A DNA stretch of 32,000 nucleotides, taken from an uncultured Alphaproteobacteria bacterium (lineage in GTDB: Bacteria > Pseudomonadota > Alphaproteobacteria > Rs-D84). Positions 1 through 32,000 of this stretch are shown piece after piece (within the stretch, counting starts at the first letter, position 1; the number at the start of each line of letters is the position of its first letter). The stretch is taken from positions 300,001 to 332,000 of the forward strand of contig OZ007020.1 of the NCBI GenBank assembly GCA_963931495.1, in the 5' to 3' direction. The position numbers and the translations under genes are program-made. A model generated the notes under the pieces. It ran no database searches and had not been told where the DNA came from. It saw only the letters and a program-made list of their open reading frames with translations.

Positions 1-1074
1 CGGTGCATTCAAAATATTTTTCGGGGGCATCAAACTGCCTGTGTCGCGGGCAGTGCGATATGCCGCGGTTTGGGCGCGGTAATTAGCCGTACTTTTCGGC
101 GCTGTCCCCAGGTATATAACCAATTCTGTTAATGCCAGATCCCCTTCGGGACTGCCCATGCGTTCATATATCTGCCATGCGGCCAGTGCAATTTGCATTG
201 CGTTCGGGTCGGCCAGTCCGATATCTTCCATGGCGAAACGTGTCAAACGACGAAACAGATACATCGGGTCTTGGCCAGATGTCATCATGCGGGCCGTCCA
301 ATACAGGGCCGCATCAGTATCACTGGCACGCAATGATTTATGAACAGCCGATATTAAATTGTAATGTTCATCCCCAGATTTATCAGACAGTGGCGCGCGT
401 TTTTGTATCGCGTTATCCAGTTCTTCGGGTGACAGATTTTTTTTGAATTTTGCGTTGACCAGATATTCAACCGTATTCAATAAAAATCGGGCATCCCCGT
501 CGGACATCTGGGCCAGGTGTATGCGCGCATTTTCATCCAATGGCAATTTTTTACCAAGAAATTTTTCAGCACGCGACATCAGAATCATTAAATCTTCGCT
601 GGATAACGGTTGCAGAACACCAACGTGGCACCGCGACAATAATGCGTTGTTCAAATTAAAACTGGGGTTTTCAGTTGTTGCGCCCATGAATATAACAGTG
701 CCATCTTCAAGATATGGCAGCAATGTATCCTGTTGCGTTTTATTAAAACGATGAATTTCGTCAATAAACAACAATGTGCCGCGCCCAATTTCACGATTCA
801 TTTTGGCGGCATCCATTGCCTTTTTAATATCTGCGGTTCCGGAAAATACCGCCGACATCGGTACAAAATCCATATCAACAGATTTTGCCAACGCACGTGC
901 AATTGTTGTTTTTCCGCACCCGGGTGGACCCCACAGTATCAAATTTGATAATTTATGGTTGTCAACCATTCTGCGGACCAGGCCGTTTTCACCCAACAGT
1001 TGGGATTGACCGACAATTTCATCAATTGTTGATGGCCGCATTAAGTCTGCTAATGGTCTGTTTTCAGATTGCAT
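1..1074 (-). CDS. rarA: Replication-associated recombination protein A (RarA/MgsA, AAA+ ATPase); C-terminal end runs off the left edge
   Basis: The reverse-strand frame is open from the ATG (complement of 1072-1074) to base 1. My translation starts MQSENRPLADLMRPSTIDEIVGQSQLLGENGLVRRM, contains Walker A GPPGCGKTT and LLFIDEIHRFN, and ends at the edge in YRTARDTGSLMPPKNILNAP. It is absent from the ORF track because it has no stop in the window. The + strand ORFs at 132-1009 are antisense shadows. Confidence 0.9.
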   Translation of the reverse strand, partial: MQSENRPLADLMRPSTIDEIVGQSQLLGENGLVRRMVDNHKLSNLILWGPPGCGKTTIARALAKSVDMDFVPMSAVFSGTADIKKAMDAAKMNREIGRGTLLFIDEIHRFNKTQQDTLLPYLEDGTVIFMGATTENPSFNLNNALLSRCHVGVLQPLSSEDLMILMSRAEKFLGKKLPLDENARIHLAQMSDGDARFLLNTVEYLVNAKFKKNLSPEELDNAIQKRAPLSDKSGDEHYNLISAVHKSLRASDTDAALYWTARMMTSGQDPMYLFRRLTRFAMEDIGLADPNAMQIALAAWQIYERMGSPEGDLALTELVIYLGTAPKSTANYRAQTAAYRTARDTGSLMPPKNILNAP

Positions 1075-1110
1075 TTGTTTTTTACTGTATTTTTATTTGT
1101 CTTTTATTTG

Positions 1111-1119
1111 TGATATAAT
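1111..1119 (+). promoter_or_regulatory. Candidate extended -10 promoter (TGaTATAAT) for the MucR-like gene
   Basis: TG at 1111-1112 and TATAAT at 1114-1119, inside the 76-bp AT-rich divergent spacer between the rarA start (1074) and the TTG start at 1151. No convincing -35. Confidence 0.3.
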
Positions 1120-1150
1120 AAATTCTAGTAAATAAACAAGGGTTTATCAA

Positions 1151-1534
1151 TTGGTAAGTACAAATAAAGATTCTGAATTTGCGTTGGCGGTGGCAAATCT
1201 GGCCGCGGCGGCAATGGCGGCAAATCCGGCATTGACGATGGATGATGCAGTGCGCGCAGCACGCGAAAGTTTGCGTGGTGCGTCCGTCACCCCCCAGCAA
1301 ATTGCTGCATCGGTTCAGCCTGATAAAATTCAGTGTCTGGAAGATGGTACATGGCATATCATGCTGCGGCGTTATGTTAAAAGAAAGTTTAATCTTGGCC
1401 CACAACAGTATCGGCAAAAATGGGGATTGCCAGACAATTATCCGTTTGTTGCACCAAATTATTCGGCGCATCGGTCGCGAATTGCAAAAAAACATGGTTT
1501 GGGTAAAAACAACCGCAGGGGGCGCAAAAAATGA
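1151..1534 (+). CDS. MucR/Ros-family transcriptional regulator, variant with a degenerate zinc-binding site
   Basis: The C-terminal half, IQCLEDGTWHIMLRRYVKRKFNLGPQQYRQKWGLPDNYPFVAPNYSAHRSRIAKKHGLG, matches the Ros/MucR signature (C-x2-C ... H ... H followed by YR.KWGLP.DYPMVAP.Y...RS.LAK..GLG). TTG start as in the ORF track, with AAGGG about 9 nt upstream. Confidence 0.8.
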   Translation: MVSTNKDSEFALAVANLAAAAMAANPALTMDDAVRAARESLRGASVTPQQIAASVQPDKIQCLEDGTWHIMLRRYVKRKFNLGPQQYRQKWGLPDNYPFVAPNYSAHRSRIAKKHGLGKNNRRGRKK

Positions 1535-3462
1535 CGGATAAATTCAGAAAAACTGTAAAGGTTCCAGAAAATGCCGCCGCACGTCTGCGGCGGGCCGCCG
1601 AAAAATTGCATCCACGTGAATTTGTACGTGATATGCGTATGTATGGTGAAGATGAAAAGTTGGAATTCAAAGATGCCGCCGCAATAATAGGACTGGGGTT
1701 GGCCAAGGGTATGGCGTGGATGGCCGCTGGGGGGGCACAATTGTTGTTAACCTTGGCGCGTTGGACAACAATGGATAATGCATTTCTGCGCAAAATGGAA
1801 AATCATTTTGCTGTGATGGATGTTGGAAAAAATAAGCGGGGGCAACCGAAAAAATTATCGTCGTTTGCAAAAAAATATCCTAATCTGTCGGCGCATATAT
1901 TGTGGATTTTTGGTCTGGGGCTGGTGTCGGGCGGAACATATGCCGGCGTAAAGTATGTGCCAGATAAAATTCAAACAGTCAAAGAAGCACGCGCAGAACA
2001 AGAGGCCGCAAGACAAGCAGAAGAGGCCGCGCGTGGAACATATCGGGCTTTTTTGAATAAGATGCAGCCAATTACGCCATTTTTAATCGCAGATTTAATT
2101 GCCAAAGAAGGGGTACATATAGATGAAAAAACAGGTTTGCATGTACCGTATCGTGATTCACGTGGAATCCCAACAATTGGATTTGGTTCAACCGTGCTGA
2201 AAAATGGCCAACGTGTCACAATGAATACCCCACCAATCACAACGGCCGAAGCATATGAAACGGCGCGGTGGCATCTGGAAGAAGGCGAAACATATTTTGT
2301 GTTGTACTGTTATGATACTGCACTGAAAAATGTTGATGTGAATACCACTAATGAAGCGCTGGGGATGAGTTCTGTTATATATAACGCGTATACTAAATTA
2401 ATAGAAGAACCCAATGACCGTAATTGCAAAGAACGTTTCGCGCATTTACGTAATCTGCTGGATGAATACGGTTTTGCCGTGCCAGATTCATTGGTGCAAC
2501 AGTTGTTTGAACAGTATCCGATTCGTGCAGGAACCAGTTTTGGACAAGAATGGATAAATGGGGCCAGTAAAGATGTTATGGCAAATCGTTTGGGACGATT
2601 TTTGTCGGGTGGACGTGGTCTGTATTGGCGGCGATGGCTGGAAGCAGGGTTGTTAACAGGTGATATAACGCCGCAAATGCTGCTTAGTTGTCCAGTAAAC
2701 GGAATGTATGAATTCTTTCGTGTGATGGACGGTAAAAAAAGTGCATTCTTTATCGGCGATATTGAAAATCGGCGTGTAAATAAAGATACGTTTTTGAAGT
2801 TTAAGCAATGGTTGGCAAATCCCGTCAGTGCAGATGGTTTTGATTTAAGTTCGTGGAAAAAAATTGGCGACTTTTTGCCAAGTGATGTTTTGGCATATTG
2901 TCAGAATGGTGAATGCGAACTGGATAATCCGAATTTTAACAAAAATATGTCTGGGCGTGATGTGGTGCTGGTCAAAACATATACAATGGGATATGATGCG
3001 CAATATAAAAATGCAATGGCGGCATATGTTGCAACAGACTATGATTCGGCAGCCAGCCAGTTTGAAAAGATGATTACAGAATATCCGAATAATGCGCTGT
3101 TGCGTAATGATTTGGCGGCGACATACAATAAAATCGGACGGTTTTCTGATGCGGTTGCCCAGGCGCGCGAAATACTGCATCGTATTGGTGATAAAAGCCA
3201 ATATGCCGCGGCACAGTATAATGCGGGGTTTGCGTATGAACAAATGGGGGATTTGGAACGTGCATTGCTGAATTACCAATTGGCGGTTAAAAATGGTAAT
3301 GTCAGTGTTGGCCAGGATGTCAGCCGTGTACAAAGAAAAATAAAGTCTGGGAAAACAATTGCGTTTTATGATGCGCTGGACCAGATTAATGCGGATGGTG
3401 AAAAACGCGTGCGCGGGGATATAAACAATATAAAATTAAACGAATCAGAATATATCGCATAA
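1531..3462 (+). CDS. Membrane-anchored GH24 (phage-type) lysozyme-like muramidase with C-terminal TPR repeats
   Basis: 643-aa ORF whose ATG overlaps the upstream stop (ATGA at 1531-1534). It has two hydrophobic segments (AAIIGLGLAKGMAWMAAGGAQLLLTLA; LSAHILWIFGLGLVSGGTYAGV). The segment LIAKEGVHIDEKTGLHVPYRDSRGIPTIGFGST resembles the P22-type lysozyme core (EG...Y.DSRGIPTIG.G) and offers E/D/T triad candidates. The C-terminus reads as TPR repeats (AMAAYVATDYDSAASQFEKMITEYPNN ... AQYNAGFAYEQMGDLERALLNYQLAVKNGN). Confidence 0.7.
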   Translation: MTDKFRKTVKVPENAAARLRRAAEKLHPREFVRDMRMYGEDEKLEFKDAAAIIGLGLAKGMAWMAAGGAQLLLTLARWTTMDNAFLRKMENHFAVMDVGKNKRGQPKKLSSFAKKYPNLSAHILWIFGLGLVSGGTYAGVKYVPDKIQTVKEARAEQEAARQAEEAARGTYRAFLNKMQPITPFLIADLIAKEGVHIDEKTGLHVPYRDSRGIPTIGFGSTVLKNGQRVTMNTPPITTAEAYETARWHLEEGETYFVLYCYDTALKNVDVNTTNEALGMSSVIYNAYTKLIEEPNDRNCKERFAHLRNLLDEYGFAVPDSLVQQLFEQYPIRAGTSFGQEWINGASKDVMANRLGRFLSGGRGLYWRRWLEAGLLTGDITPQMLLSCPVNGMYEFFRVMDGKKSAFFIGDIENRRVNKDTFLKFKQWLANPVSADGFDLSSWKKIGDFLPSDVLAYCQNGECELDNPNFNKNMSGRDVVLVKTYTMGYDAQYKNAMAAYVATDYDSAASQFEKMITEYPNNALLRNDLAATYNKIGRFSDAVAQAREILHRIGDKSQYAAAQYNAGFAYEQMGDLERALLNYQLAVKNGNVSVGQDVSRVQRKIKSGKTIAFYDALDQINADGEKRVRGDINNIKLNESEYIA

Positions 3463-3473
3463 ATGGATTTGAC

Positions 3474-5492
3474 ATGAAAGTATATATAAATTATCAAGAT
3501 AAAAGATGGCGTAAATATAAAATTGATTTTATGCAAATTGCGAATATGGCGGCAATTGATGTATCCCCAGATGCAGAAGTGTCAATTACACTGACCAATG
3601 ACGCGGAAATTCAAAAAATTAATAAACAGTATCGTGGTAAAGATGCACCAACAAATGTTTTATCATTTGAATTGGGGGATGATATTTTATTGGGCGATAT
3701 TTTTATTTCTTTGGATACAGTTATGCGTGAAGCAAAAAATGAAAATATATCTGTGGCGGAACATACCGCCCACATGGTTGTTCATGGTATGTTGCATTTA
3801 CAGGGATATGATCATATAAAAAATTCAGATGCACGCAAAATGGAAAATCTGGAAATAAATATACTGAAAAAATTAAATATAAAAAATCCCTATGCGCCGG
3901 AATCGTGTATATGCAGCGATTTATCATGTTGTCCTGGGGGAAAGTTTTTTGCATTTTTGCATCGGTTAAAAATTCGTCCAGATGGATTCTGGCAATATAT
4001 ATTAATGGCGTTAATGGGGGCAATTTGCGCGTTGGGTTTTGCGCCGTTTAATTTATGGTGGGCGACACTGGGGGCAATATTTGTTGCATACAGATTAATG
4101 TTGCGTACACATTCGCGTGGAATATGGGGGGCGTTTGTGCGTGTCTTGCCGTTCAGTGCAATGTATGCAATTGCGATGTTTTGGTGGGTAACGAATTCAA
4201 TATATGTTGTGCCAGATTTGGCCGCGCAATTTGCAATATGGACGGTGCCGGCACTGGTTGGAATTGGTATTGTTGGTGGTTTTATATTTGCAATTCCATT
4301 TGTCGTAATCATGCGTATGCGTACAAATCCGGCATCCAGAGTCTTTGTTTTTGCAGCAATTTGGACATTGGTTTTATGGTTGCGTGAATGGGCGTTTACT
4401 GGATTTCCGTGGAATCCAATTGCGAATATTATGATGCCTTTTCCGATGATTGCGAATTCTATGTCGCTGTGGGGGGCACTGGGGTTGACGTTTGTGTGTG
4501 TTGGAATCATTGCCGCGTTGGCAGAATTATTTGGGCAATGGCGGAATTGGCGTGTCTGGGGTGTCTTTGCTGTTTTTATATTATTAGGTATCGGCGGTGC
4601 CATTTATGGTGCATATAATATGTCACGTTCAAATGTTTCGTGTGATGCGTCGCCGGTTATTCGGATTATTCAACCCGCACGCAGCGCGGTACAAAAGGCG
4701 TCGCATTCACGTGCAGATGCAATTCGCAATGCAGATACAAATATTGCGTATATGACGGGATTGGCGGTAATTAATAATAATGCGGACTTGGTTGTGTTCC
4801 CAGAAACAGCATATCCGTACGCGGTTTTGAATGGTGACGATATGCCAATGGCAACCCAGGTTGGTGCCAATATGATTATTGGCGCAACGCATGTTGATGA
4901 TGGTGGTGTCTATAATTCAATGATTGTTGCCAATCCAAATGGCATGATAAAAAAGATTTACAGTAAATCACACTTGGTGCCGTTTGGCGAATATCGCCCG
5001 TTTGGTGACATTATCCCAACACCAGGGCAATTATCACAGGGTGCCGGCCCAGAAATTATAAGTGTTGATTTAAGTGGCAAGACTTTTTCATTTGCGCCGG
5101 CAATATGTTATGAAATTATTTTTTCTGATTCATTGGTACCGGCGGGCGCCAATCCAGACGCAATTATAAATATTACAAATGATACTTGGTTTGGTGCAAC
5201 ACCGGGTACGTACCAGCACTTGGATATGGTGCGGCGTTATGCAATTGAATCAGGTTTGCCCATTGTGCGCGCAAACTATTCGGGAATCAGCGCATTTGTT
5301 AATCCAGATGGAACAATTTTGTCGTTAATTCCAATCGCGCAACCTGGATATGCTGATGGGGTCGTATGTGGTGCGCACAGTACACCATATCGCGCAATTG
5401 GGCGTGATGGATGGATGATAATTATACTGGCATTTTCATGTGTATGTGTGATGTTTTTGAACCGTCGTTGTGAAAAAAATAAACCAGTATAA
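3474..5492 (+). CDS. lnt: Single-ORF fusion of endoribonuclease YbeY (N-terminal ~140 aa) and apolipoprotein N-acyltransferase Lnt (C-terminal ~520 aa)
   Basis: The N-terminal part has PTNVLSFEL and the YbeY metal motif HGMLHLQGYDH. After the linker PESCICSDLSCCPGGKFF come multiple TM helices (ILMALMGAICALGFAPFNLWW...) and a CN-hydrolase domain with Lnt triad contexts VVFPETAYPY (E), KSHLVPFGEY (K) and APAICYEIIF (C). There is no in-frame stop between the two parts. Confidence 0.85.
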   Translation: MKVYINYQDKRWRKYKIDFMQIANMAAIDVSPDAEVSITLTNDAEIQKINKQYRGKDAPTNVLSFELGDDILLGDIFISLDTVMREAKNENISVAEHTAHMVVHGMLHLQGYDHIKNSDARKMENLEINILKKLNIKNPYAPESCICSDLSCCPGGKFFAFLHRLKIRPDGFWQYILMALMGAICALGFAPFNLWWATLGAIFVAYRLMLRTHSRGIWGAFVRVLPFSAMYAIAMFWWVTNSIYVVPDLAAQFAIWTVPALVGIGIVGGFIFAIPFVVIMRMRTNPASRVFVFAAIWTLVLWLREWAFTGFPWNPIANIMMPFPMIANSMSLWGALGLTFVCVGIIAALAELFGQWRNWRVWGVFAVFILLGIGGAIYGAYNMSRSNVSCDASPVIRIIQPARSAVQKASHSRADAIRNADTNIAYMTGLAVINNNADLVVFPETAYPYAVLNGDDMPMATQVGANMIIGATHVDDGGVYNSMIVANPNGMIKKIYSKSHLVPFGEYRPFGDIIPTPGQLSQGAGPEIISVDLSGKTFSFAPAICYEIIFSDSLVPAGANPDAIINITNDTWFGATPGTYQHLDMVRRYAIESGLPIVRANYSGISAFVNPDGTILSLIPIAQPGYADGVVCGAHSTPYRAIGRDGWMIIILAFSCVCVMFLNRRCEKNKPV

Positions 5493-5616
5493 TATTTTAT
5501 TTTCATTAATGTTATATGTTACGATATAATACCAATGACGCTGAGGGTTTCAGCGTTGGTGGCGCCGTCGGTAACATATTAATCAACGGCATTGGTGGCA
5601 ACCCAGGCGCCGATGA

Positions 5617-5820
5617 TTAATTTTTTAACTGGGCCAGAATCCATACGCGTATCGCAGATGACAGGTTCGTACCTGGTGCACGCGTGTCATCAATGTCGGT
5701 AATGATTGATGCAACAGATTGTTTCTTGTCTTGGGCGATGCGTTGCAGTTCGGCCACAAATTCTGGTTCCAGTGTAATACTGGTTTGGTGGCCTGATAAA
5801 GATACAGATATTTTTTTCAT
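5617..5820 (-). CDS. Ribbon-helix-helix (RHH_4-type) DNA-binding protein
   Basis: MKKISVSLSGHQTSITLEPEFVAELQRIAQDKKQSVASIITDIDDTRAPGTNLSSAIRVWILAQL fits the alphaproteobacterial RHH_4 pattern (S..L.GH.TS..LE..F...L..IA......S...l..ID..R...NLSSA.RVf.L). I chose the second Met (start 5820) because it lies 2 nt after the upstream stop. The track ORF extends to 5847. Confidence 0.7.
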   Translation of the reverse strand: MKKISVSLSGHQTSITLEPEFVAELQRIAQDKKQSVASIITDIDDTRAPGTNLSSAIRVWILAQLKN

Positions 5821-5822
5821 TG

Positions 5823-6260
5823 TTAAAATTTCCCAGCAACCAGGCAATCGGTCATCGCGCGATACGGATCATCATATTTACGCAGCATGTCCAAATTTGT
5901 ATTGCCCAGCATATAACATGTGCCAAAAGAATCAAATGCAAACCAAAACAGATCGTTGCGTCCAAACAATGTCTTGGCGTGCATTTGTGGAATACTGATT
6001 AGTTCGGAATTTATTGTTACTATATCCGGAATGGGATGTTTTATCCCGCGTGAAACATTCTGGGGGCCAAAGATATAACCACTGCCTAAATTAATGGCAC
6101 CACATTGTGTGTACAAATCAATCATAAATTGTGGCAGTATGGCGGCACGCATCTGTTGCAGTGATGTATTAACCAATGTTATTGCATTCGGCGCAACGCC
6201 CGGCGATACCAGCGCATTTTGTGATTTCAATAATGACAAAAATTCAGATAACTGTGTCAT
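5823..6260 (-). CDS. Hypothetical protein with SUKH/SMI1-KNR4-like (immunity-protein-like) features
   Basis: From the internal Met: MTQLSEFLSLLKSQ...LPQFMIDLYTQCGAINLGSGYIFGP...LFGRNDLFWFAFDSFGTCYML...YRAMTDCLV. This reads by eye like the SUKH pattern (LP..y..fl...nG...g..i.g ... fg..d.f.f.fd..G..y.l). The longer track ORF (to 6407) would overlap the upstream gene by 136 nt in a Trp/Arg-rich stretch that looks non-coding. Confidence 0.5.
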   Translation of the reverse strand: MTQLSEFLSLLKSQNALVSPGVAPNAITLVNTSLQQMRAAILPQFMIDLYTQCGAINLGSGYIFGPQNVSRGIKHPIPDIVTINSELISIPQMHAKTLFGRNDLFWFAFDSFGTCYMLGNTNLDMLRKYDDPYRAMTDCLVAGKF

Positions 6261-6271
6261 TGATGATAAAC

Positions 6272-6781
6272 TTAAACCTCCATCCCGCGTGATGCGGCAA
6301 TCTGGGCCGCCATTTGGCTTAATCTGTCTGCGGTTGCGTTGCCGCCATCGCCACCAGATACCATATGTGCTGGCACGTATACCTTTTTTGCCGGATTGGG
6401 CAGCCATATTGTTTTTGCCCCCGATTGGTCAATTATAAATTTATCCAGATTTTGTGAATATGGAAACGTCCAGCACATAAATAAATTATCTGTATCTAAT
6501 CTGCCGCCCCATGCCAATGGAACGCGAAAGCGTATAGATATGTTTTGTGGTATTTGGCGACCGGTCAGCAGATTTATAAATTCATCTTGGGTTAAATTCA
6601 TAAATGCCAATTCATCAACCGAATCGGACAATGAACGCGCAAATTCGCGACATAATTTTTTATATTGTGCAAACCAATCAGGGGCAACGGCAACGTGCGC
6701 GGGCTGGACTTCTATGACGGGCATGTCGTCCATATTCATGTCTTTTAATTTCTTTTCAGCCCCGCTGTGCGTCAGTTGCAT
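6272..6781 (-). CDS. Hypothetical protein with a degenerate HNH-like (beta-beta-alpha-Me) motif
   Basis: 169-aa ORF whose ATG shares one base with the upstream stop (TAATG at 6779-6783). The segment IRFRVPLAWGGRLDTDNLFMCWTF aligns by eye with the classical HNH core DH.iPl..GG.....NL..lC, but FR replaces the D-H pair. Confidence 0.55.
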   Translation of the reverse strand: MQLTHSGAEKKLKDMNMDDMPVIEVQPAHVAVAPDWFAQYKKLCREFARSLSDSVDELAFMNLTQDEFINLLTGRQIPQNISIRFRVPLAWGGRLDTDNLFMCWTFPYSQNLDKFIIDQSGAKTIWLPNPAKKVYVPAHMVSGGDGGNATADRLSQMAAQIAASRGMEV

Positions 6782-7710
6782 TACCCGATACCTATGTGAT
6801 TAATAACCGCGTCAATATATTGTGAATATGCATCAAACAGTCCGTTGTCGTCATTGGGTAATGGCGGATTCGGATGTTGTGACATATATTCCCGCAATTG
6901 TGCAATTGTATTAAACATCAATATATCTTGGAATTCAGATGTCGCCGCGTCAGGGGCCGAAATAACAAATCCATTTATTATTATATCGTTGTTATCAAGT
7001 GTGTCGGAAAATATACCGTCCAGTTTATCAATGACGGTGCGCATTTCTGTGGTCTTGATTCCGATACCGCCAATCCACAATGTTTCATTCGTTCCGATGG
7101 CCAGTAATGCGATATTTATTCCGTTAATTTTTGGCGACGTTTTTACAGTATAACCCAATGATGTAAATATTTCGCGGATTTCGGGCCAATCTTGTTGTGC
7201 CGGTGGCGTTGGCGACGGGGTGGAATGCGTGTTTTCGGGTACATACCTTTGTCCTGATTGCATAATTCCAGATGGAATGTTCAGACGTGGTGGACGCATG
7301 CTGGGCGATGGCGATGTCGTATTTTGTGTCGTGGATGATTCCTGGGGTTGGGCAGGCATTATATCCAATGTTGATGCATCAGTATTTTGTATGTCGTTTG
7401 TTGTTGTTTTGGTTGCTTTTGCTTTTTTGTTTTTATCGGATACGTGCATGATTGGCATACGTATTTTGCGGATGCGGGGGCGGACAATTGCGTACAGCCC
7501 CAGTATTGTTACAAACACAATCACCACAATAGATATATAAAATCCAATTTTAATTGGGCTTTGTCCGGCCTGTAAATATGCCAGGTATTCCCAATGCGCA
7601 GCAGAAAATATATTAAATCCAAATGATATATTAAACCAAAAGCATGTTACCAGTGTAATCGCCAGTAACCATAAAATGCACAGCAATATATAATCAGGTC
7701 TGAATTTCAT
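6781..7710 (-). CDS. Hypothetical membrane protein: 2 TM helices, a low-complexity Thr/Ser/Pro/Gln linker and a ~130-aa C-terminal globular domain
   Basis: 309-aa ORF. TM candidates are YILLCILWLLAITLVTCFWFNI and IKIGFYISIVVIVFVTILGLYAIV. These are followed by a basic stretch (RPRIRKIRMP...KNKKAKATK), a linker (TTTNDIQNTDAS...QPQESSTTQNTTSPSPSMRPP...STPSPTPPAQQ) and a C-terminal domain I could not assign (DWPEIREIFTSLGYTVKTSPKINGINIALLAIGTNETLWIGGIGIKT...). Confidence 0.7.
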   Translation of the reverse strand: MKFRPDYILLCILWLLAITLVTCFWFNISFGFNIFSAAHWEYLAYLQAGQSPIKIGFYISIVVIVFVTILGLYAIVRPRIRKIRMPIMHVSDKNKKAKATKTTTNDIQNTDASTLDIMPAQPQESSTTQNTTSPSPSMRPPRLNIPSGIMQSGQRYVPENTHSTPSPTPPAQQDWPEIREIFTSLGYTVKTSPKINGINIALLAIGTNETLWIGGIGIKTTEMRTVIDKLDGIFSDTLDNNDIIINGFVISAPDAATSEFQDILMFNTIAQLREYMSQHPNPPLPNDDNGLFDAYSQYIDAVINHIGIG

Positions 7711-7753
7711 TTGTCTTTAATTATATCATATTTGTGATAAAGTAGAAAGGGTA

Positions 7754-8434
7754 ATGATTGATACAGATTTTATTCTTGAAAATTCAAATGTGTGCGCAAT
7801 GTGGTGCGCGGCGGGTTGCGAACCCACAGATTTGGCGCATGCGGCAAATACCGCCATAGAGCAGGGGGTGAATACAATATCTGTTGCACCATCGGCGGTC
7901 GCGGTTATATGGCCATGGTTGGAAAACAAGAATATTAAAATTTTGGCGCGATTTTATTTGAAATCTGTGAATTCAGAAACAATGTCTGGCATTACGGCCA
8001 ATATAAATTCTGTGTTCAAACAGGGGGCCGATGGCGCCCAGATTTTCTTGAATTATAACGATATGGACGCGTTCGTATCACAAATTTATGCGATTCGTGA
8101 CGATTTATTTTTTAACAAGCGTTTGTTTATCGGGTTTGATATTACATCTGTGCCGCCATGTGATTGGAATCATGTATGGGACAGTATGCGCCGAATACGC
8201 GCAGATGGAATAATATTCGCGTTCACAAATGATACAGGTGATAATTCAAATTTCGTGGGCCAGGTTTATGGTGCAATGAAGTGCACAGGGAATGAAAATA
8301 AAATGTCTGTGCATTTTGCGCCAATGCAAATGCCGGGCCGATTAGAACAGGCGGCGCGTTTGATTACGGAACTGTGTCCAGAAATGGTTGATAAAATGAA
8401 ATTTTTTATCAAAGACAATCCCCGTGCACAATGA
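7754..8434 (+). CDS. Hypothetical protein; weak resemblance to a DeoC-type class I aldolase TIM barrel without recognisable catalytic lysines
   Basis: 226-aa ORF with AAAGGG upstream of the ATG. TDLAHAANTAIEQGVNTISVAPSAVAVIWPWLENKNIKILA and FKQGADGAQIFLNY resemble the DeoC patterns (A.e.g...vcV.P..v......L......i ; GAdEiD.V). The positions where I would expect the Schiff-base and helper Lys read LFIGFDI and IIFAFTND. Confidence 0.55.
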   Translation: MIDTDFILENSNVCAMWCAAGCEPTDLAHAANTAIEQGVNTISVAPSAVAVIWPWLENKNIKILARFYLKSVNSETMSGITANINSVFKQGADGAQIFLNYNDMDAFVSQIYAIRDDLFFNKRLFIGFDITSVPPCDWNHVWDSMRRIRADGIIFAFTNDTGDNSNFVGQVYGAMKCTGNENKMSVHFAPMQMPGRLEQAARLITELCPEMVDKMKFFIKDNPRAQ

Positions 8435-9050
8435 TGTATTTTGGTGACGCGGTGTTTGCCATGTTTTTTTGTTGGTATCTGGTGTGAACAGTGTTCATAT
8501 TTGGTGTTTCAAATTTAAGTTTTGCGATTTGCAACTGGGATAAAATCCAATCATAATATTCCCAATGATCGGTGCCGATAATAATTTCGCCATCTGTGCT
8601 TAACCGATTCGCCAATGTGCGTAAAAAGTCGGCATTCAGTAATCGGCGCTTTTCATGTCGGGCCTTGGGCCATGGGTCGGGATGCAGAATCCATATTTGT
8701 TCAAACTGCGAATCGGTTTGACGCAAAAAGTCGCGCACATCATCAGCAAAAATACGAATGTTTTTATACTCATCGCGAATCGCACCATTGTCATCTGTGA
8801 TTGCCGACAACAGTGATGCAACACCATTGATAAATGGTTCGGCACCAATTACGATTTTGGCCGGCATTTGCCGGGCAATTTCACGCAAATGTTCACCCGA
8901 ACCAAATCCAATTTCCAGTATTTTGCCGGTATTTGCCGGCAAATTTGTGGGTAAAATTGTTGGTAAAACCCGGTCAATCAGCATTGTTTGACGGGCGGAT
9001 AATTTTTTGCCATGACGGCGGCCAAATGTTCTTAATTCTTGTTTTTCCAT
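8409..9050 (-). CDS. trmB: tRNA (guanine-N7)-methyltransferase
   Basis: FGRRHGKKLSARQ, the SAM-binding LEIGFGSGEHL and the TrmB signature ILHPDPWPKARHEKRRL. Its 3' end overlaps the convergent 7754-8434 ORF by 26 nt. Confidence 0.9.
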   Translation of the reverse strand: MEKQELRTFGRRHGKKLSARQTMLIDRVLPTILPTNLPANTGKILEIGFGSGEHLREIARQMPAKIVIGAEPFINGVASLLSAITDDNGAIRDEYKNIRIFADDVRDFLRQTDSQFEQIWILHPDPWPKARHEKRRLLNADFLRTLANRLSTDGEIIIGTDHWEYYDWILSQLQIAKLKFETPNMNTVHTRYQQKNMANTASPKYIIVHGDCL

Positions 9051-9096
9051 ATATTTAGTATAAAATTCAAAGGTTAATAAAACAAGGATTTATAAA

Positions 9097-9657
9097 ATGA
9101 CCGATTTTCCAAAATCAATAGATTGCGGTGATTTTCGTCTGGAAAAGGTTGCGCCGACGTTTGATGTGGCGCGGTATTTATTTGAATTGGTGGATTCACA
9201 ACGTGAATATATGGCCCAGTGGTTGGAATGGGTGGATAAGTCAAATTGCCCAGAAGATATGTATCCACATTTGTTAAAGGCGTCTGGTATAACCCATCCT
9301 GGGTACTATATCATCGTTGATGATAAAATTGTTGGGGCAATTGATTTGGTCAGGGTGGACGAAAAACACAAAACGGTTGAGATTGGGTATTGGTTATCGC
9401 GTGATTATAATGGGCGCGGGATTATGACGCGTGCGGTGCATGCAATGGAAAAATTGGCGTTTGATATGCTGGGGATGCATCGGGTGGAAATTCGTGCAGA
9501 TGTGCGCAATAAAAAATCATGTGCGGTGGCGGAACGTGCCGGATACGTGTATGAAGGCGTCTTGCGCGGTGCATATGTTTTACGTGGTGTGCCGACGGAC
9601 ATTGCGGTGCGTTCAAAATTAAAATCAGAATGGGAAAAGGAAAATAAAAATGCGTAA
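9097..9657 (+). CDS. GNAT-family N-acetyltransferase (RimJ/RimL-like)
   Basis: 186 aa. The EIGYWLSRDYNGRGIMTRAVHAMEKLAFDMLGMHRVEIRADVRNKKSCAVAERAGYVYEGVLR block is typical of RimJ/RimL-type GNAT acetyltransferases. Confidence 0.85.
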   Translation: MTDFPKSIDCGDFRLEKVAPTFDVARYLFELVDSQREYMAQWLEWVDKSNCPEDMYPHLLKASGITHPGYYIIVDDKIVGAIDLVRVDEKHKTVEIGYWLSRDYNGRGIMTRAVHAMEKLAFDMLGMHRVEIRADVRNKKSCAVAERAGYVYEGVLRGAYVLRGVPTDIAVRSKLKSEWEKENKNA

Positions 9658-11227
9658 AGGTTTATCGCCGGAATTAATCGCACGTGTGTTGGGCGGCGCG
9701 CCAAAATATACTTTGGCAGAACTGGAAGAAAAATTCCCGCCGCGTAATTTGCCGGATGGTGCGTTTGTAACGCGCTTTGCACCAAGTCCCACGGGATATA
9801 TGCATATTGGTGGCCTGTACCAGGCATTGGTTGATTGTAAATTGGCATACGATACGGGCGGGATTTTTATGCTGCGCATTGAAGATACAGATACCAAGCG
9901 TGAAGTGGCAGATGCCGTGAATGTCATTTGTGATTCAATGCGGCAATTTGGTTTGCAATATAATAATATGCCGGAATATGGTCCGTATTACCAATCCCGG
10001 CGGCGCGATATTTATCACAGTGTGGCGGCCGATTTATTGGCGCGTGGTTTGGCGTATCCGTGCTTTTTAACCGCGGACGAGATGGCGCGCATTCGCGAAA
10101 ATCAAAAGGCTGCGGGATTTGCAACCGGCATTTACGGTGAATTTGCGCGCGACCGCGATATTACTGATGATGAAATAATTCGTCGTTTGGACGCCGGCGA
10201 AGTGCCATCTGTTCGTTTGTATTCAACTGGTAACCCCGAACAACGTATTTTCTGTAAAGATGCAGTTCGTGGTTCAATTGGTTTTCCGGAAAATAACGAA
10301 GATATTGTTTTAATTAAATCAAATGACGGTTTGCCGACATATCATTTTGCGCATCTGTGTGATGATCATTTTATGCGCACAACGCATGTTGTGCGTGGCG
10401 AAGAATGGTTGCCGTCATTTCCGCTGCATATTCAATTGTTTCGTATGATGGGATGGATGCCACCGTTATATATTCATACATCCACAATTGATAAAATTGA
10501 TGCGGATACTGGAAAACAGCGAAAATTATCCAAGCGACACGACCCAGAAGCGAATGTTGCGTTCTTTCTGGCCGATGGTTGGCCGACCGAGGCTGTGTTG
10601 GAATATCTGTTTAATATTGCCGCATCTGGGTATGAAGAGGCAAAGAATAAAGGCCAGGTTAAAAATATTTGGGAATACCAATTGCGGCCAAAGAAAATTC
10701 CTATGTCGGGCGCGTTGTTTGATATGAAAAAACTGGAATGGTGGGCGCGTGAATTTATCGGGACGTTGCCGGTTGATGAATTGGCGCGCCGCGTTCGTGA
10801 TTGGGCAAATGAATATGACCCAGTGTGGGCGGCGCGAATCGGTGGTAACCCCGAATATCTGAAAAACATTTTGGCAATTGAACGCGATAATCCAAAGCGT
10901 ATTCGCAAAGATTTTATTACATGGAAACAGACTTTGGACGAAGTGTCTTATTTTTGGGACGATTTGTTTGCGCCGAATACCGAATATGCGTTTAATCACG
11001 ATTTACTGCGCGCGTTTTTGAAAACATTTGATATTTGCGATGATAAAGACGCGTGGTGGAATAAAATTGTTGCGATTGCGGCGGCCACGGGCGTGAAAAA
11101 TGGTGATGTTGCCATGAATCTGCGTGTGGCGGTAACGGGGCGCACAAATACCCCGGATCTGTATTCAATTATGCAGGTTATGGGCGCAGATCGGGTTGTG
11201 TCACGAATTCAGGGGATGTTAAAATGA
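9650..11227 (+). CDS. gltX: Glutamate--tRNA ligase (class I)
   Basis: RFAPSPTGYMHIGG (HIGH motif), LRIEDTD and KLSKRH (KMSKS motif). 8-nt overlap with the upstream GNAT gene. Confidence 0.92.
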   Translation: MRKGLSPELIARVLGGAPKYTLAELEEKFPPRNLPDGAFVTRFAPSPTGYMHIGGLYQALVDCKLAYDTGGIFMLRIEDTDTKREVADAVNVICDSMRQFGLQYNNMPEYGPYYQSRRRDIYHSVAADLLARGLAYPCFLTADEMARIRENQKAAGFATGIYGEFARDRDITDDEIIRRLDAGEVPSVRLYSTGNPEQRIFCKDAVRGSIGFPENNEDIVLIKSNDGLPTYHFAHLCDDHFMRTTHVVRGEEWLPSFPLHIQLFRMMGWMPPLYIHTSTIDKIDADTGKQRKLSKRHDPEANVAFFLADGWPTEAVLEYLFNIAASGYEEAKNKGQVKNIWEYQLRPKKIPMSGALFDMKKLEWWAREFIGTLPVDELARRVRDWANEYDPVWAARIGGNPEYLKNILAIERDNPKRIRKDFITWKQTLDEVSYFWDDLFAPNTEYAFNHDLLRAFLKTFDICDDKDAWWNKIVAIAAATGVKNGDVAMNLRVAVTGRTNTPDLYSIMQVMGADRVVSRIQGMLK

Positions 11228-11970
11228 CAAAATCAAGACAGGTTACGCGTAAGCAGTTAAAAGAAGTTAAATCCGATTCGCGTGCGAATCGTTTGTTGCG
11301 TATTTTGCGTGCAACGGGGCTGTTTCGCTGGGAACGCCCCAGCACCCATGCCGAAGAAGTGTTAAATATATTAACACATGGTATTGGGGTTGGGTTGGCA
11401 ATTGCGGGATTGACGTTGTTGGTTGTGTTTGCGGCGTTGGCGCATAATCCGTGGGCGGTTGTATCCTGCGCGATTTTTGGCGCGACGATGATAACGCTGT
11501 ATTTCGGTTCCACAATGTGCCATGCGACAATCGGACGACGTGGCGAAAGTTTTTTTGAAGTATGGGACAGTGTTGCCATTTATGCATTGATTGCCGGTAC
11601 ATATACGCCGTTTTTGTTGGTAAATTTGCGTGGCGGATTGGGATGGACTGTGTTCGGTATTTTGTGGGCCATTGTGATTTTTGGCGCAATTATGAAAATT
11701 CGCAGTCCAAAGCAGCAACCAAAATGGATGGTGGCGCTGTATCTGGTTATGGGGTGGACGTTGCTGTTCATATTGCCGGCAATGTTGCATAATATCCCGC
11801 CGCGCGGGTTGTGGTTTATTCTGGCGGGTGGACTGTCTTATTCGCTGGGGGTCATATTTTACCTGTGGCGAAAAATGAAGTTTTCGCATGCGGTGTGGCA
11901 TTTGTTTGTAATCGGGGGCAGTGTGTGTTTCTTTTTCGCCGTGTTGTTTGGATGTATAATTGACTTTTAA
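11224..11970 (+). CDS. Hemolysin III / PAQR-family membrane protein
   Basis: Seven hydrophobic segments. It has the N-terminal EEVLNILTHGIGVGLAIAG and a C-terminal HAVWHLFVIGGSVCFF typical of Hly-III/YqfA. ATGA overlap with gltX. The true start could be further downstream. Confidence 0.85.
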   Translation: MTKSRQVTRKQLKEVKSDSRANRLLRILRATGLFRWERPSTHAEEVLNILTHGIGVGLAIAGLTLLVVFAALAHNPWAVVSCAIFGATMITLYFGSTMCHATIGRRGESFFEVWDSVAIYALIAGTYTPFLLVNLRGGLGWTVFGILWAIVIFGAIMKIRSPKQQPKWMVALYLVMGWTLLFILPAMLHNIPPRGLWFILAGGLSYSLGVIFYLWRKMKFSHAVWHLFVIGGSVCFFFAVLFGCIIDF

Positions 11971-12129
11971 CGGGACAGTATCCAGATTTTATGTTGAATA
12001 AATTATGTGATTTTGTATAAAATACATGGGAATTTTATCCTGATAAGGAAACAAGTATGAAATTACAAAAGTTTTTTGTAAATCTGTTATGTGCATTTGT
12101 TCCGGTAAAAAAATCGTGGATTAAGTTTG

Positions 12130-12158
12130 TTGACATTTTGTGGTATTAGTATTATTAT
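12130..12158 (+). promoter_or_regulatory. Candidate sigma70-type promoter in the thrS upstream region
   Basis: -35 TTGACA (12130-12135), a 17-nt spacer, then -10 TATTAT (12153-12158). The predicted start near 12165 is only about 4 nt before the ATG of the Thr-rich mini-ORF. Confidence 0.45.
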
Positions 12159-12168
12159 TCAATCTGTT

Positions 12169-12228
12169 ATGAAAAAAATTGGTTTCTTGTTCGTTACAAT
12201 AACAACCACAACCCCCACGGGGGTATAA
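12169..12228 (+). CDS. Candidate Thr-rich leader peptide (19 aa) upstream of thrS
   Basis: ATG AAA AAA ATT GGT TTC TTG TTC GTT ACA ATA ACA ACC ACA ACC CCC ACG GGG GTA TAA = MKKIGFLFVTITTTTPTGV*. Six of the 19 codons are Thr. No SD, consistent with a near-leaderless transcript from the promoter above. A GC hairpin (ACCCC-CACG-GGGGT, 12211-12224) covers the last Thr codons. Confidence 0.4.
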   Translation: MKKIGFLFVTITTTTPTGV

Positions 12229-12310
12229 GATTTCTATTTGCGCATTGGCGCGTTCAGTGTAATAATCAATAACAATTCGTTTAATTTTTTTATAACAAGG
12301 GGATTTTATT

Positions 12311-14044
12311 ATGTCTTATCCGATTGAAACGATTCGTCATTCGTTGGCACACGTTATGGCGGCGGCGGTACAAAAGTTGTACCCAGATGTTAAATTTGCC
12401 GGGGGGCCGGCGATTGAAAACGGCTTTTATTATGATTTTGATACAGAACATCGTTTTTCCGAAGAAGACTTTGAAAAGATAGAACGCGAAATGCGTGAAC
12501 TGATTAAATCAAATGGCCGATTTGAACAACGTAATGTCAGTCTGGATGAAGCCAAGCAGATTTTTGCCGCACAACCGTACAAGATGGAATGGTTGAATGA
12601 ATACGATGCCGCTGGCGAAGCGTTGTCTGTGTATACTTTCCGCGATTTTGTGGATTTATGTCGTGGGCCACACGTTGAAAGTTCCAAGGATTTACCACGC
12701 GATTCGTTCAAAATTCGTACTGTTGCGGGTGCATACTGGAAAGGTGACGCAAAAAATAAAATGTTGCAACGTATATATGTTGATGCGTTCGCAACCAAAG
12801 AAGAATTAGATGAATTCTTGAAAATGCAAGAAGAAGCCGCCGCGCGCGATAACCGTAAACTGGGCAAGGATATGGATTTATTCCATTTTGAACCAGATTA
12901 TGCCCCGGGTGCGGTATTCTGGCACGACAAAGGGTACAAAATTTATCGCCGTCTGATTGATTATATCCGTCATCGCCAAGAAATGGCCGGTTATCAAGAA
13001 ATTTCAACCCCGTCTGTTATGGACAGATCACTGTGGGAACGCAGTGGACATTGGGCAAAATATGGTGAACATAATTATTCCGGAAAAACCCAGGATGGAA
13101 AAACTTTTTGTGTAAAGCCGATGTCTTGTCCGGGCGGAATGCTGGTCTTTGGCCAGGGTATCAAATCGTACAAAGATTTGCCGTTGTATTTGGCGGAATT
13201 CGGTAAAGTTTGCCGGTACGAGGCCGCTGGTGGGCTGTCGGGATTAATGCGTGTGCGCGAATTTACCCAAGACGATGCGCATATTTTCTGTACCGAAGAA
13301 CAATTGGAAGAAGAAGTTGTAAAAATATTACGCTTTATCAAAGATATTTATGGCAAGTTTGGTTTTACAAATATTTCCATGAAATTGGCAACGCGCAAGG
13401 AATCAGAGTTCCGTATCGGGTCTGATGAAATTTGGGACAAGGCCGAAGGCGCGTTAAAGCATGCGTTGGATGCAAATGGTATTGAATATGAAATTGCGCC
13501 AGGGGATGCTGCGTTTTATGGACCAAAAATTGATAATTATTTGAAAGATGCGCTGGGGCGCACGTGGCAGTGTGGTACCGTGCAATTGGATATGAATTTG
13601 CCAGAACGATTTGATTTATCATATATTGGTGAAGATGGTGAAAAACATCGTCCGATTATGTTGCACCGCGCAATGTTGGGTTCAATTGAACGTTTTATGG
13701 GAATATTACTGGAATCTACGGGTGGTAATTTGCCACTGTGGTTATCCCCAGAACCAGTTGTGGTAACACCAATTTCAGAAAAGTATCGTGACTATGCAAC
13801 GGATGTTGTGAACCGTTTGCGGAATGCCGGTGTGTATGCGCGTGCAGATTTACGTGATGAAAAAGTAAACTATAAAATCCGTGAACTGTCACTGGCCAAG
13901 ACGCCGATTATCGCAATCGTTGGCGAAAAAGAAATGGAAAATAATACCGTGACTTTGCGTCATCTGGGTGTGGAAAAACAAGAAACGATGCCTGTGGACG
14001 AATTTGTCGCCAGTATGGCCGATGCCGTGAAATTGCCGGCGTAA
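12311..14044 (+). CDS. thrS: Threonine--tRNA ligase, lacking the N-terminal TGS domain
   Basis: It starts at MSYPIETIRHSLAHVMAAAV (the HxxxH editing motif). It also has CRGPHV, MSCPGG, FTQDDAHIF, GTVQLD and MLHRA (class II and zinc-site contexts) plus a C-terminal anticodon-binding domain. SD AAGGGGA upstream. 577 aa. Confidence 0.93.
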   Translation: MSYPIETIRHSLAHVMAAAVQKLYPDVKFAGGPAIENGFYYDFDTEHRFSEEDFEKIEREMRELIKSNGRFEQRNVSLDEAKQIFAAQPYKMEWLNEYDAAGEALSVYTFRDFVDLCRGPHVESSKDLPRDSFKIRTVAGAYWKGDAKNKMLQRIYVDAFATKEELDEFLKMQEEAAARDNRKLGKDMDLFHFEPDYAPGAVFWHDKGYKIYRRLIDYIRHRQEMAGYQEISTPSVMDRSLWERSGHWAKYGEHNYSGKTQDGKTFCVKPMSCPGGMLVFGQGIKSYKDLPLYLAEFGKVCRYEAAGGLSGLMRVREFTQDDAHIFCTEEQLEEEVVKILRFIKDIYGKFGFTNISMKLATRKESEFRIGSDEIWDKAEGALKHALDANGIEYEIAPGDAAFYGPKIDNYLKDALGRTWQCGTVQLDMNLPERFDLSYIGEDGEKHRPIMLHRAMLGSIERFMGILLESTGGNLPLWLSPEPVVVTPISEKYRDYATDVVNRLRNAGVYARADLRDEKVNYKIRELSLAKTPIIAIVGEKEMENNTVTLRHLGVEKQETMPVDEFVASMADAVKLPA

Positions 14045-14051
14045 TAAATAT

Positions 14052-14075
14052 ATGGCGCGCTTGTAAACGCGCCAT
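14052..14075 (+). terminator. Hairpin downstream of thrS (possible terminator)
   Basis: ATGGCGCG (14052-14059) / loop CTTGTAAA / CGCGCCAT (14068-14075) forms a perfect 8-bp stem. The tail TATAATTGTAT is only moderately T-rich. Confidence 0.45.
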
Positions 14076-14100
14076 TATAATTGTATGCAAAGGGGGTCAT

Positions 14101-14244
14101 ATGAAAAAAGCAATATTATTGTTGGTGTTGTTTGTTGTGCCAATGGCATTGTCGGCGTGCGCAACAAGTTGTGAAACAGAACCAATTGTTGAAGAAAATC
14201 ATAAACTGATTGTGCCGCCGAATTTTGGACAAATGCCAAAATAA
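14101..14244 (+). CDS. Small lipoprotein (47 aa), possibly DUF3035/BamF-like
   Basis: My own ORF call; it is below the track's size cutoff. AGGGGG is followed by the ATG at 14101. MKKAILLLVLFVVPMALSAC has a lipobox (LSAC). The mature part ends HKLIVPPNFGQMPK, reminiscent of the PL.vPP.f.LP tail of DUF3035 lipoproteins. Confidence 0.5.
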   Translation: MKKAILLLVLFVVPMALSACATSCETEPIVEENHKLIVPPNFGQMPK

Positions 14245-14259
14245 CGTGCGAGATATTCT

Positions 14260-14287
14260 TTGTTATTTGCGCTTTTTGTGGTATAAT
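14260..14287 (+). promoter_or_regulatory. Candidate promoter with extended -10 for the SPOR gene
   Basis: -35 TTGTTA (14260-14265), a 16-nt spacer, then TGgTATAAT (14279-14287). AAGGGGA SD and the ATG at 14316 lie downstream. Confidence 0.5.
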
Positions 14288-14315
14288 GTACCGTAAAGCA
14301 TAAGGGGAATCCGCC

Positions 14316-15146
14316 ATGAATAATGATGATAACAATCTGGACCTGTTGGATTTGAATGATGATGCAGATACGTTGGATGACAATCTGCCGGATGCGGCGC
14401 CGTTTACCAATCCGCGCCCGAAAAAGCCGTGGCTGTTGTTAGCGGTTGGGGTGTTGGTAATTATTTTGGCGACGTATATTATTATTCGCACAATTGGTGG
14501 CGATTCTTCATCTTCTATGGAGGTGGATTTAGACGCACCCGCAATCGTCGTAGAAGGACAAGATGGTCCAATCGCGGATGCGGCGCTTGATGTGCCAAGC
14601 GTTCCGGCGGCTGTTGCGCCGGCGCCACAACCCGCGCCGGCACCAAAAAATGATGCACGTGTGCAACCGGCGCCTGTACCAGTACCAGCACCGCAACCCG
14701 CGGTAAAGCCGGTACCACAGCCTGCGCCACAACCGGTGGCCCAAAATGCAACCCCGGGTGTGCCAGTGCGTGTCATAGAAGACAGAAAAGATGTTACATT
14801 TAATCCGGAACGCGTTCAATCGGCGCCGGCACCGGCACCAAAACCGGCCGCCACACAACCGGCACGTCGTGCAGCGCAACCCGCCGCAACGGCGCCGCGT
14901 AATGGTGGTTGGTATGTTCAGTTTGGATCGTACAGCACGCGCGCATCGGCCGAAGCCGGCCAGCGTCAATTACAAAATGGACATCGCAGTTTGTTTGCAG
15001 GACGCCAGTTTGTAATCTTGGCCGCTGTTTTGCCAAATGGATCAACAACGTATCGTTTGCGGGTGGCGTTTGATACATCGGCAAATGCAAATGCGTTTTG
15101 TCGCAATGCCAAGTCGGATGGTGTTGATTGTTATGTAACAAAGTAA
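14316..15146 (+). CDS. SPOR domain-containing protein (septal peptidoglycan binding) with a TM anchor and Pro/Ala-rich linker
   Basis: TM segment WLLLAVGVLVIILATYIIIRTI. Linker PAPQPAPAPK...PAPVPVPAPQPAVKPVPQPAPQP. C-terminal GGWYVQFGSYSTRASAEAGQRQL...YRLRVAFDTSANANAFCRNAKSDGVDCYVT is a typical SPOR domain. Confidence 0.85.
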   Translation: MNNDDNNLDLLDLNDDADTLDDNLPDAAPFTNPRPKKPWLLLAVGVLVIILATYIIIRTIGGDSSSSMEVDLDAPAIVVEGQDGPIADAALDVPSVPAAVAPAPQPAPAPKNDARVQPAPVPVPAPQPAVKPVPQPAPQPVAQNATPGVPVRVIEDRKDVTFNPERVQSAPAPAPKPAATQPARRAAQPAATAPRNGGWYVQFGSYSTRASAEAGQRQLQNGHRSLFAGRQFVILAAVLPNGSTTYRLRVAFDTSANANAFCRNAKSDGVDCYVTK

Positions 15147-15161
15147 TTTTGGGGGATAAAA

Positions 15162-15386
15162 ATGTTTGGACGATTTGGTTGGGCCGAAATACTGGTCATT
15201 GTTGTGTTGGTGCTGATTCTGTTTGGGCATAACAAGATTCCCGGCATGATGAAGAATTTGGCCGATGGTATTAATACATTTAAAAAAGAGATAAAAAATC
15301 GGTCGCAAAAAGATGCGAAAAAGCCGGTAAAGGCCGGGGACGGGGCCAAGAAAAAATCTGTGAAAAAAGCCCCAGCAAAAAAGTAA
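15162..15386 (+). CDS. tatA: Twin-arginine translocase subunit TatA/E
   Basis: MFGRFGWAEILVIVVLVLILFGHNKIPGMMKNLADGINTFKKEI shows the TatA N-terminal TM, hinge FG and amphipathic helix, followed by a Lys-rich tail. Confidence 0.85.
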   Translation: MFGRFGWAEILVIVVLVLILFGHNKIPGMMKNLADGINTFKKEIKNRSQKDAKKPVKAGDGAKKKSVKKAPAKK

Positions 15387-15406
15387 ATTCCGATTCGTTT
15401 TTGTTT

Positions 15407-15436
15407 ATGCGTGGTTGTGTGCCACGCATTTTTTTG
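15407..15436 (+). terminator. Rho-independent terminator after tatA
   Basis: ATGCGTGG (15407-15414) / loop TTGTGTG / CCACGCAT (15422-15429), followed by TTTTTTG. Confidence 0.7.
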
Positions 15437-15544
15437 TATGCTTGCGTATAGTAAAATCACAAGTGATATGGTGTGTTGCCGTATTTGGGTGTCAAAACCC
15501 GTAACATAGCGTCGCGAATGCGATGAAAAGTGTCTCTAACCACA

Positions 15545-15553
15545 GGGGGGGGG
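15545..15553. repeat. Homopolymeric G9 tract (C9 on the minus strand)
   Basis: cacaGGGGGGGGGatgg. It is flanked by AACCA / TGGTT, which can pair and place the G run in a loop. It lies 118 nt upstream of the ATG at 15671. Confidence 0.9.
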
Positions 15554-15622
15554 ATGGTTCGTGAATAATGCGTTTTTGCAAAATAAGCACACTGATACTA
15601 TGTTTTAGTCTTGAACCGCCAG

Positions 15623-15649
15623 CCACCTGAATGTTTCCGGTGGTTTTTT
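15623..15649 (+). terminator. Terminator-like hairpin plus T6 immediately upstream of the cysteine-rich protein gene (attenuator or 3' end of an sRNA?)
   Basis: CCACC (15623-15627) / 11-nt loop / GGTGG (15639-15643), followed by TTTTTT (15644-15649). The stem is only 5 bp, so this is a weak call. The SD GGGGG and the ATG follow within 25 nt. Confidence 0.35.
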
Positions 15650-15670
15650 GTTGCAAAATGGGGGTTAAAG

Positions 15671-16234
15671 ATGAAAAAGATATTTTTAGCCATTGTCGCG
15701 TGCATGATCTGCAACGTTGGTTGGGGTGTACCAACTTGTGAACCCGGACAGTGTGGTAAAGGAACTTGGGTGCTAGATGATGATAATCCTTATAACCCAT
15801 ACTGTCAGGTTTGCCCAGCCAACACATATCAAGATGGCTGTATTAATCCTGGTGAAGAGTGTACCCCATGTCCCGCGGGGACCGTCACGATTGGCGATAC
15901 GGCGGCCGATCACGACAGTATTGATGACTGTATTCCGATTGTATCTTGTTCACCGGGATATTACTTACCGGCAGATAGCACTTCTTGCACACAATGTCCG
16001 AAAAATTCATATTGTCCCGGTGGGACGTTTACAGAAACGACATCTGATTCTGGGATAACACAATGTCCCGATAATATGTATTCACCACTGGGGTCAGATA
16101 GTGCGGATGATTGTGGGCGCGTGTTACATATTGGCGAATATATTTTATATCTGCGCACGGCAAAACTGACCGTGCCATCACTGAATGTCCAGATTGGCAA
16201 CACGATATATTACGGTGATATGTTCCCCGCGTAA
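15671..16234 (+). CDS. Secreted cysteine-rich protein with eukaryote-type GCC2/GCC3 (ephrin-receptor-like) repeats
   Basis: Start taken at the ATG at 15671 (SD GGGGG). Signal peptide MKKIFLAIVACMICNVGWG. Repeats: CQVCPANTYQDG...CTPCPAGTVTIGDTAADHDSIDDC, CSPGYYLPADSTSCTQCPKNSYCPGG and TQCPDNMYSPLGSDSADDCG, matching C..CP.gtY......C..CP.G......G......dC. The track's 15611 start adds 20 unlikely residues. Confidence 0.75.
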   Translation: MKKIFLAIVACMICNVGWGVPTCEPGQCGKGTWVLDDDNPYNPYCQVCPANTYQDGCINPGEECTPCPAGTVTIGDTAADHDSIDDCIPIVSCSPGYYLPADSTSCTQCPKNSYCPGGTFTETTSDSGITQCPDNMYSPLGSDSADDCGRVLHIGEYILYLRTAKLTVPSLNVQIGNTIYYGDMFPA

Positions 16235-16245
16235 CTGTATGCGAT

Positions 16246-16268
16246 AAAAAGCGCGCCATTTGGCGCGC
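16246..16268 (-). terminator. Rho-independent terminator for dksA (the hairpin may also serve the convergent + strand gene)
   Basis: GCGCGCC (16251-16257) / ATTT / GGCGCGC (16262-16268). The A5 run at 16246-16250 gives a U-tail on the minus strand. Confidence 0.65.
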
Positions 16269-16295
16269 ACCTTTGCAAATAACGAAACGTGTATA

Positions 16296-16724
16296 TTATT
16301 TTCGTTTTTCGTATTCTTCTTGTTCTTCAACTGTCATTGTGGCCAACGGACGTGCCAGCATGCGTGACAGGCCGATTTCTGTGCCGGATACGACACTGTA
16401 TCCATATGTGCCATTTTCAATGCGTTCCAGTGCCGCATTGATTTTTTTCAGTAAATTATTATCACGTTCAGACATGCGCAAATTCATTGTGATATCTTGT
16501 TCCAATGATGCGTTATCTGTTTCATCACCGACGCCGTCCGATTCGTTTTTATCGGCCGAACGAACCGCGCTTAATACAGACGCAGATTCGTGCATTAATT
16601 CGTCCTTTTGTGCGCTTAACAGTTGGTAAAAGTATGCCAATTGCTGGTCACACATATATGGTTCAGACTTTTTCGGTACATATTTTGCCGGTAATTCAAT
16701 GTTTTTATAGTTCTGTGTTGCCAT
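16296..16724 (-). CDS. dksA: RNA polymerase-binding transcription factor DksA, cysteine-free (zinc-independent) variant
   Basis: Coiled-coil tip DETDNA (DxxDxA). The C-terminal ERIENGTYGYSVVSGTEIGLSRMLARPLATMTVEEQ aligns with the E. coli segment [31 protein letters not shown]. Confidence 0.88.
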   Translation of the reverse strand: MATQNYKNIELPAKYVPKKSEPYMCDQQLAYFYQLLSAQKDELMHESASVLSAVRSADKNESDGVGDETDNASLEQDITMNLRMSERDNNLLKKINAALERIENGTYGYSVVSGTEIGLSRMLARPLATMTVEEQEEYEKRK

Positions 16725-16725
16725 T

Positions 16726-17046
16726 TTATGAACCTTTGATTTCGCGTATCCAATTTATTAATGTTTCTTCATCCATCAGGCCTGTGCGCGCTTCAACCAA
16801 TTCACCATTGCGAAATGCCAGTACGCTGGGGATGCTGCGTATTCCGAATTTTGCCGGTGTGCGGCGATTTGATTCGTCAATTTCAAATTTTACAAAATTT
16901 ACGTCTGGAACCGTGTCAGATACTGATTCAAATATTGGGCCAAACATACGACATGGTCCGCACCATGGGGCCCAAAAGTCAACCAATGTCACACCAGAAC
17001 CAACCATAGTTTCAAATGTTGAATCATTTGCATGTTGTAATGACAT
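16726..17046 (-). CDS. trxA: Thioredoxin
   Basis: 106 aa with the active site WAPWCGPC and typical thioredoxin length and flanks (LVDFWAPWCGPCRM...IRSIPSVLAFRNGE). Confidence 0.92.
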   Translation of the reverse strand: MSLQHANDSTFETMVGSGVTLVDFWAPWCGPCRMFGPIFESVSDTVPDVNFVKFEIDESNRRTPAKFGIRSIPSVLAFRNGELVEARTGLMDEETLINWIREIKGS

Positions 17047-17064
17047 CTTTTCCTCCCTTGGTGG

Positions 17065-17092
17065 TTGATATTTTTCACGAGTGTATTATAAT
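17065..17092 (+). promoter_or_regulatory. Candidate sigma70-type promoter for the suf cluster
   Basis: -35 TTGATA (17065-17070), a 16-nt spacer, then -10 TATAAT (17087-17092), in the 75-bp divergent spacer between trxA and the cysteine desulfurase gene. Confidence 0.45.
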
Positions 17093-17121
17093 CGCCAAAA
17101 AAAGCAAGAAGAAATCATAAA

Positions 17122-18231
17122 ATGAATAATATCATATACTTAGATGCCGCCGCCAGTGCATTAAAGTCTGAATCAGTGATTCAGCGCCAGGTGGGTTTTT
17201 TAACAAATGAATATGCTAATGCTGGGCGGGGGATATGTGCGCGTGCCGCGGCTGTTGATTCGTCGGTTGCCGATGTCCGTGCAAAAATTGCGAAATTCAT
17301 TAATGCGCCCGGTCCAGACAATATTATATTTACATCGGGGACAACAGATGGATTGAACCGTGTGGTGCATTTAGTGTGCAAAATGGATGAATTTGCAAAT
17401 CGCAGTATTACAGTCGCAGTGTCTGATATTGATCACCACAGTGCGCGTATGCCGTGGATTGCATCGGGGGCAAATATTGTTTTATGTCCGATGGACGAAT
17501 CTTGGGCGTATGATGTGTCGCAAATTCCGGTCGCAGACGTTTTTGTTATCACGGCGATGTCTAATGTTATGGGAATGCGGCAAAATGTATCAGAACTGAT
17601 TAATGCGGCGCGAAAAAAGAATCCGAATGTAATTACAGTTGTTGATGCGGCGCAATATGTTGTACACGCGGATATTAATGCATCAGAATGGGGGGCGGAT
17701 TTTATTTGTTTTTCGGGGCACAAAATCGGTGCAGATACCGGGGTTGGCGTTATGTATATCAAAAATCCAGAACGATTTACCCCGGATAAATTTGGCGGTG
17801 GTATGGTGGTAAAAATTACAGGTGATACATCGTGGATGTTGGAAAATGCGCCTGGAAAATTTGAGGCCGGTACAATGCCATTGACCCAGATTATTGGAAT
17901 GGGGGTTGCGATTAATTATTGGAAAGCGAATCGCCCAGATACAAATCTGATAGAATATATGCATGATAAATTATCAGAAAACCCGAACGTGCACGTGATA
18001 ACACAACGTGACGCAGCGCTGTTGACGTTTTATCCGAAAAATATGCATGTCTTGGATTTTGGGGCCATGGTTGGTGCGCGTGGTGTTTGTTTGCGGGTTG
18101 GAAATATGTGTGCAGGATGGCTGCATAATGCGATGAAAATCCCAGGAACCGCGCGGATATCGGTCGGGCCATGGAATACGATGGATGATGCCCAGAATGC
18201 AATTAAAATAATAAATGATATTGTTAAATAA
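17122..18231 (+). CDS. sufS: Cysteine desulfurase (class V aminotransferase, SufS/CsdA-like, short form)
   Basis: IYLDAAASALK, PLP-lysine context FSGHKIGADTGVGVMY and catalytic-Cys context LRVGNMCAGW (canonical SufS has R.GHHCA). 369 aa. Confidence 0.82.
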   Translation: MNNIIYLDAAASALKSESVIQRQVGFLTNEYANAGRGICARAAAVDSSVADVRAKIAKFINAPGPDNIIFTSGTTDGLNRVVHLVCKMDEFANRSITVAVSDIDHHSARMPWIASGANIVLCPMDESWAYDVSQIPVADVFVITAMSNVMGMRQNVSELINAARKKNPNVITVVDAAQYVVHADINASEWGADFICFSGHKIGADTGVGVMYIKNPERFTPDKFGGGMVVKITGDTSWMLENAPGKFEAGTMPLTQIIGMGVAINYWKANRPDTNLIEYMHDKLSENPNVHVITQRDAALLTFYPKNMHVLDFGAMVGARGVCLRVGNMCAGWLHNAMKIPGTARISVGPWNTMDDAQNAIKIINDIVK

Positions 18232-18232
18232 A

Positions 18233-18547
18233 ATGACGCCAACAAAAGAAAATATTATTGAAGCACTGCGGACAGTATATGACCCAGAAATACCAGTAAA
18301 TATATGGGATTTGGGATTAATATACGATATCGTAATACATCCAGATAAAATTGTTATCACAATGACGTTTACCAGTCCAACATGCCCGATGATGGAAGAT
18401 TTGTTAAACCAGGTTCGGGATGCTGTGATGACTGTATCGGGTGGGCGCGATGTTATTATTGATTTAGTATGGGATCCACCGTGGGATTTATCACGTATGT
18501 CGGATGCGGCGCGTTTAGAACTGGATTTAACAGAGCAGGGATGGTGA
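18233..18547 (+). CDS. sufT: Fe-S cluster assembly protein SufT (DUF59/MIP18 family)
   Basis: MTPTKENIIEALRTVYDPEIPVNIWDLGLIYDI...FTSPTCPMMEDL is the DUF59 signature (V.DPE....i.dLGli ... T...CP). I chose the ATG at 18233, 1 nt after the sufS stop. The track ORF begins at 18215, inside sufS. Confidence 0.8.
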   Translation: MTPTKENIIEALRTVYDPEIPVNIWDLGLIYDIVIHPDKIVITMTFTSPTCPMMEDLLNQVRDAVMTVSGGRDVIIDLVWDPPWDLSRMSDAARLELDLTEQGW

Positions 18548-18553
18548 TTCGCA

Positions 18554-18916
18554 ATGCAATATGCAGAAATGAAAAAAATTTTGGAATCAATTCAAGATCC
18601 TGTAATGAAAATGGAAGCAGTCATAGATTTCGGTAATGATATGCCAGATGTGCCGAATTCGGCGGTGTGTACTGAAATCCAGGGGTGTGCATCGTTTGCG
18701 GAAATATGTCGTGATGGAAATAATTTTTATGGTCGTGCCGATTCGGCACTGGTGCGTGGAATTGTTGCGATTTTGGTGGCAATGGTGAATGGCAAAAGTC
18801 CAGAGCAAATAAAACAAATGGATTTGAATGCAGAATTCGCATCGCTGAAATTAAACTTGGGCACGGGGCGATTGGGTGGTGTGAATTCTATGATTCGTTT
18901 TTTACAGAATTTGTGA
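18554..18916 (+). CDS. sufE: Cysteine desulfuration (sulfur acceptor) protein SufE
   Basis: IQGCASFAEI (the SufE active-site GC.S context), ADSALVRGIVAILVAMVNGKSPEQI and RLGGVNSMIRFLQN. Confidence 0.78.
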   Translation: MQYAEMKKILESIQDPVMKMEAVIDFGNDMPDVPNSAVCTEIQGCASFAEICRDGNNFYGRADSALVRGIVAILVAMVNGKSPEQIKQMDLNAEFASLKLNLGTGRLGGVNSMIRFLQNL

Positions 18917-18953
18917 TAATATGAATTGATACAGGTGTAATCTGGGACGCGGG

Positions 18954-19256
18954 ATGAGTGAAGAAGAAAAAATGTTTCAAATCGGGTGTTGGGCACTGGT
19001 TTTAATCGCGGTTCTGACCGCGATATTACAGGTGTGTTATCGCACTCAGAAGCGTATGTTGAATAATGTTCGTGCGCAAATTGTTGAAACGCAACAGGAT
19101 ATTGCCGTTGCCCAGGCAAATTTTGCATCTTATGTGCGACCAGAAATTCTGCGCAATTTAGTAATCAGTATAACCCCAGATGCAGAACCAATCAGTTTTC
19201 ATAAAAATATTTCTGTGGATAAATTGGAAAGTAACCAGGATATATCGGCGCAATAA
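18954..19256 (+). CDS. ftsL: Cell division protein FtsL-like (small bitopic protein upstream of ftsI)
   Basis: 100 aa with a single TM (IGCWALVLIAVLTAILQV) followed by a heptad-like segment. The stop abuts the ftsI ATG (TAAATG). The call rests on architecture and position only. Confidence 0.55.
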   Translation: MSEEEKMFQIGCWALVLIAVLTAILQVCYRTQKRMLNNVRAQIVETQQDIAVAQANFASYVRPEILRNLVISITPDAEPISFHKNISVDKLESNQDISAQ

Positions 19257-20882
19257 ATGTTTGAAATAGGCAGGGATATTTTCAGTCGCGGTATCAGCGG
19301 AAATTCAAATAATAAAACCGCACGCGTACGTCTGCGGGTGGTGTATTATGTGTTGGTTGCAATGTTTGCATTATTCGCGGTGCGTACGTTATTACTGGGG
19401 ATTGAGGGTACAGACAGGTCCAGATTGGCCGGGGCCGATGGTGAATGGGTGGCGTCACGCGCAGATATTGTGGACAGAAATGGTGATATATTGGCAAAGA
19501 ATATCGTGTCTGGGCATATTATGTTGCGTCCACCATATGTAAAAAATCCAGATGCGGTTGCAAATGCAATACATAAAGCAATGCCATACGAATACCCGTT
19601 GGCCAAGGCCTTGGATTTGGTTAATTCAAACAGACGTTTTATGTATTTGAAAAAATTTGCCAGTGATGCACAGCGAAAAATTATAGAAGATGCGCGTCTG
19701 GAAGGACTAGAAATAGAATCTGTACAGACAAGAAAATATCCAAAACGCCGCTTGTTTTCGCATGCGGTTGGATTTGTCGGTGTGGATGGACATGGACTGG
19801 AAGGGGCAGAATTAATTTATGATGATTATTTGCGCGAAAATACGGATCCGTTGCGCTTGTCGTTGGATTCACGTATTCAATCTGTGTTTTACGAGCAGTT
19901 GTCATTGGCAATGCAACTATACAAGGCCAAGGGCGCAATGGGATTGTTAATGAATTCACAGACAGGTGAGATGATTGCCATGGTTTCGTTGCCTGACTTT
20001 GACCCAGAAAATATTGAACTGGATGCGGCGCGTAATCGTATGTTTATGCCACTGCGTGGTGTGTTTGATATGGGGTCTGTGTTCAAAATATTTAATACGG
20101 CGATGGCGATGGAAAATGGAATCAATAAAGAATACTATGTCGCCAAGCCGTTTGATATCCCAGATAAGTATGGACGAACCGCGGATACGATTTCTGACCA
20201 TCGCAGTTTTAAGCCGCCACGTCCGTATTTAAGCGTTGAAGAAATTATGATGTATTCTTGTAATGTTGGCAGTGCGCAAATTGCGCTGGATTTGCCAGAT
20301 GGAACCCAACAAGAATTTTTTCATCGGATTCATATGGATGAACCGTTAAGTTTGGAATTTGGTCGTACAGAACGTCCGCTGATGCCAATCAAGTGGGGGC
20401 CGGTTGAACGCGCAACTGTATCGTATGGGCATGGGATTTCTGTTACACCAATGCATTTGCTGTTGGGGGTAAATGCAATGATTAATGGCGGAATTTATAT
20501 ATATCCAACAATGTTAAAGCGTGATGTTGGCGCGGTGCGTGGCGCACGTGTGTTGGATGCAAGTATTTCAGCCAGGTTGCGGGATATTATGTATATGGTC
20601 GCCGAAGAAACCAGTGGACGCAAGGCGCGAATCGCAGGGATTCAAATCGGTGGAAAAACGGCCACCGCAGAAAAGTATGTTAATGGGCGCGTTGACCATA
20701 CCAAGAATTTAACCGCATTTGTGGGGATATTTCCCGTGTCGGCGCCACAATATACAATATTGGTTATTCTGGATGAACCCCAGGCCACACCAGCCGCATC
20801 ATACGTGCGTACGGCCGCATATAATGCCGTGCCAACAACGGGAAAAATTTTGGACAGTATACTGCCGTTGCTATTTGAATAA
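19257..20882 (+). CDS. ftsI: Peptidoglycan D,D-transpeptidase FtsI (class B PBP3)
   Basis: N-terminal TM anchor, then a transpeptidase domain with SVFK (SxxK), SCN (SxN) and GGKTATAEK in place of the third box (KTG, here KTA). Confidence 0.88.
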   Translation: MFEIGRDIFSRGISGNSNNKTARVRLRVVYYVLVAMFALFAVRTLLLGIEGTDRSRLAGADGEWVASRADIVDRNGDILAKNIVSGHIMLRPPYVKNPDAVANAIHKAMPYEYPLAKALDLVNSNRRFMYLKKFASDAQRKIIEDARLEGLEIESVQTRKYPKRRLFSHAVGFVGVDGHGLEGAELIYDDYLRENTDPLRLSLDSRIQSVFYEQLSLAMQLYKAKGAMGLLMNSQTGEMIAMVSLPDFDPENIELDAARNRMFMPLRGVFDMGSVFKIFNTAMAMENGINKEYYVAKPFDIPDKYGRTADTISDHRSFKPPRPYLSVEEIMMYSCNVGSAQIALDLPDGTQQEFFHRIHMDEPLSLEFGRTERPLMPIKWGPVERATVSYGHGISVTPMHLLLGVNAMINGGIYIYPTMLKRDVGAVRGARVLDASISARLRDIMYMVAEETSGRKARIAGIQIGGKTATAEKYVNGRVDHTKNLTAFVGIFPVSAPQYTILVILDEPQATPAASYVRTAAYNAVPTTGKILDSILPLLFE

Positions 20883-20924
20883 TTTTTGATTATAATTATC
20901 ACGATAATAAAAAAAGAGTAAATC

Positions 20925-22691
20925 GTGAAGCAAGTAGTAGAAAAGTCTATGCTGGGCCAGGCATGGGCGGTGGCGACGTATCAAGGTGAAAATTCGGGGT
21001 TATGTCAGGCAGATAATTTATTACAAACTATTTTGATGGCACGCGGTATTACCGATATGGCGGCCATGGAAAAATTCTTGAATCCCAGTATCAAGGAATA
21101 TATGCCCGATCCGTCTGGAATGCGGGATATGGATTTGGCCGCGCGGGTAATCACAGATTGTATTTTGAATAATGAAAAAATTACAATTTATGGTGACTAT
21201 GACGTTGATGGAATTACATCAACAGCGATTTTTGTAAAGTTTTTACGTGAAATGGGGTGCGATGTAACGTGGCATTTGCCAACACGCGAAGGCGAAGGAT
21301 ACGGATTAAACAAATCTGCAATTGCAGATATCGCGGCCAGTGGAACGAACCTGATAATTACTGTGGATTGCGGAATCAGCGGTCTGGAAGAGGTTGATTT
21401 TGCAAAATCAAATGGAATAAAGATTGTCGTAACTGACCATCATTCCCCAGATTCTGTGTTGCCAAATGCGGATGCGGTTGTTAATCCAAAGCGCGCAGAT
21501 GACGAATCGGGGTTATCATATTTGGCGGGTGTCGGGGTGGCGTTTTTGACATTGGTTGCCGTGCGACGTGAATTAAAGTCGCGTGATTTAAGTCAAGAAA
21601 TGCAATCGCGCATAAATAAAATTAATCTGATGAACTATTTGGATTTGGTCGCGCTGGGCACAATATGTGATACTATGCCGTTAATAGAACTGAATCGCGC
21701 ATTTGTTGCAACGGGATTAAAGATTATGGCACTGCGACAAAATCTGGGGTTGCGTACACTGATGGATGTGGCGGGAATTAAAAAGCCATCTGTATACGCG
21801 GCGGGGTTTGCGTTGGGACCACGATTGAATGCCGCGGGGCGTTTGGATTCTGCAGCGCCGGCGTTGGATTTGCTGTTAACAGATAATCCGTTGATTGCAA
21901 ATGATTTGGCACAGAAATTGCACCATATGAATCAAGAACGGATTGATATACAAAATGCAATAATGATGACCGCAGGCGAAATGGCGCAAAAATACTGTGC
22001 AGATGGACATTGCAGTTTGTTCGTTTGTGGTGATAACTGGCATGGCGGGGTTATGGGAATCATTGCCGGACGGCTGAAAGATAAATTTAATTTGCCGTCA
22101 TGTGTGGCAACGCGATGTGACGGGGTCATCAATGGTTCAGGACGTTCAATCCCAGGGATTGATTTGGGAAAAATTATACATGATGCCTTGGCCGCCGGTA
22201 TTATATCCGAAGGGGGCGGGCACGCCGCCGCCGCAGGATTTTCTTTGCCGGCTGAAAATGAATTGGCATTTTGTGATTTCTTGGAACAATCGGTTAAACA
22301 ACAACTGAACGGGCGGATGCCGTGCAAAGAAATTGTTGCAGATGCAGAAATGGATGCCGGTGGGGCGACCATGAAACTGGTGAATAAATTAAGTGCGCTG
22401 GAACCATTCGGCCAGGGTAATCCAGAACCTGTGTTGATTTTGCATGGTGCATCTGTGCGATATGCATCTGTGATGGGAAGTGGGGCGCATTTGCGTGGTT
22501 CGGTCGCAACCAGTGCAGGGAATCAATTGGCCTTTGTTGGGTTTAATCTGGTTGGAACGCCGGTTGGTGATTTTTTGCTGGACGACGCGAATGCAAACAC
22601 TAAAATAATGATGTTGGGACGTTTGAAAGAAAATGAATATAATGGCCGCGTTAATGCACAGTTCTTTCTGGAAGATATCGCAATTGGATAA
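20925..22691 (+). CDS. recJ: Single-stranded-DNA-specific exonuclease RecJ
   Basis: IYGDYDVDGITS, ITVDCGIS, VVTDHH and GGGHAAAAGFS are the DHH/DHHA1 motifs in RecJ order. GTG start. Confidence 0.92.
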   Translation: MKQVVEKSMLGQAWAVATYQGENSGLCQADNLLQTILMARGITDMAAMEKFLNPSIKEYMPDPSGMRDMDLAARVITDCILNNEKITIYGDYDVDGITSTAIFVKFLREMGCDVTWHLPTREGEGYGLNKSAIADIAASGTNLIITVDCGISGLEEVDFAKSNGIKIVVTDHHSPDSVLPNADAVVNPKRADDESGLSYLAGVGVAFLTLVAVRRELKSRDLSQEMQSRINKINLMNYLDLVALGTICDTMPLIELNRAFVATGLKIMALRQNLGLRTLMDVAGIKKPSVYAAGFALGPRLNAAGRLDSAAPALDLLLTDNPLIANDLAQKLHHMNQERIDIQNAIMMTAGEMAQKYCADGHCSLFVCGDNWHGGVMGIIAGRLKDKFNLPSCVATRCDGVINGSGRSIPGIDLGKIIHDALAAGIISEGGGHAAAAGFSLPAENELAFCDFLEQSVKQQLNGRMPCKEIVADAEMDAGGATMKLVNKLSALEPFGQGNPEPVLILHGASVRYASVMGSGAHLRGSVATSAGNQLAFVGFNLVGTPVGDFLLDDANANTKIMMLGRLKENEYNGRVNAQFFLEDIAIG

Positions 22692-22694
22692 AAT

Positions 22695-23657
22695 ATGAAA
22701 AAAAATGATGCTTTTGATATATTGGTCAGCAAAATCAAGAATGCCAAATCAATTATTATTTTTGGTCACAAGAATCTTGATGCGGATTCAATGTGTTCTG
22801 GATTGGCGTTGGCACAATTGATAAAGTTGAATTATGGCAAAGATTGTTTATGCCTGTATGATGGCAATATGCCGGACAGTTTGCATAATATACCAATGCG
22901 GGAATCTATGCGATATTATGCCAAGGTTGATATACCCGAATCTGTGGATTTGGTCTTTGTGTTGGATTATGGGACAATAAAAAATCTGGGGGCGTTATCG
23001 GAAATTTTGCCCAAATCTAAATTCAAGATAGAATTTGACCATCACAAGAATGATAATTGTGTTGGTGATTTGTGTATAAATGATGTTGCCGCATCATCTG
23101 TGGGCGAGATTATTTATACTGTTGCAGAAAAATTGGATTGGCGCCGTGACGAAACGGTTAATGATTTGATTGCGCTGTCTGTTATAACAGATACCGGATT
23201 CTTTAAGTATGCGCGGCGTGGCGTGGCGTTACGAATAATGGCAGATTTGGTTGACAGTGGTGTGAATATAGAACACTTGGCAAATTTGCTGAATAATAAA
23301 TCCAGAAAAAGTGTATTGACCGAAGCGTCGGTTGCATCACGTGCACAGTTTATGTGGCGCGGGCGGGTCGCAATTGCGGTTGTTGACAGAAGTGAATATA
23401 AAAAACTTGATGGGCGCAGTGATACGATATTAAACCTGTTGGGGCAAATACGTGGTGTGGAATATATTATTTTATTAAAGCAACAAAAAGAAAATCAGAT
23501 AAGTGTTTCTTTACGCAGTAAACTGAAACCAATTGACGAAATCGCAACGGCATTGGGGGGCGGGGGACACGCGTATGCCGCCGGCGCGGTCGTTCAAGAC
23601 AGTCTGGACAATGTTCGTGCCATGGTTCTGGATTTATTTAAGGAGATGTTAAAATGA
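22695..23657 (+). CDS. DHH/DHHA1 phosphoesterase, NrnA-like (oligoribonuclease / pAp phosphatase)
   Basis: IIIFGHKNLDADSMCSGLAL, FDHHKND and GGGGHAYAAGA. About 320 aa, typical of NrnA. It starts 3 nt after the recJ stop. Confidence 0.8.
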   Translation: MKKNDAFDILVSKIKNAKSIIIFGHKNLDADSMCSGLALAQLIKLNYGKDCLCLYDGNMPDSLHNIPMRESMRYYAKVDIPESVDLVFVLDYGTIKNLGALSEILPKSKFKIEFDHHKNDNCVGDLCINDVAASSVGEIIYTVAEKLDWRRDETVNDLIALSVITDTGFFKYARRGVALRIMADLVDSGVNIEHLANLLNNKSRKSVLTEASVASRAQFMWRGRVAIAVVDRSEYKKLDGRSDTILNLLGQIRGVEYIILLKQQKENQISVSLRSKLKPIDEIATALGGGGHAYAAGAVVQDSLDNVRAMVLDLFKEMLK

Positions 23658-24271
23658 TAAAAAAAATATTATTTTGTATCTTTACCATGTTCGTGGCGGC
23701 TGGTGCAAATGCGGCGGTTGATAATAATCTGGTGGATGCGGCCGAACGTTATTTGAATTCTATTACTGGGTTGACAGGTACATTTATCCAGGTCGCAAAT
23801 GGTAATCAAGAACGTGGGACGTTTTCAATGCTGCGTCCGGGGCGGGTGCGATTGGATTATGATAATATGCCAGTGCAATTGATATCTGATGGTGCGGATT
23901 TGTATTTTTTTGATCGGTCATTGGACCAAATTACAACTGTGCCGTTGACCAGTACACCCGCCGGAATTTTGGTCAGACAAAATATAGATTTACAAAATGC
24001 AGATATAAATGTTGTTGAAACGGGTCAATCAGGCGATACATTTTCGTTAAAGATGAATCTGAAAGGGCAAGAAGGACTGGGGAATATGACCGTCGTTTTT
24101 GATAATAACCCGGTGAAATTAAATTCTTGGACGGTGGTTGATGCAACCGGGGCAAAAACAGATGTCGCATTTTCAGGATTAAAATCAAAAACAAATTTCC
24201 CGTCTGATTATTTCCAAATTCGGCGCCACAGAACAGTCAGTACCAGTGGCGGTGATGAATTTTATGAATAA
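23654..24271 (+). CDS. lolA: Outer-membrane lipoprotein carrier protein LolA
   Basis: Signal peptide MIKKILFCIFTMFVAAGANA. ...LNSITGLTGTFIQV...GTFSMLRPGRVRLDY...LISDGADLYFFDRSLDQIT matches the LolA pattern (F.Q......G.....PG..R..Y........sDG......D). Confidence 0.75.
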   Translation: MIKKILFCIFTMFVAAGANAAVDNNLVDAAERYLNSITGLTGTFIQVANGNQERGTFSMLRPGRVRLDYDNMPVQLISDGADLYFFDRSLDQITTVPLTSTPAGILVRQNIDLQNADINVVETGQSGDTFSLKMNLKGQEGLGNMTVVFDNNPVKLNSWTVVDATGAKTDVAFSGLKSKTNFPSDYFQIRRHRTVSTSGGDEFYE

Positions 24272-24273
24272 AC

Positions 24274-24591
24274 ATGTTTGGTATAAGTTGGTCAGAATTT
24301 TTAGTGATTTTGTTGGTCGGGGTGCTGGTTATCCCGGCGCGTATGTGGCCGGATGTTGCGCGGTTCTTGGCCCAGGCGGTTACATTTATACGCAAATTAA
24401 TATGGAAAATTACCGATACGTCAGAACAGATAAAAAAACAAATTGATTTAGAAAAACCGATTGATGATTTAATTCGTACAACGTCGTCTGATTTGTTAAA
24501 TTCTGTGTCCCAGCCGATAAAAAGTACAGCACCAAAGAAAAAGGTGCGGCGTGCACGTAAATCAGTGGTCAAGGATGGTGATAAAAAATGA
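24274..24591 (+). CDS. tatB: Twin-arginine translocase subunit TatB
   Basis: MFGISWSEFLVILLVGVLVIPARMWPDVARFLAQAVTFIRKL gives the Tat TM, hinge and amphipathic helix. It lies immediately upstream of tatC and overlaps it. Confidence 0.8.
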   Translation: MFGISWSEFLVILLVGVLVIPARMWPDVARFLAQAVTFIRKLIWKITDTSEQIKKQIDLEKPIDDLIRTTSSDLLNSVSQPIKSTAPKKKVRRARKSVVKDGDKK

Positions 24592-25304
24592 AAAAAATGA
24601 CCATGATGCAACATTTTACTGAATTACGCCGTCGCATATTGTGGGTGTTTGGAATATTTGTAATTACATTGGTAACCGGGTGGTATTTGTCGCCGTGGCT
24701 GCAAGAACTGTTAACAGTGCCGTTGTTAAATGTATGGCCAGATGGTGAATTACTGTACACGGGATTGGCAGATGGTTTAATGATTCGCTTTTCGTTGGCA
24801 ATGTGGTTCGCGCTGTTGGTTACGTTGCCGTTCGCATTGTGGCACTTGTGGGCTTTTATAGAACCGGGGTTGCATAAAAATGAAAAAAGTATTATTTGGC
24901 CGATTTTAATTTGTTCACCGATATTATTTTTAATTGGTGCATGTTTCGCATTTTATGTTTTGTTTCCGTTTGTATTTGGATTTTTTATCCAATTAAACCA
25001 AGAATCAACAGTGCCGTCTGTTTTGTTGCCGGTTGCAAAAGATTATTTGTCATTTGCAATTGGTATGCTGAAAGTTTTTGGGTTGGCGTTTCAATTGCCG
25101 TTGGTGTTGATATTGCTAAATCGGGTTGGAATATTGTCACGGGCGCGTGCGGTTAAAATGCGGCGTTATATTATTGTGTTAATCGTTGTTGTGGCCGCAG
25201 TCTTAACACCACCAGATGTTGTGTCGCAAATTTTGTTGGCGTTGCCGATGTGGGGACTGTTTGAGGCCAGTTTGCTGTTCATGCGTGATGAAAAAAATCA
25301 ATAG
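24588..25304 (+). CDS. tatC: Twin-arginine translocase subunit TatC
   Basis: HFTELRRRILWVFGIFVI, six TM helices, FIEPGLHKNEK and TPPDVVSQ. Confidence 0.92.
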   Translation: MKKMTMMQHFTELRRRILWVFGIFVITLVTGWYLSPWLQELLTVPLLNVWPDGELLYTGLADGLMIRFSLAMWFALLVTLPFALWHLWAFIEPGLHKNEKSIIWPILICSPILFLIGACFAFYVLFPFVFGFFIQLNQESTVPSVLLPVAKDYLSFAIGMLKVFGLAFQLPLVLILLNRVGILSRARAVKMRRYIIVLIVVVAAVLTPPDVVSQILLALPMWGLFEASLLFMRDEKNQ

Positions 25305-25324
25305 TGTGATATTAAATGTTTTTA

Positions 25325-25333
25325 TGATATAAT
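25325..25333 (+). promoter_or_regulatory. Extended -10 element (TGaTATAAT) abutting the nlpD-like ATG
   Basis: TG at 25325-25326 and TATAAT at 25328-25333. The ATG at 25340 is 6 nt downstream and has no SD. Confidence 0.35.
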
Positions 25334-25339
25334 TGTCGT

Positions 25340-26626
25340 ATGAAAAAAATCGGATTGATTTTTACGGCGGTGTTGTCTGGGGTTGTTGTGGCGGCATGTG
25401 ATTTACAGCCGAAAATTTTATCTTTTCCCGATACAGTTGGCGAATTTATTTCTGCACGATATCCAGCATTGTTGGCAGACCCAGAAACGCAACCAGAAAT
25501 ATATAATTCTGCGGCATCAGACTATGGGGTGTATGCGGCACCGACGCTGTATGGGTCGGTGGAAAATACAGACTATGTTGAATATGCCAGTGTTGATGAT
25601 TATATCGTGCCACCATCTGTGACGGCACTGTATGGCGATGTTTCAACCGGTGTGGATGTTGGCGAATCGGTTGTCGCAACCGCAGATACACAAAAATACG
25701 AATATCTGACCGTGCCAATGTATGGCGGTGAAACTGTATTCCAGGATACAGAAATAACGGTGGCGCCCGGGGATACATTGTATTCGGTGGCAAAGAAATA
25801 TGGAACGTCTGTTGATGAATTGGCCAAGAAAAATAATTTAACAGAGCCGTATAATTTGTCTGTGGGTCAAAAATTAGTTGTCGCAACCGTCGCAGACAGG
25901 CAAACGAATAAAATCATTGTTGAACAACAGAAGACAACCACGCGTGTTGGATTACAGGAAATAACGGTGGCGCCGGGGGATACATTGTATTCTTTGTCAC
26001 GGCGATATTCTGTGCCGGTTAATGATTTGGCGGTTATGAATAACTTAACGGCACCGTTTACATTATCTGTCGGGCAAAGGTTAAAAGTGCCGGATTTAGA
26101 ATCGGCACCGATTCGCACTGCAACAGGGACGCCAGTGGCGACATCGTCTGGGGCAACACAGTCTGGTGATGTAAAAACAGCGGCCCAGCCAAAGGAAAAG
26201 ATATCATCAGATCCGACGCAAAAATTGCCTAAATTGACGGCGCGTTCATCATCTAAATTTTCGTGGCCGGTTCAAGGTAAGGTGTTATCGCACTATGGGG
26301 CAAAATCTGATGGGTTGTTTAATGACGGTATAAATATTGCGGCCGCACGTGGCACGGCGGTCAAGGCGGCGGAAAATGGTGTTATTGCATATGCCGGAAA
26401 TGAAGTCAAAGGAATGGGGAATTTGATAATTATTCAACATTCTGGTGGTTGGATGACGGTTTATGCACACATGGATTCAATGTCTGTGCGGCGTGGGGCC
26501 AAGGTATCTGTGGGCCAGAAGATTGGGACCGTTGGCGAAACAGGCAAGGTTGACCAGCCACAGTTGCATTTTGAAATACGCAAAGGAACCAAGGCGTATA
26601 ATCCATCATCTTATCTGAAAAACTAA
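25340..26626 (+). CDS. nlpD: LysM-domain M23 metallopeptidase lipoprotein (NlpD-like murein hydrolase activator)
   Basis: Lipobox VVAAC. Two LysM domains (ITVAPGDTLYSVAKKYGTSVDELAKKNNL...VGQKLVV and ITVAPGDTLYSLSRRYSVPVNDLAVMNNL...VGQRLKV). The C-terminal M23 domain has GINIAA..GT.V.AA..G.V.YAG and PQLHFEIRKG. Confidence 0.88.
   Translation: MKKIGLIFTAVLSGVVVAACDLQPKILSFPDTVGEFISARYPALLADPETQPEIYNSAASDYGVYAAPTLYGSVENTDYVEYASVDDYIVPPSVTALYGDVSTGVDVGESVVATADTQKYEYLTVPMYGGETVFQDTEITVAPGDTLYSVAKKYGTSVDELAKKNNLTEPYNLSVGQKLVVATVADRQTNKIIVEQQKTTTRVGLQEITVAPGDTLYSLSRRYSVPVNDLAVMNNLTAPFTLSVGQRLKVPDLESAPIRTATGTPVATSSGATQSGDVKTAAQPKEKISSDPTQKLPKLTARSSSKFSWPVQGKVLSHYGAKSDGLFNDGINIAAARGTAVKAAENGVIAYAGNEVKGMGNLIIIQHSGGWMTVYAHMDSMSVRRGAKVSVGQKIGTVGETGKVDQPQLHFEIRKGTKAYNPSSYLKN
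25751..25992 (+). repeat. 35-nt direct repeat (1 mismatch) at the starts of the two LysM modules
   Basis: 25751-25785 is gaaataacggtggcgcccggggatacattgtattc. 25958-25992 is gaaataacggtggcgccgggggatacattgtattc. They are 207 nt apart and in frame. Confidence 0.9.
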
Positions 26627-26635
26627 AAACAGGTG

Positions 26636-26673
26636 TATATGCATGATTTTATGCATATACAGCGTTTTTTTTT
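26636..26673 (+). terminator. Rho-independent terminator after the nlpD-like gene
   Basis: TATATGCAT (26636-26644) / GATTTT / ATGCATATA (26651-26659), then CAGCG and T9 (26665-26673). Confidence 0.6.
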
Positions 26674-26725
26674 ATGTCGTATAAATCTGTGTCTTATTTG
26701 CAATTTATGTGGTGTGTTTCAGCGT

Positions 26726-26761
26726 AAAAAAAATCCCACATTGTACATGGCTATATGGGAT
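26726..26761 (-). terminator. Possible terminator downstream of tRNA-Lys
   Basis: On the minus strand: ATCCCA / 17-nt loop / TGGGAT, followed by T8 (the complement of the A8 run at 26726-26733). Confidence 0.4.
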
Positions 26762-26778
26762 ATCAATATTTATATATA

Positions 26779-26854
26779 TGGTGGGCGCGCAGGGACTCGA
26801 ACCCTGGACCCACTGATTAAGAGTCAGTTGCTCTACCAACTGAGCTACGCACCC
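26779..26854 (-). tRNA. tRNA-Lys (anticodon CUU), CCA encoded
   Basis: The reverse complement reads GGGTGCGTAGCTCAGTTGGTAGAGCAACTGACTCTTAATCAGTGGGTCCAGGGTTCGAGTCCCTGCGCGCCCACCA. It has a 7-bp acceptor stem (one G-U), a D arm GCTC/GAGC, an anticodon stem ACTGA/TCAGT with loop CT-CTT-AA, and a T arm CAGGG-TTCGAGT-CCCTG. 76 nt. Confidence 0.92.
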
Positions 26855-27047
26855 GGGTCCAATAATTAACTCTGGTGATTATAGACTTTTTTTCAATGAT
26901 TGCAAGGCTTTTTGTATGGCGTACAGAATATGCCACAGGGCTTTATCCCCAGGTATCCATACCTATGCAAAGTTTACTTATGCTCTGATAGAATTATGGT
27001 GTTGACATGAAAAACTTTGATGCAATTAACAAAAAAAAGGAGAGAAA

Positions 27048-27656
27048 ATGAAAAAGTTAGCAATATCAACGTTGGCTGTGCTGATTGCATGTCCGGCCTT
27101 TGCAGGAAACTATGGCAGTGGCAGCAGCTGGCAATTATTCGGATTGGACCCGTATATCGGATTACGTGGTGGTGCCAGTTATACAAATTTGAATTATAAC
27201 TTTAACAATACCAAAGAATCGGTTGGTGATATGGCGTTCCAAGGTCATGTTGCACTGGGGTTGGAAATTTGTGATACAGTACGTTCAGAAATTGAATGGT
27301 CTATATTCAGCAAAGCCAAAGAATCTAAAGATTTTGGTAATATTGCTGATGTAGAAGTTGGCACAAATATGCAGACACTGTTATGGAACATGTATTGGGA
27401 ATTTGGCGGATATCACATTGTACGGCCGTACATCGGCTTGGGTGCCGGTGTCGCATTTGTTGATATTGACCGCAACGTTCCAAATGTCCCAGGCGTAACC
27501 GACAGTTCAACCAAGTTTTCAGCAATGGGGGCATTGGGTATAACATTTGATATGGAACGTTTCGCTGTTGATATCGCAGCGCGCTATAACTATGTTGATA
27601 TCCAATCAGGATTGCATAACTTTGGTGGTGATATCGGTATCAGATTTATGTTCTGA
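27048..27656 (+). CDS. Outer-membrane beta-barrel protein (Omp25/Omp31-like porin family)
   Basis: Strong SD AAGGAGAG. Signal peptide MKKLAISTLAVLIACPAFA. Alternating beta-strand pattern, with the C-terminal signature GGDIGIRFMF ending in Phe. Confidence 0.8.
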   Translation: MKKLAISTLAVLIACPAFAGNYGSGSSWQLFGLDPYIGLRGGASYTNLNYNFNNTKESVGDMAFQGHVALGLEICDTVRSEIEWSIFSKAKESKDFGNIADVEVGTNMQTLLWNMYWEFGGYHIVRPYIGLGAGVAFVDIDRNVPNVPGVTDSSTKFSAMGALGITFDMERFAVDIAARYNYVDIQSGLHNFGGDIGIRFMF

Positions 27657-27666
27657 TAACACATGA

Positions 27667-27705
27667 AACGGTGTCGTTGGGGATGATCCGGTGACACCGT
27701 TTTTT
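27667..27705 (+). terminator. Rho-independent terminator after the porin gene
   Basis: AACGGTGTC (27667-27675) / 17-nt loop / GACACCGTT (27693-27701), running into a T-tract that ends at 27705. Confidence 0.7.
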
Positions 27706-27831
27706 ACACATGTAAAAAACGCGCTATATGCATGATTTGCTGGGATTCCTAGGGATTCAAACCTGGCGAAAAGCAAGAATTTTTATTATAAAATGTTTTT
27801 GTAACCATAAAGAAAACAAAAGGAGAACTTT

Positions 27832-28371
27832 ATGAAAAACTTGGTCAAAAAAATGTTAGTCTTGTCGTCCGTGTTGGGCGTCGCGGTGGTGCTGTCTGGG
27901 TGTGCAGGGTGTGGTCATAAAAAACCAGCGCCAAAACCACAAATGCAGCAGCAAACAACAGAAACAGTTGTATTCTATCAAACATATGAAGAATCAGACG
28001 TCAGTCGCGTTCATGCAAAAATGTATACCCATAACAGTCGCGGTGGCGAATCCAGAATGGGGTATATCAAGTTCTATGAAACAGATGCGGGCCTGAAAAT
28101 GGAAGTGGATTTGAAAGACCTGCGTCCAGGAAAAACGTACACTGTGCGCATACATCAATGCAGCAGCTGTAATAACGACAGTTTGTGCTGTGATAAATCG
28201 CCAATGCAAATTAATTTGCCAACGCTGCGCATAGAAAAGGCCGGTCGTCTGGAAGAATCATTTATTATTCGTGGACTGACCGCGGAACAATTAAATAATG
28301 CCAAAATATATCTGGAACGTGATGGCGGATATAAAGCGGCATGGGGCACATTGGAAAAAAACATGTTGTAA
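27832..28371 (+). CDS. Lipoprotein with a degenerate Cu,Zn-superoxide-dismutase-like (SodC-like) fold
   Basis: SD AAAGGAGA. Lipobox LSGC. MGYIKFYETDAGLKMEVDLKDLRPGKTYTVRIHQCSSC aligns by eye with the SodC segment G.v.i.Etd.Gl.f...l..LpPG.HGFHIH..GSC. INLPTLRIEKAGRLEESFIIRGLTAEQLNNAKIYLE aligns with dLP.l.v..dG.......l..l.....al.vH. Confidence 0.6.
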   Translation: MKNLVKKMLVLSSVLGVAVVLSGCAGCGHKKPAPKPQMQQQTTETVVFYQTYEESDVSRVHAKMYTHNSRGGESRMGYIKFYETDAGLKMEVDLKDLRPGKTYTVRIHQCSSCNNDSLCCDKSPMQINLPTLRIEKAGRLEESFIIRGLTAEQLNNAKIYLERDGGYKAAWGTLEKNML

Positions 28372-28390
28372 TTTGATGCGCATGAAAAAC

Positions 28391-28415
28391 ATCCCGCGTA
28401 TGCGGGGTGTTTTTT
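28391..28415 (+). terminator. Rho-independent terminator after the SodC-like gene
   Basis: ATCCCGC (28391-28397) / GTAT / GCGGGGT (28402-28408), followed by GTTTTTTATTTTT. Confidence 0.65.
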
Positions 28416-28460
28416 ATTTTTGCTTTAAGAAAAAAATCTTATGTGCTAGCCTTGTAATTC

Positions 28461-30026
28461 GTGTGGGCGAGAAGATTTTGCTTTTTACTGATTTGTCTGC
28501 TTGCGGGACGCGCATATGGCGCGATGGTGATAGATAGTGTCGTTAATGATGCGTCGTTGAATTTAACAGAAAATACATTGGTTACAGGTTCTGGTATTGT
28601 GTTTGCGGATGTTATTAATGTGTATAATGGTGTGGTTATTCAAAATGATGGATTGATTGCAACTGATAAGATTAATATACCAGAAAATTCTGTCGTTTAT
28701 ATTGAAAACAGTGGTCAAATAAATGCCGAATTTTCGTTTGGTAACAATTCACATGTGGTTCAGTTGGTCAAATCTGGGGATGATTTGACACGGCTGGGGG
28801 TGACGGGTAATTTTGATGTGCAGATTGATAGTGCCACAGGCATTCAAATCGGACGGTTGGCCAGTGTCGCTGATGGGGCCGGTAATTTAATAATCAAAGA
28901 TTCAGAATTATTAATTGGCGGGGTAAATGGATATATGTTACCAGATCTGTCTGGTACATCAGTGTATGTTATTGGTGATGTGATTGTTCGCGCAGAATCA
29001 GTGTCTGATTTGATTAATGGTCCGATATTTAGTGGTATTAATGGTGATGGCGATGTATATGTATACGCGAATGACATCAGTTCGTTATATGCGATACAGT
29101 CGTTTGTTGAAAATAATAAACTGTATGCAAAATTGGTGCGCGAAACGGATTATGTAAAAGTTTTGGGTCATAATCGTACGGGTGCGTTTTTGAATTCTTT
29201 GCGTGAACGGGGTAATGATAAAAAGTTGTTTGATATGTTGGATGCCGCAACAACGATGAACGAATTGCAATCTGTGATGTCGCGTTCTGTACGTTTGAAT
29301 CCAGCCAGAATGATGCGTCCGGTTCGTGTATTGAATGATTTTGAATTGATTAATTACAGTATGGATATAAACAATGTTGTTTTTCGTCCATCCGTCATAT
29401 TCATGGATGATTTTCTATCTTATGGTATTAATATTAATACGAATGTCCGTATTGGTAAAAACAGTTTGATTGGTTTGTCTTTCAGTGGTTCAGAAATAAA
29501 ATACAGCGATGATATAAATGATTTTAAGTCTTATGTATATGGCGGAAATGTGCACATGCATCATTTTCATGACAGTTTATTCTTTCGTGTATTGGGTGGT
29601 GTTAAAATCGCGATGTTTGATTCTGGGCCGGTATTGCATGATGACGAGATTACAGAAAATCCACGCGGATTTTTGGGATATGGTATTACAGATATTGGTA
29701 TAAAATTTCTGTTGTCTGATTCTGTTGGGATATCGCCATTTGTTCGGGCTGGGGCCGAATATACAACGATGCTAGATACATATGACATTGAACCAATTGC
29801 CAGTGTTGGCGCCGATGTTGCGTTCATCGTATCGGGCGCAACCATAGATTATAATTATGCAGTGCGTTTTATATCAGAATTTAATGGGGCGTTTGGTATG
29901 ACGTTACGTATGAATGCCCAATCAGTTGCAGATAATGCAGGTATAACCGTAGATACGGGTCTGGTTTACAGTCCAGATTTTGGTTATGGGTTAAGTGTTC
30001 GGTTGGGCGGTGGATTCAGTTTCTAA
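28461..30026 (+). CDS. Autotransporter-like outer-membrane protein (type Va: short passenger plus C-terminal beta-barrel)
   Basis: GTG start. Signal peptide MWARRFCFLLICLLAGRAYG/A. The passenger has a repetitive hydrophobic-polar pattern rich in Gly/Asn/Val/Ile. A helical linker (FLNSLRERGNDKKLFDMLDAATTMNELQSVMSRSVRLNP) is followed by alternating beta-strands ending GYGLSVRLGGGFSF. Confidence 0.68.
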   Translation: MWARRFCFLLICLLAGRAYGAMVIDSVVNDASLNLTENTLVTGSGIVFADVINVYNGVVIQNDGLIATDKINIPENSVVYIENSGQINAEFSFGNNSHVVQLVKSGDDLTRLGVTGNFDVQIDSATGIQIGRLASVADGAGNLIIKDSELLIGGVNGYMLPDLSGTSVYVIGDVIVRAESVSDLINGPIFSGINGDGDVYVYANDISSLYAIQSFVENNKLYAKLVRETDYVKVLGHNRTGAFLNSLRERGNDKKLFDMLDAATTMNELQSVMSRSVRLNPARMMRPVRVLNDFELINYSMDINNVVFRPSVIFMDDFLSYGININTNVRIGKNSLIGLSFSGSEIKYSDDINDFKSYVYGGNVHMHHFHDSLFFRVLGGVKIAMFDSGPVLHDDEITENPRGFLGYGITDIGIKFLLSDSVGISPFVRAGAEYTTMLDTYDIEPIASVGADVAFIVSGATIDYNYAVRFISEFNGAFGMTLRMNAQSVADNAGITVDTGLVYSPDFGYGLSVRLGGGFSF

Positions 30027-31334
30027 AAGGGTATCGGTTACGATTTCGCCGCGCAGTGATGCCTTGTTGGCGGCGGTTATTTTTATGTTCGCCAATTGCG
30101 GTGCGTCGGATGCGGGGATGTTTACAATGCACTGCTGCATATATGGTGTACGATAAATTGTATATTTACCGGTTTTATCGGCCCCTTCGGATAAACAGGT
30201 TAATTCACGCCCAATGCATGATTCGTTAAAATCGCGCTGGATTTCATTTAATAATTCATCCAGTTTGTACAGGCGTTCTGATTTTGTTTTGTCGGGGATC
30301 TGATTCGGCATTGTTGCCGCCGCAGTGTGCGGGCGGGGCGAATATTTGAATGAAAAAGAATTTATGTATTTTATGCGTTTTGCAATTTTCAATGTCTGTT
30401 CAAAATCCGAATCGGTTTCGCCGGGAAATCCGACAATAAAGTCACTGGATATCTGAATATCTGGGCGCGCAGCACGTAATTTGTCAACTATATCTATATA
30501 TAGATTCAGTGTATACGGGCGATTCATTCTTGTCAATACATCGGGGGAGCCGCTTTGTATAGGCATGTTCAAAAAAGGCAATAATTTCGGTTCCGTGCGA
30601 AACATGTCTATTAAATCATCTGTCATTTCGGTTGGATAACTGGATGTAAAACGAATGCGATGTATCGCGTCCAATTTGGCCACTTGGCGAATTAAGTCAG
30701 ACAGGCGATATGTTTTGCCGTCTTCGTCCGTGTATTTATATCCATTTACGTTTTGACCCAGAAAACATATCTCGGTCGCGCCGGTGTTTGCGGCGTGAAT
30801 TGCATCGTGTACGACATCGTTAAACGGACGCGATATTTCACGACCACGTGTATACGGCACAATACAGTATGTACAGCAATGATTGCAGCCTTCTTGGATG
30901 GGGATATATGCCACCGCAGGTGACGTATCCATTTGTGGCATTTCATCAAATTTTTCCAGGCCGCCCAGGTCTATATTAAACAGTCGTGCGTCTGGATTTT
31001 CCAAAATTTCCGGTAATTTATGATAACTTTGTGGACCCAAAACAAAATTTAATTCTGGGACACGACGAAATGCATCCGCGCCCGATTCGCGTGCCACGCA
31101 TCCCACGATACCCATTATGGCATCGGGCTTTTTTTCTGTGCGAATACGCCCCAGGGCACTGAATACTTTGTCCGTTGCCTTGGCGCGCACGGCGCATGTG
31201 TTTAATATAATTATGTCCGCATCGGTGTAATCGTTGGTCTGGGTGTATCCACGGCCACGCAGCATGGATGCGATGCGTTGTCCGTCATAGACATTCATTT
31301 GACAACCGAATGTATGAATGAAAAATTTTTTCAT
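29991..31334 (-). CDS. miaB: tRNA-2-methylthio-N6-dimethylallyladenosine synthase MiaB (radical SAM)
   Basis: MKKFFIHTFGCQMNVYD (UPF0004 domain), the radical-SAM CNHCCTYCIVP and a C-terminal TRAM region (IKITAANKASLRGEIV). Its last 36 nt overlap the convergent autotransporter gene. Confidence 0.93.
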   Translation of the reverse strand: MKKFFIHTFGCQMNVYDGQRIASMLRGRGYTQTNDYTDADIIILNTCAVRAKATDKVFSALGRIRTEKKPDAIMGIVGCVARESGADAFRRVPELNFVLGPQSYHKLPEILENPDARLFNIDLGGLEKFDEMPQMDTSPAVAYIPIQEGCNHCCTYCIVPYTRGREISRPFNDVVHDAIHAANTGATEICFLGQNVNGYKYTDEDGKTYRLSDLIRQVAKLDAIHRIRFTSSYPTEMTDDLIDMFRTEPKLLPFLNMPIQSGSPDVLTRMNRPYTLNLYIDIVDKLRAARPDIQISSDFIVGFPGETDSDFEQTLKIAKRIKYINSFSFKYSPRPHTAAATMPNQIPDKTKSERLYKLDELLNEIQRDFNESCIGRELTCLSEGADKTGKYTIYRTPYMQQCIVNIPASDAPQLANIKITAANKASLRGEIVTDTLLETESTAQPNT

Positions 31335-31336
31335 TT

Positions 31337-31534
31337 TTATTTTTGCTTTTGTTTTTCGGCGCGTATACGTTTTGATTTTATTGCCTGTAAGTGTTTTTGA
31401 TATGCGTCTATTTCTGTGGGGCGCAGCGTTCTGTATGGAACGCGAACTGTGCCGTATTCAACACCGGTTATTGGATCGTCTTTGACGATTGTTACAATGG
31501 AAAAAGTCTGTTCGTCTGACATTTTATCCCCCAT
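31337..31534 (-). CDS. Small hypothetical protein (65 aa) wedged between gatB and miaB
   Basis: ORF from the track (MGDKMSDEQTFSIVTIVKDDPITGVEYGTVRVPYRTLRPTEIDAYQKHLQAIKSKRIRAEKQKQK). It begins 5 nt after the gatB stop and ends 2 nt before the miaB ATG. It has a basic C-terminal tail and no motif I recognise. Confidence 0.5.
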   Translation of the reverse strand: MGDKMSDEQTFSIVTIVKDDPITGVEYGTVRVPYRTLRPTEIDAYQKHLQAIKSKRIRAEKQKQK

Positions 31535-31539
31535 TATTT

Positions 31540-32000
31540 TTATGATAATTTTTTACGCAGTATTTCATTTACAACGGCCGGATTTGCTTTGCCACCGGTT
31601 GATTTCATAACAGCACCAACAAAGAAGCCGAGCAGCCCTGTCTTGCCAGATTTATATTGTTCAACCTGGGGTGCGTTGTTGGCAATTACGTCATCTATAA
31701 CTGATTCAATTGCGGCGGTGTCCGTAATTTGCTGCATACCGAATTTTTCGGCAATCGCGCGCGGGGTGCCCGTTTCGCCGTCCAGCATTTTGATAAATAT
31801 TTCTTTGGCTTGTTTTCCGTTGATTGCGTTTTCGGCAATCATGTCAACTAATTCAGCCAAATCAGATGGGGTGATAATCCGCGCTGTGCCGCACTCAGAT
31901 GTATCCAGCGCGTTTTTTGTATCCCAATTTTCGGGGTGTGCGAACAATTCAGAAATCATCCAATTTGCAATGGATTTTGCGCGTTTTGGGTTGTTACCAA
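31540..32000 (-). CDS. gatB: Asp/Glu-tRNA(Asn/Gln) amidotransferase subunit B, C-terminal part (the gene continues beyond the right edge)
   Basis: The frame stays open upstream of the track's Met at 31959 (my translation: GNNPKRAKSIANWMISELF...). The GatB/YqeY C-terminal domain is present (GKQAKEIFIKML...VEQYKSGKTGLLGFFVGAVMKSTGGKANPAVVNEILRKKL). Confidence 0.9.
   Translation of the reverse strand, partial: GNNPKRAKSIANWMISELFAHPENWDTKNALDTSECGTARIITPSDLAELVDMIAENAINGKQAKEIFIKMLDGETGTPRAIAEKFGMQQITDTAAIESVIDDVIANNAPQVEQYKSGKTGLLGFFVGAVMKSTGGKANPAVVNEILRKKLS

Follow-up and report, generated by a model that had tools for sequence, protein, structure and literature searches.

A conserved core operon of Rs-D84 gut Alphaproteobacteria encodes an apparently inactivated HNH-derived protein and its SUKH-fold partner and is related to VirD4-linked gene sets

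Type IV coupling proteins can act with dedicated adaptors, as DotL does with IcmS/IcmW, and are commonly accompanied by RHH proteins, among which TrwA and TraY are relaxosome proteins; a toxin/antitoxin pair linked to a type IV secretion system (T4SS) is known as VbhT/VbhA in Bartonella. HNH toxins of polymorphic toxin systems are paired with SUKH immunity proteins (Zhang, Iyer and Aravind 2011, PMC3113570), and polymorphic-toxin loci, as well as those of toxin-antitoxin systems, are typically patchy and fast-evolving (PMC3113570). A further SUKH protein, Syd of E. coli, belongs to SUKH-2 and binds the SecY translocon (PMC3113570). The locus described here lies in a 32,000-nucleotide stretch of DNA (the window) from an uncultured alphaproteobacterium of the order Rs-D84, and we lean toward reading it as a dead toxin-immunity pair from a type IV secretion operon that has been kept as a core operon, with a proposed complex as its product.

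Genes A to D constitute one co-directional, translationally coupled operon (Table 1). The initial annotation had chained four minus-strand ORFs through short junctions, which the ORF coordinates confirm: TAATG at 6779-6783 gives the A stop and the B start one base in common, the B stop (TAA, 6272-6274) is followed after an 11-nt gap by the ATG of C at 6260, and the C stop (5823-5825) is followed after 2 nt by the ATG of D at 5820. That A to D are real genes and not chance ORFs follows from the numbers of homologues (309 for B and 715 for C, with 55 to 73% identity and constant length) and from third codon positions that are near saturation (identity, 0.38 to 0.46) while the proteins are still conserved. 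The internal-Met start of C is taken from its homologues, 118 of 120 of which are 144 aa long; counted from that Met, the window protein is one residue shorter than the 146 aa first given. The block lies, as had been annotated, between lnt and trmB, the flanks being ybeY::lnt and trmB, with gene E included in the interval. The short spacer and the divergent, unassignable gene beyond it are likewise present: gene E has no assignable family, and searches of Pfam, NCBIfam, PADLOC, PHROGs, and PDB-sequence profiles gave no match.

Table 1. Features of the operon and its control region, in window coordinates
Feature	Position	Strand	Size	Sequence	Remark
Gene A	6781-7710	minus	309 aa		
Gene B	6272-6781	minus	169 aa		
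Gene C	5823-6260	minus	145 aa		from internal Met
Gene D	5617-5820	minus	67 aa		
E/A control region	7711-7753		43 bp		divergent
Extended -10	7720-7728	minus		TGATATAAT	9 nt upstream of A ATG
Palindrome	7724-7739			TATCAC-AAAT-ATGATA	overlaps -10 element
Gene E	7754-8434	plus	226 aa		

In the order Rs-D84 (“Candidatus Enterousia” and relatives), the operon is a vertically inherited part of the core genome. It was detected in 192 Rs-D84 genomes, and 80 species-level genomes were examined for synteny; in all of the latter whose contig extends far enough, the order E/A-B-C-D/ybeY-lnt is invariant, so that the co-occurrence of the four homologues in other genomes, raised in the initial annotation, is borne out by the neighborhood survey. 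Median identity to the window across the 80 species genomes is 65.5% for B, 65.7% for D, 57% for C, and 46% for A, and that of the flanking genes is 68% for TrmB and 59% for YbeY-Lnt. The operon is single-copy, with no paralogue or cassette arrays and no toxin/immunity diversification, and A-B-C-D is kept in the deeper lineages L006 and L090. Members of Rs-D84 live in the gut and have genomes of about 0.7 to 1.6 Mb; the published description of the order reports reduced genomes and a partner-dependent lifestyle, with no mention of a secretion system (PMC12306168), and we found no literature on T4SS in Rs-D84.

This distribution bears on the origin of the block, which had at first been taken for an accessory insertion. 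That view does not survive, since the site of the block is unchanged in all Rs-D84 loci that reach far enough and its conservation is housekeeping-like. A recent accessory island or anti-phage defense system inserted between lnt and trmB would fit the nuclease-related domains and the statement of the initial annotation that this site is reportedly occupied by other genes in typical alphaproteobacteria, but such an origin is highly improbable: synteny is invariant in an order-level clade and its sister lineage, the GC content of the block (0.42 to 0.44) does not deviate from that of the whole window (0.43), PADLOC and PHROGs give no matches, and the block borders contain no integrase, tRNA gene, or repeats (the sole tRNA of the window is at 26782-26854). 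We reject both the accessory-island and the defense-system readings on synteny and conservation.

Profile comparison traces gene B to the C-terminal toxin module of an HNH nuclease. The B-family alignment matches the “HNH endonuclease” of an IncHI2 plasmid with a probability of 98.2% and an E value of 2.7e-14 over 126 columns (hhalign), B residues 16 to 136 corresponding to the toxin module at residues 224 to 350 of the plasmid protein, which itself passes the Pfam HNH model PF01844 (26.9 bits versus a cut-off of 21.4). The AF2 model of B (pLDDT of 88) has strands at residues 81 to 85 and 100 to 104 and a helix at residues 105 to 117, giving a beta-beta-alpha core of residues ~81 to 117 that is followed by an invariant GGDGGNAT loop (residues 143 to 150). 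The HNH core proposed in the initial annotation is thereby supported by both the profile comparison and the model. Foldseek searches with the model returned no individually significant match (best E value of 0.6 in PDB and 0.47 in BFVD), and only their enrichment in HNH proteins is informative: these account for ~18 of the 50 best matches in PDB and for at least 22 of the 50 best in BFVD. B and the proteins P0284 and P0276 have no Pfam or NCBIfam match; for B, single-sequence scans of PADLOC and PHROGs gave no match, phmmer and profile searches against PDB sequences gave nothing significant, a hydropathy scan detected no hydrophobic segment, and there is no N-terminal trafficking or delivery domain.

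As an HNH/His-Me finger nuclease, B is predicted to be catalytically dead, in line with the earlier remark that the nuclease looks inactivated. The catalytic His, which would lie three residues before a conserved Pro, occurs in 0 of 234 B-family members, and in all 234 members examined, a hydrophobic residue replaces this general base. The plasmid motif VHHKIP aligns with IRFRVP in window B, placing Arg84-Phe85 where the plasmid protein has His-His (the pair had been read as Phe-Arg) and Phe85 at the catalytic position itself. The metal-ligand His (SPYH in the plasmid protein) is kept in 76 of the 77 members of the VirD4-linked B subfamily; its position is Ser109 in window B and S or A throughout Rs-D84. 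With the neighboring His lost as well, all three His positions are gone from the Rs-D84 proteins, which should therefore be unable to act as His-Me nucleases. The residues N99, G92, and G93 (the structural Asn of H-N-H and the GG turn) are invariant, distant relatives included, and the invariant GGDGGNAT loop, together with the conserved Arg84 and Arg86, could be the mark of an unrecognized activity.

Gene C, by its predicted structure and its profile matches, encodes a SUKH-fold protein that belongs, as a divergent member, to the YrhA family. The three best Foldseek matches of its AF2 model (pLDDT of 92.9) are 2ICG, 3D5P, and 2PAG (probability, 0.98 to 1.0; TM score, 0.58 to 0.71), all of which are among the five reference structures for SUKH (PMC3113570). 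The predicted order of secondary-structure elements agrees with that of SUKH proteins (four helices, a beta-hairpin, and a four-stranded meander), and the SUKH-like character noted initially is thus retained, with a relationship to YrhA added. Against the NCBIfam YrhA model NF038335, window C scores 20.4 bits (E value of 3.7e-4), below the cut-off of 55 bits; C-like proteins of two other lineages lie above it (64 bits for L095 and 57.3 bits for L090), and the C family aligns with the L095 protein at a probability of 93% and an E value of 3e-7 (hhalign). Direct hhalign comparison of the C family with the plasmid YrhA protein was not significant, so that the link between C and YrhA is drawn through the NCBIfam model and the intermediate C-like proteins; phmmer and profile searches of C against PDB sequences returned nothing significant. 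C descends from the YrhA/SUKH-type immunity protein of the HNH toxin.

Taken together, B-C descends from an HNH-toxin/YrhA-immunity pair of a kind that survives intact on IncHI2 plasmids. In tblastn searches, P0284, a B-like protein linked to VirD4, matches plasmid “HNH endonuclease” genes (E values of 7e-11 to 5e-10), and in every case, the next gene is that of a “YrhA family protein”; the IncHI2 pair WP_045340370.1/WP_045340367.1, on plasmid pMY490-mcr-9, is located beside TraG-N and TrhH. Of the toxin/immunity module suggested by the initial annotation, the ancestry is retained, in that the pair is HNH/YrhA derived and the B-C pairing is strictly conserved, but the locus does not behave as a polymorphic toxin locus, being without diversification, cassette array, or delivery domain.

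The window itself has no link to delivery, but relatives centered on VirD4 supply one. In other uncultured Alphaproteobacteria (lineages L095, L096, L099, L007, and L089), the same genes are arranged around a VirD4 coupling protein in the order RHH_4, A, VirD4, B, and C, with overlapping stops and starts, and a TrbL/VirB6 gene adjoins the VirD4-B-C loci. In L095, the gene immediately preceding virD4 is A-like (BLASTP E value of 8e-5). The Rs-D84 operon is this gene set minus virD4, and from the distribution of the two arrangements, virD4 appears to have been lost, not inserted. No VirD4-type coupling protein was detected by family scans of the window, and flanks of 20 kb at 80 loci contain no virD4 or virB gene. 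The module was not found in T4SS clusters of cultured Sphingomonadales. Three candidate relatives were discarded: a 547-aa membrane protein of L090 has no similarity to VirB6/TrbL, a second A-like paralogue in L095 was not confirmed by hhalign, and the gene that follows virD4 on a megaplasmid of Erythrobacter is not B-like.

These relatives also raise the prospect that B is a T4SS effector, exported to bacterial or host partner cells through a T4SS/VirD4 encoded elsewhere in Rs-D84; C would then be its chaperone or protect the producer, and A would be a receptor associated with the coupling protein. The dependence on other cells attributed to Rs-D84 (PMC12306168) would suit such an effector, as would the conservation of the VirD4-B-C triad and of the A-VirD4 adjacency in several lineages beside TrbL/VirB6 and the presence of the intact HNH and YrhA pair within the IncHI2 transfer region. 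Many B-family C-terminal tails are, in addition, Gly-rich and basic, but the tail of the Rs-D84 proteins terminates in ...RGME and has a low net positive charge. Effectors usually evolve fast, whereas B is among the two best conserved of the five-gene block; its catalytic residues are absent, and virD4 and virB are missing from the window and the flanks scanned. On this evidence, we consider export of B rather unlikely.

Gene A encodes a predicted inner-membrane protein with its N terminus inside, two transmembrane segments, and a cytoplasmic C-terminal domain (residues ~174 to 309). Its topology is derived from the hydropathy and charge profile and the positive-inside rule, an established regularity of membrane proteins. 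These scans bear out the two transmembrane segments, basic patch, and low-complexity linker of the initial annotation: two hydrophobic segments (residues 3 to 32 and 49 to 80), nine K+R versus one D+E at residues 77 to 100, and a linker of ~75 aa (residues 100 to 173) of which 65% is S/T/P/Q/N. In the A-family alignment, the N-terminal motif FGFNIFSxxHWxYL is conserved, as is RPPRLNIP inside the linker. The C-terminal domain may, weakly, be assigned to a shortened NERD-like fold. Window A has no match to NERD (Pfam PF08378), and the matches of long-form A relatives are all below threshold (E values of 0.016, 0.0068, and 0.0026); in the alignment, the Rs-D84 forms are without an internal segment of ~30 aa of the NERD-like domain. 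Single-sequence scans of A against Pfam, NCBIfam, PADLOC, and PHROGs gave no match, and phmmer and profile searches of its C-terminal domain against PDB sequences gave nothing significant.

The assignment of D as an RHH_4-type DNA-binding protein stands, with an E value of 1.6e-20 to Pfam RHH_4 (PF13467; 73.4 bits versus a cut-off of 25) over residues 2 to 64 of 67; we found no literature on PF13467. D adjoins homologues of A, B, and C in L006, L090, and L099 also, and it is presumed to be the repressor of the operon. Gene E always accompanies the operon in Rs-D84 and the sister lineage L006 (synteny at 83 loci), and the spacer between E and A has a mean pairwise nucleotide identity of 0.83 (74 species) versus 0.55 to 0.66 in flanking coding DNA and 0.38 to 0.46 at third codon positions; this ultraconserved spacer is a putative divergent promoter and operator region. 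The predicted extended -10 element is so close to the ATG of A that the A mRNA would be near-leaderless. The palindrome occurs once in the window and has the consensus TATCAT AAAT ATGATA across species, with positions at least 90% conserved, making it a candidate operator for D. When the 20-mer spanning the palindrome and the -10 element was used to scan the metagenome, 42 of 120 matches were E/A spacers and 78 were unrelated AT-rich promoters; the sequence alone is thus no proof of a specific operator, and the 20-mer was rejected as a guide to a D regulon as too unspecific.

An RHH regulator with a palindromic candidate operator, a translationally coupled toxin-then-immunity order, and ancestry from an HNH toxin/YrhA immunity pair would all be expected of an active toxin-immunity or addiction module, in which B would be toxic by a non-nuclease route (e.g., tight DNA binding), C would neutralize it, and D would autoregulate the operon, the module persisting because its loss is lethal. 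We regard this as quite unlikely: the catalytic His is missing throughout the family and all three His positions are lost in Rs-D84, the operon occupies one fixed locus with housekeeping-like conservation and without paralogue arrays or diversification, D is the last gene and a bare RHH domain without a toxin-binding tail, and PADLOC returned no match.

Under the reading that we favor, of a dead pair kept in a core operon, B and C would have retained tight binding of the toxin-immunity type and would form a nontoxic cytoplasmic heterodimer, which A would tether to the inner membrane via its long flexible linker and NERD-like domain, in a topology like that of VirD4 (N-in, two transmembrane segments, and a cytoplasmic domain). 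Originally, the complex may have been an accessory platform that recruited substrates or DNA for the coupling protein; the Rs-D84 complex would either assist, in trans, a T4SS whose genes lie elsewhere or have been repurposed. D would bind the palindrome overlapping the -10 element in the spacer, leading to autoregulation of the operon, and probably regulates the divergent gene E too. It is possible, if unlikely, that the domesticated dead pair, together with a membrane tether and an RHH regulator formerly in the service of a type IV coupling protein, forms an indispensable membrane-associated complex throughout Rs-D84, in genomes of ~0.8 Mb and without VirD4; such a complex might serve in DNA or nucleoprotein handling or in exchange with partner cells.

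The locus offers a tangible case, open to experiment, in which a toxin-immunity pair without predicted enzymatic activity is nevertheless under strong purifying selection, in genomes of ~800 to 900 genes where little nonessential DNA survives. If the pair has indeed been domesticated into a complex, it would clearly illustrate how a conflict system can become core cell machinery. The operon and its control region are also good candidates for a part in the lifestyle of Rs-D84/“Candidatus Enterousia,” bacteria that obtain metabolites from other cells. Beyond Rs-D84, the five-gene set of RHH_4, A, VirD4, B, and C in uncultured gut Alphaproteobacteria was previously undescribed and is now linked to the HNH/YrhA pair of IncHI2 transfer regions.

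Among described systems, type II toxin-antitoxin operons with RHH proteins similarly include a small RHH protein and a palindrome over the promoter, but in the window, D comes last rather than first and comprises RHH_4 alone, its putative toxin partner is inactivated, and a membrane protein is also encoded. Accessory proteins of type IV coupling proteins offer a looser analogy as small cytoplasmic proteins encoded beside a VirD4/TraG-type ATPase, whereas the window operon is without any coupling protein. Syd shows that a SUKH protein can serve a membrane translocase in docking or quality control instead of conferring immunity (PMC3113570), which fits the presence of C-like genes in virD4 operons; it differs from C in belonging to a different SUKH group and having no HNH partner. 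Like the SUKH-HNH polymorphic toxin systems (PMC3113570), the operon places a gene of SUKH fold directly downstream of an HNH-derived gene, but window B has no trafficking domain and appears catalytically dead, and the locus is core, vertically inherited, and without diversification or cassette arrays. The IncHI2 HNH protein, at 353 aa, is set apart from B by an extra N-terminal region of ~220 aa, by an intact HH catalytic pair and metal-ligand His, and by passing Pfam HNH, and the pair is plasmid-borne, with no A-like or RHH_4 partner; its toxin module is nonetheless homologous to B, the YrhA-family gene downstream is related to C and follows in the same order after a short gap, and each pair has a link to genes of type IV (conjugative) transfer.

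The four minus-strand ORFs (genes A to D) form an operon with junctions of -1, 11 and 2 nt, exactly as the initial annotation had described: the stop codon of A and the start codon of B have one base in common (TAATG at 6779-6783), an 11-nt gap separates the B stop codon (6272-6274) from the ATG of C at 6260, and 2 nt separate the C stop codon (5823-5825) from the ATG of D at 5820. The proposed start of C at an internal Met is backed by the lengths of its homologues (144-150 aa in 118 of 120 among the matches listed), but the resulting protein has 145 aa, not 146. D belongs to the RHH_4 type of DNA-binding proteins (Pfam, E 1.6e-20), as suggested, and the flanking genes in the window are indeed trmB and lnt, the latter as a ybeY::lnt fusion; gene E adjoins A.

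The genes ybeY (encoding an rRNA-maturation RNase) and lnt (encoding apolipoprotein N-acyltransferase) are separate in most bacteria; the fusion is kept as a single gene of about 596-670 aa in the Rs-D84 loci and in the sister lineage L006. The plus strand has a strongly positive GC skew nearly throughout the window (about +0.15 to +0.3); it drops to about zero over 5500-7000, the site of the minus-strand operon, and GC content reaches up to 0.51 at 14000-15500, around a SPOR-domain gene.

Features of the window, with the median identity of proteins from Rs-D84 loci to the window proteins as reference
Feature	Position	Strand	Description	Median identity
ybeY::lnt	3474-5492	plus	one 672-aa ORF	59%
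D	5617-5820	minus	67 aa; RHH_4	66%
C	5823-6260	minus	145 aa from internal Met	57%
B	6272-6781	minus	169-aa ORF	65.5%
A	6781-7710	minus	309-aa ORF	46%
Extended -10 element	7720-7728		TGATATAAT; 9 nt ahead of A ATG	
Palindrome	7724-7739		TATCAT-AAAT-ATGATA; once in window	
E	7754-8434	plus, divergent from A	226 aa; no family	43%
ORF	15611-16234	plus	207 aa; sole match a Cys-rich Ephrin_rec_like repeat, marginal (23.4 bits vs cut-off of 23.1)	
ORF	28461-30026	plus	521 aa; no Pfam family at E <= 0.001	
TrmB				68%
GltX				77%

Gene B descends, on several lines of comparison, from an HNH nuclease toxin. Its AlphaFold model is confident (pLDDT 88.4) and contains a strand-strand-helix unit at residues 81-117; Foldseek searches with this model return no individually significant match in PDB or BFVD, and HNH domains account for about 18 of the 50 best matches in PDB and for at least 22 of the 50 best in BFVD. 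A distant, VirD4-linked relative, P0284, matches genes annotated "HNH endonuclease" on IncHI2 plasmids (tblastn, E 7e-11 to 5e-10; 458 plasmid records), and the plasmid protein, which passes the Pfam HNH model, aligns with the B family over 126 columns (profile comparison, 98.2% probability, E 2.7e-14), bearing out the earlier alignment of B with the HNH core. The plasmid VHHKIP motif corresponds to I83-R84-F85-R86-V87-P88 of B. The general-base His lies three residues ahead of this Pro in other HNH enzymes (Cas9 H840, colicin E9 H103); Phe85 occupies its position in B, and none of the 234 B-family sequences has a His there. The VirD4-linked subfamily retains the neighboring His and the metal-ligand His (76/77), and in the Rs-D84 subfamily all three His residues are gone, replaced by R, F/L and S/A. 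Judged by these losses, B is a catalytically dead HNH homologue, in agreement with the initial impression that the nuclease is inactivated. No variation occurs in the family at the structural Asn99 or at Gly92-Gly93, and B carries an invariant GGDGGNAT loop. The VirD4-linked proteins (P0284, P0287 and relatives) start with MWDWSGSK, and their N-terminal ~200 aa are long, low-complexity and Pro/Gln/Tyr rich with PQPYAPQ repeats; such extensions are missing from Rs-D84 B proteins.

The recognition of C as SUKH-like holds at the structural level: the three best PDB matches of its model (pLDDT 92.9, built from 35 homologues) are 2icg, 3d5p and 2pag (Foldseek, probability 0.98-1.0, TM 0.58-0.71), all of them among the five reference SUKH structures of Zhang et al. 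(PMC3113570). C itself matches the NCBIfam "YrhA family" model below threshold (E 3.7e-4); C-like proteins of relatives match it at E 1e-9 to 1e-17, two of them above the curated cut-off, and the C family aligns with the C-like protein of L095, a VirD4-bearing locus outside Rs-D84 (93% probability, E 3e-7). C is thereby traced to SUKH/YrhA immunity proteins.

Hydropathy and composition agree with the predicted architecture of A, namely two hydrophobic segments (residues 3-32 and 49-80), a basic patch (residues 77-100; 9 K+R vs 1 D+E) and a linker in which S/T/P/Q/N amount to 65% (residues 100-173); a hydropathy scan finds no such segment in B, C, D or E. Under the positive-inside rule, the linker and C-terminal domain would face the cytoplasm. 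The membrane-region motif FGFNIFSxxHWxYL and the short linker motif RPPRLN are conserved, and the C-terminal domain has sub-threshold NERD matches in longer relatives only (E 0.0026-0.016), the Rs-D84 form being without an internal segment of ~30 aa. Searches with E of Pfam, NCBIfam, PHROGs and PADLOC, and profile searches of PDB sequences, assign it to no family; this cytoplasmic protein is always divergent from A, and the two transcription units have their 43-bp control region in common. The E orthologue of one Rs-D84 genome (L079, 8357-9055, minus) has an in-frame stop codon, which may reflect either pseudogenization or an error in the assembly.

Homologues of B (309) and C (715) are of near-constant length, are 55-73% identical and come exclusively from gut-metagenome assemblies of uncultured "Alphaproteobacteria" or "Rickettsiales." In a scan of one genome per species, 192 genomes encode B, the named ones being Candidatus Enterousia (GTDB order Rs-D84). 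Members of this order have genomes of about 0.67-1.6 Mb and neither respiration nor a TCA cycle; their presumed lifestyle is obligate symbiosis with, or parasitism on, other cells (PMC12306168). Among 80 retrieved loci, every contig that extends far enough has one arrangement, gltX, (GNAT), trmB, E, A-B-C-D, ybeY::lnt, with E and ybeY::lnt on the strand opposite to A-B-C-D. Third codon positions are near saturation (0.38-0.46 identity), showing that purifying selection acts on the proteins, and the GC content of the block is not deviant. Based on this fixed synteny, selection and ordinary GC, E/A-B-C-D is a core, vertically inherited block of Rs-D84, contradicting its original description as an accessory insertion between lnt and trmB and making an accessory or defense island extremely unlikely. 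The gap between D and ybeY-lnt holds inserts of 2-3.7 kb in seven loci (L026, L038, L042, L044, L047, L050 and L061, at about 11150-14700); their products are secreted, Cys-rich, coiled-coil or acidic-repeat proteins, different from lineage to lineage, so the gap looks like a variable hot spot adjoining the conserved operon.

HNH/SUKH toxin-immunity pairs are well known, as is the RHH_4 family, and an active toxin-immunity or addiction module with a non-nuclease toxin would suit this gene content; we consider it distinctly improbable. Polymorphic toxin loci are marked by diversification (PMC3113570), whereas the A-B-C-D block of Rs-D84 displays none, and with the catalytic residues of B lost, the live toxin module implied at first is not borne out.

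Outside Rs-D84, the family is narrow, with 71 proteins at E up to 0.001 among 1.84 billion representative proteins (profile search). L006 (B 36% identical) keeps E / A-B-C-D / ybeY::lnt, and L090 (B 26% identical) keeps the order A-like, B, C-like, RHH_4. In five further contigs, a VirD4/TraG type IV coupling-protein gene is directly followed by B-like and then C-like genes. L095 has two A-like genes 5' of virD4, one product of which matches the window A (BLASTP, E 8e-5), with a TrbL/VirB6 gene alongside; L099 has the order RHH_4, A-like, VirD4, B-like, C-like, with stop/start overlaps at the last three junctions. Given these homologues around virD4, the Rs-D84 operon amounts to the accessory genes of a VirD4 operon, virD4 itself being absent. 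Among cultured bacteria, the closest coupling proteins (32-35% identical) lie in virB8-11/virD4 clusters of Sphingomonadales megaplasmids, from which the B/C module is absent. A rival reading, a type IV secretion system (T4SS) effector with its chaperone that relies for export on machinery encoded at another site, we regard as unlikely.

Within 10 kb 3' of the L099 set lie ComEC (Competence), Endonuclease_1, UDG and RecA genes (8685-15461), which may be coincidence or a DNA-uptake context. Paralogous genes of ~350-370 aa without a Pfam family precede virD4 in L095 (2969-5193; one product with a Pro/Ala-rich N terminus, one highly charged and Lys-rich) and L096 (5149-7453), and L095 and L007, but not L096, have genes for DUF1189 membrane proteins after the C-like gene.

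The A/E spacer (7711-7753; consensus CTTTTTACTTTATCAYAAATATGATAYAAT) is conserved at a mean pairwise identity of 0.83 over 74 species; the coding DNA around it reaches 0.55-0.66. The closeness of its extended -10 element to the A start codon would make the A mRNA near-leaderless. Conservation runs through the stretch between -35 and -10, beyond promoter needs, and fits an operator; the conserved palindrome region is a putative one, most simply for D. The palindrome/-10 20-mer is also present in unrelated AT-rich promoters.

Combining these results, we infer that B and C most likely still bind each other as tightly as a toxin and its immunity protein, in a non-toxic heterodimer that A would tether to the inner membrane, and that D may repress the operon, and perhaps E, via the palindrome. 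The gene set may at first have formed a platform for recruitment or DNA binding that worked with the coupling protein; in Rs-D84, it would be either the partner of a T4SS encoded elsewhere or independent. Four aspects appear to be new, and we found no description of them in the literature: an HNH/YrhA pair that has lost catalysis and is a fixed core operon throughout an order of gut bacteria with reduced genomes, the joining of this pair to an RHH_4 protein and a NERD-like tether with two TM segments, the five homologous genes grouped around VirD4, and the ultraconserved A/E spacer.

Known systems offer two comparisons. The SUKH protein Syd, which docks on the SecY translocon (PMC3113570), is a precedent for a C-bearing set working with a coupling protein. 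On IncHI2 conjugative plasmids, the HNH endonuclease gene is always followed by a "YrhA family protein" gene, as B is by C, and the pair sits in the transfer region beside TraG-N and TrhH (the Tra2 region; the pair is at 6359-7936 of L101, Enterobacter cloacae pMY490-mcr-9). We found no description of this Tra2 pair in the literature; it may be a conjugation-linked toxin-immunity pair, and its endonuclease, unlike B, has an intact active site.

Follow-up and report, generated by a model that had tools for sequence, protein, structure and literature searches.

The window (the whole 32,000-nucleotide stretch of DNA that was analysed) carries thrS at 12311..14044 of the + strand. The gene encodes a threonyl-tRNA synthetase (ThrRS) of 577 aa that possesses the Pfam domains tRNA_SAD, tRNA-synt_2b and HGTP_anticodon and lacks the N-terminal TGS domain. 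Ahead of it, and likewise on the + strand, lie a promoter-like site (P1), a short ORF rich in Thr codons, a hairpin overlapping the end of this ORF (HP1), a U-rich tract, and a second promoter-like site (P2) with another hairpin (HP2) inside it. The source organism is a Candidatus Enterousia-like gut alphaproteobacterium of the order Rs-D84, with genomes under 1 Mb.

P1 consists of a -35 hexamer TTGACA (12130..12135) and a -10 hexamer TATTAT (12153..12158) separated by a 17-nt spacer. It matches the consensus at 11/12 positions and is the top-scoring promoter-like site within 11000-15000, in agreement with the original prediction of a TTGACA-N17-TATTAT promoter at 12130-12158. From promoter geometry, transcription is predicted to start at ~12165-12166. 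The leader ORF, MKKIGFLFVTITTTTPTGV*, occupies 12169..12228 (ATG at 12169, TAA at 12226-12228) and comprises 19 codons plus stop, without a Shine-Dalgarno (SD) sequence; its six Thr codons are ACA, ACA, ACC, ACA, ACC and ACG. HP1, ACCCC-CACG-GGGGT (12211..12224), is formed by the final Thr codon of the ORF and the Pro, x, Gly and Val codons after it, with arms at 12211-12215 and 12220-12224. The U-rich tract, TTTCTATTT (12231..12239), lies between the stop codon and the P2 -35, running directly into P2, and appears in alignments as a conserved T-rich block. HP2, GCGC-ATTG-GCGC, lies at 12240..12251 within the P2 -35/spacer region. The thrS 5′ UTR (12267..12310) is A/U-rich and G-poor in composition across loci, with the SD AAGGGGA at 12297-12303. 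Direct reading of the DNA bore out the earlier description of the SD-less 19-codon ORF with its six Thr codons, the ACCCC/GGGGT and GCGC-ATTG-GCGC hairpins, the GGGG of the thrS SD (12299-12302) and the ATG at 12311. The run of seven T residues described ahead of thrS is also present, one base later than first reported, at 12285-12291 instead of 12284-12290.

A Thr-rich leader ORF is conserved ahead of thrS

We compared 48 species-level thrS loci, namely the window and those of 47 other Enterousia-type genomes, among which ThrRS identity is 76-94%. The original prediction had proposed an alignment of regions upstream of thrS as a check that could count against it. The mini-ORF was found in 48/48 loci and its Thr run was kept, with synonymous drift of the Thr codons (ACA 137, ACT 62, ACG 20, ACC 14). 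All leaders follow the pattern M-x(variable)-hydrophobic-FF-T(4-8)-P-x-G-V-stop and are 18-26 codons long, with 4-8 Thr. The peptides themselves are diverse, 43/48 being distinct, and their N-terminus is variable. Since promoter, mini-ORF, Thr run and hairpin all recur in 47/47 other genomes, conservation of the cassette is far beyond chance. The cassette is missing from the next relatives, at ~61% ThrRS identity.

P1 is conserved together with the ORF. Its -35 hexamer is of the TTGAC/T type in relatives, and the spacing between hexamers is exactly 17 nt throughout the 48 loci. Across relatives the leader ATG is located 6-10 nt past the -10 box; the mini-ORF should therefore be leaderless or preceded by no more than 4 nt of 5′ UTR, too short a stretch to hold an SD. 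Judged from this promoter geometry, we infer that the leader ORF of thrS is leaderless. At the other side of P1, in many loci, the terminator of the upstream gene abuts the promoter.

Thr codons are not spread evenly over the ORF. Counting back from the conserved Pro codon, Thr frequencies at codons -1 to -6 are 1.00, 1.00, 0.92, 0.85, 0.77 and 0.81 in the 48 loci, and upstream of codon -6 they are ≤0.29. This defines a six-codon sensing window directly 5′ of the Pro codon (12196..12213; T-I-T-T-T-T in this DNA), in which Thr conservation peaks at the codons closest to HP1. The C- or G-run was also considered as a site of programmed frameshift or bypass into a longer ORF, and this was rejected, as stops in the +1 and +2 frames occur at inconsistent positions.

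HP1 is invariant and HP2 covaries

An RNAalifold consensus fold of the 48 thrS leaders returned HP1 as its sole consensus helix. No alternative helix, antiterminator or anti-antiterminator was found in this fold, by inspection or by masked folding. Another candidate, in which the 5′ end pairs at long range with the pre-SD region, was seen in the window and in two further loci (L001 and L006) and was rejected as not general.

The HP1 consensus is ACCCC-N4-GGGGU, with invariant arms and a variable centre in the 48 loci; the 4-nt loops include CACG, CGCG, UUUG and GUUG, among others. Its reading phase relative to the ORF is fixed in every copy. The constraint acts at the nucleotide level: the codons ACC and GGG of the hairpin are each used in 48/48 loci, compared with usage of 31% and 20% in thrS. 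The four C-G pairs of HP1 never covary, whereas HP2 covaries freely, with stem pairs GCGG/CCGC, GCGC/GCGC, GCGA/TCGC, GCGT/ACGC and GCAC/GTGC and variable, U/A-rich loops of 3-9 nt. HP2 is independent of HP1, and its stem begins 10-14 nt past the first base of the stop codon.

HP1 is a 5-bp G+C stem with the tail GUAAUUUCUAUUU. The stop codon is situated 3-10 nt ahead of the U-rich tract, whose score is not that of a canonical terminator tail. We scored terminators with a d'Aubenton-Carafa-type score, which is of E. coli type and may not transfer to the Rs-D84 clade. HP1 plus tail scored negative in 48/48 loci, in keeping with the earlier remark that no textbook terminator is present; yet genuine thrS 3′ hairpins in these genomes were negative too, in 44/47 cases, and the score may for that reason not be transferable to this clade.

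A predicted second promoter between the leader and thrS

The alignments also pointed to a predicted conserved promoter between the leader and thrS, newly found here, with the layout TTGCnn-17-TATAAT. In the window its -35-like hexamer is TTGCGC (12238..12243) and its -10 hexamer AATAAT (12261..12266), giving a predicted second start at ~12272-12274. TTGCnn is present in nearly all 48 loci, and the -10 hexamer is TATAAT in 30, AATAAT in 14 and TAAAAT in 4. The distance from TTGC to the -10 is 17 nt in 41/48 loci and 16-18 nt in all, despite the varying size of HP2. P2 thus shows a sigma-70-type layout, with 16-18-nt hexamer spacing kept through evolution. Because P2 is conserved with fixed spacing, HP1 and the U-rich tract can be viewed as the 3′ boundary of an add-on cassette, in parallel with the upstream-gene terminators that abut P1.

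A Ser-codon version of the cassette precedes serS

Of 79 related serS loci, ~14 carry a Ser-codon version of the cassette; the genes that follow it are confirmed SerRS genes, and both UCN and AGY Ser codons are used. Thr leaders close HP1 with an A-U pair and Ser leaders with a U-A pair; as judged by comparison of the leader sequences, the U-A pair compensates the codon change. Retargeting from Thr to Ser through the first codon base (ACN to UCN), together with a compensating change in the hairpin, amounts to a natural specificity swap, and such a swap is unusually clear comparative evidence for charging-sensing mini-ORFs.

Only Thr and Ser versions of the cassette were found, with no leader for another amino acid in the window or in all 160 loci, and the cassette was not detected upstream of genes other than thrS and serS in 1.6 Mb of related sequence. 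A recurring Leu-rich mini-ORF was discarded, as it lies within a coding ORF of 578 aa. The comparison loci contained no other class II synthetase paralogues, and a search of a plasmid collection gave no match. A crude HIGH/KMSKS regex search for class I synthetases also gave no matches, with a pattern so strict that it missed even the window's own GluRS-like gene.

How the leader may act on thrS

The central proposal of the original prediction, a leader peptide sensing Thr-tRNA charging on behalf of thrS, is well supported by the 48/48 conservation and by the Ser counterpart at serS. On these comparative grounds, a Thr-tRNA-sensing leader very probably acts on thrS. How it does so is less certain. 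In the best overall explanation, to which we give about an even chance, a stalled ribosome opens HP1 so that P1 adds to basal expression from P2.

The strong P1 would yield RNA starting at or within ~4 nt of the leader AUG. When charged Thr-tRNA is scarce, the ribosome would dwell in the Thr window. Counted from the A-site codon, a ribosome protects RNA to about +12 nt; with this footprint, A-site positions Thr2 to Thr6 overlap HP1 and positions further upstream do not. The footprint from A-site positions in the Thr window would cover the 5′ arm of HP1, so that the hairpin would be unable to form. Folded HP1 and its U-rich tail, for their part, would limit P1 transcription or the P1 RNA reaching thrS, either by weak termination or pausing or by directing processing or decay. 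With HP1 opened by the stall, thrS mRNA from P1 would come on top of the basal supply from P2, and ThrRS would be induced homeostatically when charging falls. We are more guarded about this specific output, in which HP1 limits P1-derived thrS expression and stalling relieves the limitation; it falls somewhat short of an even chance. The invariance of the C-G pairs is a point against the best model, which offers no reason for it.

Timing also bears on the nature of HP1. A ribosome can approach RNA polymerase to no less than ~30 nt. Since the stop codon precedes the U-rich tract so closely, a closely trailing ribosome would block HP1 also when Thr-tRNA is plentiful, and a purely co-transcriptional terminator would consequently give little regulation, or regulation of opposite sign. 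This problem is sidestepped if the same sensor acts once the polymerase has gone past and HP1 is not a terminator. The stalled ribosome might then provide erm-type shielding from 5′-end-dependent decay, a block to RNase E at the HP1-HP2 linker, or a tna-type block to Rho loading on a leader rich in C and poor in G. Steady-state masking geometry suits the Thr window, and an AU-rich single-stranded linker does run between two stable hairpins. Composition is also compatible, with 36% C and 5% G in the Thr-run region, and 57% A, 11% C and 5% G across loci in the spacer before thrS. However, such an output leaves HP1 without a clear role although it is the most constrained element, and C in the Thr run is mostly preceded by A, which makes a poor YC-type Rho site. 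We consider an output of this kind unlikely. Rho and NusG themselves gave no tblastn match within 1.6 Mb of related sequence.

A coupling sensor of the kind known from pyrBI and pyrE would turn the regulation around. In those systems the leader ORF extends at its end into a single hairpin, as it does here with HP1, and the ribosome itself is the antiterminator; they sense nucleotide pools via polymerase pausing and use canonical terminators, whereas the thrS cassette would sense tRNA charging. Applied to thrS, HP1 and the U-tract would be a weak terminator or pause suppressed only by a closely trailing ribosome, and a delay at the first Thr codons would uncouple the two machines and lower P1-driven thrS expression. 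Physically, and by analogy, no reading of a design with one hairpin is simpler. The ORF crosses HP1 and ends just ahead of the U-rich tract, the leaderless start would permit very early ribosome loading, and no antiterminator figures among the consensus helices. Against this, HP1 would fold only if the ribosome stalled at the first or second Thr codon, yet Thr conservation peaks next to the hairpin and does not reach beyond the sixth codon upstream of it. It is, moreover, physiologically implausible that an essential synthetase should be under positive feedback, and to our knowledge all synthetase controls described so far (the T-box, attenuation of pheST, the E. coli thrS operator) have the opposite sign. 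We regard the pyrBI-like arrangement as quite improbable.

Translational attenuation, in which the thrS ribosome-binding site is held in a duplex with the C-run or some other part of the leader until a stalled ribosome frees it, is disfavoured and has very little chance of being right. The original prediction had pointed out a possible pairing of CCCC in the window with the SD's GGGG, and there is a mycobacterial precedent with the same leaderless-sORF layout (10.1101/834739). Nevertheless, the suggested pairing did not survive comparison, as the SD varies (AAAGG, AAGGA, AGAGG, AAGGGG) without matching changes in the leader. Predicted accessibility of the SD, measured as mean unpaired probability over -15..+3 with ribosome masks placed on the leader, was left essentially unchanged by masking: 0.48 for the free RNA, 0.50 with a stalled mask, 0.48 with a terminating mask and 0.50 with the whole leader covered. 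Transcripts from P1 and P2 also barely differ (0.47 versus 0.54), and the 5′ end does not generally pair with the initiation region (mean z of -0.4).

It is just as improbable that the cassette does not regulate thrS at all, being instead a separate gene for a small protein or small RNA that ends at HP1, or a DNA operator ACCCC-N4-GGGGT for a dimeric factor acting on P2 with an incidental Thr run: invariant arms around a varying centre do recall protein operators and P2 alone could express thrS, but the switch from a Thr to a Ser run coincides exactly with that from thrS to serS, the N-terminus is unconserved among mostly distinct peptides, the hairpin phase is fixed against the ORF in all copies, and within 1.6 Mb of related sequence the cassette was found ahead of these two synthetase genes only.

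Returning to the preferred reading, stall-dependent opening of HP1, we tentatively consider a broader proposal that we think less likely to hold than to fail. The Thr-thrS and Ser-serS cassettes of Rs-D84 could form a previously undescribed modular family of leaderless synthetase leaders with a new expression platform. In it, an invariant NCC-CCN-NNG-GGG hairpin would be melted by the stalled ribosome and would act at the adjacent P2, for example through pausing, occlusion or 3′-end formation at the -35, without terminator/antiterminator or RBS sequestration.

Comparison with known systems

Leader-peptide control of synthetase genes is already known; the cassette is built in an unusual way. 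The E. coli pheST genes, with the leader PheM, are an example of synthetase genes under leader-peptide attenuation, so that the implication, in the original prediction, of a solution without precedent is not supported. Like the classical attenuators of pheST and the thr operon (ThrL), the thrS cassette has a short ORF with a run of cognate codons, and charged tRNA would be read via ribosome position. Unlike them, the thrS leader has no SD and is predicted to be leaderless, forms no 1:2, 2:3 or 3:4 alternative hairpins, shows, by a terminator score that may not transfer to this clade, no G+C stem directly followed by a U run, places its stop codon after the hairpin, and is separated from its gene by a second, predicted promoter. 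A leaderless ORF, a single invariant hairpin inside it, a second promoter and the absence of alternative structures together depart from the model of a classical attenuator.

ThrL itself differs in preceding thrABC rather than thrS. Homology to E. coli ThrL, as the original prediction's remark on the resemblance might be taken to imply, was rejected, as the N-terminus varies even among close relatives in the clade and no Rfam family matched. The Rfam search, which included Thr_leader (RF00506) and T-box (RF00230), gave no match in 11900-12400 at gathering or permissive thresholds, with chance matches far below threshold only. The tRNA-mimic thrS operator of E. coli and the Firmicute T-box regulate the same gene and presumably respond to the same tRNA-Thr charging signal. 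HP1 and HP2 were rejected as E. coli-type mimics of the tRNA-Thr anticodon arm, since neither has a 7-nt loop with NGU and both lie >55 nt from the start codon.

Synthetase genes have few textbook controls (T-box, E. coli thrS operator, pheST); the cassette now contributes a leader-peptide system, well conserved and specific to the amino acid, at thrS and serS. Its host order is uncultured and has genomes under 1 Mb, in which one would expect few regulators, and the 19-codon ORFs and two-promoter layout would escape standard annotation pipelines.

Further parallels are found among leaderless sORFs in other bacteria. In the mycobacterial 'Cys ribulon', leaderless poly-Cys sORFs stall ribosomes and thereby open a duplex that sequesters the downstream RBS (10.1101/834739). 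These sORFs share with the thrS cassette a leaderless sensor made of a single-amino-acid run ahead of a gene, with no evident classical terminator. Their targets are Cys metabolism genes, not synthetases, and the RBS-sequestering duplex is theirs; at thrS such a duplex is not supported, accessibility being 0.47-0.50 in all states and leader-RBS complementarity not being conserved.

In Streptomyces, trpS and leuS attenuators have been predicted (PMC1262725). For Streptomyces lividans, a leaderless thrL has been proposed upstream of thrS, along with alaL-alaS, trpL2-trpS and leuL2-leuS (PMC8079986), a second precedent for a synthetase leader peptide. As in Rs-D84, thrL is a leaderless small ORF upstream of thrS with one hairpin that lacks a U-rich terminator tail, and its peptide MKRVRPFLETTPGFVPAR contains T-T-P-G (PMC8079986). 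The S. lividans thrL has only two Thr codons and is based on RNA-seq of one strain, whereas the cassette described here carries 4-8 Thr, recurs in 48 species and has a Ser counterpart.

Thr-codon leaders precede thrS in the window and its close relatives

The thrS gene of the window (12311-14044, forward strand) encodes a threonyl-tRNA synthetase of 577 aa that lacks the N-terminal TGS domain (Pfam). Upstream, on the same strand, lie a gene for a hemolysin-III family protein and a GNAT/GluRS-like pair. The original prediction had described a promoter, a mini-ORF with Thr codons, two hairpins and a Shine-Dalgarno sequence (SD) before the thrS start at 12311, and all were found where it had placed them. 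The promoter (P1) combines a -35 TTGACA (12130-12135) with a -10 TATTAT 17 nt later (12153-12158), and is the top promoter-like score in 11000-15000, with 11/12 matches. The leader ORF, MKKIGFLFVTITTTTPTGV, runs from an ATG at 12169 to a stop at 12226-12228 and contains six Thr codons. Hairpin HP1 (ACCCC/GGGGT) occupies 12211-12224, HP2 (GCGC-ATTG-GCGC) 12240-12251, and the SD, GGGG, 12299-12302. The sole slip concerned the T7 run, which is present but lies at 12285-12291. No Rfam family matched the leader.

Scanning the ThrRS protein against one genome per species retrieved 80 loci. In 49 of these, from gut and rumen and named uncultured Alphaproteobacteria or Candidatus Enterousia, ThrRS was 76-94% identical; Enterousia is a member of the uncultured order Rs-D84, with genomes <1 Mb (PMC12306168). 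In the 31 distant relatives (about 61% identity), a full-length ThrRS is encoded directly behind a glycosyltransferase-like gene, and no leader was found upstream of thrS. The TGS domain (MVAIKLPDGS...) is thus kept in loci lacking the leader (L050-L080) and missing from ThrRS of the leader-bearing clade (in the window, 12311-14044), so that TGS loss and leader gain coincide phylogenetically.

Conservation of the mini-ORF and its Thr run with synonymous drift, as anticipated, was confirmed on the window and the 47 relatives with enough upstream sequence (n=48). A mini-ORF of the same design was present in 48/48, 77-105 nt before thrS, and 43/48 peptides were distinct. The N-terminal half is freely variable and Lys/Phe/Ile-rich, its DNA being almost without C. 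Counted upstream from an invariant Pro, the first six codons have Thr frequencies of 1.00, 1.00, 0.92, 0.85, 0.77 and 0.81, and beyond them the values fall to 0.29, 0.17, 0.04 and 0, with 4-8 Thr per ORF. Outside HP1, Thr codons drift synonymously (ACA 137, ACT 62, ACG 20, ACC 14). Judged on these alignments, the codon pattern is as expected of regulatory codons and unlike that of a functional peptide.

HP1, HP2 and a second predicted promoter

Across relatives, P1 retains a TTGAC/T-like -35, a spacing of exactly 17 nt and a TAnnnT -10. The ATG follows only 6-10 nt past the -10, which leaves no space for an SD and predicts a leaderless, or almost leaderless, ORF. HP1 (ACCCC-N4-GGGGU) is the sole helix common to all leaders (RNAalifold) and is encoded by Thr(ACC)-Pro(CCN)-x(NNG)-Gly(GGG)-Val(GUN). 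Its ACC and GGG codons occur in 48/48 leaders despite making up 31% of Thr and 20% of Gly codons within thrS, which places the constraint on HP1 at the nucleotide level. The stop codon lies one or two codons past HP1 in 47/48 leaders and is followed by a U-rich block (consensus AAUUUCUAUUU).

A second putative promoter, P2, unnoticed in the original prediction, lies between leader and thrS. Its -35 is TTGCnn and its -10 TATAAT (30), AATAAT (14) or TAAAAT (4), with 17 nt spacing in 41/48 and 16-18 nt in all. HP2 is located within the P2 -35/spacer; its loop varies from 3 to 9 nt, and the -35 to -10 distance remains constant because the tail after the stem shortens as the loop lengthens. Fixed spacing despite a variable HP2 is a promoter signature. 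The HP2 stem covaries (GCGG/CCGC, GCGC/GCGC, GCGA/TCGC, GCGT/ACGC, GCAC/GTGC), arguing that HP2 also matters as RNA and that P1 transcripts must at least sometimes run through it. HP2 starts 10-14 nt past the first base of the leader stop codon, roughly the position that the leading edge of a terminating ribosome would reach, judging from ribosome footprints. The rest of the thrS 5′ UTR (33-60 nt) is A-rich and G-poor; in one lineage (L027, 2930-2990) a further G+C hairpin, GGCGGG-TTGT-CCCGCC, has been inserted after P2, ahead of the thrS SD.

In several related loci (L008-L013, L017, L020, L028, L034, L037 and L041), canonical terminators of the upstream gene (e.g., AAAATGCCGGTTCGCCGGCATTTTTT; about 2790-2830 in locus coordinates) abut the P1 -35, with the same packing as HP1 and its U-rich tract before the P2 -35. 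The hemolysin-III stop directly adjoins P1 in the closest relatives (L001-L006, L040); in the window ∼160 nt are inserted between them (11971-12129). This insert contains an SD-led 30-codon ORF, MKLQKFFVNLLCAFVPVKKSWIKFVDILWY (12058-12150, forward strand), which overlaps the P1 -35 and may be a gene remnant.

Related Ser-codon leaders precede some serS genes

A Ser-codon leader, MKNRFVFFSSSSSSPLGE, emerged from a general search of the related loci for mini-ORFs that lie close to a promoter and carry amino-acid runs; it is on the far flank of locus L016 (7368-7560, minus strand), upstream of a gene for seryl-tRNA synthetase (Pfam). A metagenome scan with this SerRS as query gave 80 more loci, and the Ser cassette preceded serS in 13/79 loci and one truncated locus (about 14/79; L016, L018, L081-L083, L092, L094, L096, L105, L106, L109, L137, L146 and L159). 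Elsewhere serS lay behind a thioredoxin-reductase-like gene or a plain promoter. The cassette comprises a P1-type promoter, an ATG 7-10 nt past the -10, a variable N-terminus, a window before Pro filled by Ser codons (both UCN and AGY), a UCCCC-N4-GGGGA hairpin, a stop and a U-rich tract; most copies have a TTGCGA...TCGC hairpin and a -10 box further downstream. Searches of 1.6 Mb of related sequence turned up no cassettes with other amino acids or before other genes.

HP1 is closed by an A-U pair in Thr leaders and by a U-A pair in Ser leaders (25 vs 10 distinct sequences; 3 unpaired), and the four C-G pairs vary in neither. No comparative finding argues more strongly for the predicted sensing of cognate charging than the joint change of amino-acid run and synthetase gene. 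The change of run from Thr to Ser and that of the closing pair from A-U to U-A are probably a single evolutionary event, so that covariation supports HP1 by one event, not many.

The output step

Frameshifting was dismissed, no alternative frame being open beyond the leader stop. Sequestration of the thrS ribosome binding site was also rejected: mean unpaired probability over -15 to +3 was 0.48 both unmasked and with a mask for a terminating ribosome, and 0.50 both with a mask for a stalled ribosome and with the entire leader masked, and P1 and P2 transcripts scarcely differed (0.47 vs 0.54). The proposed alternative pairing of the HP1 C-run with the thrS SD fails likewise, since the SD varies without matching C-run changes and its accessibility is unaffected by the leader masks. 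The P1 RNA 5′ end GUUAUGAAAAAA (12166-12177) can pair with UUUUUUAUAAC (12285-12296) in the window, L001 and L006, giving a ∼12-bp helix just before the SD; this pairing is clade-specific, with a mean z of -0.4 over the 48 leaders.

In line with the earlier remark that no textbook terminator was seen, HP1 and its tail score <0 on a classical stem/U-tail discriminant in 48/48. The hairpins that follow thrS in these genomes score <0 as well (44/47), and criteria trained on E. coli may therefore not apply in this clade. In the window, the hairpin after thrS (TGGCGCGC...GCGCGCCA, 14052-14075) is followed by TTATAAT with no T run, as at equivalent positions in L001-L010.

A predicted ribosome-stalling mechanism

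The comparisons show a conserved, amino-acid-specific mini-ORF in which a hairpin directly adjoins the putative regulatory codons. Ribosomal protection extends about 12 nt 3′ from the first base of the A site, so that a ribosome stalled at any one of codons 2-6 of the six-codon Thr window would overlap the HP1 5′ arm, and one stalled further upstream would not reach it. The Thr window coincides with these positions and conservation is highest next to the hairpin, a match on which we take a stalled ribosome keeping HP1 open as the putative core event. Folded HP1 with its U-rich tail would most likely lower the share of thrS mRNA contributed by the strong P1, P2 supplying a basal level. Such a scheme would give the homeostatic logic that, to our knowledge, is common to all known synthetase controls.

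Timing is the weak point of this model. Only 3-10 nt separate the leader stop from the U-rich tract, and a ribosome cannot come closer to the polymerase than about 30 nt, so a closely coupled ribosome would block HP1 even with plentiful Thr-tRNA. For this reason HP1 may act by slow pausing or weak termination, by directing RNA processing or decay, or in concert with Rho. The leader may instead be a pyrBI-like coupling sensor with regulation of opposite sign, which fits the position of the Thr window poorly and makes little physiological sense. Nor does the stalling model explain why the four C-G pairs of HP1 are fully invariant beside a freely covarying HP2. Transcription starts, stalling, HP1 role, P2 activity and the sign of regulation are all sequence-based predictions.

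Among synthetase operons, E. coli pheST is an established case of attenuation through a leader peptide. Attenuators have been predicted for Streptomyces trpS and leuS (PMC1262725), and S. lividans RNA-seq suggested leaderless alaL, thrL, trpL2 and leuL2 before the matching synthetase genes (PMC8079986). In mycobacteria, leaderless poly-Cys sORFs work through the opening of a duplex that sequesters the RBS (10.1101/834739). The thrS leader shares its putative sensing principle with all of these systems and its predicted leaderless layout with the S. lividans and mycobacterial sORFs. It differs from classical attenuators in lacking alternative hairpins, a terminator that scores as canonical and an SD-led leader, and from the mycobacterial type in lacking an RBS duplex. 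It is not a new category: the sensing principle is already known, whereas the structural design differs. The proposed S. lividans thrL peptide, MKRVRPFLETTPGFVPAR, has two Thr and one hairpin without a U-rich tail (PMC8079986). It contains T-T-P-G (PMC8079986, Table 4), which, if encoded ACC-CCG-GGG, would resemble the ACC-CCN-NNG-GGG hairpin module of thrS leaders.

Elsewhere in the window, a single 672-aa ORF (3474-5492, forward strand) joins YbeY endoribonuclease and apolipoprotein N-acyltransferase domains (LNT_N and CN_hydrolase); this is a fused gene or else a pair of genes with no stop between them.
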